Below, one piece after another: positions 1 to 57,562 of a stretch of DNA of 57,562 nt. Both the position numbers and the translations under genes were made by a program. The number at the start of each line of letters is the position of its first letter. Position 1 is the first letter of the stretch. This DNA comes from a virus (taxonomy: Duplodnaviria; Caudoviricetes): positions 1-57,562 of IMG/VR virus record IMGVR_UViG_3300020021_000179, one strand, 5' to 3'. The notes beneath the pieces are model-generated. The model saw only the letters and a program-made list of their open reading frames with translations. It searched no databases and was not told where the DNA came from.

Positions 1-300
1 GATCAGGTTGGGGCTCAGGTTTGGGATCAGGTTGGGGATCAGGTTGGGGCTCAGGTTCGGGATCAGGTTCGGGATCAGGTTTGGGCTCAGGTTGGGGATC
101 AGGTTTGGGCTCAGGTTGGGGCTCAGGTTTGGGATCAGGTTGGGGCTCAGGTTTGGGCTCAGGTTCGGGATCAGGTTGGGGCTCAGGTTTGGGCTCAGGT
201 TTGGGATCAGGTTGGGGCTCAGGTTGTGGCTCAGGTTGGGGATCAGGTTCGGGATCAGGTTCGGGATCAGGTTCGGGATCAGGTTTGGGATCAGGTTCGG
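1..300 (+). repeat. 12-bp coding tandem repeat G(A/C)T CAG GTT (T/C/G)GG, 25 units
   Basis: Directly visible; one unit has GTG. The same repeat occupies 57428-57562. Confidence 0.97.
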
Positions 301-954
301 GAATATATAGATTTTTCTGGCAACGCTAATATTTGGGACTACGGATGGATTTCATTTTATGATTTCTTCCAATCTCTTGGATTAGTAAAATATCCTCAGT
401 TCAATCAGTACAAAGAGCTACTAAAATCTGGCATTTATGACATGATCCAACTCAAGGGATTTTGTATCGTATCAAATCTTCCGGATAAAATAAAACGTGA
501 CAATCAAAACAGACTTCATTGTGACAACGGGTCTGCCATTCATTTCAGAGATGGGTATGAATTATTCTTTTGGCACGGATCGGCTGTTCCGGCTATGTGG
601 ATTATGAACCCAGAGTCCATTACAGAAAAAGATATTAAATCCGAAACAAATGCAGAGAAGCGTCGTGTATTGCGTGAGATAATTGGTGCAGATAAATATT
701 ATGCAATTTTCGGTGGTGTAAGGGTTATTGATGAAGATAAAGACAACCAGGGTAACCAAATGCGCTTGCTGGAAACAAACCAGCCCGATGAACTAATTAA
801 AAAGAAGGTTCAGATACTAGAATGCGTTTGCCCAAGCACCGGAAGAATTTATAATATCTACCCGCCGGATCAGAAATCAAAGAATGTGTGGGGAGCGAAG
901 GCGTCGACTTTTGGGAAAAAACAAAAAGAGTTTAACCCGGCTTACGAATCATAA
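1..954 (+). CDS. DUF6745-like protein, 3' part (continues from 57185 across the window ends)
   Basis: Frame +1 is open from base 1 with (D/A)QV(W/R/G) repeats, then [39 protein letters not shown] and CPSTGRIY. The GTG start at 226 is an artefact of the break. Confidence 0.8.
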
Positions 955-980
955 TATACTCGAAATCAAAACGCATAACC

Positions 981-1277
981 ATGTTAATCAAAAAAAAGAC
1001 CGTAACCACAGAACAATTTGATGTCATCCTTCAGACGCCCGCTTACTTTAAGAAAAAGACGGCTGATATATTTTACGCCATCACGGAGGACAATATCATG
1101 TGCATCATTGGGGATTCTCATATAAGTACAAAAACCACAAAATCATATTTCTGGGATTCCGAGCTGAATGAGGCCATTTCACATGAGCAATCAACGGAAG
1201 CCGAATTCCTTGCGGCTTATGTTGCTGCCCGGGCGAAGACGGAATATTCATTACCTGAAACCATATCACATGCCTAG
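981..1277 (+). CDS. hypothetical protein
   Basis: 98-aa ORF with AT-rich leader in the early operon. Confidence 0.6.
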   Translation: MLIKKKTVTTEQFDVILQTPAYFKKKTADIFYAITEDNIMCIIGDSHISTKTTKSYFWDSELNEAISHEQSTEAEFLAAYVAARAKTEYSLPETISHA

Positions 1278-1375
1278 AATCGGAAATACCTACTATCCGG
1301 ACGACCCGTTGCCGAAGAAGGAATGGGAATCCTATATCGAAAACACCTTATTTGAAATCTTTAAATCTAAGCCCG

Positions 1376-1510
1376 ATGATACAATATTTAAACACCACTC
1401 AGGGAACCATTTTAGGCCTGTTGATAGTCCTCACTTACACGATAGTGATGATGCTGATCGGGGCGTTCATCGGATACCAAATATGCAAGAAAGACAAAAT
1501 TAAAATATAA
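1376..1510 (+). CDS. small membrane protein (44 aa, not in ORF track)
   Basis: MIQYLNTTQGTILGLLIVLTYTIVMMLIGAFIGYQICKKDKIKI: one TM helix plus basic tail; ends 4 nt before the 1515 ATG. Confidence 0.5.
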   Translation: MIQYLNTTQGTILGLLIVLTYTIVMMLIGAFIGYQICKKDKIKI

Positions 1511-1514
1511 CACC

Positions 1515-1769
1515 ATGTCATTCCTCCCGGCCATCCTGATAGTTATCTGTTTCCTGTATATCTGGATTGACTTTGATAACCACAAGGAAGTAAAGAAGCC
1601 AGCGGAGCCGGAGGAAGACGACACCACAAAATTTTATCACACAGACCCATTAACCCATTTCAAACATGAGAAAGTTATTGATGTTATTGCTGACGATCAC
1701 GCTTGTATCGTGCGGGACATTAAGACCGGAATGCTACACGCAAAAGACAGTGAAACAGCAAGGCCCTAA
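1515..1769 (+). CDS. membrane-anchored hypothetical protein
   Basis: N-terminal hydrophobic stretch followed by a charged segment. Confidence 0.55.
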   Translation: MSFLPAILIVICFLYIWIDFDNHKEVKKPAEPEEDDTTKFYHTDPLTHFKHEKVIDVIADDHACIVRDIKTGMLHAKDSETARP

Positions 1770-1818
1770 AAGAGTAAGTTTTTAATCAATAGTTAAGCAA
1801 TAGGATTAAGGTTTAACG

Positions 1819-1846
1819 GGTTGGCTTTTTATCCGACCTAATTTTT
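1819..1846 (+). terminator. possible intrinsic terminator
   Basis: GGTTGG-loop-CCGACC followed by TAATTTTT, intergenic. Confidence 0.3.
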
Positions 1847-1852
1847 AAAATA

Positions 1853-2056
1853 ATGTTCAGCAAAAGAATAAAGGATCTACAGATTGGCGACGAATTTTAT
1901 TTTAGCGCGGTATGGCGAAAAGTAAAAAAGAAAGATGCAAAATTCTTATACTATTATACCGAACAAAAAAGAGATAAGTATAAGCCCTTTTTTGTAAACG
2001 AAGACACCATAATGGTAAACTCTCAAATGATTGTGGAAACTAAAAACGAAGAATAA
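1853..2056 (+). CDS. hypothetical protein
   Basis: 67-aa ORF, IKDLQIGDEFYF small beta-barrel-like start. Confidence 0.55.
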   Translation: MFSKRIKDLQIGDEFYFSAVWRKVKKKDAKFLYYYTEQKRDKYKPFFVNEDTIMVNSQMIVETKNEE

Positions 2057-2081
2057 TTACAAAAACTAAAACGACAATTTT

Positions 2082-2699
2082 ATGATTTTAGCAACGACAA
2101 ACGGAGTCGCGAAGGAGCTGATCCCTGCCGGGAACTATATCGCCCGGTGTTACCAGATGCTTGAAATAGGCACCGTGGAAGAAGCCTACCAGGGAGAAGC
2201 CAAGACTCAGAAGAAAGTCCGTATCGGATGGGAACTTCCTACGGAACTCCGGGTATTCAATACCGAAAAGGGAGAACAACCAATGGTTATCTCTCAGGAA
2301 TATACCCTTTCCATGCATGAGAAATCAAACTTGCGCAAGACGCTGGCTTCATGGAGGGGTAAGGATTTCACGGAAGGTGAAGCGAAGTCCTTCGATATCA
2401 CAAAACTTCTCGGAGCGGCTTGTATGCTCAATATCATCCACCGCCCGGGGAAGACAGATCCGTCAAAAATGTATCAGGCTATTTCCAGCATATCTGCTAT
2501 GCCGAAGGGCGTTACTGCCCCTAAAGCTATCAATAAGCCAGTTATACTTTCCTATGACGGGTGGGATGAAGAATTATTTAATATTCTTCCCGATTTCATC
2601 CGGGATAAAATGAAGGGATCGCAGGAGTATAAACAAATGCAGCATCCGGAATCGGTACAGATGCATCAGGAATTAATTGATGATGGACTTCCTTTCTGA
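2082..2699 (+). CDS. phage SSB-like protein (NGO0469-type family)
   Basis: PAGNYIARCYQMLEIGT, YTLSMHEKSNLRKTLASWRG, FDITKLLG, and SSB-type acidic tail DDGLPF. Confidence 0.7.
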   Translation: MILATTNGVAKELIPAGNYIARCYQMLEIGTVEEAYQGEAKTQKKVRIGWELPTELRVFNTEKGEQPMVISQEYTLSMHEKSNLRKTLASWRGKDFTEGEAKSFDITKLLGAACMLNIIHRPGKTDPSKMYQAISSISAMPKGVTAPKAINKPVILSYDGWDEELFNILPDFIRDKMKGSQEYKQMQHPESVQMHQELIDDGLPF

Positions 2700-2968
2700 T
2701 GATCATAGCAACGAGTGATATCATTGATTTAACGCCACTGGTTCCAAACAGTACCTGGAACTACATAGAATCGCTTTTAGAAACATCGGTTTTGGATGAA
2801 CGGCAAAGAAAATACTTTATGATGGATATTGAAGATATAGACGAAGCCGGTGCAGAGAAGGCGATTCTTTACCTACTTACCAATCAGCAGAACCCGGTAA
2901 CAGAGCGCGGAGCATATAAGGCAACAGAATTATCGAAATTTTTAAAAAAGAAATGCCATGAGGACTAA
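2699..2968 (+). CDS. hypothetical protein
   Basis: Coupled ORF (stop/start overlap). Confidence 0.55.
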   Translation: MIIATSDIIDLTPLVPNSTWNYIESLLETSVLDERQRKYFMMDIEDIDEAGAEKAILYLLTNQQNPVTERGAYKATELSKFLKKKCHED

Positions 2969-3362
2969 TGGACAGATCATGTCGGAGTTAACGGAGATTA
3001 ACAACTTTCTCATGAAAGGTATTCCAAGTGCTGATATATCTCAGATGCTTCAGACATTAAGCGCCCTGGTAACCTATCTAGCAAGCACTGCTGCCCTTAT
3101 CAATGAGGCGTCCGCTCTTTACCAGTATACGAAGATGGTAGCCTACAACAGCATTAAAAACACTGTAGACGCATCCGGGAAAACAAAGCCCGCATCCCTG
3201 ATCCGGGAATATGTCAACGCCAGGTGTTGGGATGAGGGTTCAACGTATGAATTTTCAACAAGGGTAAACGCGGCGGTAACGCATACGATAGAAGCGGTCA
3301 GGACGAGTATTTCGGCAGAGAAAAGTTTAAACCAGGCTATGGGCTATAGTCAGACACGATAA
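2958..3362 (+). CDS. helical protein, possibly UvsY-like recombination mediator
   Basis: All-helical pattern ending AVRTSISAEK, near the SSB-like gene; function is inference. Confidence 0.4.
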   Translation: MRTNGQIMSELTEINNFLMKGIPSADISQMLQTLSALVTYLASTAALINEASALYQYTKMVAYNSIKNTVDASGKTKPASLIREYVNARCWDEGSTYEFSTRVNAAVTHTIEAVRTSISAEKSLNQAMGYSQTR

Positions 3363-3386
3363 AATGGTAGAATCAAAATAAAAAAC

Positions 3387-3623
3387 ATGAAAGTAGGAAG
3401 GCCGTCATTGCCGGGTACTTCGGAGAGACTGGAATTCATATCCGCCAATCAGGGACTTTCTGTCAGGGAAATGAGCGTAGAGCTTCAGATCAGTGAACCT
3501 CGGGTATGGAATCTGATCAAACGGTATAAATTAAATCATGGTGGACATAGGAAGTTATCTAAAATCCTTCCCCCTCAAATCAAATATTTCAATATCTATT
3601 CACGCGCTAATTGGTTAATCTAA
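3387..3623 (+). CDS. small HTH DNA-binding protein
   Basis: LSVREMSVELQISEPRVWNLIKRY helix-turn-helix pattern. Confidence 0.6.
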   Translation: MKVGRPSLPGTSERLEFISANQGLSVREMSVELQISEPRVWNLIKRYKLNHGGHRKLSKILPPQIKYFNIYSRANWLI

Positions 3624-3624
3624 A

Positions 3625-4053
3625 ATGGGACTGGCAGAAATAAGGGCTATTAAAAAAATGGACGGTTTATATAACGGCGAAGTGGCTACGGCAAAGGTTG
3701 TGGCTTCACTTCTGCCTAAAGTAAAAAAACCTATTGCCAAACAATCAGCCAAGGCTAAGGCAAAAATAGTTGAGGATAAGGAAGTTTTTAATCAGGATAA
3801 AATATTCTATGCTGAGATATGGGCTGCTTCTCCGCATAAATGCGAAGCTTGCAAGGCCAATTTAGGGAAGGAACCGTTAACAACCTTTTTTCATCATGCA
3901 CTTCCTAAATCATTATATCCTGCCTTCAGGCATACTTATGAAAACATAATAATTCTTTGCCCGGCTTGCCATAATCAGACGGAAAATAATTTAGAAAAAA
4001 TTCCTTACGTTAAAAAACGTGTCTATCAGATCAAGAAACAACTTTTAGATTAA
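3625..4053 (+). CDS. HNH endonuclease (NinG/Rap-like)
   Basis: CEAC, HHALPK, NIIILCPACHN. Confidence 0.75.
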   Translation: MGLAEIRAIKKMDGLYNGEVATAKVVASLLPKVKKPIAKQSAKAKAKIVEDKEVFNQDKIFYAEIWAASPHKCEACKANLGKEPLTTFFHHALPKSLYPAFRHTYENIIILCPACHNQTENNLEKIPYVKKRVYQIKKQLLD

Positions 4054-4057
4054 TAAT

Positions 4058-4639
4058 ATGGAAAACCAATCGTTAGTTCTACGCGATAAAATCAAAAATG
4101 AATTATTGCAAATCAAAACCGTAGAGGAAGGGGTTACGCATCTCAATAGGTTAAATACAATTGAGGTCTGGGTCAAATCAGAAAAGAAGGATGCAGAGCT
4201 TCAAAATATTATTGCTGAACAGAAACTCCGGACACAACGGATATTGGGCAATCTTCTGAAAGAAACCGAATTAGATAAAGGAGGTAGACCTATAACCGGT
4301 AACCTACAGGAACCGGTTAATCCGACTCTTTCTAAAATCGGCATTAATAAAAAGCAATCTTCCACATTCCAGCAAATAGCTTCCATTCCGGAAGATGATT
4401 TTGAAGAATTTATTGCCGAGAAAAAAGAAGCTGTAAATAATGCCGTTGCCGAATTGACCACGACCGGAGCCGTTCGGCTTGCCAAATCCATAAAGCAACA
4501 ACGCGAGGATCTCCATGTCGTAACGGGGATTAATGAACGGCTGAGTATTGAAAAGGAGCTGAAAGAACTTGCCAATTCCATCAATTTAAAATACACCAAA
4601 GACCAAAGAATTTTATTCGTTCGTTTCATTAAAATTTAA
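4058..4639 (+). CDS. hypothetical protein resembling the N-terminal module of phage adenine methyltransferases
   Basis: KLRTQRILGNLL, TLSKIGINKKQSSTFQQIASIPEDDFEEFI; no catalytic MTase motifs. Confidence 0.45.
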   Translation: MENQSLVLRDKIKNELLQIKTVEEGVTHLNRLNTIEVWVKSEKKDAELQNIIAEQKLRTQRILGNLLKETELDKGGRPITGNLQEPVNPTLSKIGINKKQSSTFQQIASIPEDDFEEFIAEKKEAVNNAVAELTTTGAVRLAKSIKQQREDLHVVTGINERLSIEKELKELANSINLKYTKDQRILFVRFIKI

Positions 4640-4655
4640 AATAAAAACAACAGTT

Positions 4656-5513
4656 ATGAATCCAAGCACAATGACCGCCCCGTCTAACGGGCATGCAAAA
4701 AAAGTCAATATCGAATTTCCGGTGCCCACAAAAAAGGGTAAGGATACCAAGGGGGATATTGTATTCCAGGTTTTCAAGACTTTTAATTATGACATGTTCA
4801 ATATCATGTCCAGTAACCGAAACATCAACCTAAACCATGTGAGCCGGCTGGTTGATTCCTTCAAGCAAAAACATCTGGTTTCTCCCATTATTGTAAATGA
4901 AAAATTTGAAGTGATTGACGGCCAGAATCGTCTTGAGGCCAGTATTCAAACAGGGATGCCGATTCTTTACATCGTTGTTCCGGGTTACACCATTGATGAG
5001 GTTGTAAAATATAATGTCAACCAAAAGAACTGGCTTAAAATGGACTATCTCCATTCTTTTTGCGCTCAGGGAAAAAGGAATTACTTGGAGTTCAAGGAAT
5101 TTATGGACCACTTCCCCGATTTCCAGATCAAGGCTGCGGAAAGGATTATTGGCCTTCGGAGTGGAGCGAGTGCGAATCGTAAGGTTATTAACGGTAAGGA
5201 AGTTCAGATGAAGGATTTTGAAAATGGTAAACTGGTAATACCGAATATTACCAAATCATATATCATCGCCCGCAGGATTATGGACTTCAAACCATTCTTC
5301 GCAAATTTCAATACACCCACGTTCATTTCAACGCTCGTCCCGCTCCTTTATAAAAGCAAGGTTTATGATCATAAGGAAATGCTTCATAAACTCAACAATT
5401 GCCCTATACGGCTTACGGACTGCGTGAACGTGGCCGCTTACCGGATGCTCCTGGAAGATATTTATAACTACAAAAGACAAAAGGATAATAAGGTATCCTT
5501 CAAATACGAATAA
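4656..5513 (+). CDS. ParB/Srx N-terminal domain protein
   Basis: NRNINLNHVSRL, PIIVNEKFEVIDGQNRLEA (variant of DGxHR). Confidence 0.75.
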   Translation: MNPSTMTAPSNGHAKKVNIEFPVPTKKGKDTKGDIVFQVFKTFNYDMFNIMSSNRNINLNHVSRLVDSFKQKHLVSPIIVNEKFEVIDGQNRLEASIQTGMPILYIVVPGYTIDEVVKYNVNQKNWLKMDYLHSFCAQGKRNYLEFKEFMDHFPDFQIKAAERIIGLRSGASANRKVINGKEVQMKDFENGKLVIPNITKSYIIARRIMDFKPFFANFNTPTFISTLVPLLYKSKVYDHKEMLHKLNNCPIRLTDCVNVAAYRMLLEDIYNYKRQKDNKVSFKYE

Positions 5514-5577
5514 TTTTTGTTTTTAATCCGTCCATTATTTTTTATCCGCACCTTATAAATGTGAAAGCGATATCCGA

Positions 5578-6297
5578 ATGGCCAAAGATCCAGCGTTTTT
5601 GTTTTACCCGGGAGATTATTTGAGAGATACACAATGTTTAAGCGAGCATGTTCAGGTTGCTTACGACCGTATCATATGTGAACATATGAGGAACATATGT
5701 ATAAGACAGGACCAGCTCAATTTCTTCACAAAACGATTCACCGAGGAGCAAAAAAACGAATTGATGATGGTGCTGGAAAAAAAAGATGATGGATTTTGTA
5801 TTCCCTGGGTCGCTGAAAGTATCTGTAAACGAAGGGATTATAGCCAGTCGAGGCGTGAAAACAGGGCAGGTAAACACAAGGATCATATGATTGACATATC
5901 TGAAACATATGATTCACATATGGAAAATGCAATTGTAAATGAAGATAAAGATGTAATTAATATAAATGTACCGTTCGAAGATTTTTGGAATGCTTACGAA
6001 AAAAAGGTTGGTGATCAGACTAAGATCGAAAAGAAGTGGAATGCGCTAAAAGACGGGGACAGGTTGCTCATTATGGCTCACCTGCCCAAATACAAACTAT
6101 CCGAACCTCAAAAAAAATTCCGCAAAAATCCGGAAACCTATCTAAACAACAAATCCTGGCTTGACGAAATAATTTCAAACAATGGAACAAATCAGCGAAT
6201 TATTACCGGAAGTAGCAAAACAGCAGGAACTAATGAAGTCCTTGAACGACTTGCCGAAAAACTTGCTGCCAGAGGAAAAACAGATTTTAACTGTTAA
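5578..6297 (+). CDS. replication initiator (lambda O analogue, YdaU/DUF1376-like)
   Basis: MAKDPAFLFYPGDYL N-terminus; FEDFWNAYEKK and KNPETYLNNKSWLDE C-terminal domain; internal iterons. Confidence 0.75.
   Translation: MAKDPAFLFYPGDYLRDTQCLSEHVQVAYDRIICEHMRNICIRQDQLNFFTKRFTEEQKNELMMVLEKKDDGFCIPWVAESICKRRDYSQSRRENRAGKHKDHMIDISETYDSHMENAIVNEDKDVININVPFEDFWNAYEKKVGDQTKIEKKWNALKDGDRLLIMAHLPKYKLSEPQKKFRKNPETYLNNKSWLDEIISNNGTNQRIITGSSKTAGTNEVLERLAEKLAARGKTDFNC
5673..5965. promoter_or_regulatory. putative replication origin (CATATG iterons plus AT-rich tract)
   Basis: CATATG at 5673, 5683, 5694; CATAT(G/C) at 5884, 5895, 5906, 5917 (11-bp period); AT-rich run follows. Confidence 0.6.
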
Positions 6298-6991
6298 GTA
6301 CCAATCCAAATCTTTTGGATCCATGGATACTGATGAGATTGATCTGTGGACGGATTCGGTTATTTTAAAAATCCAGGCTATAACCGGATGGATTATTCCG
6401 GAAAAAAATGTCCTTCTCATCTTCACCGATCAGCTCAAAAAGAAGATAGTAGAATCATATTCAACTGTTAATGTGGATGAAATCGAATACGCATTCAGGC
6501 AATACGGTACGGTTGTAAAAGATTGGGGGAAACAAATGAACCTGTCCCTGATTGACGAAGTAATGATCCCTTACCTGGCTAAACGTTTCGAAATCAGCCG
6601 GATTGAAGAACAGCAAAAAAACAAACTATTGAATAATTCAGAACCAGAAATAACAGATGATCAGCTTTGGGATATAACAGAACTGGCCGTGAAAAAAGGA
6701 GGTTATCCGGTTGATCTGATCCCGCCGGGTCTTTATGACTGGATGGATGTAAATGGGAACATCCTTACCAATAAGGAAGAAAAACATAAATACATGGAAC
6801 GGGCTATCCTTTACCGGCATAGTAAAATAGTGGCTGATTATGAGCGCAATACAACAGACCGATGTTCCCGGACTGCTATGGTTGAGTTTGGCAAGATGCG
6901 TGAGGAAGGCAAATACTCCGGGCCTGAACTGGAAATACTAAAGCAGCTGGCAAAAAATATGGTTGTATTCGATTTAATGATGGCAAGATGA
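6182..6991 (+). CDS. replication-associated protein (possible helicase loader/inhibitor)
   Basis: Overlaps the 3' end of the initiator gene, in the lambda P position; function inferred from synteny. Confidence 0.45.
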   Translation: MEQISELLPEVAKQQELMKSLNDLPKNLLPEEKQILTVKYQSKSFGSMDTDEIDLWTDSVILKIQAITGWIIPEKNVLLIFTDQLKKKIVESYSTVNVDEIEYAFRQYGTVVKDWGKQMNLSLIDEVMIPYLAKRFEISRIEEQQKNKLLNNSEPEITDDQLWDITELAVKKGGYPVDLIPPGLYDWMDVNGNILTNKEEKHKYMERAILYRHSKIVADYERNTTDRCSRTAMVEFGKMREEGKYSGPELEILKQLAKNMVVFDLMMAR

Positions 6992-7332
6992 TTACAGCAG
7001 GCGAAACATATATGGAATTAACAGCTTCTGACATAACAAAAGACGCGCTTATCATCCTGCAATCCAGGAACTGCAAAGCGTGGCGACAAAATAACTTAAC
7101 TGTAAGGCACAGGAAGGGCATTGTGAAAAAGGGAGTTAGCGATATTCTTTTTTTCAATAAATCAACGGGACTTTTCGGCGCATGCGAGGTGAAAAAATTA
7201 GGAGATGTATTAAGCGATGATCAGATTATTTTTCTTTCTGAAGTACATGCATCCGGAGCCATTGCCATTATAGCGACTCAATTCAGAGACAAGACAGAGT
7301 TAATTCCTTTTACAGAATATTATAAAGACTAA
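6988..7332 (+). CDS. VRR-NUC / PD-(D/E)xK nuclease
   Basis: WRQNN, KGVSDIL, ACEVKK, LSDDQIIFL. Confidence 0.8.
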   Translation: MITAGETYMELTASDITKDALIILQSRNCKAWRQNNLTVRHRKGIVKKGVSDILFFNKSTGLFGACEVKKLGDVLSDDQIIFLSEVHASGAIAIIATQFRDKTELIPFTEYYKD

Positions 7333-7389
7333 TTCCCTATTCACCCATGCACAAGATAAAACCATGATCCGTCAGATAAAATATGATTT

Positions 7390-7590
7390 ATGAAAGTGAT
7401 TAAAAAAATTCCATCATTATCCCAAGGTGATATTTCAAGATTTTGGAGTTACGTTAATGTATGCTCAGACATGAATAAATGTTGGGAATGGAATAAGACT
7501 TTAAACCCCGGTGGATATGCACAAATGGGCAAACGGTGTTTCCGTAGTGGTGACGACAATGAACGAGCTGTAAAAATAGTATGGAACTAA
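7390..7590 (+). pseudogene. truncated HNH homing endonuclease
   Basis: RFWSYV and CWEWNKTLNPGGYAQM N-terminal motif present; HNH core absent. Confidence 0.55.
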
Positions 7591-8498
7591 ATAAGATAAT
7601 ATTAGGGGATTGCCTGGATGGGTTAAAAGGCCTGCCATATAATAGCGTGGATTGCTGCGTCACTTCACCGCCTTATTTCGGGTTAAGGGATTATGGCCAT
7701 GCCGATCAGTTAGGGCTTGAGGAAACGCCGGATGAATATGTTTCAAATATGGTTAAGGTATTTGGTGAAGTTAAAAGAGTTTTAAAAAAGGAAGGGACTC
7801 TGTGGTTAAACATTGGTGATTCGTATTATGGGTCAGGAAAAGGAGGCGGAGGCTTGAATAATAACGATAAAGGAACAAAAATTAGCAGTTTAAACCAAAA
7901 CAGAAAAGCAGTGCAAGGGCTAAAGGCAAAGGATTTAATCGGTATCCCCTGGATGCTGGCCTTTGCTCTCCGGGCTGACGGATGGTATCTCAGGCAGGAT
8001 ATTATTTGGGCGAAGCCGAACCCGATGCCCGAAAGTGTTACTGACAGGTGTACGAAATCACATGAATATATTTTTATGCTTTCAAAATCGGCAAAGTACT
8101 TCTATGATGCGGAATCTATAAAAACAGCCATGACTGGAAGCGATCACGATAAGAGGATGCGCGTTAGTATAAAAAGATTCCCTACTGATATGATTAATGG
8201 CATACGCTGCGCAAACGATGTAATCCGAGAAATGGCAAACAAGCGAAGTGTATGGACTGTTAACCCCAGACCCTATTCAGAAGCCCATTTCGCCACGTTC
8301 CCGGAACGGTTGATAGTTGACTGCATAAAAGCCGGATGCCCCGAGAATGGGCTTGTATTGGATCATTTCATGGGATCCGGAACTACGGCACTGGTAGCGC
8401 GAAAGCTGAACAGAAACTTTATCGGGTTTGAACTGAATCCGGAGTATATAGAAATCGCAGAGAAAAGACTGAAAAAAGAATTGGGAATGTTTCTATAA
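7581..8498 (+). CDS. orphan site-specific DNA methyltransferase (N4C/N6A family, beta order)
   Basis: TSPPY catalytic motif, HFATFP, VLDHFMGSGTT SAM motif; no cognate restriction gene recognised. Confidence 0.93.
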   Translation: MELNKIILGDCLDGLKGLPYNSVDCCVTSPPYFGLRDYGHADQLGLEETPDEYVSNMVKVFGEVKRVLKKEGTLWLNIGDSYYGSGKGGGGLNNNDKGTKISSLNQNRKAVQGLKAKDLIGIPWMLAFALRADGWYLRQDIIWAKPNPMPESVTDRCTKSHEYIFMLSKSAKYFYDAESIKTAMTGSDHDKRMRVSIKRFPTDMINGIRCANDVIREMANKRSVWTVNPRPYSEAHFATFPERLIVDCIKAGCPENGLVLDHFMGSGTTALVARKLNRNFIGFELNPEYIEIAEKRLKKELGMFL

Positions 8499-8542
8499 CA
8501 GCCCAACAATCAATGTTTTAACACCCAGATAAAAAACAAACC

Positions 8543-9196
8543 ATGAAAATAAAATTGCAAATTAAGAACAGGTTCACCGGATCTATCATCTTCGAATATG
8601 AAAAGGAAGATAATACCATTAAGGAGACGGTAGTGGAGGCTATAAGCAAGCGAGCCGATTTGCAGGGAGCCAATTTGCGGGGAGCCAATTTGCGGGGAGC
8701 CGATTTGCAGGGAGCCAATTTGCGGGGAGCCGATTTGCAGGGAGCCGATTTGCAGGGAGCCGATTTGCGGGGAGCCAATTTGCGGGGAGCCGATTTGCGG
8801 GGAGCCGATTTGCAGGGAGCCGATTTGCGGGGAGCCAAAGATGCCGACTATGCCATAGCTATGACCAGAATATGCGCCGAAGGGGATATCATTGGGTATA
8901 AAAAAGCCATCAGTCCGGAAGGAGATGTGGTGATAGTCGAATTGTTGATCCCATCCACCGCCAAGCGAAACAATGCCTTTGGAAGGAAATGCCGGGCGGA
9001 ATACGCGACCGTTATGGAAATTAATAAGATTGACGGCATAGCAGTCAAGGCAGCCAAATCACAGCACGACGGAACCTTCAAATACGAGATAGGTGATACG
9101 ATCAGACCGTCAAAGCCCTATGACGAAGATTTCCAGAACGAATGCTCTTCAGGAATCCATTTTTTCATAACTAAGCTGGAGGCGATAAACTATTAA
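8543..9196 (+). CDS. pentapeptide repeat protein with DUF5758-like C-terminal domain
   Basis: 12 x A(D/N)L(Q/R)G, then [23 protein letters not shown]. Confidence 0.9.
8654..8836 (+). repeat. 15-bp coding tandem repeat GCC (G/A)AT TTG C(A/G)G GGA, 12 units
   Basis: Directly visible. Confidence 0.95.
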
Positions 9197-9205
9197 ACCT
9201 AATTT

Positions 9206-9583
9206 ATGAACCAGGAACAACAGGCAAGGGAAGCAGCAGTAAAGTACATGAACGAAACCGGCAATAATTGTCCAACATGCTTCATCGCCGGCTGGAACGC
9301 CCGTCCGGGTTTGGTATGGGTCAAGGCATCAGATCGGTTGCCGGAAATAGATAAGTTAGTTTGTATGCGCGGGGATGGCGGTGGTTGCTATCACTACGAG
9401 ACAGCGGATAGATCCATGTTAATTCAAAGACTGAAAGACGACGAAGGTGTTGATCATAAATATAATCCCGAATGGCTGTCGCAACAAGAAATTGATTTTC
9501 AACACAACCAATTAGAAAATTTAGGGCGGCAAATAGGATTTCTCAAAGCAATCTCTTGGCTCCAATCAAGGATGGGGAAGTGA
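9206..9583 (+). CDS. hypothetical protein with DUF551-like WVKASDRLPE motif
   Basis: Modular phage accessory protein (EAAVKY, FIAGW, W+..S+RLPE). Confidence 0.55.
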   Translation: MNQEQQAREAAVKYMNETGNNCPTCFIAGWNARPGLVWVKASDRLPEIDKLVCMRGDGGGCYHYETADRSMLIQRLKDDEGVDHKYNPEWLSQQEIDFQHNQLENLGRQIGFLKAISWLQSRMGK

Positions 9584-9603
9584 ACATTTAAAATAATTGA
9601 GTT

Positions 9604-10104
9604 ATGAAGGAAGTCATATTTAGACCTTTGCGCAGGATTAAAAAGATAAATAAAGTTACCGTAGCCTCTTACACGCAATGGCGAAAGGTGATGACTGCCG
9701 ATTATAATAAATTCAACCTTGTAATTGATGATGAGTATAAAAAATTTCCGATGGATGAATATGTTTATAATCACAAAGGTGAGCTACTGTATTTCTTCGA
9801 ATACAATCCGGGTGACGTGCCTGTTTTCCAATTTAATCCATTGTTTGATTTAGAGGCAATACGAGCCAGTAATAAGTATTACGGTATTCGATGGGATATT
9901 GATAGCCACATAAATTACAATACTCCATTGACTGACTGCGATGGCGTCCCAACCTTTTCTCATTGGACTGCTGATTATATTGCTGATTACTATAAGGAAG
10001 TAAATTATTTTGAACCGCTAACTGTTAAAGTAGTACTTAAATGGTTTGGGTGGTTCATTTTCCAGTTAAATAATTCATATCTAAAAATTGGTATAAACTA
10101 TTAA
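9604..10104 (+). CDS. hypothetical protein
   Basis: 166-aa ORF, aromatic-rich. Confidence 0.6.
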   Translation: MKEVIFRPLRRIKKINKVTVASYTQWRKVMTADYNKFNLVIDDEYKKFPMDEYVYNHKGELLYFFEYNPGDVPVFQFNPLFDLEAIRASNKYYGIRWDIDSHINYNTPLTDCDGVPTFSHWTADYIADYYKEVNYFEPLTVKVVLKWFGWFIFQLNNSYLKIGINY

Positions 10105-10108
10105 ACCA

Positions 10109-10510
10109 ATGAAACTATTCCTCCTTGTTTTATTATCAACGAATCTTCACGCCCAGCTCACAGGAGTCGACGGCAACGGCTCTCGCTGGCATCCCAAGAG
10201 GTACGCAACACTGGAGCGATGCCTTGATTTAGAGAAGTGGGATACGGTGCCGCATGCAATAAACGATTCTGCATATTTAGACAGTATTATTAAAATTGGG
10301 AATATTGGATGGGGATCAACGAATAGTGAAATATATGGGCCGCGTAATCTGACGTTAGGAATAATCACTGGGCCGGTAAGTTATGAAATCTACGACGATG
10401 CAGGTGCATGGTTAATCTGGAAGAAAGATTCCGACACTTTAGAGCTAATAAAACCCACCAAAGTGCATTGGTTGAAAGTAGGTAAGAAACTAATAAAAAT
10501 TGAACGGTGA
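10109..10510 (+). CDS. secreted hypothetical protein
   Basis: Signal peptide MKLFLLVLLSTNLHA followed by Gln. Confidence 0.6.
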   Translation: MKLFLLVLLSTNLHAQLTGVDGNGSRWHPKRYATLERCLDLEKWDTVPHAINDSAYLDSIIKIGNIGWGSTNSEIYGPRNLTLGIITGPVSYEIYDDAGAWLIWKKDSDTLELIKPTKVHWLKVGKKLIKIER

Positions 10511-10546
10511 AATGATAACCAGGATAGAGAAACATTTAAATATAAA

Positions 10547-10867
10547 ATGATGGGAAGCAGGATCGTCATTAGGAGGAATATACTTTTTAAGGCATCACCA
10601 CTTTGTCAAAAATGCGGTATTGAATTAGTTAGGCCTGAGGATTTGCCGAATTATTGGCCATCAAAGTATATTCCAATATACGAACAACCAGATAATATGG
10701 CGACCCTGCAACACAAATACTGCAAAGGGGATCGTAAAATACACCCTCATTGCCAACCAGATGAACAACGATGGTTTTTGTGGTGCAAAAAATGTAATAT
10801 GGAAGATGCGCAGGAATGCATGAAACGTCAAAAAAATGCTCGACATAATAGCATAAATAATTTATAA
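10547..10867 (+). CDS. HNH-like zinc-binding protein
   Basis: CQKCG, MATLQH, CKKCN. Confidence 0.55.
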   Translation: MMGSRIVIRRNILFKASPLCQKCGIELVRPEDLPNYWPSKYIPIYEQPDNMATLQHKYCKGDRKIHPHCQPDEQRWFLWCKKCNMEDAQECMKRQKNARHNSINNL

Positions 10868-10996
10868 CCCATCTGGAGGAAGAAGTTAAAAATTTTAAGA
10901 AATGACAAACGGAGATTACATAGTATTAGCGGCGATTATTATTTTCTATATAAAATTTGGATTACACGCAAAATCACCAAAAGATTAAACCAGGAT

Positions 10997-11497
10997 ATGA
11001 ACACAGATAAAACACCTCTCCCGACCGATGAAGAAATAGAACAGGCGGCAGATTTTTATACAAATAACATTGGAAGATTTGTAATGAGTAATGATATTGC
11101 TTTTGCCGAAGGCGCAAAATGGCTTCTATCCAGACTGCAACCATCCTCCCCCCAGACAGGTAGACAAGCCGTAGTCATCGAATCAGTAGGGGATCACATT
11201 ATCGAATGGGGGCTATCATTTTCAGATCATAACCCAGAGGCGAAGGATTATTTTAGAATGCATGACAAAGAAACCGCTTTCCGGTTGAAAGAATATCTCC
11301 ACCAAACCCCCACAGATAGAACATATAGCGAAGAGGAATTAATACATTTTTATAACTGGTTTTCGGAACAGGAACCAAGATGGGATACGGAATCAGAAAC
11401 ATTTGGAATTTACGAAAACAATAGTGGGCCTGAAACATTTTATACTGAAAAACAGATAATTGAACAATTCCTAAAATATCTAAACACTCTAAAATAG
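10997..11497 (+). CDS. hypothetical modular accessory protein
   Basis: TDEEIEQAA, FAEGAKW and TYSEEE modules. Confidence 0.6.
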   Translation: MNTDKTPLPTDEEIEQAADFYTNNIGRFVMSNDIAFAEGAKWLLSRLQPSSPQTGRQAVVIESVGDHIIEWGLSFSDHNPEAKDYFRMHDKETAFRLKEYLHQTPTDRTYSEEELIHFYNWFSEQEPRWDTESETFGIYENNSGPETFYTEKQIIEQFLKYLNTLK

Positions 11498-11503
11498 AAC
11501 ATC

Positions 11504-12181
11504 ATGAGTACGAATAAAGACGATATACACCCTATCCAATCCCACCAACCAACATCCAAGGAGAGAGAAGGTTATGATCTTGTCGCTCATCTGCATAGGC
11601 AAAAGAGGTTTTCAGTAGATACATTCGGCCCGGGAGATAGATTACTGGGAGTACTTGATCACATTCGCCGTGAGTTAAAGGAAATCGAATCTAATCCAGA
11701 GGATTTATCAGAATGGATTGATCTGGTATTATTGTCCTTTGATGGAGCGTGGAGACGCGGGTTTACTCCTGAACAGATTGCAAAAGCGTTGGCGGAAAAA
11801 CAATCTAAGAATGAAAAGCGCAAATGGCCTGATTGGAGAACTCAGGCAAAAGATAAGGCGATTGAGCATATTAAATCCGAACCAACATCCAAGGAAAACC
11901 TGACAGGGGAACAGGGAGTGGATGATTATAAGAAAAGATATCATCAAGCCCAAGAGGATGTGTGGAAACTTGAATCCGAAATCACCTCTCTCAAAGAGCA
12001 ACTAGCCAGTGCGGGGGCAGTAAGGTGGACGGACATGCATATGTATGCAGCTTTTGAACAGGGATGGGATAATAGTTATCGTGAGCATTTAAATAAACCA
12101 GGAAGCAAATCTCTTAATATTGATTTTGAAAAACTAAAAGAATCAATTTTCCTTAAACCCCAACCACCCATATCTAAATAG
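11504..12181 (+). CDS. DUF550 dATP/dGTP pyrophosphohydrolase (MazG-like fold) domain protein
   Basis: HLHRQKRFSVDTFGPG, LDHIRRELKEI, EWIDLVLLSFDGAWR, KNEKRKWPDWR. Confidence 0.85.
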   Translation: MSTNKDDIHPIQSHQPTSKEREGYDLVAHLHRQKRFSVDTFGPGDRLLGVLDHIRRELKEIESNPEDLSEWIDLVLLSFDGAWRRGFTPEQIAKALAEKQSKNEKRKWPDWRTQAKDKAIEHIKSEPTSKENLTGEQGVDDYKKRYHQAQEDVWKLESEITSLKEQLASAGAVRWTDMHMYAAFEQGWDNSYREHLNKPGSKSLNIDFEKLKESIFLKPQPPISK

Positions 12182-12367
12182 CAAAAACAAAATAGTATAT
12201 GAGAACTAGAATTTATATGGTTATATCCGATGCGTGGTACAAAAACGATATAGTGGAGCGCATTTATAATTATAATCTGTATCTCGGGAAAGACAAGCGG
12301 TACACTTATTACTACCCCATTTCATCACTTTATTTTATTGGATACCTCTAACCTAAAAACTAATTGT

Positions 12368-12580
12368 ATGAAGTATAAAATATTCGAAGTGCAAAGTTTA
12401 GGAGAAAAAAGGTGGTATGAACTTATGGTATTGCAAAAAGATGGCGAATTTAAATACATAAAAACATACGGATTGGGTGCATCAAAATGGAATAAAACAT
12501 TCGATAGTATGAAGGCCGCTATTAAGTGTGCTAAATATGAATTAAACAGCATTGAAGAATCAAGAAAACTAATTGTATGA
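12368..12580 (+). CDS. hypothetical protein
   Basis: ATG at 12368 preferred over TTG at 12338. Confidence 0.5.
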   Translation: MKYKIFEVQSLGEKRWYELMVLQKDGEFKYIKTYGLGASKWNKTFDSMKAAIKCAKYELNSIEESRKLIV

Positions 12581-12647
12581 CAAAAGAAGAAGCTGCTGCA
12601 CAGGAATTTCCTTTTCAGGAAAATGATTAATTTAAAGCAATTAACCA

Positions 12648-12893
12648 ATGATAAAACATTTAAACGATATATGGTCAGATGTTATGGCTGTTCAATGGTC
12701 TATAATGGTATTTACATTGTCTATGTATGGCTTATACTGCTGGATTTGGCCGTCAAAACAAGAAAAAGCAGGCCATATTGACATGAAAAGAACGGATATG
12801 GGATTTAAGATATTTGCTATTCAAGCTGTTTTATTGTTATGGTCCGCCGGCTTTTCATTTTATTTAATGCATAAAGAATTTCCAAATATTTAA
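12648..12893 (+). CDS. two-TM membrane protein
   Basis: Two hydrophobic segments. Confidence 0.55.
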   Translation: MIKHLNDIWSDVMAVQWSIMVFTLSMYGLYCWIWPSKQEKAGHIDMKRTDMGFKIFAIQAVLLLWSAGFSFYLMHKEFPNI

Positions 12894-12896
12894 ACC

Positions 12897-13190
12897 ATGA
12901 AAAAACTCTTATCCATCCTTCTTATTTGTGTTTGTGGGTGTAATTCAGTAATTAAAGCACCAACCAAACTAGATAGCTTACTGCAATCATCAAGGTATAG
13001 CGACACGGCGATATATTATTTATCAAAGCAATCCGATGCTATTTCAAAAGAAATTAAATACGGATTTGGAACAGATGGGGTAAAGCAGGACGTTGATAAA
13101 AGTCATATTTACGGCGATTCAGCAAGGCGTTATTGGTCAGACAGTATTACATATTTTGTCAAATTAGCCGATAAAATTAATCCGAAATGA
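12897..13190 (+). CDS. lipoprotein
   Basis: MKKLLSILLICVCG-C lipobox-like signal. Confidence 0.6.
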   Translation: MKKLLSILLICVCGCNSVIKAPTKLDSLLQSSRYSDTAIYYLSKQSDAISKEIKYGFGTDGVKQDVDKSHIYGDSARRYWSDSITYFVKLADKINPK

Positions 13191-13245
13191 ACCCCCAAGA
13201 ACTCCGTATCGGCAACTGGGTAATAGCCCAGATAAAATATCAACC

Positions 13246-13563
13246 ATGAACAGGCTGCAGATTAAAATAGTAGTAGTTATTCTGATCGGCCTTATGCTGG
13301 ATGTGATTTCCTACCATGCCATGTCCACCGATCCGATCAATTATACAAATATCGTATTAACCCGTTACGAACAGGGATGGGAAACGCCGGTATTTGTTTT
13401 AGGATACGCGCTCTGGCTTCTTGCAATGGTTTATGCCGGATTATCAAACCTTACTAACCGTAACAGTGATTCATGGGATACATGGATATATAAAAATGCA
13501 TACTATCTATTAATTCCTATCACAATACTCAATCTAATCGGCCTTTATTTTCTTTTAAAATGA
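13246..13563 (+). CDS. membrane protein (about 3 TM)
   Basis: Three hydrophobic segments. Confidence 0.6.
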   Translation: MNRLQIKIVVVILIGLMLDVISYHAMSTDPINYTNIVLTRYEQGWETPVFVLGYALWLLAMVYAGLSNLTNRNSDSWDTWIYKNAYYLLIPITILNLIGLYFLLK

Positions 13564-13663
13564 TAACATTCATCTGTATTTATTCCACGATGTGCCTGAT
13601 TATCGGAGGCCTTACCCTATGGCATTATCTCACCCACGAAGGTAAACCCAAGAAAAAACCTAA

Positions 13664-13882
13664 ATGATAAAAACCCAATTCCTAGGGATAAAACTAACCA
13701 AACTCAGAAAGAATAAAAACCTCACTCAACGCGAAATGGCCGCTATCATTAACATCCCGCTAAGATCATACCAGTCTTACGAGGAAAACAAATGCGAGCC
13801 GTGTCTTGCCATTCTGCTTCGGCTGTGCGCCTTTCATCAAATCAGTATTACCGAAACCGGCGACATCAAATGTGTTAAATAA
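13664..13882 (+). CDS. XRE-family HTH regulator
   Basis: LRKNKNLTQREMA, YQSYEENKCEP. Confidence 0.85.
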   Translation: MIKTQFLGIKLTKLRKNKNLTQREMAAIINIPLRSYQSYEENKCEPCLAILLRLCAFHQISITETGDIKCVK

Positions 13883-13962
13883 TTTAGTATTCCTTACCAA
13901 AGCATTTAGTTTTTTGGCGGTCACGTGAAACGCGAATAGTAGTTTTAACAAACGCTAATCGG

Positions 13963-14613
13963 TTGTTAGAGAAACGGGATCAGATCATAGGGGATTTATT
14001 CATCAGCAAGGATTTCAATGATTTAATAGGCAGGATTGAACCGGCTCATCTTCGCGACGATTTAAAGCAGGAAGCCATCTGCATTTTACTTGAACTCCCT
14101 TACGAGCGTGTCGAACAGCTTCACAGTAACGGCGAACTTTCATTCTACCTGGTTCGGTGCGTCTTCAATATGGTCACCAATAAGTACCATCCATTCTTTA
14201 AGAAATTCAGGGACGTTAATATAGAATATAAGGAAATGCTTTCCGAATCATGGTTTGAAGCCATTGATAATAGCGAAGACTTTTATAAGCCCGATGGATT
14301 TGCAAAGCGTCATGATTGCGATGAATCAGAAGCCTTTCGGGATAATGAACGCAATCAGAAGGAAGAACTGGAAGACTACACGCTTGAACAAATCGAAAGC
14401 CTGTACTGGTATGACCGGGATCTGATTAAAATCTACCTGCAAATCGGAACCTACCGGGGGATTCAGGGACTGACCGGCATCCCTTACCAGAGCTGTTACA
14501 AAAACATCCAAAAATCACTGGAGATACTCAGGCAAAAAGCACTTGCCCCTAAACCTATTTTCACAAAAGAGGAACTAAACTTTATACAAAATGGCGACAA
14601 AAAAGATAGTTAA
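13963..14613 (+). CDS. ECF/sigma-70-like factor (putative late-gene sigma)
   Basis: Region-2-like DDLKQE; region-4-like LYWYDRDLIKIY and TYRGIQGLTGIPYQSCYKNI; sits at the early/late boundary. Confidence 0.7.
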   Translation: MLEKRDQIIGDLFISKDFNDLIGRIEPAHLRDDLKQEAICILLELPYERVEQLHSNGELSFYLVRCVFNMVTNKYHPFFKKFRDVNIEYKEMLSESWFEAIDNSEDFYKPDGFAKRHDCDESEAFRDNERNQKEELEDYTLEQIESLYWYDRDLIKIYLQIGTYRGIQGLTGIPYQSCYKNIQKSLEILRQKALAPKPIFTKEELNFIQNGDKKDS

Positions 14614-15022
14614 AAAGAGGCCCGAACTGCTGGCTATATTCGACACGCGATTATCAAGCGGAGATCCGGTAATTATAGGAAATCCTGCAAAGAAAACACA
14701 CTGGATCAGCACGACCGTTCAGTACATCATCCTAGCCGCAATAGTGGTCTTATGCTTTCGGGGTTGTGATTATCACCTGCAATTCCCTAAGCTAACGATG
14801 AGCTGGTATATGGTCGTACCGATAGCCCTTTCACTGGCTTATGTCTGGGTGGATGTGTTCAAGATTGGAGTGGTAAAGCCATTTAACTGTATTTCTTGTA
14901 TGGCCGGATGGTTTAGTTTGATCATTGCCTTTGCCTTTCATGTTCCGCTGTGGTTCTTTTACGCATCGATCGGAACGTTTACTGGGGCTATTTATTCATC
15001 AATCCGTATGCGCTGGTTATGA
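14591..15022 (+). CDS. membrane protein with CxxC (DUF1360-like)
   Basis: KPFNCISCMAGW flanked by TM helices. Confidence 0.5.
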   Translation: MATKKIVKKRPELLAIFDTRLSSGDPVIIGNPAKKTHWISTTVQYIILAAIVVLCFRGCDYHLQFPKLTMSWYMVVPIALSLAYVWVDVFKIGVVKPFNCISCMAGWFSLIIAFAFHVPLWFFYASIGTFTGAIYSSIRMRWL

Positions 15023-16065
15023 AGATACTTTCTTACATACGAGCCAGTTCAGCGCCTTGCTACCATCGCCTCATAATGCCGATTATGATGATGGACAACC
15101 GGGATGTGCTGTTCGCAAACGAGTTCGTTGAGGAACATTATACTGATGAGCTGGATATTGTAATCTATAACCGGGTTATCGGAGATGAATATATTGACAA
15201 GATTAAGGTGCTTAGGGAAAAGTTTGGGTTTAAAATAATTGTCGATGTGGATGATATCTGGCATTTGGATGATCACCATATTCTAGCCAAATATTACATA
15301 GAAGAACAGTTCGCGGCAAGGCAGATAAGACAGATTCGTAATGCGGATATAGTCCTGACCACGCATGCCCGTATGGCGAAGTATATCAGTTCCTTCAATT
15401 CCAATGTTCATGTATGCCCGAATGCTATTCCACATCAGGGGCAGTTTGATATCACACGCGAAGAATCAGAATTCACGCGTCTGTTCTGGCAGGGATCTAT
15501 AACACATAAGGAAGATATACGAATCCTTACCCGGCCCATTGAAGCCCTTGGACCAGTGGCCGAACGAATTAAAATGGTTCTTGGTGGATATACGCGGTAC
15601 GACGACAATGAAACGCCAAAGACAGCAGAAGAAAAGCAGACTGAAGCCGAATGGAGTGAAATGGCTATGATCTTCACGGCCAAGGCGAAACATCAGTATA
15701 AGCTATTGCCACCCGAACCGGTAACGAATTATTACAGCATGTACGCCCATGCTGATATATGCCTTGTTCCGCTGGTTAACAGCTTCTTTAACCGGATGAA
15801 ATCAAATCTGAAGGTACTGGAAGCTGCAAACCTAAGCCTGCCCGTAATCGCCTCCGACGTGCATCCCTATAAGGATTTGCCAATCCGGTATTGCAAGCAT
15901 CCCAATGACTGGATCAAGCATATCACTGATTATTTAAAAGAACCCGAAAAGGCAAAGGAAGACGGATTGAGGCTTAAAGATTTCTGCAATGAGTTTTACA
16001 ATTTTTCAAAGATAAACCTTGAAAGAAGACAAATTTTGGAAAATTGTAAAAAACAGATAGCATGA
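15019..16065 (+). CDS. glycosyltransferase, GT-B fold (GT4-like)
   Basis: IIVDVDD, VHVCPNAI, WQGSITHKED, DICLVPL..SFFNRMKSNLKVLEA, PVIASDVHPY; ATGA-coupled start at 15019. Confidence 0.88.
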   Translation: MKILSYIRASSAPCYHRLIMPIMMMDNRDVLFANEFVEEHYTDELDIVIYNRVIGDEYIDKIKVLREKFGFKIIVDVDDIWHLDDHHILAKYYIEEQFAARQIRQIRNADIVLTTHARMAKYISSFNSNVHVCPNAIPHQGQFDITREESEFTRLFWQGSITHKEDIRILTRPIEALGPVAERIKMVLGGYTRYDDNETPKTAEEKQTEAEWSEMAMIFTAKAKHQYKLLPPEPVTNYYSMYAHADICLVPLVNSFFNRMKSNLKVLEAANLSLPVIASDVHPYKDLPIRYCKHPNDWIKHITDYLKEPEKAKEDGLRLKDFCNEFYNFSKINLERRQILENCKKQIA

Positions 16066-16295
16066 GTCCGGAAAACAAAGCAGTCTTTCAGGAATGCAGG
16101 CAATATTATTTAATCATGCTTACCGAGGGTAGGCCGCGCGGGATTTCATATCAGCAAAGAATGAACCTAGAAAAAGCAATAGCAGAAGAATTTCAATCCG
16201 GGTTCACGGCTAACCGGGATTGTGAAGCATGTATTAATTCAATGATGTCATTGGCCTATTATTATTACGATACTTATGAAGCAGGAAAACATTAG
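16062..16295 (+). CDS. small CxxC protein (paralog 1)
   Basis: EEFQSGF and DCEAC. Confidence 0.6.
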   Translation: MSPENKAVFQECRQYYLIMLTEGRPRGISYQQRMNLEKAIAEEFQSGFTANRDCEACINSMMSLAYYYYDTYEAGKH

Positions 16296-16635
16296 GTTTC
16301 TTCAAGACAACAGAGCTTGTTACCGCGAGGTAAGCAATGTGGTTGGTGGTCGTTCGGCGCAGATTGCCCACCGGATAACGGGTGAATTACTTCAGATACT
16401 CCGCGAAGAATTTATGCCCGGTTACCCGGCGCCACACGATTGCGGTAACTGTCTGTTTAATCTGGTTACCGTGCTTTATGAAAAGTTTGACGCATACATG
16501 GCAGCAAACCTGGAGCCGGTCGTGGTCGCGGCAACGTTCCCTAAGAATGATGCGCCTGCTGACCCGGACTATGCAGCGTTTCTGAAATGGAAGGCATCGC
16601 AAGGCAAACCGAAAAGGAAGGCAAAAGCAAAATGA
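16276..16635 (+). CDS. small CxxC protein (paralog 2)
   Basis: EEFMPGY and DCGNC; basic tail. Confidence 0.6.
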   Translation: MKQENIRFLQDNRACYREVSNVVGGRSAQIAHRITGELLQILREEFMPGYPAPHDCGNCLFNLVTVLYEKFDAYMAANLEPVVVAATFPKNDAPADPDYAAFLKWKASQGKPKRKAKAK

Positions 16636-16699
16636 CGTACTGGATAATAGGATTATTGTTACTGGCTGCCGTTGTGGCTACACCTAAAGCGAAAGACGA

Positions 16700-16915
16700 A
16701 TGATTATCAGAAAAGGATTAAGGTTTGAATCAAGAAACTTCGCGGCTAATATCGAAGTTCAGGAAGTTAAAAAAGAAACCAATGAAATCGTTTTACTTAT
16801 GATGCCAAGCGATAGACATGATTTTATAGTTACGTGGCCGTTGGATGAAGTGGTGAATGGATTTGTAACTAAAATATATAAAGAAATCGGAACGGAAACA
16901 AATTTTGGAATATGA
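16700..16915 (+). CDS. hypothetical protein
   Basis: Coupled ORF. Confidence 0.5.
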   Translation: MIIRKGLRFESRNFAANIEVQEVKKETNEIVLLMMPSDRHDFIVTWPLDEVVNGFVTKIYKEIGTETNFGI

Positions 16916-17109
16916 ATAAGATAGAATTATCACAGATTGCATCCAAACTCAAAAGTGATTGCATATCTCTATTGAGAAAATTTGAAGATGAAACAGGATT
17001 ACCAGCAAAGATTATTGCAGAAGGCAATTACAATCTTCAAAATGGGACGCAATATTACTCGTGCAATATAGATATACATATCAAATCATATCAAAGATTA
17101 GAGCCTTGA
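16912..17109 (+). CDS. hypothetical protein
   Basis: Coupled ORF. Confidence 0.5.
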   Translation: MNKIELSQIASKLKSDCISLLRKFEDETGLPAKIIAEGNYNLQNGTQYYSCNIDIHIKSYQRLEP

Positions 17110-17813
17110 ACCTGCACCATTTTTACCATATATACGCAGACGGTGATTGCGAAACGCCAATCCGGGAACACATCCGGGCGCTGAAAGAATCAGGACTCTA
17201 CGAAGCGCTTACTTCGTTCCATATCGGATTTGTTGGTCAGCCCCATAAGATTCAGGAGGTATTCAATTGCCTGAATTCTCTGGAAGTTGTTTTCCATGTG
17301 GCAGGTAAATCCAATGACGGATGGGAGCAAGTGACCATGATACCCATGTGGGAATTCAGTAAGATAAACGAAGGCGCTATTTTATATGCGCACACAAAGG
17401 GGGCCAGCAATCGCAGCGAAGTCAATGAACGATGGAGAAGGTCAATGATCTACTGGAACGTAATCAGGTGGCGGGATGCCGTGGCAGAGCTGGCAACGCG
17501 GGCAGAAGCCTATGGCTGTCACTGGATGCAACCTACGCTGAACATGCCCGAACATACGATGGGTAACTTCATGTTCGCCGGGACTTTCTTTTGGTTGCGT
17601 TGCGAAACGATGGCAAGATTTCCCAAGCCAGCTCTTACTCACCGGCATGAGGCAGAGGGATTTTGTGGCTACGGCTGGCATGAGAAACCGTATTCCGTTT
17701 ACGATCCAACGCCCTACTTTCCTAATTCAGCGCCATTCGCAGACCAGTGGGTAAATCATCCGCATGGTATTAATTCATTACCCGAATATTATCCACCAAA
17801 ATTTTATCCATGA
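17106..17813 (+). CDS. putative glycosyltransferase-like protein (YxHTKG family)
   Basis: HHFYHIY, ILYAHTKGAS, FAGTFFW, RHEAE; TTGA-coupled start at 17106; glyco-cluster context. Confidence 0.5.
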   Translation: MNLHHFYHIYADGDCETPIREHIRALKESGLYEALTSFHIGFVGQPHKIQEVFNCLNSLEVVFHVAGKSNDGWEQVTMIPMWEFSKINEGAILYAHTKGASNRSEVNERWRRSMIYWNVIRWRDAVAELATRAEAYGCHWMQPTLNMPEHTMGNFMFAGTFFWLRCETMARFPKPALTHRHEAEGFCGYGWHEKPYSVYDPTPYFPNSAPFADQWVNHPHGINSLPEYYPPKFYP

Positions 17814-17977
17814 TGAAGATTTTAAAACCATTGTTAGCAATTGGATTTGCATTATCCATATTGAATATGATAATCAATATCTGTAATCAAAATATAGAAG
17901 GCGCATTAGGATGGGCGGATTCTGTTATATATAGCTCTATCGCTATGTCATTAGCATATAAATGGATCAAGATATGA
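17810..17977 (+). CDS. small 2-TM protein (55 aa, not in ORF track)
   Basis: MMKILKPLLAIGFALSIL...AYKWIKI; ATGA overlaps on both sides. Confidence 0.55.
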   Translation: MMKILKPLLAIGFALSILNMIINICNQNIEGALGWADSVIYSSIAMSLAYKWIKI

Positions 17978-18708
17978 ATTTCTTACTTGGCGGACGCATG
18001 GGTGATCTGATTCATCAGCTTTGGGTGGTAAAGAATACCCCCGGACGACATGATCTATTCGTAACAGATAAACGCGAATTACATTCGGACGGGTTCCAGC
18101 TACCACTTAACGAAACGTGTTTGGAATTGTATCCGATATTGGATCGGCAAGATTGGTTTGGAGAACTTATTGACGAAGATATGGGATTGTTTAAAGAAGA
18201 CCAAACAGGCGAATACATTAACCTCAATATGTGGCGCAGATACGCTTACTCAGCAAGCTGGACGCCATTGCTTGCCAATACTTTCGGACTGCAACCCAAC
18301 GGAGAACCATGGATATTTTTACCAAAGATAACCGGGTGGGAAGATAAGATAGTCTTTCATTGCTCGGTTCACGCGGCCCGTCGCGGAGCCTGGAATATAC
18401 CGATAGACAAATACAACGATGAACGCGCTGTCTTCGTGGGCAACGCGGAGGAATATAGAATCTTTGGATACGAGATGGCATTCTATGAACCTAAGTCTTT
18501 ACTGGAGCATTTCAATATTATTAACTCATGCAAGTTCTTTGTAGGCAATCAGTCCATGCCGCTGGCAGCAGCGCATGCAATGGGAGTACCCAGGTTAGCC
18601 ATACTAAACAAGGTAGATGAAATCGCATACATGGGTGAGGAAAAATGGCATAAGAACTTCTATTGGATTTCGGATGGTAATTTTTTTTTCGAGGGTATAA
18701 ACTATTAA
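17974..18708 (+). CDS. GT9-like glycosyltransferase (heptosyltransferase fold)
   Basis: GRMGDLIH N-terminal motif and INSCKFFVGNQSMPLAAAHAMGVP C-terminal motif. Confidence 0.75.
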   Translation: MNFLLGGRMGDLIHQLWVVKNTPGRHDLFVTDKRELHSDGFQLPLNETCLELYPILDRQDWFGELIDEDMGLFKEDQTGEYINLNMWRRYAYSASWTPLLANTFGLQPNGEPWIFLPKITGWEDKIVFHCSVHAARRGAWNIPIDKYNDERAVFVGNAEEYRIFGYEMAFYEPKSLLEHFNIINSCKFFVGNQSMPLAAAHAMGVPRLAILNKVDEIAYMGEEKWHKNFYWISDGNFFFEGINY

Positions 18709-18738
18709 CGCGTTGGTTAATTTCTTTAACAAAGTAAT

Positions 18739-19104
18739 ATGCATCTTACTTCTGGTGATATCTATAAGCACCTTGTTGATAACCTTACCGGTAGGAATAA
18801 TTTATTTACTGAGCGGCGGGAAGAAACGGGAATTACCGTTATTGCCAATGATATGGGCAGCGAATCTAAAAGGAAATCAATGGATACAATAGCAGAATTA
18901 TTTGACAAGCTAACAATTGTGAATCTTAAAATCTTTAAGTATGAAGATATCAAGCGCATGCCGTGCGTACCGGACAAGGATATAGCGGATGCTACACGCG
19001 CAACCAATATACTCAATACGCAAAGAGGGCAATTAAAGAATGAAATCAACGAGTTTTTTAAATCCGGAACATCGGAAGTAAAATCATATGGAAAAACTAT
19101 TTAG
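18739..19104 (+). CDS. DUF4254/DUF6165-like helical protein
   Basis: AELFDKLTIVNLKIFKYED, NTQRGQLKNEIN; the true start may lie downstream. Confidence 0.55.
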   Translation: MHLTSGDIYKHLVDNLTGRNNLFTERREETGITVIANDMGSESKRKSMDTIAELFDKLTIVNLKIFKYEDIKRMPCVPDKDIADATRATNILNTQRGQLKNEINEFFKSGTSEVKSYGKTI

Positions 19105-20317
19105 CCTTGGAGAGATTTACGTGAGCGACTTCCTGAAGCCGGATGAGTTCGCTAAACCAGAACGGCTGCACGAACTGGAATTGGTCATGGACAAATCCAT
19201 AGGAGCGGCAAGGCTGAAGACAACCAAACCCCTTGGAGATATGTTCGGAAAATACTGGTATCGCAGTGGGACGAATGCCAGTATGAAAGCCGCGTTAAAG
19301 AATGTCGTGGATTCTATATTGCCATTTGTTTATTATGGACCCAATGATGGGGTATTGAGATTAAGCCGATGGTTGGATATTGCCAGCAACGATGGCACAC
19401 TATTAAGTCTTGTTCCAAATACTTTCAGTAGATTAGGTTTTGATCCTTGCGAAGGTGATATTTATGAACAAGCTAAAAAACATGCAGATATAATTCAAGG
19501 CTATTTTAATCCATTTACATTTAGGATAACTGGTGAAAGATTTAATGTTATCACAACAATCGCCATGTTCTACGATCTGGAAGACCCGGACACATTCATC
19601 AAAGATGTTTACGAAGTACTGGACGACGAAGGTCTGTGGGTGCTGCAGTTAAGCTATACACCATTGATGTTAAAGCAATTGGCATTTGATAACATTTTAT
19701 CCGAGCATGTATTTTATCACACGCTCGGCAGCATGAAGACCCTACTGGAACGCAACGGTTTCAGGATCGTGGACTGTACGCTTAATGATGTGAACGGGGG
19801 AAGCATGCGGGTATTTGTTCGCAAAGAGAAAGCAAGCGTGAAGAACTTCGGAACCCAGGCATACCGTGATGTATGCAACTACCGGATCGAATCCCTGTTA
19901 TCGGAAGAACTTTCCAACGGCGTTTCCTTCCCGGAAGTATGGCAGAATTTTCACAGAGACATTTTAAAACTGAAAGCCGAAGTGGTGGACTTTATCACCT
20001 ATGCTAAGAAGCGGGGGAAGACGGTCATGGGCTATGGGGCATCAACAAAGGGCAACACGCTCCTGCAATTCTTTGGGCTGGATCATACCATGATTGATGC
20101 GATCGCAGAGCGACAGGAATGCAAATGGGGACTGAAGACTATCGGGACTAACATACCAATTATCAGCGAACAGGAAATGAGAGAACGCAAACCGGATTAC
20201 CTATTGATATTACCATGGCATTTTATTCAATCTTTTGAAGAAAGAGAGGCCGAATATCTCAACAATGGAGGCAAGATGATTGTTACTAATCCAGTGTTCA
20301 TTATAATAGAAAAATGA
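19088..20317 (+). CDS. NDP-hexose C-methyltransferase (TcaB9/NovU-like, Methyltransf_14 C-terminus)
   Basis: YWYRSG, LDIASNDGTLL, FDNILSEH, VNGGSMR, GYGASTKGNTLLQ, PDYLLILPWHF. Confidence 0.9.
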   Translation: MEKLFSLGEIYVSDFLKPDEFAKPERLHELELVMDKSIGAARLKTTKPLGDMFGKYWYRSGTNASMKAALKNVVDSILPFVYYGPNDGVLRLSRWLDIASNDGTLLSLVPNTFSRLGFDPCEGDIYEQAKKHADIIQGYFNPFTFRITGERFNVITTIAMFYDLEDPDTFIKDVYEVLDDEGLWVLQLSYTPLMLKQLAFDNILSEHVFYHTLGSMKTLLERNGFRIVDCTLNDVNGGSMRVFVRKEKASVKNFGTQAYRDVCNYRIESLLSEELSNGVSFPEVWQNFHRDILKLKAEVVDFITYAKKRGKTVMGYGASTKGNTLLQFFGLDHTMIDAIAERQECKWGLKTIGTNIPIISEQEMRERKPDYLLILPWHFIQSFEEREAEYLNNGGKMIVTNPVFIIIEK

Positions 20318-20350
20318 AAGTAGTGAATTATCAAAACAATATCACGCAGC

Positions 20351-20572
20351 ATGAAACGATACATTCTATTTACTGGAAGCAATTACTATCCATCAGGCGG
20401 CTGGGAAGACTTCAATGCCACCTCCGATGATATTGCAGACTTAGCGGATATTATTAAAGCTGACTTTACTGAGCAGGAATTAAATACATGGTGGCACATA
20501 CTGGACACAAAAACAATGGATATAATTTATGACATACCACTCCCAAGCAGGACAAGACAAATGGGTTCATGA
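20351..20572 (+). CDS. hypothetical protein (YYPSGGWEDF motif)
   Basis: Common small phage protein motif. Confidence 0.55.
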   Translation: MKRYILFTGSNYYPSGGWEDFNATSDDIADLADIIKADFTEQELNTWWHILDTKTMDIIYDIPLPSRTRQMGS

Positions 20573-21122
20573 TATCATTGGTGATAAAGGTTTCTTCGTA
20601 GACATTGGCGCTTACGACGGAGTGCAGACAAGTAATACCTATGCACTGGAATACCTGGGATGGAAAGGGATATGCGTGGAAGCCGAAGTAAATGCGTATA
20701 ACAAATGCATCCGGGAAAGAACAAACGTTAGCGTCAATAAGGCTGTGACCAACTATAAGGGAATAGCCATGTTTGCCGGGGATAGGATAGGCGGGGAAAT
20801 ATCAGTGAAGTGCGACACATTGCAAGGAATTCTAAGGGATTATACAGCGCCAAGTGTCATAGACTATTTAAGCATGGACATTGAAGGCCATGAGTTCACG
20901 GTATTAAACGCATTTCCTTTCGATGAGTTCCGGTTCAAGCTAATGACAATCGAACACAACCTGTACTGTGACGGCCCGACAAACAAGGACGCGCTGTACG
21001 AACTATTAACACGTAACGGTTACATCAGAGTGGTGGAAGACGCGCCATGCCTTGACCCTACCCCGGCCTGGTATATGCAGCCGTATGAAGACTGGTACCG
21101 GCATGAATCATTTAAAATATAG
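20529..21122 (+). CDS. FkbM-family methyltransferase
   Basis: YHSQAGQD, FFVDIGAYDG, SNT, GWKGICVE, IDYLSMDIEGHE, TIEHN. Confidence 0.92.
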   Translation: MTYHSQAGQDKWVHDIIGDKGFFVDIGAYDGVQTSNTYALEYLGWKGICVEAEVNAYNKCIRERTNVSVNKAVTNYKGIAMFAGDRIGGEISVKCDTLQGILRDYTAPSVIDYLSMDIEGHEFTVLNAFPFDEFRFKLMTIEHNLYCDGPTNKDALYELLTRNGYIRVVEDAPCLDPTPAWYMQPYEDWYRHESFKI

Positions 21123-21125
21123 TAT

Positions 21126-21383
21126 ATGACAAAAGAACAGAAAGTATTAAGGGATGTGATCATGATGGCCGTTTCTAATCATGAAAAGAATACGTTGGAA
21201 AGAATATCCGGTATTACAATGACAAATGAGGGTGATGAATTTACTGGAGGGCGCTCATGGGATTTCAACTTCATGACTGATCCAACGCTTCATTTGGTTA
21301 ATTTAAATGAGAAAAGTAAAGAGGGCAATATGCATGCATGGGTGAGAGCGGAAATAATCGAATCTTCATTTATTAAAATATGA
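21126..21383 (+). CDS. hypothetical protein
   Basis: 85-aa ORF in operon. Confidence 0.5.
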   Translation: MTKEQKVLRDVIMMAVSNHEKNTLERISGITMTNEGDEFTGGRSWDFNFMTDPTLHLVNLNEKSKEGNMHAWVRAEIIESSFIKI

Positions 21384-21550
21384 AAGAGCCAATTGAAATA
21401 GTAAATGATGAATTACAATTCGCAAAGCATCGTATTTCAACATTGGAAAATATCCTTAGAATTATTGTTACTCATTATTTGGGGCATACATGGGAAATAG
21501 ATAGGCAAACTCTTGAAGTATGGCTTAGTGATTTAAAGATAAAGAAATGA
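21380..21550 (+). CDS. hypothetical protein (56 aa, not in ORF track)
   Basis: ATGA overlaps at both ends. Confidence 0.5.
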   Translation: MKEPIEIVNDELQFAKHRISTLENILRIIVTHYLGHTWEIDRQTLEVWLSDLKIKK

Positions 21551-22389
21551 AAATACTATTCATAACCCGTGATTCTGAACGCTGTGGTGTAGCAGACTAC
21601 GGAAGACGGTTATTCTCCATCCTGAAACCAGCATTGGACATCACGCTCCATGAGTCAGACGGCGTAAGCCCAATCAATTACGAAGGCTATGACGTTGCTC
21701 TATACAACTACCACCACGCCACACTACCAAATGTGGATTGTTTTAACCGGAACATAAAACACGTAGCCCTATTCCATGAAGCCTTCATGAACATAACGCC
21801 AGACGTTATCATTCGCGTGGCAGGGATAGCAAGACCGCTGATCGGAAACTACTACGCAGAGAAGCCCCTAAACAGAATACCGGTTATCGGCTCCTTTGGA
21901 TTTGGGTTCCCAGATAAGAACTTTCCGGGCATTGCAAAGCTGGTTACCGAACAATTCAAAGAGGCCAGACTAAGGCTTAACATCCCATTCGCTGAGTTCG
22001 GCGATAACGACGGGGCCATGGCAAGGAATGAGGCATACAAATGCCAGCAAGTAATTCAGGGAACGGCTATAACACTGGAAGTCAATCACAACTTCCTCAG
22101 CCAAACAGAACTCCTGGAATGGAACCGGGCCAACGACCTGAATGTATTCCTTTACGCTGACAGCCACGGACGCGGGATAAGTTCGGCAACAGACTATGCC
22201 CTAAGCGTACGTCGACCTATAGCCATCAGCAGATCGGAAATGTTCAAACACCTACCACGTGAAATATGTGTGGACAACGCAACGCTCCCCGATTTACTGG
22301 AATATGGCGTTGAATTCCTTAACACGGTTTACCTGCAGAACACCAATGAAAGGCTTATCAATCAAATCACCGAATATTTAAACAAATAA
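21547..22389 (+). CDS. glycosyltransferase, GT-B (GT4-like)
   Basis: MKILFIT, CGVADY, IGSFGFGFPDK, DLNVFLY, GISSATDYALS. Confidence 0.8.
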   Translation: MKILFITRDSERCGVADYGRRLFSILKPALDITLHESDGVSPINYEGYDVALYNYHHATLPNVDCFNRNIKHVALFHEAFMNITPDVIIRVAGIARPLIGNYYAEKPLNRIPVIGSFGFGFPDKNFPGIAKLVTEQFKEARLRLNIPFAEFGDNDGAMARNEAYKCQQVIQGTAITLEVNHNFLSQTELLEWNRANDLNVFLYADSHGRGISSATDYALSVRRPIAISRSEMFKHLPREICVDNATLPDLLEYGVEFLNTVYLQNTNERLINQITEYLNK

Positions 22390-22391
22390 AT

Positions 22392-22604
22392 ATGGGAAGA
22401 GTTAATGTTTTTATTCACGGGAAGGAGAAACTTTCTTACACCAGTATTAGCGAAGATGATAATACGGAAATATTTGCAAAAAATGCCATTAGATCATCGG
22501 AATATGGAATGGCAATAGAATGCAAAGATCGAGTTATCTATTTAGGAGCTGATTTGTGCAGAAATGCGATTATCGAATATATACCATTTAAACAAATAAC
22601 ATGA
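22392..22604 (+). CDS. hypothetical protein
   Basis: 70-aa ORF. Confidence 0.5.
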   Translation: MGRVNVFIHGKEKLSYTSISEDDNTEIFAKNAIRSSEYGMAIECKDRVIYLGADLCRNAIIEYIPFKQIT

Positions 22605-22783
22605 ACTACATCTATGAAAGAAAGCTGGAAGAAATAACCGATAAGGCTTACGAAGACAAGCGACAACTTAAAAACAAGCTGGCCTACAACTGGTATGATA
22701 TGCTTAACGCTAAAATCTGTTATATCGGTATCGGATTTACCATCGGTCTTATCCTTACTTATCTGTTAATGAGGAACGCTTAA
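22601..22783 (+). CDS. small C-terminally anchored membrane protein
   Basis: C-terminal hydrophobic helix. Confidence 0.5.
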   Translation: MNYIYERKLEEITDKAYEDKRQLKNKLAYNWYDMLNAKICYIGIGFTIGLILTYLLMRNA

Positions 22784-22784
22784 A

Positions 22785-22809
22785 ACAAAATCGGGGAATT
22801 GACATTTAT
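22785..22809 (+). promoter_or_regulatory. putative late promoter ACA-N15-CATTTAT (copy 1, terS)
   Basis: ACA 22785, CATTTAT 22803, ATG 8 nt later. Confidence 0.7.
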
Positions 22810-22817
22810 TGAGGTAA

Positions 22818-23240
22818 ATGGGTAAGCATAAATATATTGACAATCCGGAAAAATTAATGGATTTGTTCCTTTCTTATGAAAGGTATATCAAGACCAATCC
22901 TAAGCTAAAGAATAATTTTGCTGGCAAAGATGCAATAGAAGTTCATTTTGAATTAGAGAGACCATTAACTATGGAAGGCTTTGAAACTTATACATTTAGG
23001 CAAGGCTTCAATGCTGATCTGGGTGATTATTTCTCCAATAAGGACAACCGTTATGCGGATTATGCGGCTATCTGTTCGCGTATTAAGAAAGAAATCCGCG
23101 CTGATCAAATTGAAGGCGGCATGACGGGCATATACAATCCATCTATTACCCAACGATTAAATGGACTTGTTGAAAAGACTGATAATAAAAATGAGAATAC
23201 AGAAATTAAGAAGAAGTATAAGCTCACAATGAATTTATGA
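22818..23240 (+). CDS. terS: terminase small subunit (gp3 DNA-packaging family)
   Basis: RPLTMEGF, RIKKEIRADQIEGGMTGIYNPSITQRLNGL; directly before TerL. Confidence 0.85.
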   Translation: MGKHKYIDNPEKLMDLFLSYERYIKTNPKLKNNFAGKDAIEVHFELERPLTMEGFETYTFRQGFNADLGDYFSNKDNRYADYAAICSRIKKEIRADQIEGGMTGIYNPSITQRLNGLVEKTDNKNENTEIKKKYKLTMNL

Positions 23241-24493
23241 CCACTGAAGAAGTGGAAATAGAATGGCAGCGGCCATTTGTTTACCCATATCAGCAAGCAA
23301 TCCTGGACTGTCCCGCAAGATATACCGTATGCGAGGCATCCACAAAGGTCGGAAAAACAGCCAGCCATATCATTTGGCTATTCGAGCAAGCAATCAAACT
23401 TAAAAACGAGAATGAATCAGTGTGGTGGGTAGCCCCTACAGTTGCTCAGGCTAAGATCGCATACAACCGCATGAAGGTTCAAATTAGCGATAAGGGTTTC
23501 GTATCGTTCAATGAAACCAATAGGATCATAACTCTTGTTACAGGCGCTAAGATAGAGTTTAAGACTGCCGAAAACCCAGACAACCTATACGGTGATGATG
23601 TATATGCCTTCGTATTCGATGAATTTACCAGAGCCAGGGAGGCGGCATGGTTTGCGCTCAGGTCTACCATTACAAGTACTGGAGGAAGCGGTAAGTTTAT
23701 AGGCAACGTTAAGGGCAAAAAAAATTGGGGACATAAGCTGGCCATGAAGGCAAAGACGGGTGAAGATCCTGATTTTGTCTATTTCAAGATTACCGCTTAT
23801 GATGCAGCCGATGCCGGTATGAAAACCAAGGATGGGCGACCATTTCTCGAAGAAATCACAGCAGCTAAAAGAGATTTACCAGAATACATATTCAATGAAC
23901 TGTATCTGGCTGAAGCCTCAGAGGATGGCAGCAATCCATTTGGACTAAAGTTTATTGCCCAATGCTGTCAGGCGGCTTTGTCTATTGAAAAAAGCGTTTG
24001 TTATGGTATTGATGTCGCGCGTAAGGTTGACTTTGTATCTATTATAGGCATTGATAAGTTGGGCGTTATGAGCCATTATCATAACTTTAATAAGGTTGGT
24101 TGGGATCAAACTATCAACACCATCAAATATCTACCAAATGTTCCAATGGCTATCGACAGCACTGGAGTTGGGGATGTAGTTGTTTCACAGGTGGAGATAG
24201 CGCAATCCCAGATCGAAGCATTCATATTTACCGAAAGAAGCAAGCAAACAATTATGGAAGGATTGGCAATAGCCATACAGGGAAGAAAGATTATTATTGC
24301 CGATGATGGCAATGTTCAAACCGGCACCGGAAAACTTAGACATCAGCTAGAACAGTTTGAATTTGAATATACCAGAACAGGAATACGATATTCTGCACCC
24401 GACGGAGAACACGATGATGATGTTTGCGCCCTTGCCTTAGCATGGCATAAATGGGGAACCGCTGCATTATCCGGAAACATATCAGTATGGTAA
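23237..24493 (+). CDS. terL: terminase large subunit
   Basis: Walker A variant STKVGKT, WVAPT, Walker B VFDE; RNase H-like GIDVAR, IDSTGVGD, HDDDVCALALA. Confidence 0.93.
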   Translation: MTTEEVEIEWQRPFVYPYQQAILDCPARYTVCEASTKVGKTASHIIWLFEQAIKLKNENESVWWVAPTVAQAKIAYNRMKVQISDKGFVSFNETNRIITLVTGAKIEFKTAENPDNLYGDDVYAFVFDEFTRAREAAWFALRSTITSTGGSGKFIGNVKGKKNWGHKLAMKAKTGEDPDFVYFKITAYDAADAGMKTKDGRPFLEEITAAKRDLPEYIFNELYLAEASEDGSNPFGLKFIAQCCQAALSIEKSVCYGIDVARKVDFVSIIGIDKLGVMSHYHNFNKVGWDQTINTIKYLPNVPMAIDSTGVGDVVVSQVEIAQSQIEAFIFTERSKQTIMEGLAIAIQGRKIIIADDGNVQTGTGKLRHQLEQFEFEYTRTGIRYSAPDGEHDDDVCALALAWHKWGTAALSGNISVW

Positions 24494-24611
24494 TCAGTGA
24501 ATGCATGTTCATTACATCGGGAGGCATCCTTATCTACAAGGGTCATTACAATGCGCTGTATGAAATCCTTGGCGGCAAGAACGGAGGACTCAACCTCCGG
24601 CAGATCTAAAA

Positions 24612-24636
24612 ACAATCCCTAGTTTTTGACATTTAT
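24612..24636 (+). promoter_or_regulatory. putative late promoter (copy 2)
   Basis: ACA 24612, CATTTAT 24630, ATG 6 nt later; shares TTGACATTTATTGAGGTA with copy 1. Confidence 0.7.
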
Positions 24637-24642
24637 TGAGGT

Positions 24643-25254
24643 ATGAGTATTGGTAAATCTCAAGCCCTTGCGATAGCATCCGATGTCCTGAATGGTTCGG
24701 GGAGTATCGGTGATCTGTCTCCGCGTGAAACGGTTTCAGAACTTATATTACTAGCCGCAGAATTCATTGAAGATGCTCAAGCAAACCTGAATGAATCCAA
24801 CTCAAACGCTTCAGGTTCATTGTCGGCCTCATTAGAATCAGGCCCACCAACAACAACCGGAACTGTCGTTAAGATAGATATCTCCATGCTTCCTTACGGA
24901 CTCTTTGTTAACTCAGGCGTTAAGGGAACCAAATCAGGACAGAGTAACGCGGGATACGCTTTTAAGAAAGACATCCCTAGCGCTGACTTCATTAAATCCA
25001 TTATGGCATGGCAGAGCAAAGCAAGGTCAAGTGTGACTAATTCCAGCAGAAGCAAATCAATCAGCCGCAATGAGATAAAGAACCATTCCATATCGGCATT
25101 GAGTAAGTCATTCGCGATAGCGCGTAGTATCATGCAACACGGTTTAAAGCCTACGGGATTCCTTGACAAAGCCGTTAGGACAACAACGGCAAAGGTCGAA
25201 GACAGACTCGGCAAAGCCCTTGAAATAGATATCATCACCGCTATAAAACGATAA
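24643..25254 (+). CDS. neck/tail completion protein (HK97 gp10-like)
   Basis: ASGSLSASL, YGLFVNSGVKG, FAIARSIMQHGLKPTGF. Confidence 0.6.
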   Translation: MSIGKSQALAIASDVLNGSGSIGDLSPRETVSELILLAAEFIEDAQANLNESNSNASGSLSASLESGPPTTTGTVVKIDISMLPYGLFVNSGVKGTKSGQSNAGYAFKKDIPSADFIKSIMAWQSKARSSVTNSSRSKSISRNEIKNHSISALSKSFAIARSIMQHGLKPTGFLDKAVRTTTAKVEDRLGKALEIDIITAIKR

Positions 25255-26432
25255 TGGCCCTAAACATCAAGTTCACGCCCGCTATATTCTCATCCTTTCA
25301 GGACGACCTCATCTTCACGGTACTCGATCCGGTCACGGTTGCCGATCCGGTTACATATCCCAATTTCAAATATATTGGCGATATCTATATTGGCGGCGTG
25401 CTGGTTGCCAGAGTGAAAAAGATTCCAGACCCCGCTACGGGCGTGGGGGTATTCAATATAGGACAGATCGTCCGCAGCTACGCTACTACAGTCTTTAATC
25501 CGGGATCTGGTTTGGTCGCTCAGATTCTTAGCGACGGCGCTTTCACCCTTCAGATTACCATGCACTTCGGGGAGTCATATTCCTTTACCGACTTCCTGGA
25601 TATCGTAGTAGATTCAACAAGGTTCTTTTTTAATAACGCCAACAACAGACTAAACAATGTCGTCTCTACAATAGTCACTAAGCTGGATCTGTTCGCCACC
25701 AACCGCCCGTTAACGCAAGGCAAAGTATTGTTTTCTTCTCAGTTTTTCTTTATGCCATTCCTTCCGGCATCGATAGCCTCTTATCCTGTTGTTATAACTC
25801 CTATCCTTTCAGATGGAACAAGCGGAGCGCCCTTCACCACATCGGTAACAGCTGCACTCGCTTACGATTTCCAGCAGCTAAATGTATCCCCGCAGGCGCT
25901 TAATACCTTGAGTCCCGGATTGATTACACCTTATATGCAAGGCTATACAGTCAAGGTCGGAACATTGGCAACGGTAACGATTTATATAATCTGCGAAACA
26001 CAATACAAAACATGGATGCTGCACTTCCTGAATCAATATGGAGGCTTTGACAGCTACCTATTTACGAAAGTCAATAAGAGTACAATCAATATCACAAAGG
26101 AGATTTTCGGGCGCCTATCGTATGCGGTGAGTAATACGGGTAACGTATCCTTCCGCAATGCAAACGGGGTGTACAATGAAACCGATTCAACGTATTCCAG
26201 TCAGTATACCGAAGGGCTTGAACTCAATTCCGATCTGATAACTGATGGTGAATACCTGTGGTTGAAAGATTTAATGCTATCGCCATTGGTGTACGTGGAA
26301 GATTCGGGTAGTTTCTATTGTGTCCAGATTACAGAAGATACCTATGAGGCCAAGAAGAATATCAACGACGAGTTAACGAACCTGAATATCAACCTGACAT
26401 TTGGCAACCAGTTAAACCAACAGTTCCGCTAA
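25254..26432 (+). CDS. tail/baseplate structural protein
   Basis: FLNQYGGFDSYLF, LNSD, LMLSPLVY motifs typical of Bacteroidota phage tail proteins. Confidence 0.6.
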   Translation: MALNIKFTPAIFSSFQDDLIFTVLDPVTVADPVTYPNFKYIGDIYIGGVLVARVKKIPDPATGVGVFNIGQIVRSYATTVFNPGSGLVAQILSDGAFTLQITMHFGESYSFTDFLDIVVDSTRFFFNNANNRLNNVVSTIVTKLDLFATNRPLTQGKVLFSSQFFFMPFLPASIASYPVVITPILSDGTSGAPFTTSVTAALAYDFQQLNVSPQALNTLSPGLITPYMQGYTVKVGTLATVTIYIICETQYKTWMLHFLNQYGGFDSYLFTKVNKSTINITKEIFGRLSYAVSNTGNVSFRNANGVYNETDSTYSSQYTEGLELNSDLITDGEYLWLKDLMLSPLVYVEDSGSFYCVQITEDTYEAKKNINDELTNLNINLTFGNQLNQQFR

Positions 26433-26743
26433 TGGTATACGGTCCGCTCGAAATAGTAGTATATAACGGAATCATTTGTAAATGGTCACTACTCCAGTAT
26501 TTCATTGACGCTAAGATATGTATATCCATAAGACGGGCGACAGAAGAAGAAAAAATAAGGCATGCTAAACGTCCTTGACATGACGATATATCCTACGAAA
26601 TGCGAAATCGTTCATTCCAGAATGGTCAAGCTAGACGGTGGTTTAATAGCCGATGTGATCATATTCGCAGAAGTTATTGAGAATCAATTTCTGGACATGA
26701 TCATTCATCTTGATACGACAATCTTTGAATTAAGCTGTAACTG

Positions 26744-28906
26744 ATGGTAACGCAAACGGAGATATTTGTTGAAGGGTATAAACTTGATATATCAGATGAT
26801 CTGGATTCACTGATTACGTTTGCAATTGACGATGTGAAAAACTTTGCCAGCAGGCAGACGGCATTCAGTAAAACGGTTGTCCTACCCGGAACGGCTAATA
26901 ACAATACCATCTTCGGAAGTATTTTCGACACGGGTATCAGCAACGTATATGATTCCGCCATGAAGAACGTCGGCATCAACTTCAATGCCATGGTATCGGC
27001 GGCATGTATCATCTTCCAGGATAACGTACAGACCTTCAAAGGAACGCTCAGGCTTCTGGAAATAGATATCGATAAGAAAAGAATCGAATACCAGGTAGCC
27101 CTTAACGGGAATCTTACTACGCTAAACGTTGCCCTTAGTTCAGGATATATTGCCGATCTGGATTTCTCTGCCTATAACCAGCTATGGACAGCGGCTAACA
27201 TTACCGCCAGCTGGGACAATCCGGGCGGCTCTGGTATATACTTTCCGCTCATGGACTACGGGAACTATTCGCAAGGAAAACATGATTGGGATTTCAGAAC
27301 CATGCGTCCCGCGTTGTACGTGAAAGAGTACATCGACAAGATGTTTGCTAGTGCTGGCTTCCGGTATTCATGCGATCTATTCAATACCCCCCGGTTTAAA
27401 TCCCTGGTTGTTCCCCATAATCAAAAAACACTTTTGAGTCAGGTCAGCAGAGTCCTGACGGCAAACGAAACCTCCAGCCATACGATTATCAATACCGGGA
27501 TCGGAACTACATCCGGATTACTTCCATGGGATACGATCATAGCCGGTGGATTCTCTTATTCACTCGGGACGTTCACCTATACACAGCCCACAGCCCTTAC
27601 GGCTATTATATCATGGAATCTGGGTGGTGACCGGTTTTCAGCAACGCCCGGGAACTTCATCGTCAACATACGCAGAAATGGATCAGTAATCGCAACCACT
27701 ACGATCACAACATTCAATGTACATATTACATGGCAATGGATTTCATCGGTATCCGTACCCGTAGTTACCGGAGATACCTTTGACGTGCAATTAGTTTACG
27801 GCGGGACAGGAACAGGTATGATCATCACGGCATCAAGTCCGAATCTGTTAACGATGGATTCAGCTATCCCTACGCTTCAGCCTGTGGATTATAACCAAAT
27901 GATTACGCTGAATGATATTTTACCACAGAATATCCGTAAGGTAGATTTCCTGGTATCTATTGTAACGCTGTTCAACCTGTATGTATACGAGGACAAATGG
28001 GATGAAACGCTCATTCATATCAGCCCGTTTATAAACTTCTATTCCGGAACCGATACCGTAGACTGGACATACAAATTAAACCGAGATGGATCGATCAGTA
28101 TAAAACCCATGTCGGAGTTAACCAGTAAGCTATACAATTTCAATTATGCCAGTGATTCTGATTACTGGAATGATTTATATAACAAGCGCTACAACCAGGT
28201 ATACGGTTCTTATATTTTCGATAGCCAGTTCCAGTTTGCCGATCAGACCAACACGGCTACGCTGATCTTTGCGCCCACACCACTGGTCGGATATGTAGGG
28301 GAAGAAAAGGTCTATGGAACACTATTCAAACGCACGGGTAATATAACGGGAGCCGGCGAAGAAAACGTGGATAGCGTTATCCGGATCATGCAGACCAAAA
28401 AGATCATGGGAGTCTCAACCTGGCAGATCAAGAACGTGGCAACGGTTCTCTTAAGCCTGAGCTATTATGGCTATGCCGGGCATTTCGATGATCCCGACGC
28501 GCCTACCAATGATTTGAACTTCGGGGCGCTGAATGAATTGTTCTTTATTCTGGCTACAGGCGACCTAACCAAAACACAGTTCAATGTGTACTGGTCGGCT
28601 TATATGGCTGAGATAACGAATAAGGATTCAAAACTATTAACCGCACAGTTCTATCTGAAGCCAAACGATATCTTCAATCTTGATTTTTCTCATTACGTCT
28701 ATGTGGACGGAAGCCTGTACCGGTTAAATAAAATCACTGATTACAACTGTACGCAACCGGCGCTTTGCACCGTAGAGCTTTTAAAAGTAATTAATACAAC
28801 CTATCAATACGTCACCTTCCCGCCAATCGTAGATACATTCAGATGGCTGGATGCGGACGGGTCGTTCGTTTTAGATTCCGATAACTCAGTAATACTACAT
28901 CAATAA
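26744..28906 (+). CDS. tail tip/baseplate hub structural protein
   Basis: FSKTVVLPGTANNN, YFPLMDYG, RPALYVK, LFNLYV, YRLNKITDY. Confidence 0.7.
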   Translation: MVTQTEIFVEGYKLDISDDLDSLITFAIDDVKNFASRQTAFSKTVVLPGTANNNTIFGSIFDTGISNVYDSAMKNVGINFNAMVSAACIIFQDNVQTFKGTLRLLEIDIDKKRIEYQVALNGNLTTLNVALSSGYIADLDFSAYNQLWTAANITASWDNPGGSGIYFPLMDYGNYSQGKHDWDFRTMRPALYVKEYIDKMFASAGFRYSCDLFNTPRFKSLVVPHNQKTLLSQVSRVLTANETSSHTIINTGIGTTSGLLPWDTIIAGGFSYSLGTFTYTQPTALTAIISWNLGGDRFSATPGNFIVNIRRNGSVIATTTITTFNVHITWQWISSVSVPVVTGDTFDVQLVYGGTGTGMIITASSPNLLTMDSAIPTLQPVDYNQMITLNDILPQNIRKVDFLVSIVTLFNLYVYEDKWDETLIHISPFINFYSGTDTVDWTYKLNRDGSISIKPMSELTSKLYNFNYASDSDYWNDLYNKRYNQVYGSYIFDSQFQFADQTNTATLIFAPTPLVGYVGEEKVYGTLFKRTGNITGAGEENVDSVIRIMQTKKIMGVSTWQIKNVATVLLSLSYYGYAGHFDDPDAPTNDLNFGALNELFFILATGDLTKTQFNVYWSAYMAEITNKDSKLLTAQFYLKPNDIFNLDFSHYVYVDGSLYRLNKITDYNCTQPALCTVELLKVINTTYQYVTFPPIVDTFRWLDADGSFVLDSDNSVILHQ

Positions 28907-29268
28907 TGGATCAGCAAATAAGTTTAAAGCCAGCGTTAACCAATGTTCAGGTTGACGATAATACCAAGATCGTTCCATGGGTGGTAGGGGCAACTGGGTT
29001 TGTCAATAAGGCAACGGTCGCGCAGTTGAAGCTAATATTCAGCACCCAACAGCTCGTATATACCGCAACAGGAACAGAGGGGACGGCGCTGGTTATATCA
29101 GCACTAGCCGCCAAAGCCGTATTGATGATCGCCCGGGAAGGGTCAACACTGTATCCTGTTGTATCGGCTCCTGATTCTGTTTCTTATATCTGGGACTTCA
29201 CTACGATCACCTTTGGACTGGCTTTAAATTTCGGAGAACGGTTTTTAATCCTTTACAAGAATGTCTAA
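28906..29268 (+). CDS. small tail-associated adaptor protein
   Basis: MDQQISLKP N-terminus and C-terminal TITF...GE..LILY beta module; coupled to the hub gene. Confidence 0.45.
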   Translation: MDQQISLKPALTNVQVDDNTKIVPWVVGATGFVNKATVAQLKLIFSTQQLVYTATGTEGTALVISALAAKAVLMIAREGSTLYPVVSAPDSVSYIWDFTTITFGLALNFGERFLILYKNV

Positions 29269-29947
29269 CTGGAATAAAATAACACTATTTAAGTTTCAGC
29301 AGATAAGCGAAATCAATGCGAGAGAGAATACTTCCGATATTGATAAGGCGCTGTTTGCCACTTGCGTAGTATTTGACCTGACCGAATACCAGTTGGATAA
29401 TATGAACCCGCGCAAGGCGTCAAAACTGTTAGCAAAAGTTACTAAGATATTTAGCCAGGAACTTAAACCAGAACCCAAGGCAACGATTGGGGATTATGTG
29501 ATTAACTACACTCCGTCAAAACTAACGTTCGGGCAGTTCATCACACTAGCCTTCTATGTTTCGCGCAATGCCATTCAGTTTGCACACCAAATCTTTGCCA
29601 CGCTGGCCGACCCGGACGATACGTTCCAGCAGGAACGAGCTGACTTCTTTTTAAAACAACCCATTGCCAAGATGATCGGTAGCCTGAAACTATTTGTGGA
29701 ACGCTTCCGGGCTTTCAACCGGGAATACGAAACGCTGTTTGGAGTCGGGACGGAGGAAGGAAAGAAGATTGAACAAGATCCTTTTCAAAAACAATACGGC
29801 TGGATTTATTCGGCAACACGCGTGGCTGATCACAACCGGATAACCCTTGACGAAGCCTTTGGGCTTCCCGTTCGGGTAGCCTTTAACGATCTGGCCTATC
29901 TGAAAGCAAAGGACAAGTTCGATGAACAACAATTTAAAAAGAAGTAA
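29261..29947 (+). CDS. tail assembly chaperone-like protein
   Basis: ITLFKFQQI, LTFGQFI, YGWIYS, LAYLK; immediately precedes the tape measure gene. Confidence 0.55.
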   Translation: MSNWNKITLFKFQQISEINARENTSDIDKALFATCVVFDLTEYQLDNMNPRKASKLLAKVTKIFSQELKPEPKATIGDYVINYTPSKLTFGQFITLAFYVSRNAIQFAHQIFATLADPDDTFQQERADFFLKQPIAKMIGSLKLFVERFRAFNREYETLFGVGTEEGKKIEQDPFQKQYGWIYSATRVADHNRITLDEAFGLPVRVAFNDLAYLKAKDKFDEQQFKKK

Positions 29948-32079
29948 TGCCAACAACCATCGTAGCGGCAACGCTGCAAGTAGATACCGGTAATTCCAAC
30001 GCCAACATAAAGGAAGTCAATCAAAATCTTGATCAGACCCAAAAGGCGCTTGCCGGAACTACCAGTTCTGTAAAGACTTCACAAACCGCTTTCGGAAACC
30101 TAAAGACTCAAATGTCTGCACTTCCGGGGCCGTTGCAGGAAGCAACAGCAGGCGTTGATAGTCTTTCCGCATCCTTCAAGGCCATGCTGGCTAATCCGAT
30201 AGTCCTTGTCATCGTGGCAATCGTTGGGGCGCTAGCTTTCCTTTATAAATCATTCACCAATACTTCCGAAGGGGCTGAAGAAATGGAACAGAAGTTTGCG
30301 GGGATTAAGGCTGCCGCGCAAGCAGTGCTGGACGCTATCTTTCAACTCGGTGGTGCTATTATCAAATTCTTCAAAGGGGATTTCTCCGGAGCCTTCGATG
30401 ACGCTAAGGCGGCGATAACGGGAGTCGTGGGAGCGGTTGTTAATGCATACAATGTTGCTTCAACACTTACAAAACAGCTGCAGGATTTACATAAAGAACA
30501 ACTCGTTGCCGATGTTGCCGCTGCCCAGCGCGGAGCTGAACTGGCTAAGTTACGCGAACAGGCGCTGGATCCTGATATTCCCGTTGCCAAACGCAAGGCA
30601 CTCATCAAACAGCTTGCCGATGTGGAAGACAAAGCGGCTGAAGATGATATAGCCCGAGCTAAGAAAGTAACCGATGCAAAGATTAAACTGGCATCTCTGG
30701 AAGCCGATGGGGTGAATAAGAACCGCGATGAAATAGCGAAACTTCGGATTGATGAACTCAACAAAGAGACCGATGCCGAAAATGAGAAAAGGAGAATTAA
30801 CCGCCTGCAAAAACAGGCCGACAGGGAAGAAGACGCAGCAGATAAGGCAGCAGCGAAAGCCGCAGCCGATGCGGCCAAGAAAGACCGCGAACAGTTAGAG
30901 GCTTTCAACGCCCAGCTCACCAAACTCAAACAGCAGAATGTACTTGCCGGGATTACCGATCAGTACGCCAAGGAAAAGCAGTTACTCGAAAATAAGATCG
31001 CTGATGAGCAGGCTTTGATTGCCAAAGAGTTTGCAGACGGCAAGATTACCCGCGATCAATTTAACCAGCTAAATCAACAGCAACAAATCAGTGCCAATGC
31101 ACAGCGCGACGCGTTAACAGCTAAACATCAGCAGGAGATTGCCGATAATGAAGCGAAGTTTCAGCAGCAATTATCTGACATCCACGCCAAGACGCAGCTG
31201 GACGGACTGAACAATGCGCAGGCCAAGGAAGCCGCAGCCCTCGAGATCGCTCACCAGAAAGAATTGCAGCAGGCCATTAAAGACTATGGCGCTAACTCTG
31301 AACAGTTCTTTCAGATCAAACAAGCGATTGATCAAGAGTATGCCGCCAAGCAGGAAGCCCTTGACGAAAAGAATAGGGTAGCTGCGGAAAAGAAAAAACT
31401 AGATGATGCCAAGAAACATACATCCACAGTTCTGAACGATCCAAAGTCACAGTTCAAAGCCCGGCAGGCAGCTATTGACGCAGAACAATTACAGGTTAAG
31501 AAAGCATTCGATGCAAAAGCGCTGACTGAATCCGAATACAACGACACGATTGAACAATTTACGCAAGACCGGATTAAGATCAAACAGGAGGAGCAGAAAC
31601 AAGTATCCACGATCAATAACGCAATCGGCGATGCCTTCACGACACTGGCGGATATTGCGGGACAGCAAACCGCAGCAGGCAAAGCGTTAGCGATTGCAGG
31701 AACAACGATCAAAACCATTCAGGCCGGTTTCGATGCCTTCGCTGGAATGGTTTCTGAAATCCCTGGTCCGATAGGTATTGCTCTTGGAATAGTAGCAGCA
31801 GCGGGAGCCGTTGCCGCAGGGGTGAAAGCCGTATCAAATATATTGGCAGTTCCAATACCCGGTCAGGGATCAGTGGGATCAACGCCAAGTATTCAGGCTC
31901 CGACAATTGCTGCACCCGTCGCACCAACGCAATCCAGCACATCATTAAATCAAAGCAGCATAAACCAAATGGGTCAGGTTCAAACTTCCGTACGCGCATT
32001 CGTAGTGGAATCTGATTCAGCCGCCGCTGCAAACCGGGCTGCAAGATTATCAAACGCGGCAGTCTTAGGAGGGCACTAA
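29947..32079 (+). CDS. tape measure protein
   Basis: Long Ala/Gln/Lys coiled coil, two hydrophobic blocks, C-terminal VRAFVVESD. Confidence 0.8.
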   Translation: MPTTIVAATLQVDTGNSNANIKEVNQNLDQTQKALAGTTSSVKTSQTAFGNLKTQMSALPGPLQEATAGVDSLSASFKAMLANPIVLVIVAIVGALAFLYKSFTNTSEGAEEMEQKFAGIKAAAQAVLDAIFQLGGAIIKFFKGDFSGAFDDAKAAITGVVGAVVNAYNVASTLTKQLQDLHKEQLVADVAAAQRGAELAKLREQALDPDIPVAKRKALIKQLADVEDKAAEDDIARAKKVTDAKIKLASLEADGVNKNRDEIAKLRIDELNKETDAENEKRRINRLQKQADREEDAADKAAAKAAADAAKKDREQLEAFNAQLTKLKQQNVLAGITDQYAKEKQLLENKIADEQALIAKEFADGKITRDQFNQLNQQQQISANAQRDALTAKHQQEIADNEAKFQQQLSDIHAKTQLDGLNNAQAKEAAALEIAHQKELQQAIKDYGANSEQFFQIKQAIDQEYAAKQEALDEKNRVAAEKKKLDDAKKHTSTVLNDPKSQFKARQAAIDAEQLQVKKAFDAKALTESEYNDTIEQFTQDRIKIKQEEQKQVSTINNAIGDAFTTLADIAGQQTAAGKALAIAGTTIKTIQAGFDAFAGMVSEIPGPIGIALGIVAAAGAVAAGVKAVSNILAVPIPGQGSVGSTPSIQAPTIAAPVAPTQSSTSLNQSSINQMGQVQTSVRAFVVESDSAAAANRAARLSNAAVLGGH

Positions 32080-32084
32080 AGTAG

Positions 32085-32109
32085 ACAAACGACTTGTTCC
32101 TGCATTTAT
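32085..32109 (+). promoter_or_regulatory. putative late promoter (copy 3, protease)
   Basis: ACA 32085, CATTTAT 32103, AAGC, ATG. Confidence 0.7.
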
Positions 32110-32113
32110 AAGC

Positions 32114-32713
32114 ATGCAATTACAGGTTTATAAAGCCTACATAGATCCATCCTTTGATTCTGATTTGGAAGTAGACTTCATCAGTCTGGTCGAACGCCCA
32201 GCCATCGAACGGAACTTTCAGGCCTTCGATGAAGACAAAAAGAAACTCAAGTTCGCAGTAGATACCGAACGCCGGATTATCTCCGGGCCTGCGATGATCG
32301 CGGGCATGCCGCTTTATCGCAACGATCAGATGCTAGGTGAATACATGGTTGAGTTCGACGCTCCGTCCATCTTCACCATCGTAAACAAATTCGCCGCCAA
32401 GGGTAACATGCAAAAGGCAAATCTTTTCCATGACCCCAATCTCACACTGCAAGGCGTAACCTTCTTCAATTCATTTATCACCGACGAGCAGATGGGCATC
32501 ATGGCCCCGAAAGGATTTGAAAACATTCCATTCGGAAGCTGGTTCGTATCGGCCTACATCGGAAACGACATGGCATGGGAAGCAATTACGTCCGGAAAAG
32601 TAATGGGCTTTAGCGTGGAAGGAATCTTCAAATATGTCCCGGTGAAAATGACGATGGAGCAAGCAGTAAAACGCATCGAACAAATCTTAAAGCAGACAGA
32701 CCTAATCAATTAA
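32114..32713 (+). CDS. prohead protease (XkdF-like serine protease)
   Basis: ISLVERPAIE, GPAMIA, NLFH, GSWFVS, GFSVEG. Confidence 0.88.
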   Translation: MQLQVYKAYIDPSFDSDLEVDFISLVERPAIERNFQAFDEDKKKLKFAVDTERRIISGPAMIAGMPLYRNDQMLGEYMVEFDAPSIFTIVNKFAAKGNMQKANLFHDPNLTLQGVTFFNSFITDEQMGIMAPKGFENIPFGSWFVSAYIGNDMAWEAITSGKVMGFSVEGIFKYVPVKMTMEQAVKRIEQILKQTDLIN

Positions 32714-32720
32714 CATTTAT
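32696..32720 (+). promoter_or_regulatory. putative late promoter (copy 4, scaffold/capsid)
   Basis: ACA 32696, CATTTAT 32714, AAGC, ATG. Confidence 0.7.
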
Positions 32721-32724
32721 AAGC

Positions 32725-33483
32725 ATGACAGCAAAAGAAATTCTTGCAAGTATAAAAGCAGTGTTCGACGGGCCTCCAGCTCCGCAAGCGCCACAGCCCG
32801 CACCATCTGCACCCGCAGCGCCTTCTGTTCCCGCACCAACTGTTTACACTTTGGTTGATGGAACTCAAATCGCAATTTCCCAGGCAGGCGCTTCGCCCGC
32901 TCCCGGAGATACCGTAACCATCGCAGGAGCACCAGCTCCGGAAGGAGTTCTGACACTTGCCGATGGAACAGCGCTCACCGTGGATGCAACCGGAACGATC
33001 ACCCAATGTGTTCCCGGTGTACCGGCAATGGCCGCAGCTCCAGCAGCAGCGCCCGCACCGGCTCCCGTAGTTCCTGTCACGCAGAATGCAATGGCCGAAC
33101 ACGTAGCAAAATTCGCAGTAGGTGACCCTGAACAAAGGCTTACTAATCTGGAAGTGGTTTGCAAAGCGCTGATGGAATCCGAATTCGGTTATCAGATTTC
33201 TGCTAACGAACGAATCGAATCTCAAAACCAGGCTATAGCAATCTATCAGACCACACTACAGGATCAGGCAACTGAGCTGGCAGCAGCAAATCAGAAGATT
33301 GAAAAATACGGAAAGGTGATTGAAGGAATGTTCACGCTGATTGAAAAGATTACGGAACTGCCAACAGCAGAACCTAAAACCCTAACCGGTTTAAAGAAAG
33401 AAAAGTTCGATCGTGTCAATGAGAAGGAAGCGAAGATAGAAATAATCGCAGCCGCAATGAGAGAAATTAAAAAAGGTAAATAA
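32725..33483 (+). CDS. scaffold protein
   Basis: TL.DGT repeats, Pro/Ala linkers, C-terminal coiled coil; between protease and capsid genes. Confidence 0.65.
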   Translation: MTAKEILASIKAVFDGPPAPQAPQPAPSAPAAPSVPAPTVYTLVDGTQIAISQAGASPAPGDTVTIAGAPAPEGVLTLADGTALTVDATGTITQCVPGVPAMAAAPAAAPAPAPVVPVTQNAMAEHVAKFAVGDPEQRLTNLEVVCKALMESEFGYQISANERIESQNQAIAIYQTTLQDQATELAAANQKIEKYGKVIEGMFTLIEKITELPTAEPKTLTGLKKEKFDRVNEKEAKIEIIAAAMREIKKGK

Positions 33484-33507
33484 GTCAATAATTAAAATTA
33501 TAATAAA

Positions 33508-34485
33508 ATGGCATTAAGTGTAGCCGCCCTGGTAAGTTATATCATCGAGAACGAAGACCTACTGGTCACCAAGTCGCTGTTCTCTGGTAAAACGTCCGAT
33601 CTGATCGCATCTGAAGGCACTGTTATGACAGGCGTGAAGTATGCTGAACAGATTAATATCTTAGCAACTGATGCCATTTTCCAGAATGGTACAGGTTGTA
33701 CGCGTGTATCCTCTGGTAACACCGCAATCTCTCAGCGTATCGTTAAGATCGGAGATATTGCCGTTGTAGAAGATATTTGCGTAAAGACATTGAATACCGT
33801 TTACCTGTCGAAGAAACTCGCTAAGGGATCGGAAGTCAATGACATTCCTTTTGAACAACAGTTCGGGGAACTCAAAGCCGCTACCATTGCAAAGCAATTG
33901 GAAGTAGCGCTCTGGCAGGGTGACACCAACTCGGCTGGTAACTCTACCATTGCATTCTTTGACGGTCTGATCAAATTGATTGATCTGTCTGGTGTTTCCA
34001 TAAACGCAAACACTACACCGTTTATCGCTGGTGGTGCAATTTCCGCAGCTACAGGTATCATATCTACCAATGTAATTAGTATCGTGAATGCTATGTGGGG
34101 TGCAATCCCTGCAGATGTTCAGGGCCAGCAGGATGTTCGCATCTTCTGCGGATGGGATGTGTTCTACACATACATCGCGGCTTACACAGCACTGAACCTT
34201 TACAATTTCTTCCCTAATGGAAAAGAAGTTGGAATGGCAAGCGGAGAAATCACGATCCCTGGTACAATGTATAAGCTGACAGCCGTTCACGGACTGGATG
34301 GTAAGTTCAGACTGTTCGGAATCAGAACCAGCAACCTTTACATGGGTGTGGATCTGGAAGACGAATACAGCCAGTTCAGCCTGATGGAAGATCAGTTTAA
34401 AGATTTCGTTCGTTTCAAAGCGCATTTCAAAGCCGGTGTGAACATTGCGTTCCCTGCTGAAATCACAAACTACAAAGGAACCTAG
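33508..34485 (+). CDS. major capsid protein
   Basis: GVKY, EDICVKTL, EVALWQGD, FDGLIK, VRFKAHFKAGV; synteny and downstream terminator. Confidence 0.88.
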   Translation: MALSVAALVSYIIENEDLLVTKSLFSGKTSDLIASEGTVMTGVKYAEQINILATDAIFQNGTGCTRVSSGNTAISQRIVKIGDIAVVEDICVKTLNTVYLSKKLAKGSEVNDIPFEQQFGELKAATIAKQLEVALWQGDTNSAGNSTIAFFDGLIKLIDLSGVSINANTTPFIAGGAISAATGIISTNVISIVNAMWGAIPADVQGQQDVRIFCGWDVFYTYIAAYTALNLYNFFPNGKEVGMASGEITIPGTMYKLTAVHGLDGKFRLFGIRTSNLYMGVDLEDEYSQFSLMEDQFKDFVRFKAHFKAGVNIAFPAEITNYKGT

Positions 34486-34492
34486 TAAATAT

Positions 34493-34526
34493 TGGGGAGG
34501 ACAACTACTCCCCATTAATATATTTT
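34493..34526 (+). terminator. intrinsic terminator after MCP
   Basis: TGGGGAG/CTCCCCA stem followed by TTAATATATTTTT. Confidence 0.55.
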
Positions 34527-34556
34527 TCGAATTATTCTGTTTAAATAATATTCATA

Positions 34557-35081
34557 ATGGCTTCATGCGCGTTAACCCAGGATTATTCGTTCGGTTGCGC
34601 CGTCGGATCAGGCGGTACACTGGAATGCTGGATAATCGAAACGGGTAATATCGTTTCATATACTGAATCTTCCGGAACACTCACAGCCATAACAAAAGCT
34701 ACCGGTAAGATCTTCCGCAAATACCAACTGGTTTTAGAAACCGGCGCATTCCAGGAAGACATCGTAGGAAACCGCGCCAATGGTACGCTCTATTACGATC
34801 AGAAAGGCACTATCATCTTAAACGTTCAACAGGTAGCTGTAAGAAACGAAATCATGCTCCTTGCTGTAAACAACCTGACGATCATCATCCACGATAACAA
34901 CGACACTTACAGGCTATATGGCCGTGTCAATGGATTGAGACTGCTCACAGGTTCGGCAGCAACAGGAACGGCTTTCGGAGACAGGAACGGGTATACATTG
35001 AATTTTGACGGCAAGGAAGCACAGCTCTCCCCATTCGTTCTCAATACCGTGGCCGCTACCTTCCAGACGCCTGGCCCATAA
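34557..35081 (+). CDS. major tail (tube) protein
   Basis: MASCALT, C...GG, NGTLYYDQ, DNND, TGTAFGDRNGYTLNF.GKE. Confidence 0.75.
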   Translation: MASCALTQDYSFGCAVGSGGTLECWIIETGNIVSYTESSGTLTAITKATGKIFRKYQLVLETGAFQEDIVGNRANGTLYYDQKGTIILNVQQVAVRNEIMLLAVNNLTIIIHDNNDTYRLYGRVNGLRLLTGSAATGTAFGDRNGYTLNFDGKEAQLSPFVLNTVAATFQTPGP

Positions 35082-35105
35082 TATTCTATTCTGTCCTTGC
35101 GCTAG

Positions 35106-35136
35106 AAGCCTCCAGTAAAACGGGGGCTTTTGTGTT
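35106..35136 (+). terminator. intrinsic terminator after tail tube gene
   Basis: AAGCCTCC/GGGGGCTT stem then TTGTGTT. Confidence 0.6.
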
Positions 35137-35140
35137 ATGA

Positions 35141-35165
35141 ACAGAACCCCGTTTTTGACATTTAT
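35141..35165 (+). promoter_or_regulatory. putative late promoter (copy 5, portal operon)
   Basis: ACA 35141, CATTTAT 35159, ATG 35172; directly after a terminator. Confidence 0.7.
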
Positions 35166-35171
35166 AAATAT

Positions 35172-35558
35172 ATGCTGGAATTCAAACAAAGCGACACGGC
35201 AGCAACGATAATCCTTACGCTGACGGAGTTGGTAACGATTCCAGCTCCCTTCTATCTGTTTGTCTTTAATCATGTGAACACCAGTGACGTTGTATCCTTT
35301 GTGCTGAATTCTACAGCAGATTTAAGCCTTTTCCAGAAACGCTACAATCAATTCCTTATCAATCCTTCAGTTCTTTTTGCAGGCCACGAGCCGGGACAAT
35401 GGAATTACAATATTTATCAGCAGGCAAGCGCCGTCAATACCGATACCGCTTTAACGCAAGGGATATTAGAGTCCGGGCAAATGATCTTGGATAGAACAAC
35501 CGATTTCGATTATGCGAAATACACAGCAGTCACTAACTACAAAGTTTACAACGGATAA
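35172..35558 (+). CDS. virion structural protein upstream of portal
   Basis: ATG 35172 (MLEFKQ); LTLTE, RYNQF, GQWNYNIYQQ, LESG. Confidence 0.55.
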   Translation: MLEFKQSDTAATIILTLTELVTIPAPFYLFVFNHVNTSDVVSFVLNSTADLSLFQKRYNQFLINPSVLFAGHEPGQWNYNIYQQASAVNTDTALTQGILESGQMILDRTTDFDYAKYTAVTNYKVYNG

Positions 35559-37657
35559 TGGAAGACCCACAGGATAAAAATTTACCACAGATTGCCGTTG
35601 TCAAATTCTCCGACAGCAAGATTCCACTATTCAAAGAAACAAAGAATAAGGCTTACGTGCTTTATGGGGAAGACAATAAATACCCAGAATACTTAACGGG
35701 CCTGTTTGATAAGTCAGCCAAACACAATGCTATCGTTACCGGTAAGGCAGCTTATATCTTCGGCAACGGATTTGCCAATGGTGACTTTGAAATCAATGTG
35801 CTTGGGGAAACACTGAACGATTTAGCGCAAAAGGCAAGTCTGGATATAGAATCCTACGGCGGTTTCAAATGGGAAATCATTTTTAATTACCAGGGTATTG
35901 TGTCGGAAGTATACCACGTGGATTACTCTACGATCCGAAAGGCAAAGGACGGTGGATTTTATTTCAAAGAGAAATGGGGCGATCAGTTCGACCGCAACCC
36001 TGGCGAATACATACCCGCTTTCGATCCGGCGCATATCAATACCTCACAGATTTACGAGTATAACGAATACCGCCCGATGACCCGGTTCTATCCGCTTCCG
36101 GGATACATCGCCTGTAACAACTACATAGAAATCGATATTGAGATATCAAAGTTTCATCTGTCCTCCATCCGCAACGGTATGATGCCGTCCAAGATGATTC
36201 AGTTCTTCAAAGGTGAGCCTACGGAGGAAAAAAAGAACGAAGTAGAGAAAAGACTGGCCCGCAAGTTTGCCGGATCCGAAAATGCCGGTAAATTCTTATT
36301 GGTCTTTAACGATGCCAACAGTACAGGGTCGAAAGTTACGGTTGACGACCTGTCGGCTAACGAGCTGGATAAACAGTTTGATATCCTGAACAAAACATGC
36401 CAGCAGGAAATCTTTTCCGGCCACCGGGTGACTTCTCCGATGCTTTTTGGTATCAAGGAAGAAGGGCAGCTCGGAGGAGCAACAGAACTGGCTACATCGT
36501 ATGCGATTTTCCAGAACACGTATTCCAAACCGAAAGCACAGGTTCTTTCAAAAGAAATTCAATATCTCTTAAGCTTCACCAAGTTTAAAGGCCTTTATGA
36601 ACTCAGATCAACCGATCCGATAGGTGTAATTATAAACCCGCATGATGTTGTAAACTCACTCCCAAAGAAATTTGTATTTGAAAGCCTTGGCATACCGCCG
36701 GAAGATTGGGACGGCGAAAACATCGGGGCGGACAACCGGCCAACACAGACGATTCCTATCGCTCCGGCGACAACGATTGGCGCGCCCGATCCGGGAACGC
36801 TTTCTTCAGTTCCGCCAGCACCCGTTAACGAAAACATTAAAAACCTCACGGCAAAGCAGCATCAACAGATGTTGAGAATCATTCGTCAATATACCAAAGG
36901 ACTTCTCACCGCCGCAACGGCAAAAATATTACTACGCCAAGGTCTGGGACTTCCGGACAAAGATATCAATGAGATCCTGGGTATCCCCACAGCCTCAGGG
37001 GCGATGAGTTTCGATGCCGAGGAAGATCGCATCATCGGAATGTTTGACGCCGCTGGCGAGTCTAAGAATGACTACCAGATAGTAAAGTCTAAGCCCGTAA
37101 ACTTCGGAACGGATGTAGAAGCAGAATTTGACGAAGAAGTTTATATCAAGGAAGCGTTTTTAACCACTACGGATTTAACCGTTTCTGAATCTCGTATCCT
37201 GGATCTGATCAAAAAGGATAAACTCATTTCAGCCGTAACCATTTCCGGATTGATAGGCGAAACCGTTGCCTATGTGCAAGGGAAGATTGATGCACTCATC
37301 ACACGCGGATACATTCAACAGAATACTACCAGTGACGGGCTGGATGATATTATCGAACGCGTAGTAATCGAACAACCGGTTATTCCACCGACTACGATTG
37401 ACAACACGCCTATCAGCAAGATTTCTATCATGTATTCCTACGAAGGCCCGCAGGATTCCAGGAATAGGCCTTTCTGCGCCCGCATGATGGAGCTGAGAAG
37501 GCTTTACACAAGAAAAGACATTGAAGATATCAGCGCCCGGCTGGGGTATAGCGTATTCGACCGGCGCGGTGGATTCTGGACAAGGAAGGGAACCCATGAC
37601 ACTACCCCGTACTGCAGACATTCATGGAAAAGTAATATCGTAATTAAAAAAGGATGA
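35558..37657 (+). CDS. portal protein with C-terminal winged-HTH and MuF-like domain
   Basis: YGEDNKYP, SAKHNAI, YPLPGY, NGMMPS, GSENAGK, HRVTSPMLFGI; C-terminal SRNRPFC and CRHSW. Confidence 0.88.
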   Translation: MEDPQDKNLPQIAVVKFSDSKIPLFKETKNKAYVLYGEDNKYPEYLTGLFDKSAKHNAIVTGKAAYIFGNGFANGDFEINVLGETLNDLAQKASLDIESYGGFKWEIIFNYQGIVSEVYHVDYSTIRKAKDGGFYFKEKWGDQFDRNPGEYIPAFDPAHINTSQIYEYNEYRPMTRFYPLPGYIACNNYIEIDIEISKFHLSSIRNGMMPSKMIQFFKGEPTEEKKNEVEKRLARKFAGSENAGKFLLVFNDANSTGSKVTVDDLSANELDKQFDILNKTCQQEIFSGHRVTSPMLFGIKEEGQLGGATELATSYAIFQNTYSKPKAQVLSKEIQYLLSFTKFKGLYELRSTDPIGVIINPHDVVNSLPKKFVFESLGIPPEDWDGENIGADNRPTQTIPIAPATTIGAPDPGTLSSVPPAPVNENIKNLTAKQHQQMLRIIRQYTKGLLTAATAKILLRQGLGLPDKDINEILGIPTASGAMSFDAEEDRIIGMFDAAGESKNDYQIVKSKPVNFGTDVEAEFDEEVYIKEAFLTTTDLTVSESRILDLIKKDKLISAVTISGLIGETVAYVQGKIDALITRGYIQQNTTSDGLDDIIERVVIEQPVIPPTTIDNTPISKISIMYSYEGPQDSRNRPFCARMMELRRLYTRKDIEDISARLGYSVFDRRGGFWTRKGTHDTTPYCRHSWKSNIVIKKG

Positions 37658-38271
37658 GCGCAAATACACTCTTAATATCTGCCACGATGCTCAAAGAGCG
37701 CACATCCATGCACGGCAATGTGGATGACAAACTACTTTACCCTGATATCAAGTACGCCCAGGATGTTCATATAAAACCCGTTCTGGGTACAGCTCTTTAT
37801 GAAAAGCTACAGGCGCTTATCATAGGGGTTGGTGCAAACAATATTTCTGATCCTTCCCAGGCAGATTACAAATATTTAGTAGATACCTATCTGGTTGATG
37901 CGCTACTTTATTTTTCCTGGTCGTACCTGGTTATGTCCGTTTCTTTTCAACTCTGGAACAAAGGAGTCGTACGCAAACAAGGGGAGGATACCGAAGTACC
38001 CAGCATGGCCGAGATCATGGATCTGGCTAACGGGTATAAAAACAGGGCTGAGTATTATAACAACCGGATGAAACTGTTCATCCAGGATCAGTCGGCCAGG
38101 CTTCAGAAGTATCCTGAATACCGGATGCCCGGAAGTACCGTGGATACGGTTACGCCAGAACAAAGAAATTTTTCATCCCCAATATGGCTTGGTGGAAGTG
38201 ACTCGGATAACAGACCCGATAATCCATGGTGTAATTCCGGTGGATTTAACGGAGCGCCATATCATGATTAA
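37654..38271 (+). CDS. head-tail adaptor protein
   Basis: GNVDDK, AQDVHIKPVLGTALYEKL, NKGV, AEYY..RM; follows portal. Confidence 0.7.
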   Translation: MSANTLLISATMLKERTSMHGNVDDKLLYPDIKYAQDVHIKPVLGTALYEKLQALIIGVGANNISDPSQADYKYLVDTYLVDALLYFSWSYLVMSVSFQLWNKGVVRKQGEDTEVPSMAEIMDLANGYKNRAEYYNNRMKLFIQDQSARLQKYPEYRMPGSTVDTVTPEQRNFSSPIWLGGSDSDNRPDNPWCNSGGFNGAPYHD

Positions 38272-38335
38272 CCTATGCCCAAGGGAATAAGTAATAAGAA
38301 CGAAACGAAGTTAAGAGACTATTTAAAAAAAGCGA

Positions 38336-38794
38336 ATGCCATTAAGCCTAAACAGTGTTCAAAGCAAAATTGCTGCCGTGTGCATGAATCACAAGATGGT
38401 AAACAGCTTTTTCTACGGACTCAAAACGGATCTGCTAACCGCTAAGACGACCAAATACCCGGCGGCATTTCTGGATGACAACGGGTTTACGATCAGCCCC
38501 AGTGGTCACGCGATAACACTTATCTGGCGGCTGTGGTTTCTGGATCTGGTGAATGTAGCCAATTATTCAAACCAGAATGATGTGGACGTAATCAGTGACA
38601 TGCTGGGGATAGCAACGGACATAGTAACAGAATTGAACCGGGATTCAAACGGATGGATTCTGGCTGGTGGCGCAGGGCAACAGGTAGCAGAACAGGACAA
38701 CGATATGCCGTGGGGGGTGTATGTGGATTTTACCCTTCGATTCCCTTATGCTCAAAACAATTGTGAAGTACCAACAACGTCGCCCGTATTATGA
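38336..38794 (+). CDS. tail terminator-like protein
   Basis: NHKMVNSF, YP, DVISDMLGIATDIV, GVYVDF. Confidence 0.55.
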   Translation: MPLSLNSVQSKIAAVCMNHKMVNSFFYGLKTDLLTAKTTKYPAAFLDDNGFTISPSGHAITLIWRLWFLDLVNVANYSNQNDVDVISDMLGIATDIVTELNRDSNGWILAGGAGQQVAEQDNDMPWGVYVDFTLRFPYAQNNCEVPTTSPVL

Positions 38795-41346
38795 AGAAAC
38801 TATTTATTTTTTTACTTTCTTTAACTGCTTTCAGTTCAGCCTTCAGCCAGACGGGGAACGATACGACCAAATATAGCCGGTTTAAAAACTACGGCGACAG
38901 GAAGGCAAGATATTGGGCCGACTCGGTTCTGAATCTACCGAGCGATACTACGTTAAGCAAATGGGGATTGGCAAGGAAAGGATTGCTTCTTTATGTCGGC
39001 GACGGTACGCAGTGGGCACAAACGGGTGGAGGTGGTGGTGGTGGAAGTTTTACTGCCGATGAGCTGACGCTTCATCTTAGCGGCGCGAATGTCTTTTCTA
39101 TTAAATCCACTTATACCGGCCAGCCTTCTATCAACCAAGTGGGCGCACTAGCAAACGGATCTATCATTGCTGGATTTACCCCTATCGGAGACGGACAGAT
39201 ATCTAGTTCCGGTATATGGAATGCTAAATTAACCTCTACGCTTCCTTCTGGAAATATATTCGTAGGCAACGGATCTAATATTGCTACGGCGGTTTCTGTC
39301 AGTGGCGACGGAAGTTTTAATAACTCTGGCGTTTTAACACTAAGCAATACCACTGTTACCCCAGCCAGTTATACGAACGCCAATATAACCGTAGATTCAA
39401 AGGGTCGCGTAACGGCGGCGGCAAACGGTACAGGAGGCGGGGCAAGCACCCCATTCCCTGACAACTCCGCTATAGTTGAAGCGAATGCCGATCACACTAA
39501 ACTTCTTATCCTAAATGCCAGCTCAATCACCACGGCGACAACGCGAACGCTAACTTCCCCCGATGCATCTGGAACGATTGATCTACAAAACAACGCAGCG
39601 ACATTAACAAATAAATCTATTTCAGGATCGACCAATACGATCACCAATATATCGGAACCCGCGTTTCTATTCTCCAATATCACGACAGCCAATGCAACCA
39701 CTTCGCAGCACGGGCTATTGCCAAAACTCCCAAATGATACTACGCTATTCCTGAATGGACAAGGGGCATATACCGTCCCCTCTAAATTCATTTTACCTCA
39801 TACTTTAATTGGCATAGGTAATACCGCTGGATTTTTAGCTTACTCTACTTCTTTCTTTTATGATTCGTCGGCCTCTTATGCGCGGCTGGTTGGTGGCGTT
39901 GCCGGAACCGGGGATCAATTTGAAATCGGAACCAAATCCGCAAATACGCTTTGGTTAACCAATAATCCGGGATCGCTTCAGGCCAGTGTCAAAAGCAATT
40001 TCACGATGATCGCCCCTGCTCCGTCAGCAGCAGAATGCACCAACTGCACAGACATAGGAGGCACGGTTGGCAGCGGTGGAAACAACGTAAGCGTAGGGCA
40101 GCTTGCCGGTGGACGAAGCGGAAGCACGGGTGCAAACAATACGATCATCGGTTACCGGTCTGGAACTTTCGATAATACCCATCCGACCACAACAACCTTT
40201 AACGGAGATATTTTTCTAGGGTCTTTCACCGGGCCAGATAATACGCAGTTGAATCCTTCGATTTCCAATAGCACCATGATTGGGAACTCGATAAATATTG
40301 ACAGTAACAACGTTGCCATATTCGGGAATGCCAATCAGAGAATCATTTTAGGATTGACCAATGGTGCCACTCCCGGCGGCGTTACTTCTGATATGCTGGC
40401 TTTTTCGCCCATGGTAGGACAGATCTTTTACAACCAGGACAGCGCAGTCTATTGTATGTACAACGGAACCAAATGGATTAAATGGGGTGGTGGTTCGGGC
40501 GGAGGTGGTGGTGGCTTTGCCGATCCGCTTACAACGACTTATGATGTGATGTATCGCAACGGAAGCAACGTAACAACGAGGCTTCCCAAAGGAGCTAACA
40601 ATACCGTTCTGTTAACGGATAACAGTGGCGTGGTGGGATATAATCTTTTGATTAATTCCAACATGGCTACGATGCCAGCGCATACCCGCAAAGGGAATAT
40701 ATCCGGATCATCGGCCACACCAGCAGATATAACCAGCGCACAGGAAACAGCGGACTTGAATTTATTTACAACGTCTTTGCAGGGTCTTGTTCCGGCATCT
40801 ACTGGCGCGGTAACGGATTTCCTTCGGGGTGATAAGACATGGTCCCCACTACCTACAGATACTTTTTCACTAAGAACTCCGGGAACAGGTTCAGGAGCGT
40901 TAGCGCTTGCCTTTGCCAATGCAGGCGCTTTGGTCATCCCCAAGATTGCACCGGGAACGAATATCACATTCTCTGTTGCGGGGGATAGTTTGCTGACGAT
41001 AAATGCATCTGGTGGAAGCTCCGGCGTTGCCCTTGATGCCACACAAACTTATACAACAGGGGCAACACTTACAGTTACAAACGGAAATAATTACGTATAT
41101 GTAAATCCATCAACAGTACAGGCCGCCCTCACGATAACCCTTCCGACCACATGGCATAATTCAAATAACGTGTATATAATTTTTGGCGGCACAATAACGT
41201 CCGGTAATCCGGTTATCACTTCTTTTTCAGTAACAGGCGGAGTTGGGCAGACGAAAGTCGAAGCGGTAACGCCGTCAGGGACTTTTAATTCCGGCGAAGT
41301 CATTTTATATCATTTGAACGGGACTCTTGACAACAGAATATTATGA
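38791..41346 (+). CDS. tail fibre-like protein with Sec signal peptide
   Basis: MKKLFIFLLSLTAFSSAFS-Q; fibre repeats (VTPASYTNANITVDSKGRVTAAANG, TTRTLTSPDASGT, FLRGDKTW), poly-Gly hinges. Confidence 0.75.
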   Translation: MKKLFIFLLSLTAFSSAFSQTGNDTTKYSRFKNYGDRKARYWADSVLNLPSDTTLSKWGLARKGLLLYVGDGTQWAQTGGGGGGGSFTADELTLHLSGANVFSIKSTYTGQPSINQVGALANGSIIAGFTPIGDGQISSSGIWNAKLTSTLPSGNIFVGNGSNIATAVSVSGDGSFNNSGVLTLSNTTVTPASYTNANITVDSKGRVTAAANGTGGGASTPFPDNSAIVEANADHTKLLILNASSITTATTRTLTSPDASGTIDLQNNAATLTNKSISGSTNTITNISEPAFLFSNITTANATTSQHGLLPKLPNDTTLFLNGQGAYTVPSKFILPHTLIGIGNTAGFLAYSTSFFYDSSASYARLVGGVAGTGDQFEIGTKSANTLWLTNNPGSLQASVKSNFTMIAPAPSAAECTNCTDIGGTVGSGGNNVSVGQLAGGRSGSTGANNTIIGYRSGTFDNTHPTTTTFNGDIFLGSFTGPDNTQLNPSISNSTMIGNSINIDSNNVAIFGNANQRIILGLTNGATPGGVTSDMLAFSPMVGQIFYNQDSAVYCMYNGTKWIKWGGGSGGGGGGFADPLTTTYDVMYRNGSNVTTRLPKGANNTVLLTDNSGVVGYNLLINSNMATMPAHTRKGNISGSSATPADITSAQETADLNLFTTSLQGLVPASTGAVTDFLRGDKTWSPLPTDTFSLRTPGTGSGALALAFANAGALVIPKIAPGTNITFSVAGDSLLTINASGGSSGVALDATQTYTTGATLTVTNGNNYVYVNPSTVQAALTITLPTTWHNSNNVYIIFGGTITSGNPVITSFSVTGGVGQTKVEAVTPSGTFNSGEVILYHLNGTLDNRIL

Positions 41347-43805
41347 GAAATTTAATAACGATATTATTTGTTATGCTATGCGCCGTATCCTTTGGACAGG
41401 GCGTACACGTAACAGCAAACAACCCAGGACATCCTTATTATGCAAAAGATTGGGGATTCAAAGGAGATAGCTCGACAGACAATACACCGATATTCAGAAA
41501 TTTCATACTAATAACGCCTTCCGGTTCCGATCTGTGGTTTGACAACGGTAAATTTTTATTTTCCGACAGTGTGCTATTTAAAGGATACAGCATTCACATT
41601 CACGGGACAGGTATGGGTGGCGAAAAAGTATTTAGCGATACAACTGGGAATCGTTCTTTCCAGTGTGCGTTTTATTACACCAGTTCTACAAAAAACTTCC
41701 TCGTATTCGACACATCGGCGACAAATACATCGCCCGGAATTTCAATAGACAATATCGCTATCATCAATTCATCTTCGGTCGTACCAACGGCGGGAGCGGC
41801 GATAGTAGTTAAAAATAACGTGAACTCATTCCATTTCGAGAACCTTCGGGTACGCAGGTTCTTTATCGACTACGATTTCCAGGCAACTTATTACTGGTCG
41901 ATGGTCAACTGCCGGATCGACTGGCCGGTGAAAATAGGCATACGGCTTGGTAATAACATCGATGCCGATCTGGGTGACTGGTCTATCGTCGGTTGTATTT
42001 TCCAGTCGGGTTTCTACAATGTAACCGACTGCGTTGGGTTCCTTTGGCTGGCAGGCGGCGGCGGTAAGGTTGTAAACTGTAAATGGAATTCATCTGATTA
42101 TTCCACAACGCCGGCGCATCATTTCAGTAAATGTATTTACGCAACATTCACACAAGGGGCTACATCTGATTTCGTGTGTAATAATACTTCATTCGAAAAC
42201 TTCGACTCGACAGCCATCAAGATGAATAATCTTTCGGGTGGTCTTGTATCTCATATACAGATTGATAACGTTCAGATTTCACCGGTCAATAACGCATCCA
42301 GTGTTCAGTCGGCTATTGATTTAAATAATTTTGCGCTGGTAACAATTAATAATGCAGTAGGTCGAAACTATGTCGGATCAATTTCGCATCCCTTTATCCT
42401 GCTTCAAAATATTGTAAGCGGAAGTATCAGCGGTCAGATTTCAGTAGTGGATTATAGCAGCGTCTACAGTATGGTAAGCTGCACGAATGTTACGGCAGAT
42501 TATCTTCTTAGTAACCAGATTTCTCTTGCATCCGACGCCACAAAGAATGGTGTATTAGTTGGTACGCTTGGAATGGAGTGTACAGGTACGAACTCTTGTC
42601 TTGTTCAGGAAAACAGCACATATAGCGCCGGTTATACAAGAAATGCAACAGGATGGGCGGACAACTTTTTCTTTGGCGCTGGTGAAATAGCGGCTCAAAT
42701 GTCAACCGTATCAGCAGCGGGTGGAACAATACCAACATTTAAAATTCCACTCCGGTGGAATGCAACACAAGTGGCAATCGGTGGCGACGTACAAAGCCCA
42801 ACGCTTGCGGGCCTGTCTTCTTTATATGTCGATGCCACAAGTATAAAAGTGGCTGATTTTGCCGTTCCCAATGGCACTACATCCGATTCCGTTTTGGTTG
42901 GAACAACTTCAGCGGGAATCATGACGGTGAAGAAAGTCGCCCAGTCATCCATTGGCGGAAGCGGCCTTTCGGGTCTTACGGCTACTGATTTAATGGTAGC
43001 TCAAACATCTTCAAGTATCGGTGGAGATGCAACGCTTACCTACGTAACATCAACGGGTCAGCTTGCCTTAAATAAAAGCCAGAACGCGGGAACACAATTC
43101 ACAGTTACAAACAATAACGGCGGTACGGGTACTAATGCAACTGTCACCGTTACAGATCTAACACACTATGCACAGATAGGAATTTTCGGAACGGGGGCAA
43201 CGCCTTATGGCGCTGTCGGAGCTGATAACGGATACTTTTATTCCAACGCGCCGAAGTTCATTTTTATGAATGATAACGCATCTGGAGAAATAGATATCGC
43301 TATTGGAACAACACCATCAGCGCAGGATAAATTTAAGGCCAACGGATCAATTGTCTTTGGGCTTTATGGTGCGGGGACATTTACTGGAACCGCAACTAAA
43401 ACAGCGCAGTTCGATGCATCCGGAAATCTAATTGAAGGCGACGCCGTTTCCGGTGGCACATGGGCATCATCTCCGGCCAACACGACGAATATTGCATCCA
43501 GTTCCGAAACAAATGTAAGATATCACAGAGTCGGTAATACTGTTTTTTGTCAGGTTGGTTACGGGATTACGCCTTCACTTGGAAGCGGCGCGCAGACCGT
43601 TTTAACGCTCACACTTCCATTTAATACCGCAACCACAACGCAAGGGGCGGCGGGAACCGGCACTTGGTCAGATAATGCAGGAGCGGGTGTTTATACCGGG
43701 GCGGAAGTTCAGATACAATCGGCATCAACGGCAACAATACATTTTCAGGCAACATCAACGGCAGCCGGAATATTAACGGCATCATTCGCTTATAAATTAA
43801 ACTAA
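41343..43805 (+). CDS. tailspike-like parallel beta-helix (pectin-lyase fold) protein with Sec signal peptide
   Basis: MRNLITILFVMLCAVSFG-Q; AKDWGFKGDSSTDNT, Asn-rich helix repeats; C-terminal RYHRVGNTV...LTLPF receptor-binding-type domain. Confidence 0.75.
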   Translation: MRNLITILFVMLCAVSFGQGVHVTANNPGHPYYAKDWGFKGDSSTDNTPIFRNFILITPSGSDLWFDNGKFLFSDSVLFKGYSIHIHGTGMGGEKVFSDTTGNRSFQCAFYYTSSTKNFLVFDTSATNTSPGISIDNIAIINSSSVVPTAGAAIVVKNNVNSFHFENLRVRRFFIDYDFQATYYWSMVNCRIDWPVKIGIRLGNNIDADLGDWSIVGCIFQSGFYNVTDCVGFLWLAGGGGKVVNCKWNSSDYSTTPAHHFSKCIYATFTQGATSDFVCNNTSFENFDSTAIKMNNLSGGLVSHIQIDNVQISPVNNASSVQSAIDLNNFALVTINNAVGRNYVGSISHPFILLQNIVSGSISGQISVVDYSSVYSMVSCTNVTADYLLSNQISLASDATKNGVLVGTLGMECTGTNSCLVQENSTYSAGYTRNATGWADNFFFGAGEIAAQMSTVSAAGGTIPTFKIPLRWNATQVAIGGDVQSPTLAGLSSLYVDATSIKVADFAVPNGTTSDSVLVGTTSAGIMTVKKVAQSSIGGSGLSGLTATDLMVAQTSSSIGGDATLTYVTSTGQLALNKSQNAGTQFTVTNNNGGTGTNATVTVTDLTHYAQIGIFGTGATPYGAVGADNGYFYSNAPKFIFMNDNASGEIDIAIGTTPSAQDKFKANGSIVFGLYGAGTFTGTATKTAQFDASGNLIEGDAVSGGTWASSPANTTNIASSSETNVRYHRVGNTVFCQVGYGITPSLGSGAQTVLTLTLPFNTATTTQGAAGTGTWSDNAGAGVYTGAEVQIQSASTATIHFQATSTAAGILTASFAYKLN

Positions 43806-43808
43806 AAC

Positions 43809-44066
43809 ATGAAACTATTAACAATCGCTTTTTTATTTATTGGTTCATCGGGTTTCGCGCAGAAAAATATCGTAGCTCCGCCTATTCCACACGACACGAC
43901 TTATGTCCTGCAAATAGACGCGGCGATATGGCAAAAAATTCAGTATGTGATCAGTAAATCAAATGCCGAACATCTGGTATGGAAGGAAGTAGATGAATAT
44001 ATCAATCCCGCCGATCCCAAGAATAGAAAAATTAAAATGGTCGTTGATTCGGTAATAAAGAAATAG
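43809..44066 (+). CDS. small secreted protein
   Basis: MKLLTIAFLFIGSSGFA-Q. Confidence 0.6.
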   Translation: MKLLTIAFLFIGSSGFAQKNIVAPPIPHDTTYVLQIDAAIWQKIQYVISKSNAEHLVWKEVDEYINPADPKNRKIKMVVDSVIKK

Positions 44067-44068
44067 CT

Positions 44069-46654
44069 ATGAAGAAACTTCTTATCGTCCTTTTATCTCT
44101 GATCTCTTTCGCGCAGGCGCAAGTAACCACGACTTCCTATACCCGTCTGGCAGGTGACTACATACGTCCGAACGGAAGTTTCGAGCATTGGGGTACCTCA
44201 GATTGGGGGGCGTTCAATGCAACGCCGCAGATACCGGCCGGCAACTCGGTAGCAATGGATTATTACATGCGTCTGAACTGGACGGATATCGAATCCACAA
44301 CAACGCAAGGAACTTATTCGTGGACAATATTTGACAATGCGGTCAATCAATGCATAGATGCGGGCGCGATGTTTCACATGGCTGTCATGGATATGTGTTC
44401 CGCCTGCGGGCTTCCGGCCTTCGGGTATCCTACTTACTTGCATAATTTAATGCAAGCGGAAACAGCAAATTCCCGTGACTGGCAGGATGCCGATGGCGTG
44501 TGGATTCCAAACTGGAACTCGCCAAACTATATCGCACGGTATTCGGCTTTGATGACAGCCATTGCCGCTCATATCGCCGGGACTTCTCACTCAGGCCACA
44601 CCTACGCGTCTGCTTTTTCAAGTTGGGATATCCGTTCTTACGGAGACTTCGGGGAAGGGCATACCTACCCTTGGACAGGAACGGAGCCGACAGGCAGAAC
44701 AGCTACCACGGCTTCACTGGAGGCCTTGATTAATGCAGCGATTACCACGTTCCCGGGTGTGCAGATCACCAACCCGATGGCTTATTTCGATCACGGGCAT
44801 GCATCTGATCTTCCATTAGATTTCTGTTATTTCATGCTCACGGCTCAAAACGCTTATGGACATTTCGGATGGAGGCGCGACAACATCGGAGACGACGGGT
44901 ATAACGCTTATCTGAACGCCGATCCGAATACTTTTTCCGGACATCTGTTTCAGCCGATCATCATGGCCGCATGGCAGTTTGCGCCCATTGGCGGCGAACC
45001 GGCAAATGATTTAAATGGCACGAGTCGTTGCGGATCTATTCAGTGCGATCTGAATAACGAAATTAATATGTTCCACATTACCTATTGCGGCAATGGGAAC
45101 TATCCCATACCCACCAACGACCCGACAAACGGAACGGCTCTTGTAAATGCTATCCGGGCAGGCAATGCCATCATGGGTAATAAACTCGTACTGGATACGA
45201 CAAGAATAACGACTTCTCCCTCAACCGGCGGAACATTTAACATCAGTGCGTACTGGAAAAATATTAATGTCGCGCCCATTTACGAAAAGAAATGGAAGAT
45301 TATCTACGAACTCCGCAAGACCTCCGATCAGTCTGTTCAGTGGCGCGACACTTCCAAATTCAAACTTTATTTATTTCTGCCGCAGGCGAAAGACTCCGTA
45401 TTCAACGATAACTATTTACTCACCGGCGTGGCGGCATCTACCTACGATCTGCACATGTTCATCAAAGATTCAACTGGGTACAGACTTCCTTATCCTTTGG
45501 GGATCACCGGCAGACAAACAGACGGAAGCTATATCATTCGCGCGGGCATAGTAGTCAATACCAGCGGCGTACCAACGGCCAATGCCGGAGCCGATCAGAC
45601 GATTGCCCTTCCTTCTTCATCGGTAACGGTGGATGGATCGCTTTCCTCAGGTGCTTTAACGAGTTTTCTTTGGACTAAAATATCAGGGCCGAACACGCCT
45701 ACGATAGTAAGCCCTACAGCAATATCAACGATTATCGGTGGACTGATTCAAGGAACTTATGTTTTTCAACTTGGTGTTAATGGCGGCACGACCGGCTCTT
45801 TCATCGATCAGGTAACAGTTATTGTCAATCCCGCCCCACCGGCAGGAGCCAACGCCGGCAGCGATCAAACGATTACCCAACCGGCGGCATCTGTTGTTCT
45901 GGATGGATCTGGATCAACCGGGACAATCGCGTCTTACGCATGGACAAACGTCTCTGGGCCGGTCACGCCAGTTATTGCGACATCGACAAGCGTATCCACA
46001 ACCGTAACGGGAATGAGCGCGGTCGGTACTTACGTATTCCAACTTTCTGTAAACGGCGGTGTGTCGACCGATCAGGTAACGGTAAATGTAAATGCGCAAC
46101 CGTCAAACGGGGTTCACATATTTACAGCTCAGATCCCCGCAGGCGGAACAGGCGGTCCTGATGTAGCAGGAGGAATTGAACTTGGAGTTAAATTCAAATC
46201 AACACTCTCGGGATATATCACAGGAATACGTTTTTATAAGACTTCTGGCCTCACAGGAACCCATACCGGAGAGCTTTACACGGCAGCAGGCGTACGACTT
46301 GCTTCAGCCATATTCACCGCCGAATCGGCTACAGGATGGCAGAGCGTGTCTTTTGCGGCGCCCGTTGCAATCACCGCCGGAACGACTTATATCGCGGCTT
46401 ATTTAAGCAGCGCGGGACTTTATGTGAACGATGAATTTGGTTTGCAGGCAGCGATTACCAATTCACCACTTCAGGCATTGGCTGACGGCGCTTCCGGAGT
46501 AAACGGACTTTTCGATTATACCAGCGTCGCCAAAGTTCCGACATCATCTTTTCACTCGACAAATTATTGGGTGGACGTTATTTTTTCAGCAACCAATCCC
46601 AATAAAACCATTCATTTAAAATCAAGTCATATTTATTTTATACCCGCACCATGA
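44069..46654 (+). CDS. secreted glycoside-hydrolase-like protein (clan-A-like barrel, DUF4832, two K319L-type PKD, DUF4082)
   Basis: Signal MKKLLIVLLSLISFAQA-Q; YMRLNWTDIE, YGDFGEGH, GWRRD, APIGGEP; ANAGADQTI x2; ELGVKF, ITGIRFYK, NYWVDV. Confidence 0.8.
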   Translation: MKKLLIVLLSLISFAQAQVTTTSYTRLAGDYIRPNGSFEHWGTSDWGAFNATPQIPAGNSVAMDYYMRLNWTDIESTTTQGTYSWTIFDNAVNQCIDAGAMFHMAVMDMCSACGLPAFGYPTYLHNLMQAETANSRDWQDADGVWIPNWNSPNYIARYSALMTAIAAHIAGTSHSGHTYASAFSSWDIRSYGDFGEGHTYPWTGTEPTGRTATTASLEALINAAITTFPGVQITNPMAYFDHGHASDLPLDFCYFMLTAQNAYGHFGWRRDNIGDDGYNAYLNADPNTFSGHLFQPIIMAAWQFAPIGGEPANDLNGTSRCGSIQCDLNNEINMFHITYCGNGNYPIPTNDPTNGTALVNAIRAGNAIMGNKLVLDTTRITTSPSTGGTFNISAYWKNINVAPIYEKKWKIIYELRKTSDQSVQWRDTSKFKLYLFLPQAKDSVFNDNYLLTGVAASTYDLHMFIKDSTGYRLPYPLGITGRQTDGSYIIRAGIVVNTSGVPTANAGADQTIALPSSSVTVDGSLSSGALTSFLWTKISGPNTPTIVSPTAISTIIGGLIQGTYVFQLGVNGGTTGSFIDQVTVIVNPAPPAGANAGSDQTITQPAASVVLDGSGSTGTIASYAWTNVSGPVTPVIATSTSVSTTVTGMSAVGTYVFQLSVNGGVSTDQVTVNVNAQPSNGVHIFTAQIPAGGTGGPDVAGGIELGVKFKSTLSGYITGIRFYKTSGLTGTHTGELYTAAGVRLASAIFTAESATGWQSVSFAAPVAITAGTTYIAAYLSSAGLYVNDEFGLQAAITNSPLQALADGASGVNGLFDYTSVAKVPTSSFHSTNYWVDVIFSATNPNKTIHLKSSHIYFIPAP

Positions 46655-47061
46655 AAAAACTAATCATTATAGGACTTCTTATTGTTGCCGCCATTTCTGT
46701 AACATACGCACAAACGGTCATCAGTCCATCCACGACAGTGCTGGCCTTTAGCGCAATGAACACGGGTCAATACCGGTTTATCAACTCCGGCGATACAGTG
46801 TATTTCAATAAGGATACACTAGGAATTAAAATCGTTTCGATTACAGTTCACGATACAATTCCAAAGATTTGCCCGGTTTGTAAGGTATTTTCTAAAGCGG
46901 ATACTGTAGCTATTCAGGCATTGAAAATATGCCCTCCGCCAATTATCTGTCCGGCATGTCCGCCAATACCAAAACAGAGAACAGCGACAGGAATTAGCTG
47001 GGATATTATTTTAAATAAGAAAACAATCACGTACGATAACGGAACTACATCAACCCTATGA
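46651..47061 (+). CDS. small secreted Cys/Pro-rich protein
   Basis: Signal ...VTYA-Q; CPVC and CPPPIICPACPP. Confidence 0.6.
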   Translation: MKKLIIIGLLIVAAISVTYAQTVISPSTTVLAFSAMNTGQYRFINSGDTVYFNKDTLGIKIVSITVHDTIPKICPVCKVFSKADTVAIQALKICPPPIICPACPPIPKQRTATGISWDIILNKKTITYDNGTTSTL

Positions 47062-47234
47062 CACATACGAATCCAACTGGCGTTCCTGGACTTTTATTAA
47101 TATCCGTTAGTTGGATACTTCACTTTATGAATCTATTCGATAAGGCTAACATAACCTTTATTCTTGGCGCCGTAGCGTCACTGGCAGCAATTATTTATTA
47201 CGTCATACAAATTAAAAAATCACTTAAAAGCTAA
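47058..47234 (+). CDS. putative holin (58 aa, 2 TM; not in ORF track)
   Basis: MTHTNPTGVPGLLLISVSWIL...FILGAVASLAAIIYYVIQIKKSLKS; basic C-terminus; ATGA-coupled. Confidence 0.55.
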   Translation: MTHTNPTGVPGLLLISVSWILHFMNLFDKANITFILGAVASLAAIIYYVIQIKKSLKS

Positions 47235-47238
47235 ATCA

Positions 47239-47556
47239 ATGACACAGATTGTAACAACAAAAACATCGGCAAATATTCTTGGGCTAAGCGATTGGCTTAA
47301 AGGGTTTTTAGTAGCCATTATTTCCTCCGTGCTGACGGTAATTTATACCAGTTTTAGTGCAGGTTCTTTGACTTTCGAATATAAATCAATCGCACTCGTT
47401 GCCGGAACATCAGGAATAGGGTATCTGCTAAAGAACGGATTTTCGCCAGCCGTAACTACGATAACGCCACCTCCTGGAACTGTTGCTGGTGAAACAGTTA
47501 CCGTTCAGATTCCAGCACCGGGTAAGACAATTACAGAAACAATTACAAAACCATAA
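47239..47556 (+). CDS. putative holin (2 TM)
   Basis: DWLKGFLVAIISSVL, IALVAG, GYLLKN. Confidence 0.55.
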   Translation: MTQIVTTKTSANILGLSDWLKGFLVAIISSVLTVIYTSFSAGSLTFEYKSIALVAGTSGIGYLLKNGFSPAVTTITPPPGTVAGETVTVQIPAPGKTITETITKP

Positions 47557-47570
47557 TTCAAATTTAATTT

Positions 47571-48047
47571 ATGTCAATTTTCACAAAAGCATGGGACTGG
47601 CTAAAAGGCGTTTTCGGATCAGTAGGACAGTCAGCAGATTCAATCGCAATCGTTATCACAGAACAAATTCAGTCAGCATTGAAATCGGGCGTTGCGGGAT
47701 TTCTGGCAACGGTCATTGATGGCCTGACAAAATCCAACGTTGGGGATGAAGTCCTGAACCTCTTAAAGAAATATATTCCGGAAGTGCTGGCCGTTGAGCT
47801 TGCCATTCAGGGATTGCCCGCCAATCCAACGGAAGCTGATATTTTAGCTTTCGAACAGCGTGTACTTGCTGCATTTGGCGTTACAGATAACACATCAAAG
47901 CTATACACAACTGTCGCCGCGCAATTATATGGGAGACTTCAGGAAGCGTTGCTTGACAAGAAATTAACCTTCGCCGAATGTGTTGCTATCGTTGAAGGAA
48001 CTTATCAGGATTATGTAGGAGATCAGAACGCCACGCCGGATGCATAA
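47571..48047 (+). CDS. hypothetical helical protein
   Basis: Amphipathic N-terminus MSIFTKAWDWLKGVF; lysis-region context. Confidence 0.55.
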   Translation: MSIFTKAWDWLKGVFGSVGQSADSIAIVITEQIQSALKSGVAGFLATVIDGLTKSNVGDEVLNLLKKYIPEVLAVELAIQGLPANPTEADILAFEQRVLAAFGVTDNTSKLYTTVAAQLYGRLQEALLDKKLTFAECVAIVEGTYQDYVGDQNATPDA

Positions 48048-49653
48048 ATGGTTCTTCATATTATTTCTTGTCGGATGTTCAACGCACGTTCCACCGATCA
48101 TCTACGGGCCTACTCCGGTTTCACCGGTTCCCACGCCCATGCCTGTAATAATTGACACGACAGCTTCGGCGATTGACACGACTCAGTTTGCATTCAACGG
48201 AGAGATCAGTGTAAAATATTTCGGTGCAAAAGGTGACGGCATAAGCGATGATTATATACCTATTCAAAACGCATGTAATTATTGTATCGTTCATCCATGG
48301 GTATGCTCGACCGTTGGTATTCCAATTGGCCATTACCGTTCTTCTCAATCAATTAAACTCAGCAATCATGGAAAATTCTTTACGGTCAGACTACAGGGGG
48401 ATGTATCAAACAAATCGGCAAGCGATCCTTACCTGTCGCAGATTACTTTCGACAATATAGCTGGGTACTGCATTGGCATCCAACTTGGCCGAAGTATCGA
48501 AATCGAAAATCTTACCCTTATTGGAAAATACGGATTCCCAAATACGGTTAACAATCAAAACATTGGAACTCTTAAATTCTCAGATTGGGCTGATGGATCA
48601 GTTGTCGATTCGAGATATGCACCGTACGCCGGAATCAGTATCGACCCAGAAGCAAATGCCAGCGGGTCGCGTGGCGGGACATCAGACGTTACAATAAAGA
48701 ACTGCGCGATCAAACAATTTATGGTGGGCATTTGCCTTACACCAAATGCATCTACGCTTAACGATGAAATAGCAAACATTCTGGAAGATGATATTGAAGC
48801 CTGCCGGGTGGCAATAGCGATAGGTCAGGATCAATCGAAAACAATAAATATAAAAGGCCTGAAAGTCTGGGCCTCCGTTCACACGATCATTGACGGGATA
48901 AGTTATGGCCGAGGCACCGGTGGCGGATCGTTGTTTTGCGAAAACTGGAATGTTGCCGGAAATGTGAATGAGCTCTTTAATCTCAGCACAACTACTTTTC
49001 CGCTTTCCTGTAAGGATATTTATTCTGAAAGTCTTTTCCGTTTTGGATATGTCGGTAACGGTGCGGGAACAAACTGCTTGAACTGCCAGATTGATTTTCT
49101 TTCCGGACCTGGTTGGCCTGCTCCAGATTATCTGATCGCCGGGCAGATCAATTTCAGCGGTGGAATGCTCAGATATTACGACAACAGCCAGACTCACCGC
49201 ATGAACCTTTCGAATGTAAGCGGGGCTTTCCGGGATATGACCATGAACGTGCAGCCGTTAGTCATTGGCCTTTACGGCTCACCGAACCCACAACCCACAT
49301 TCGATAATGTCCATAATTACTACGGAAACGGTTTTATTAACCCACACGATACCTTAATTTATTTCCACACGACGCCAACGCTCATCATAGACCGCATTAA
49401 TTGGATCGGTAGCGTGGTTGTGCCAGACCTGGTTGCAAAACAGTCTGCGATCGGGGATTATATCATTGCGCAACCAGCCAGCTGGGGAAGGGGCGCGTAC
49501 GACCCTTATCTGAACGCTCAGAATTTGAATACCATTCAGATCGGACGCATCACATCAATTTCAGGCGACACTTTAAAACTTGACGATATAGGCATTAACA
49601 CATATTCAGGATCTGGATACGATTTAATGTTCTTGGGTAAGATTGTTCACTAA
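48040..49653 (+). CDS. lipoprotein with Pectate_lyase_3-type beta-helix domain
   Basis: MHKWFFILFLVG-C; Pro-rich tether; SVKYFGAKGDGISDDYIPIQNA. Confidence 0.75.
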   Translation: MHKWFFILFLVGCSTHVPPIIYGPTPVSPVPTPMPVIIDTTASAIDTTQFAFNGEISVKYFGAKGDGISDDYIPIQNACNYCIVHPWVCSTVGIPIGHYRSSQSIKLSNHGKFFTVRLQGDVSNKSASDPYLSQITFDNIAGYCIGIQLGRSIEIENLTLIGKYGFPNTVNNQNIGTLKFSDWADGSVVDSRYAPYAGISIDPEANASGSRGGTSDVTIKNCAIKQFMVGICLTPNASTLNDEIANILEDDIEACRVAIAIGQDQSKTINIKGLKVWASVHTIIDGISYGRGTGGGSLFCENWNVAGNVNELFNLSTTTFPLSCKDIYSESLFRFGYVGNGAGTNCLNCQIDFLSGPGWPAPDYLIAGQINFSGGMLRYYDNSQTHRMNLSNVSGAFRDMTMNVQPLVIGLYGSPNPQPTFDNVHNYYGNGFINPHDTLIYFHTTPTLIIDRINWIGSVVVPDLVAKQSAIGDYIIAQPASWGRGAYDPYLNAQNLNTIQIGRITSISGDTLKLDDIGINTYSGSGYDLMFLGKIVH

Positions 49654-49663
49654 AAACTGATTC

Positions 49664-50737
49664 ATGGCATGGTCAAAGGAAGAAAGGAAGATATACGATC
49701 AGAAGAAATATCAGGAAACGCTTGGAAAAGAAGGCGGATATATTAAGAAGGGGTATGAAGGCAGGAAGAAAAATCCTGGACTTGCCAAGGAATGCGACGA
49801 TGTAGGAATTGATTTTGAAAATGTAAATCATTTTTGGTATACGGGGAAGCATTACAGTATTCATGTTGCGGGACAGAAACAAAAAACATACGATGAAGTT
49901 AAGGACGAGATTATTCAGCAGATGCAGGAATACGCGCCCAAATACCCGAAGATCCATTACACCAAACACAAAGACGGCCATTTGTTTGTTGTTGATCCAG
50001 CCGATATCCATGTTGGTAAAATCGCAAGTTCTTTTGAGACAGGAGAGGAATATAATTCGCAGATAGCGGTAAAAAGAGTAAAGGAAGGGATAGATGGATT
50101 AATAAGCAAAGCGGCGGGATGGAATATTGATGAAATCCTTTTGATAATCGGAAATGATATTCTTCATGTAGACAATCCTAAAAATACAACAACCGGTGGA
50201 ACAAATCAGGATGTGTGTGATATGTGGTATAATAATTTTACGATAGGGAAACAAATTTACATTGACGCTATTGAAAGGCTTATACAAATTGCGCCTGTTA
50301 CCGTTCAGTATGATCCGAGTAATCATGATTATGCAAGCGGATTTTTCTTGGCAGATACGATAAGCAGCTGGTTTAAAAACTGTAAAAATATTGAATTTAA
50401 TGTTAGTCCGGCACATAGAAAATATCACAGGTATGGTAAAAATATAATCGGTACGACACATGGCGATGGCGCGAAACAAAAAGATTTGCCTTTGCTGATG
50501 ACGCATGAAGCCTCCGAATTTTGGCATGAATGCAAGCACAGATATTTTTATACACATGACAAGCATCACAAAATCAGCGAGGACATTATGAGTGTATGCG
50601 TTGAAACACTGAGAAGCCCGAGCGGAACGGATAGCTGGCATCATCGTAACGGATATCAGTATTCACCGAAAGCAATAGAGGGATTTATTCATCATCCAGA
50701 ACACGGACAGATAGCGCGGTTAACACATCTATTTTAA
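49664..50737 (+). CDS. calcineurin-like metallophosphoesterase
   Basis: DIHVGK, GNDILHVD, SNHD, THGD, HDKHH. Confidence 0.85.
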   Translation: MAWSKEERKIYDQKKYQETLGKEGGYIKKGYEGRKKNPGLAKECDDVGIDFENVNHFWYTGKHYSIHVAGQKQKTYDEVKDEIIQQMQEYAPKYPKIHYTKHKDGHLFVVDPADIHVGKIASSFETGEEYNSQIAVKRVKEGIDGLISKAAGWNIDEILLIIGNDILHVDNPKNTTTGGTNQDVCDMWYNNFTIGKQIYIDAIERLIQIAPVTVQYDPSNHDYASGFFLADTISSWFKNCKNIEFNVSPAHRKYHRYGKNIIGTTHGDGAKQKDLPLLMTHEASEFWHECKHRYFYTHDKHHKISEDIMSVCVETLRSPSGTDSWHHRNGYQYSPKAIEGFIHHPEHGQIARLTHLF

Positions 50738-50747
50738 AAAACGAAAC

Positions 50748-51065
50748 ATGAACAGGGAATTACAACAGAAATTTTTCAGTGACTTTACGACAAAAATGGC
50801 AGAACTCATCTTTAAAAAAGGAGACGACTACGCGACAGAAGCTGACCGATTGATCAATTTTAAGCGATCATCTTTTATTCTTGGCGAGAAACCGGAGAAA
50901 GCGGCTCTCCATCAGATCGCCAATAAGATTGCCCGGCTTTCTGAACTACTTGGCGGCAAGATTCCGAAGAATGAATCCATCGAAGATTCCCTTTTGGACT
51001 GCGCCAATTATGTGATTTTACTTGCCATGATTGTTCAAGACTCAAAACCATCCATCGCCGTATGA
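50748..51065 (+). CDS. DUF1599 (nucleotide-modification-associated, MazG-like) protein
   Basis: KKGDDY, NF, KIARL, ESIEDSLLDCANY. Confidence 0.75.
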   Translation: MNRELQQKFFSDFTTKMAELIFKKGDDYATEADRLINFKRSSFILGEKPEKAALHQIANKIARLSELLGGKIPKNESIEDSLLDCANYVILLAMIVQDSKPSIAV

Positions 51066-51274
51066 CAAATGAAGATCAGTTAAAAGCACTTCAGTATTTA
51101 AAAAAGAAATTCAAGACAAAGACAGCCTGCGAACTGAATATAGTGGTTGAAAAACTGGCAATGATAATCCGAAAGGAATCGCAAAAAGAAGGAAAGGCAT
51201 ATAGTAGTTATAAATCGCAGTTTTCGGCAGACATACCCTTTGAAGCAGAAAGACTTTTAAATAAGGACGAATGA
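51062..51274 (+). CDS. hypothetical protein
   Basis: Coupled ORF. Confidence 0.5.
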   Translation: MTNEDQLKALQYLKKKFKTKTACELNIVVEKLAMIIRKESQKEGKAYSSYKSQFSADIPFEAERLLNKDE

Positions 51275-51525
51275 CGGAAGAAAGACCCAACCCCGATGTA
51301 GTTCACAGGAAACTAGGAAAGCACAAAGCTGACGGGCTGGCTTGGGTGGATGAAAACATTATTGAAATAGATAGTAGAATAACAGGGTTTAGGCAACTGG
51401 AAGCCGTCGTTCATGAAATGATGCACATCCTAAATCCGAAATGGGGTGAAATAAAAATTGACGGCCATGCCAAACGGATGGCAAAAATATTATGGGATCA
51501 AAACTATAGGAGGGTAATGCTATGA
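51271..51525 (+). CDS. minimal zincin-like HExxH protein
   Basis: GLAW, IEID, VVHEMMH. Confidence 0.6.
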   Translation: MTEERPNPDVVHRKLGKHKADGLAWVDENIIEIDSRITGFRQLEAVVHEMMHILNPKWGEIKIDGHAKRMAKILWDQNYRRVML

Positions 51526-51986
51526 CACCAATCACAAAATCAGCTTTAGATATCGCTATATCTCAAGTCGGACAAACCGAAAGCCCGCTAGGGAGCAATT
51601 GGGGTCATCCCGTGCAGGATTATCTGGCGACTGTTGGACTTCATTTCCCGGCTAGTTGGTGCATGGCGTTTCTGTATTGGTGTTTTGACAAAGCCGCATT
51701 GAAATTAAATACTGTCAGCCCACTGGATAGAACCGGTGGCGTACACCTTCAATGGAATGCGCGAAAAGAAAACCAGATTTATTCCGGGCCACAGGTCGGA
51801 GATATTTTCATCATGGATCTTGGGCATCAATTGGGACATACAGGAATCATCGAATCACTCAATCCTGACAATAGTTTAAACACTATAGAAGGGAATACAA
51901 ATCATGATGGATCTAGAAATGGCGTTGATGTAGAGAAAAAAAGAAGACAACAGGGGAAACCAATTATCGGATATCTGCGCTTTTAA
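51522..51986 (+). CDS. endolysin, CHAP domain
   Basis: AISQVG, SNWG, WCMAF (Cys), GHTGII (His), TIEGNTN. Confidence 0.9.
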   Translation: MTPITKSALDIAISQVGQTESPLGSNWGHPVQDYLATVGLHFPASWCMAFLYWCFDKAALKLNTVSPLDRTGGVHLQWNARKENQIYSGPQVGDIFIMDLGHQLGHTGIIESLNPDNSLNTIEGNTNHDGSRNGVDVEKKRRQQGKPIIGYLRF

Positions 51987-51988
51987 AT

Positions 51989-52744
51989 ATGGGAACCGTG
52001 AAGATTTATTACTGGAAAGAGAAAAAGAATTTTGGAGACTTGCTTGGGGGGTTGTTACTGAAAAGATTCACACGCCTGGAATCGCAATGGTCAACAGCAA
52101 AGGAAGCCGATATAGTTATTGTCGGCTCTGTGTTGGAGCATTTACCAGCGGATTGGAAAGGTGTAATCGCGGGCGCCGGAAAGCTGCATGAAAAATCAAA
52201 ACTCGGTTTCCCTAATGCTAAAATCTTAGCACTACGCGGGCCATTGACAGCAAGGGGATTTAAAGGCAGCTTTGCACTGGCTGATCCGGGATTACTGGCC
52301 GACGAACTGGTACCAATTGAAGAAAAGGAATTTGATTTAGGAATAGTTCCGCACTGGACAGATACAACGCTGGAAAAAAATCCAGTATTTAAACAGTTTA
52401 ATCCAAAGATTATTCGGGTATCGGACGACCCCTTAAAAGTGATCAGCGAAATCGGAAGGTGTAAAAAGATAGTCAGTTCATCCCTTCATGGGATCATTCT
52501 GGCCGATGCTTTCGGCATACCACGCCGGATTGAAATTCCACCACGGTCACTCAGTCACCCGAATCAGGAAGGCGGTTTGTTCAAATGGCAGGATTATAGT
52601 TCAAGCCTTGGCGTAAAACTGGTAATCGGAACAACACAATTAATTAACCGGAATAAAATAATAGAACTTCAGCATGAGTTATTCGACGTTTTCGAGGAAG
52701 TGGCGGCGATTTTTAATCACCATAGGATTAATTCACAGGCCTAA
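51989..52744 (+). CDS. polysaccharide pyruvyl transferase (ExoV-like)
   Basis: NFGDLL, VGSVL, LRGPLT, DPGLL, GIVPH, SSSLHGIILADAFGIP. Confidence 0.88.
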   Translation: MGTVKIYYWKEKKNFGDLLGGLLLKRFTRLESQWSTAKEADIVIVGSVLEHLPADWKGVIAGAGKLHEKSKLGFPNAKILALRGPLTARGFKGSFALADPGLLADELVPIEEKEFDLGIVPHWTDTTLEKNPVFKQFNPKIIRVSDDPLKVISEIGRCKKIVSSSLHGIILADAFGIPRRIEIPPRSLSHPNQEGGLFKWQDYSSSLGVKLVIGTTQLINRNKIIELQHELFDVFEEVAAIFNHHRINSQA

Positions 52745-53501
52745 GATTAGTTTATTGATTCCGTTTTCGTCCACTGACCATATCAGAAGGAGGAACTTTA
52801 AATGGTTATTGGAATATTGGAGAAGCGAACTGCCACACGCTGAAATTATCATCGGTAAATCGCGCAGTAAAGTATTCTGCAAGGGAGAAGCACTGAATCA
52901 TTGCCTGAACAAGTCCAACGGAAAGGTGCTGGTTGTGCTGGATGCAGATGCTTATATGCCGGGCCACATCATTAACCGGTGCGCCAATAGAATACTGGAA
53001 GAACTTGATCACGGATTATGGTATGTTCCTTACCGGCATTTGTACCGACTGACGCAGGAAATAACGGATCTTGTTATCCATTCAAACCCGGAATATCCAT
53101 TTAGAATACCCGTTCCACCACCGGATTGCTGGATAGAAAATCAGGGGGATATATCAAAATATGGAAGCCGCTACGGGGCTATGATAACCATATTCCCGCG
53201 CGAAGCGATCAGGACGATCAAATGTTTCGACGAACGATTTAAGGGTTGGGGTGGTGAAGATATTGCTTTGCTCCGGGCGCTGGATACTCTGTATGGAAAA
53301 CACAAGACGACACGCAATGCGGTCTTTCACTTGTGGCATCCCTTCCACGGGGATACGTACAGGACAAGGGTTTGGGATAGCCAGAAATATCCCGGTAATA
53401 ACAGCCAGCTGGCGAATAAATATAATTCAGCTACGAGGAACCTGAAGAAAATGAATGAGATCATAAGAGAGAGCCACGACTACTATAAGAAGAATAACTA
53501 A
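52674..53501 (+). CDS. GT-A glycosyltransferase (GT2/GT7 galactosyltransferase-like)
   Basis: ISLLIPF, RRRN, KGEALN, DAD motif, FDERFKGWGGED, HLWHP. Confidence 0.88.
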   Translation: MSYSTFSRKWRRFLITIGLIHRPKISLLIPFSSTDHIRRRNFKWLLEYWRSELPHAEIIIGKSRSKVFCKGEALNHCLNKSNGKVLVVLDADAYMPGHIINRCANRILEELDHGLWYVPYRHLYRLTQEITDLVIHSNPEYPFRIPVPPPDCWIENQGDISKYGSRYGAMITIFPREAIRTIKCFDERFKGWGGEDIALLRALDTLYGKHKTTRNAVFHLWHPFHGDTYRTRVWDSQKYPGNNSQLANKYNSATRNLKKMNEIIRESHDYYKKNN

Positions 53502-53524
53502 GTTTTCATGTTCAGTTGTTTTGT

Positions 53525-53559
53525 GCCCCTCGTATGTCTATACAGGGGCTTTGTATTTT
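53525..53559 (+). terminator. intrinsic terminator ending the long + strand run
   Basis: GCCCCT/AGGGGC stem then TTTGTATTTT, at a strand-convergence point. Confidence 0.65.
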
Positions 53560-53616
53560 CATACGAATATCCCTTAAATAAGTATTTTAATACGAATGTT
53601 CGTCATCCAGCGGGAA

Positions 53617-53913
53617 TTAGGCTCGGCGCGCTTTTGGGCCGCGTTTATGTATTAGAATATCAGCATCCTGCAGCTTTCTTCCGAGGATATCATCTGCTCC
53701 AAGCTTTTCAATATCTTGAACAAGGCCTAAAACAAATAATATTTGTACCAAACTTGACACCCTAACATTCCCTTTTCCGCTTTCTATTAACCACAGGGTT
53801 GTTCTTCCAATCCCACTTCTTTCACAGACCTGATCGGTTGTAAGTTTTCTTCTCAGACGCGCGAGTTTAATATTTTCCCCCATAACAGATATAGCCTTAT
53901 CTGCGTTTGGCAA
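53617..53913 (-). CDS. XRE HTH, HipB-type antitoxin-like (orphan)
   Basis: MGENIKLARLRRKL, IGRTTLWLIESG, QILFVLGL, DDILGRKLQDA; no HipA gene adjacent. Confidence 0.75.
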   Translation of the reverse strand: MPNADKAISVMGENIKLARLRRKLTTDQVCERSGIGRTTLWLIESGKGNVRVSSLVQILFVLGLVQDIEKLGADDILGRKLQDADILIHKRGPKARRA

Positions 53914-54054
53914 TAATGCAATTCGCTTGTATTTAATTGAAATAGTTGATGTGGGTTTAGTTAATTCTATTTTTGCCCACTCGATAATTTCTGGATGAGG
54001 GTAAAACCATTCTCCATAAATAGAGTGTTTACTGAATCTTTGATGTTCCGATGT
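53914..54054 (-). pseudogene. C-terminal remnant of a T5orf172/MUG113 (GIY-YIG-like) domain in frame with the HTH
   Basis: EHQRFSKHSIYGEWFYPHPEIIEW in frame; TGA at 54057-54055; no ATG upstream of the motif. Confidence 0.55.
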
Positions 54055-54058
54055 TCAG

Positions 54059-54268
54059 GGTAGTCGATGTAGTCAATTTAAAAAGTGCAGAACAAAACTA
54101 AACTACCATCGAAATGCTTACTGAGACAGGGTTTCATTCTTATGGTAGTCAAAGTAGATGATTATTTATAAAAAGATAGTTGAAAATAAATAGTAGAATA
54201 ATAAACGAAAACGGTGTAAAAATGTATTCGCATAAACTTTTGCAAAAAAATCGTCTACATCGACTACC
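54059..54268. repeat. perfect 14-bp inverted repeat GGTAGTCGATGTAG / CTACATCGACTACC
   Basis: Arms at 54059-54072 and 54255-54268; internal related copies at 54102-54109 and 54142-54157. Confidence 0.85.
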
Positions 54269-54637
54269 TATAGTATTTAAGAGCATGAGAAGCAATTATT
54301 TAACCACGTAGATGAAATATTATAATGCAGGCAAAAATTAAAATACGGGAGATCAGATCGGCTACCATTATAGCCATTCCGGCGGAATTCATCACCGGCA
54401 AGGAATTTAAGAATCGCGAACTATACCCGATGGGGTGTAAATGGTGTAAAATACTTGACATTATACCCGTTCGGGTATCGCATCAAATCAGATATATATT
54501 ACCGATTATATCCTAATCTCCAAATTTTAGGACAATTTAGGAGTCATTAGGAATTATATTACTGATATTATATGCAATTCAACCTATGAGCTGAATTAAT
54601 TGAGAAATATTCAATCTTGAGGCTGCAAATTGAAACC

Positions 54638-54994
54638 TCAATAAGCGAGTGTCATCATTTGACTGAACTGCGCAGACGTGCCGATATATTCGATTTGGTA
54701 TTGCATGGGGCTGGCATCGCTATAATGGGGGCATTCGACAATCTGCGAACCGTCTTTAACTACCACATCATATTTATAGTTCAGGCTTGTATTATCGGTT
54801 TTGTAGATGACCAGTTTAACCTGGTTGTAGGATGCCGACTTTACAATATTAACCTTAACATCCATGACCCCATTGGCAACCGTAGCACTCACGACAGTAA
54901 CGGAAGGTTGTTGCGCCGGCGGCGGGGTTGTTGGTTGGTCGTTGCTTTTGGAGCAGGCGACCAGAAGCATCAGAGGTATTATTATCTTTTTCAT
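54638..54994 (-). CDS. lipoprotein (moron/immunity region)
   Basis: MKKIIIPLMLLVA-CSKS, Pro-rich tether, small beta domain. Confidence 0.75.
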   Translation of the reverse strand: MKKIIIPLMLLVACSKSNDQPTTPPPAQQPSVTVVSATVANGVMDVKVNIVKSASYNQVKLVIYKTDNTSLNYKYDVVVKDGSQIVECPHYSDASPMQYQIEYIGTSAQFSQMMTLAY

Positions 54995-55089
54995 ATCCTA
55001 AAAGTATAACAGAAATAATAAATCTGCAAGTCACCCGTTTATCTAAGGGTAAACACTTAGTCTAATTTGCATGAATTTTTAATCAAATT

Positions 55090-55386
55090 TCATGCACTTT
55101 TCTTCTTCTTTACGATGATTGAAGGCTCATCTTCAACCCGATCCATAAAGGGCGTTAACTTATGGATAACAATCTTGAGTGCCTGGATCTCCTTGTTGAA
55201 CCGGGCCTCGACGGCCCGCTGTCGGGTCTGGTTGAGTTTATGTCGGACGGAATCTTCCCACCATTTAAACTGTCGTAGTTCTTCATTAAGAATGATCTGC
55301 AACCGTTCACGGACGGCCTTCTTCGTTCCTTCGTTCAATAATTTGGATAGCATTAGTTTCTGCAATTGAGAATAGGCGAGCTTCAT
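55090..55386 (-). CDS. hypothetical protein
   Basis: ATG at 55386 (MKLAYSQ) preferred over GTG at 55509. Confidence 0.5.
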   Translation of the reverse strand: MKLAYSQLQKLMLSKLLNEGTKKAVRERLQIILNEELRQFKWWEDSVRHKLNQTRQRAVEARFNKEIQALKIVIHKLTPFMDRVEDEPSIIVKKKKSA

Positions 55387-55540
55387 AATCGTGGTTTGTA
55401 AAGGATTGGATAATAAAGGCCTAACGCTCACATTAACAAAACGTATATACGAAGTGGGAAAAAATCCCGCGCTTACTGTTTTCTCATAATTTATATTAAG
55501 GTTAAACACATAAACGAAGGATTTTCAAGGGGTACGGTTA

Positions 55541-55945
55541 TCAGGTTTTACCCGATAGCATGGCCTTCAATTCCTTGACTTCTTTTCTTATTTCAAGAAG
55601 CATTTCAGAATGAAGCTCTACGGTCTTTACCAAACTACTCTGGGGCTGATCTTCTTCCGGCTTGGCAATCTTCATGTGCTTGTCGGTAAGGGTATAGGAA
55701 TGGCTGATCATACTGGTGGCATGATCTTGACGGGGAATAGACTCAACATATTTTTTGACTTCTTCCTGGAATTCGGGTGAAAGTTTCTCCCTTCCGTTCA
55801 TTACGCGGGAAACGTAGGTGCGGTCGTACTTGATATTATCGGCAAATTCACCCCATGTAAGCACTACACGCGCATCCTTCAATTGACGGAATGCGGTCTT
55901 AATGCCATTAATGTCATATTTCTTCACGGTAACAAGTGCTTCCAT
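55541..55945 (-). CDS. CI-like repressor (HTH, no S24 peptidase domain)
   Basis: TWGEFADNIKYDRTYVSRVMNGREKLS; divergent from the cro-like gene; C-terminal coiled coil. Confidence 0.7.
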   Translation of the reverse strand: MEALVTVKKYDINGIKTAFRQLKDARVVLTWGEFADNIKYDRTYVSRVMNGREKLSPEFQEEVKKYVESIPRQDHATSMISHSYTLTDKHMKIAKPEEDQPQSSLVKTVELHSEMLLEIRKEVKELKAMLSGKT

Positions 55946-55994
55946 TGAATTTTATTCAATAAATCCAGTCAATTATTAAATCCAAACGAAATCT

Positions 55995-56047
55995 TTACAT
56001 TTGTAACAAATAAATTTGGTAATGTAACAAACCTTGTTGTATATTTA
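55995..56047 (+). promoter_or_regulatory. divergent control region: operators plus Bacteroidota-type promoter
   Basis: Palindrome TTACA-TT-TGTAA 55995-56006; TGTAACAAA at 56002 and 56023 (21 bp apart); TTTG 56015, N21, TATATTTA 56040 (one mismatch to TAnnTTTG). Confidence 0.55.
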
Positions 56048-56076
56048 CATTATCGAATTAAATGTACAATTAAACA

Positions 56077-56322
56077 ATGGAAACTACAAAAAATGAAATT
56101 CTTCGTGAAAAAGAATATCTGACACGGGCAGAGATCAACAACTTGAAAAAACAGGTATTGGGTTACGGCAATTTCAAAAGGACGGCACTGAGGCTAGAAA
56201 TGCCAGCCACCACGCTTCGGGATGTTTTAAACAAGGAATATGGAGAACCGGTGACAATAGAAAAGATCAGAAAGGCATTTAATGCCGATCAGGCCGCAAA
56301 CGTACTAAGTGAAAACCATTAG
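56077..56322 (+). CDS. Cro-like HTH protein
   Basis: FKRTALRLEMPATTLRDVL; first gene of the divergent + operon. Confidence 0.6.
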   Translation: METTKNEILREKEYLTRAEINNLKKQVLGYGNFKRTALRLEMPATTLRDVLNKEYGEPVTIEKIRKAFNADQAANVLSENH

Positions 56323-56403
56323 ACAAAGCGTGAAAGTACTCATTAAATAAAAACGCCGCCGGGTATAGAAGACCCAAACGGCGTAAAAAAACCAAAAATT
56401 CCG

Positions 56404-56694
56404 ATGACACAGATTGCAAAAGCCATACCGTCAGTAGAAAAGTGGATTAAAGAACAGATCCCCACGCCTTCGGACTTGGCTATGGATGCTTTCCGGAAGC
56501 AGTTTAAAATGATCTGCAATTGCCATGTATCCCTCGATGGGAAAAGAATGACCTACACCTTCCCGCTCCTGCAACATCTTGGGGAAGAACTTATCCGGGC
56601 ACATAAAATCATTCAGGACAACAGGCTGCCCCTTCTGGCCTCCGGGTACTCTCATTATACTTCACACATACTTTCTATAAAATTCTATCTATAA
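56404..56694 (+). CDS. hypothetical protein
   Basis: 96-aa ORF with A-rich leader. Confidence 0.5.
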   Translation: MTQIAKAIPSVEKWIKEQIPTPSDLAMDAFRKQFKMICNCHVSLDGKRMTYTFPLLQHLGEELIRAHKIIQDNRLPLLASGYSHYTSHILSIKFYL

Positions 56695-56713
56695 CCGCTT
56701 TAAAACCAAAACC

Positions 56714-56812
56714 ATGAACACACTAAAACACAACATCGCCGCCAGAGTCATCGCGCTTTTAACCATAGCCTTCGCGCTGGCTGCTTATGGATTCCTTATC
56801 GAACCAAAATAA
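56714..56812 (+). CDS. small membrane protein (32 aa, not in ORF track)
   Basis: MNTLKHNIAARVIALLTIAFALAAYGFLIEPK; AAAACC leader. Confidence 0.45.
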   Translation: MNTLKHNIAARVIALLTIAFALAAYGFLIEPK

Positions 56813-56823
56813 ATATAAATAAA

Positions 56824-57165
56824 ATGACAAAGAAAGAACTTAAAAACAGAATCATTGCCAGGGGCGAATCCAGTAATCACAGTCATGTTATTACAGGAGA
56901 TGCTATCATCAGAAACAAAAACGGGGAAATCCTTATCGAAATTGGCGCCGAGGGTGCGATATTAAAACACCTTCTAGAAACAGAATGGTTAACCGGTCGG
57001 GAAGTTTGGACAAAAGAGCATGCTGATATTGATCTTGGATCGCTTCCTGTACAAATCAGACACGGGGATGTACTTCTGGATAAGGTAGGCGAAAGAATCT
57101 ACAAATATATCCAACAGATGGAGTATGATCCGTACAATGAAATCATCAGACAGGTGAGAGATTAA
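56824..57165 (+). CDS. His-motif partner protein usually adjacent to DUF6745 genes
   Basis: IARGESSNHSH, KEHADI, RHGDVLL, QMEYDP, RQVRD. Confidence 0.7.
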   Translation: MTKKELKNRIIARGESSNHSHVITGDAIIRNKNGEILIEIGAEGAILKHLLETEWLTGREVWTKEHADIDLGSLPVQIRHGDVLLDKVGERIYKYIQQMEYDPYNEIIRQVRD

Positions 57166-57184
57166 TTAATCTTCAATTAAAACA

Positions 57185-57562
57185 ATGAAAAAGCTCGAAT
57201 CCCTTTCCGAAGAGCAGATTGAAAAAATGGAGGAAATAAGAAAGCAATGGCTTGATTATATCTTCTCCTGCAAAAATTCTCTCAATCGGGAGTCCGCCTC
57301 GATAAATATCGACTGGTTATATAAAACCGCTAATCTAAAAAACCCGGTTATTATTTATATGGAAAGCCCCATAGGATGCCAAATGGCTATGCCTTACCTG
57401 AAGGCAATTTTTAAAGATGGTGCGTTGGCTCAGGTTTGGGCTCAGGTTCGGGATCAGGTTGGGGATCAGGTTTGGGCTCAGGTTGGGGATCAGGTTGGGG
57501 CTCAGGTTGTGGCTCAGGTTGGGGATCAGGTTCGGGATCAGGTTCGGGATCAGGTTCGGGAT
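57185..57562 (+). CDS. DUF6745-like protein, 5' part (open at window end; not in ORF track)
   Basis: MKKLESLSEEQ...KQWLDY...LYKTANLKNPVIIYMESP, then (A/D)QV(W/R/G/V) repeats in the same reading as base 1. Confidence 0.8.
   Translation, partial: MKKLESLSEEQIEKMEEIRKQWLDYIFSCKNSLNRESASINIDWLYKTANLKNPVIIYMESPIGCQMAMPYLKAIFKDGALAQVWAQVRDQVGDQVWAQVGDQVGAQVVAQVGDQVRDQVRDQVRD
57428..57562 (+). repeat. 12-bp coding tandem repeat, 11 units plus GAT
   Basis: Same unit as 1-300. Confidence 0.97.

Follow-up and report, generated by a model that had tools for sequence, protein, structure and literature searches.

The whole stretch of DNA analysed here (57,562 nucleotides, hereafter the window) belongs to an uncultured long-tailed phage of Bacteroidota carrying a host-type secretion signal on every gene of its fibre slot. 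Five consecutive plus-strand open reading frames (ORFs), spanning positions 38791-47061 (hereafter the module), all encode a Sec type-I leader at the N-terminus with Gln as the next residue, as revealed by direct reading and by a heuristic; the same run had been reported in the initial annotation and was confirmed. In all five proteins, the leader comprises one or two Lys/Arg residues, a hydrophobic core, and small residues at positions -3/-1, with Gln at +1. The explanation that we regard as moderately probable is that the fibres, together with the enzymes and small partners, leave the cytoplasm by export, undergo processing in the periplasm, and join, at lysis, tails built in the cytoplasm. 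The module and its surroundings are organized as follows (a slash marks the predicted cleavage point):

35558-37657: portal gene, supported by PHROGs and Pfam
37654..38271, plus strand: DUF6712 protein placed where a head-tail adaptor is expected, immediately 3' of the portal gene (Pfam DUF6712, 2.6e-17)
38336..38794, plus strand: tail terminator, predicted to fold like lambda gpU and closing the series of conserved virion genes ahead of the fibre slot
38791..41346, plus strand: gene 1, 851 aa, leader end MKKLFIFLLSLTAFSSAFS/Q
41343..43805, plus strand: gene 2, 820 aa, predicted exported right-handed beta-helix, pectate-lyase/tailspike-like; 18-aa leader ending in LCAVSFG/Q
43809..44066, plus strand: gene 3, small predicted exported protein of 85 aa; 17-aa leader ending in GSSGFA/Q
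44069..46654, plus strand: gene 4, 861 aa, predicted exported protein with a DUF4832-like enzyme domain, two PKD domains, and DUF4082 (Pfam); 17-aa leader ending in LISFAQA/Q
46651..47061, plus strand: gene 5, small predicted exported Cys-rich protein of 136 aa (5 Cys); 20-aa leader ending in AISVTYA/Q
47058-47234, 47239-47556, and 47571-48047, plus strand: three small membrane-type proteins with hydrophobic segments, holin-like by position only
48040..49653, plus strand: lipoprotein of 537 aa, the sixth predicted exported protein, with lipobox LVG/C and a beta-helix past a Pro-rich linker
51522..51986, plus strand: CHAP-domain endolysin without a leader (Pfam CHAP, 2.7e-12; PHROGs endolysin)

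The leaders were called by combining a crude, purpose-made heuristic with direct reading and conservation. The heuristic flagged 10 of the 94 greedy-called ORFs of the window, i.e., the five module genes, the lipoprotein at 48040, the ORFs at 10109, 12897, and 13246, and one minus-strand ORF; the 13246 product resembles a membrane anchor more, and the minus-strand ORF is probably spurious. When 8 positives are placed randomly among 85 genes (our estimates of the real gene numbers), a run of at least five leader-bearing genes is expected with P of about 1.5e-4. The starts at 38791, 41343, and 46651 overlap the preceding stop by 4 nt, and those at 43809 and 44069 lie 3 and 2 nt past it; the annotated starts are therefore credible.

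The genes flanking the module agree for the most part with those initially proposed. The AlphaFold2 model of the 38336-38794 product (pLDDT 76.9, pTM 0.69, from a 12-sequence alignment) was compared with the PDB using Foldseek, which retrieved lambda gpU (3fzb_H, E 3.2e-5, TM 0.62/0.71) and the phage Mu terminator (9khy, E 1.3e-5) among 29 matches at E ≤ 0.001; almost all of the top-ranked matches listed are terminators. The modelled protein has a gpU-like alpha/beta fold, in keeping with the tail terminator that had been expected there. The adaptor role of the DUF6712 protein is assigned from its position only. On the other side, small membrane proteins follow the module, and their designation as holins is by position: PHROGs returned just a weak 'membrane protein' match, and similar proteins in relatives are located after the fibre genes and before endolysin/spanin-like genes.

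That the module occupies the receptor-binding slot, as had been assumed, is indicated by relatives (L033 and L037/L038) carrying leaderless canonical fibres with other N-termini at the same place. In three relatives, leaders were found on all the large genes that follow the terminator-like gene and precede those for small membrane proteins (2/2 in G002, 3/3 in G004, and 5/5 in G003), three of these leaders being visible from an internal ATG only and one having Ala at +1. G009, a complete relative of 33.9 kb, has a single long variable fibre gene, and it is the one with a leader.

Gene 1 starts with two distinct segments:

38791..38847, plus strand: signal peptide of 19 aa (AFS/Q), identified by direct reading, by the heuristic, and by the leader conserved in relatives
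38848..39030, plus strand: mature N-terminal domain of about 60 aa, with an invariant P-x-D-T sequon and a Gly-rich linker at its end

The search for gene 1 homologues retrieved 130 proteins at E ≤ 0.001 with partial coverage; among the 120 matches listed, Peptidase_S74, DUF2793, T7 tail-fibre, collagen, and C1q domains were found, and the homologues are mosaic. On the basis of homology and domain exchange, gene 1 is predicted to encode an exported mosaic tail-fibre protein, whose N-terminal domain is a candidate virion-docking domain. A leader-free profile of this domain, searched against 1.84 billion cluster representatives, disclosed a phage family of at least 346 of them (E ≤ 1e-3). In nearly all of the best 150 of these 346, the match begins at residues 17-26, and a leader is evident in 148 (139 by the heuristic and nine on inspection), the remaining two starting inside the domain. 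At the leader end, Gln follows a residue belonging to [AGSCT] in 145/150 representatives, and a small-x-small site is present in nearly all; both the leader and the Gln are retained in hundreds of relatives, even though the leader varies in sequence. A profile of the same kind found 17 viral loci, each having the leader and Gln directly upstream and each lying in a phage tail or connector context. Conservation of the signal peptide in related phages, a check proposed in the initial annotation, is seen in both surveys. Fibres of this type can be searched for by a simple signature: a leader and Gln, next a stretch of about 60 residues containing P-x-D-T-x, followed by G-N-G-x-x-W and, lastly, a Gly-rich linker.

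The other module genes are of a different nature. Residues from about 20 to 450 of gene 2 align, in an Atlas structure search, to Pect-lyase_RHGA_epim beta-helix and tailspike clusters (TM by row 0.47-0.83), the confidence of the Atlas model being modest (pTM 0.48). The helix begins at about residue 20, immediately past the leader; no Pfam match at E ≤ 0.01, Head_binding included, was retrieved, and a P22-type N-terminal particle-binding domain was not encountered. From its position, gene 3 may assist gene 2 as a partner or chaperone. Gene 4 shares its leader type with T9SS-secreted DUF4832/PKD/DUF4082 proteins of Bacteroidota, and most of its length aligns with them at 35-50% identity. The C-terminal Por_Secre_tail sorting domain, present in 25 of its 100 non-self homologues (and confirmed in P0129 and P0181), was not found in gene 4 using Pfam and NCBIfam; gene 4 and its phage homologue P0125 both end with DUF4082, and they would therefore stop in the periplasm. 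Judging from its domains, gene 4 represents a host-type secreted enzyme deprived of the T9SS sorting domain. The short leader of the lipoprotein encoded at 48040-49653 ends in a lipobox, with Cys at residue 13, conforming to the consensus [LVI][ASTVI][GAS]C; its beta-helix is pectate-lyase/tailspike-like according to Pfam (PF12708, 1.6e-5, below the family cut-off) and to weak PHROGs tail-spike matches. No recognisable particle-binding domain was detected in genes 2 and 4 or in the lipoprotein. The idea that the whole module consists of fibres and spikes has to be qualified: not all five genes are fibres, gene 4 being a host-type enzyme and gene 2 a beta-helix devoid of a particle-binding domain at its N-terminus.

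Whether these proteins join the virion can be addressed by comparison with two phages of Cellulophaga baltica, phi10:1 (NC_021802) and phi18:3 (NC_021794), belonging to the same host phylum as the window phage. As in the window, they possess runs of consecutive leader-plus-Gln genes (five, gp091-095, and three, gp085-087, respectively), which include pectate-lyase, tail-fibre, and tail proteins and are located between the tail genes and the lysis genes, directly before the small membrane proteins and the endolysin. GenBank labels 3/3 of these products in phi18:3 and 4/5 in phi10:1 as structural, tail, or tail-fibre proteins on the basis of 'experimental MS/MS proteomics', although MS/MS of virion preparations can also detect co-purifying free protein, and detection does not report the removal of a leader. 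In these phages, virion presence is annotated from experiment, whereas the window clade is known from sequence alone; moreover, they belong to other families (Assiduviridae, Pachyviridae) and do not carry its N-terminal domain, and since no detectable sequence similarity exists between their leader-bearing proteins and those of the window, the support that they provide is by analogy. These counterparts argue indirectly that the module proteins may belong to the virion.

A different explanation, which we judge rather unlikely, is that the exported proteins never join the virion and act within the periplasm or on the cell surface during infection, the virion adsorbing through a leaderless protein encoded upstream:

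26744..28906, plus strand: leaderless tail protein of 720 aa, 39-65% identical in relatives

The statement of the initial annotation that the genome contains no signal-less long fibre gene overlooks this conserved gene, which was among the docking partners proposed in the annotation itself, and has to be qualified accordingly. Its product belongs to a virus-only family, some clusters of which carry C1q or SprB, and its AlphaFold2 model is too poor for use; it is a candidate for the tail tip or hub and for the docking site of the fibre. It could also provide adsorption by itself, in which case the exported set would be accessory. Possible roles of such an accessory set would be the masking or destruction of receptors, sparing the progeny from debris or excluding superinfection, or the cutting of capsule and exopolysaccharide for release. 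The enzyme-like character of genes 2 and 4 and of the lipoprotein, devoid of a particle-binding domain, the bacterial secreted relatives of gene 4, one quarter of which bear the T9SS sorting domain, and the proximity of the module to the lysis genes are all in line with this possibility. The same can be said of the mosaic adhesive trimer (MAT) fibres of Bdellovibrio bacteriovorus, which are described (PMC10769870) as exported trimers with a signal peptide, a conserved N-terminal domain right past it, and a mosaic phage-tail-fibre-like body, as in gene 1, but are cellular proteins of a predator bacterium and not phage-encoded. The likeness to gene 1 is one of architecture, the conserved domain being about 130 aa long in MATs according to the same source (PMC10769870) and about 60 aa in gene 1; the MATs described there also show that export through Sec does not prevent trimers of this kind from folding. 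On the other hand, gene 1 has the typical mosaic make-up of a receptor-binding fibre and lies in the slot of the leaderless fibres of relatives, its N-terminal domain was found only in tail or connector contexts, G009 has no other variable fibre, and the analogous leader-bearing proteins of the two cultured phages are annotated as virion-found; these data speak against this alternative.

Concerning the export itself, Sec substrates of Bacteroidota characteristically have Gln at +1, i.e., the Q-rule, as established in PMC10653852. Bacteroidota O-glycosylation occurs at the motif D-S/T-A/L/V/I/M/T, as given in PMC12871550. P-x-D-S/T is present in all the best 150 of the 346 N-terminal domains, and the residue following D-S/T (T in 51, I in 40, V in 35, L in 8, A in 6, and M in 1) falls in the O-glycosylation set in 141/150. 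In the window, 31 such motifs versus 13.9 expected were counted in 8 leader-bearing proteins, and 19 versus about 18 expected in 16 leaderless ones; the excess comes mainly from the small proteins (2 versus 0.2 expected in gene 3; 4 versus 0.6 expected in gene 5, a value attained in 3/500 shuffles), genes 1, 2, and 4 being individually not significant. Cys is also about twice as dense in the exported proteins (39 in 3290 residues of genes 1-5 and the lipoprotein) as in 15 leaderless virion and packaging proteins (29 in 4939 residues). There is strong support for export and for a cleavage ahead of Gln, since the leaders are canonical, leader and Gln are conserved while the sequence drifts, and sequons are enriched only in the leader-bearing proteins; the latter would probably be O-glycosylated at the D-S/T-x motifs.

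It appears improbable, instead, that the hydrophobic N-termini are translated and unused for export, with the fibres assembling in the cytoplasm and the leader being kept as a structural or tethering element or removed by another protease. To our knowledge, all other tailed phages studied assemble their fibres in the cytoplasm, and one other gene caller sets the start of gene 2 at its residue 11, truncating the leader. However, the pattern at the leader end, with Gln kept behind a small residue in almost all the representatives and a drifting leader, can be understood only as the result of cleavage by signal peptidase I at this point, and the sequon enrichment, confined to the leader-bearing proteins, and their Cys density also speak against such a scheme.

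Lastly, the initial annotation had suggested that the module might be repurposed by a prophage for remodelling the lysogen surface, which we consider very improbable because no integrase was found among the window ORFs scanned with Pfam and PHROGs and the intra-module gaps (from -4 to +3 nt) leave no room for a promoter of its own; in addition, the module lies within the late structural-lysis operon and has the same orientation, and the same arrangement exists in the cultured Cellulophaga phages. In favour of such lysogenic-conversion cargo are a relative integrated in a 1.46-Mb Ferruginibacter contig, which implies that the wider clade can be temperate, a minus-strand HTH gene in the window, and the parallel with lambda lom, an exported outer-membrane protein gene likewise situated among tail-fibre genes.

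On the whole, the initial interpretation is partly supported, and the following scheme may be proposed for the preferred explanation, i.e., export followed by addition to the tail. The module would represent receptor-binding and glycan-handling gear sent through the host Sec system, with gene 1 as a mosaic fibre, gene 2 as a spike or enzyme built on a beta-helix, gene 4 as a DUF4832/PKD/DUF4082 enzyme of host origin, genes 3 and 5 as small partners, and the beta-helix lipoprotein encoded just downstream. These proteins would be made late, from the structural operon, and would cross the inner membrane, where the leaders would be cut, by signal peptidase II in the case of the lipoprotein and by signal peptidase I in all others, exposing Gln, which the host glutaminyl cyclase would convert to pyroglutamate. 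Probable O-glycosylation at the D-S/T-x motifs, including the one invariant site in the N-terminal domain of the fibre, would follow. The exported proteins would then fold in the periplasm, with head and tail assembly proceeding in the cytoplasm, and the breach of the envelope at lysis would mix the two pools. Docking, we infer, would take place at this moment, the fibre binding the tail via its 60-residue N-terminal domain and the enzymes riding on the fibre or acting free.

The module shares with canonical cytoplasmic fibres and tailspikes (T7-type, P22-type, and S74-chaperone) the receptor-binding slot, the mosaicism, and a constant N-terminus combined with variable distal parts; fibre-body segments are in common with gene 1, and the tailspike beta-helix is in common with gene 2, which is devoid of a head- or particle-binding domain. 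Unlike in those fibres, the N-terminal domain of gene 1 is preceded by a Sec leader predicted to be cleavable. Virion proteins made with signal peptides are known in filamentous phages, where Ff pIII and pVIII are inserted into the inner membrane before joining the particle; these phages, however, are extruded through the membrane without lysis, whereas here a lytic-type tailed phage would receive periplasmic parts at lysis. Phage-encoded Sec-exported envelope proteins also include the T5 Llp lipoprotein and lambda Lom and Bor, some encoded beside tail-fibre genes, but these are isolated small genes that serve exclusion or host fitness and not fibre or spike homologues filling the slot. The literature search retrieved no paper on exported, leader-bearing tail fibres.

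It might be tentatively proposed, as a generalization that is plausible although somewhat short of probable, that many tailed phages of Bacteroidota are built in two compartments, with exported, pyroglutamate-capped, and O-glycosylated fibres, partners, and glycan-cutting enzymes snapping onto the tails at lysis. A major phage group would be concerned, comprising phages of soil, freshwater, marine, and probably gut Bacteroidota. If so, the host-recognition organ would be a host-glycosylated periplasmic product, and particles would be non-infectious until lysis; the phage life cycle would gain an assembly step taking place after lysis, and a maturation of fibres in the periplasm would overturn the assumption that the parts of tailed phages all assemble in the cytoplasm. 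Receptor-binding proteins could carry host-made pyroglutamate, O-glycans, and disulfides, altering their stability, specificity, and antigenicity. Annotation would change as well, because a signal peptide is often read as an argument against a virion role; recombinant fibre production would need export or a Bacteroidota host, and the engineering of host range would have to reckon with the export route.

The receptor-binding slot of the window holds five consecutive ORFs, referred to as genes 1-5, whose coordinates and predicted cut sites (the hyphen stands before residue +1) are as follows:

38791-41346, plus strand: gene 1, tail fibre, AFS-Q
41343-43805, plus strand: gene 2, beta-helix protein, SFG-Q
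43809-44066, plus strand: gene 3, small protein, GFA-Q
44069-46654, plus strand: gene 4, large protein with PKD domains, AQA-Q
46651-47061, plus strand: gene 5, small protein, TYA-Q

All five begin, as the initial annotation had stated, with a putative Sec type-I signal peptide (leader) followed by Gln. Leaders were called with a heuristic of our own rather than with SignalP, which requires a hydrophobic window, one or more Lys/Arg, the absence of Asp/Glu and a small-x-small site. It was positive for 10 of the 94 ORFs, i.e., genes 1-5, a lipoprotein gene at 48040, the ORFs at 10109, 12897 and 13246, and a questionable one on the minus strand; for five in a row, given 8 positives in 85 genes, P is about 1.5e-4. 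At three of the five module starts there is a 4-nt overlap with the stop of the gene in front, and the remaining two starts lie 3 and 2 nt past that stop. The leaders are therefore translated, the only way round being to postulate later starts, at the cost of conserved sequence. These junctions, together with the conservation of the leaders, rule out a gene-start artefact as their source, and the export of the module proteins appears, from the sequences, close to certain. The ESM Atlas record places the start of gene 2 at its residue 11, taken as Met (41343-41375 in the window), which would cut the n-region of the leader; thus, automatic gene calls can hide leaders of this kind. The early region also encodes a small exported protein of 133 aa with the leader LHA-Q (10109-10510) and a small exported lipoprotein of 97 aa (12897-13190). 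A sixth exported protein, a 537-aa lipoprotein, lies beyond the module, after the holin-like genes (48040-49653), with a lipobox (LVG-C), a Pro-rich linker, 12 Cys and a weak pectate-lyase/tailspike-like signal.

The record is 100% complete according to CheckV (57,562 bases), nearly all of its genes are on the plus strand, and no tRNAs were found in it. Family searches gave the following assignments (gene starts):

22818: small terminase
23237: large terminase
24643, 25254, 26744 (720 aa), 28906 and 29261: unnamed conserved proteins
29947: tape-measure-like protein
32114: protease
33508: capsid protein
35558: portal
37654: DUF6712 protein
51522: CHAP endolysin

The AlphaFold2 model of the 152-aa protein 38336 (pLDDT 76.9) matched, in a fold search, lambda gpU (E 3.2e-5, TM 0.62/0.71) and the phage Mu terminator (E 1.3e-5), so it is predicted to be the tail terminator, at the head-proximal end of the tail; together with the tape-measure-like protein, this points to a long-tailed phage. 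Profile searches of PDB sequences with 26744 and 38336 returned no match, and the structure prediction of 26744, made from a 5-sequence alignment, has a mean pLDDT of 42. The 120-aa protein next after the 720-aa tail protein (28906-29268) has a C-terminal domain of ~75 residues ending in ERFxILYKN, which is also the C-terminal extension of long tail terminators in relatives (L003 14747-15472, L016 5231-5950, L019 5243-5947 and L021 4698-5429); the terminator of the window is the short version. A search of genome contigs with the portal alignment as query disclosed 10 loci, 3 of which are on short contigs that binning assigned to other phyla. One lies inside a 1.46-Mb contig of a Ferruginibacter MAG and can thus be regarded as a prophage; others belong to Mucilaginibacter pedocola and to Chitinophagaceae and Sphingobacteriaceae MAGs, which places the host in the Bacteroidota. 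No match to the capsid protein was found by tblastn in cultured-phage records. Elsewhere, the window encodes a GT1-like glycosyltransferase, a C-methyltransferase, a polysaccharide pyruvyl transferase and a GT2-like glycosyltransferase (14950-22389 and 51989-53501), sugar-handling genes that could modify either host surface glycans or the exported proteins of the phage itself. It also encodes a dATP/dGTP pyrophosphohydrolase family protein (11504-12181; PF04447, 4e-21), which may hint at the manipulation of the nucleotide pool or of DNA bases, and a pentapeptide-repeat protein fused to DUF5758 (8543-9196).

Homologues of gene 1 number 130 at E<=0.001. Among the 120 listed, tail-fibre families are represented (Peptidase_S74, DUF2793, T7 tail fibre, collagen, C1q, SGNH esterases), and each homologue matches gene 1 over a part of its length only. 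The heuristic finds leaders in 20 of the 120, the remainder having ordinary fibre N-termini. Gene 1 is, accordingly, a mosaic tail fibre. A word-index search with its first 100 residues retrieved 5 proteins, tblastn against cultured-phage records yielded one short match, and phmmer searches of the PDB with genes 1 and 2 gave nothing meaningful. Residues about 20-450 of gene 2 align structurally to pectate-lyase-type beta-helices, tailspike clusters included; the helix begins right behind the leader, leaving no room for a particle-binding domain. Gene 4 shows a weak match to DUF4832, two PKD domains and DUF4082, and shares 29-76% identity with 100 non-self homologues, many of which are on long bacterial contigs. 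The T9SS sorting domain Por_Secre_tail, present in 25 of these 100, is absent from gene 4 and from its phage homologue P0125, so the gene 4 product would stop in the periplasm. Single-protein scans of IMG/VR with genes 2 and 4 revealed no close relatives. The small genes 3 and 5 have no family match and sit, behind genes 2 and 4, in the position usually occupied by fibre chaperones.

The leader-bearing relatives of gene 1 have in common ~60 residues past the cut, with the approximate consensus Q-x-N-D-T-T-K-Y ... Y-G ... R ... V-L-x-x-P-x-D-T-T-x-S-K-x-G-L-A ... L-Y-V-G-N-G-x-x-W, followed by a Gly-rich linker; leaders precede this domain (N-domain) in 15/15 aligned sequences. Profiles were built on the mature domain only, leaving the leader out in order to avoid circularity. 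In IMG/VR, 17 loci from about six lineages were retrieved, and in all of them a leader with a small-x-small site and Gln lies directly upstream of the domain (in 2, it is seen from an internal ATG, the ORF caller having overrun). Among 1.84 billion cluster representatives, 346 proteins matched at E<=1e-3 and 208 at <=1e-10. In nearly all of the best 150 of the 346, the match begins at residue 17-26; the heuristic finds a leader in 139, an evident leader is present in 9 more, which it missed because they have Glu at position 2 or a start that is truncated or over-long, and 2 start inside the domain. The conservation of leaders in related phages, which the initial annotation had proposed as a check, is thus borne out both by the 17 loci and by 148 of the 150 representatives. 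Gln is kept at the cut in 145/150, while the leader sequences are widely different, a pattern explicable only by cleavage by signal peptidase I at this site; the preference for Gln at +1 in Sec substrates and its glutaminyl cyclase are reported as established for Bacteroidota (PMC10653852). In one lineage (L027-L030 and G006), a short 267-aa gene consisting of leader and N-domain (L028 5866-6669) lies inside the tail module, between the 26744 homologue (754 aa) and the tape-measure-like gene, and a second N-domain gene follows the terminator (L047 1813-3894, 693 aa); in L017, the N-domain fibre is preceded by a tape-measure-like gene and by one of 449 aa.

All 150 representatives carry P-x-D-S/T in the N-domain, the next residue being T in 51, I in 40, V in 35, L in 8, A in 6, M in 1 and others in 9, so that the site fits the motif D-S/T-A/L/V/I/M/T in 141; this motif is described for O-glycosylation in Bacteroidota, on non-cytoplasmic proteins only (PMC12871550). 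In the window, eight leader-bearing proteins contain 31 motifs vs. 13.9 expected, and sixteen leaderless proteins 19 vs. about 18. The excess lies mainly in small proteins, genes 1, 2 and 4 being singly non-significant; the proteins at 10109-10510 and 12897-13190 have 4 motifs vs. 0.5 expected each; among 500 shuffles, 0 and 1, respectively, attained this count. Cys is about half as dense in 15 leaderless virion/packaging proteins (29 in 4939 residues) as in genes 1-5 plus the 48040 lipoprotein (39 in 3290). Both patterns point, modestly and consistently, to a periplasmic life of the leader-bearing proteins.

In the relatives, the slot was defined as the large genes lying after the terminator-like gene and before those for small membrane proteins. 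Leaders are present on all slot genes of the close relatives G002 (2/2), G004 (3/3) and G003 (5/5), on 3/5 in the Ferruginibacter prophage, and on 0/3 in Mucilaginibacter (L033, fibre at 12587-16150). The slot of a Chitinophagaceae MAG contains a leaderless fibre of 929 aa whose N-terminus is different (L037 8382-11171; L038 12873-13907), and that of L036 one leader-bearing and one leaderless fibre. The slot thus accommodates both leader-bearing and leaderless fibres, which are alternative solutions within one phage group. In G009, a complete 33.9 kb genome with terminal repeats, the sole long variable fibre gene encodes a leader-bearing 707-aa fibre.

A similar arrangement exists in cultured Cellulophaga phages. 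In phi18:3 (NC_021794), gp085 (GYS-Q), gp086 (VSA-Q) and gp087 (LNA-Q) stand just upstream of small membrane proteins and the endolysin, and are annotated, respectively, as virion structural, structural and tail protein, "based on experimental MS/MS proteomics analysis". In phi10:1 (NC_021802), five consecutive genes with leader and Gln (gp091-095) lie between tail genes and membrane proteins/endolysin; the MS/MS note is repeated for gp091-094, one of which is named "pectate lyase" and another "tail fiber protein". The proteins of these phages show no BLASTP similarity to those of the window, and the support they lend is therefore one of analogy. In architecture, the closest published parallel is the MAT family of Bdellovibrio, whose exported fibres, like gene 1, are described as having a conserved domain right behind the signal peptide but, unlike it, are cellular (PMC10769870).

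The best-supported reading is that the module proteins would be exported, cut before Gln and folded in the periplasm, the mature forms being probably pyroglutamylated and O-glycosylated, and that at least the fibre (gene 1) would join cytoplasm-built tails, presumably once lysis breaches the envelope, with the N-domain as its anchor on the tail. Virion attachment of gene 1 is likely, and genes 2 and 4 and the lipoprotein may or may not share it. The main rival is that the module encodes exported helpers that never join the particle, which draws support from the enzyme-like proteins in the module and from 26744, a conserved tail protein with no leader. That the leaders might be present yet unused for export is disfavoured, since both the Gln rule and the sequon patterns speak against it. 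The initial annotation had also considered lysogen surface proteins; lysogenic conversion is disfavoured, as no integrase was found among the ORFs scanned and the module has no intergenic space.

As for the partner of the N-domain in attachment to the tail, the complex prediction of the mature domain with 38336, run without controls, scored 0.02 vs. a mark of 0.32, a value that speaks neither for nor against a contact; being a terminator, placed next to the head, 38336 is a poor choice of partner, and 25254, 26744 and 28906 are likelier ones. A "split fibre" in which the 120-aa 28906 would be the cytoplasmic anchor of the exported fibres was rejected as a general model, since 28906 is missing in relatives with leader-bearing fibres (L031, L007 and G009).

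Each part of the module, be it the tail fibre, the beta-helix spike or enzyme, the secreted glycan-active protein or the Sec leaders with Gln at +1, belongs to a kind already known. A literature search on leader-bearing fibres of tailed phages, one query of which was poorly targeted, found nothing, and the combination of fibre-slot parts with Sec leaders is not described in any paper found. What the window adds is an N-domain family coupled to a leader, a conserved sequon within that domain, and a natural exchange of leader-bearing for leaderless fibres at this position; the leaderless fibres of related prophages or phages of Mucilaginibacter and Chitinophagaceae represent a natural contrast set.
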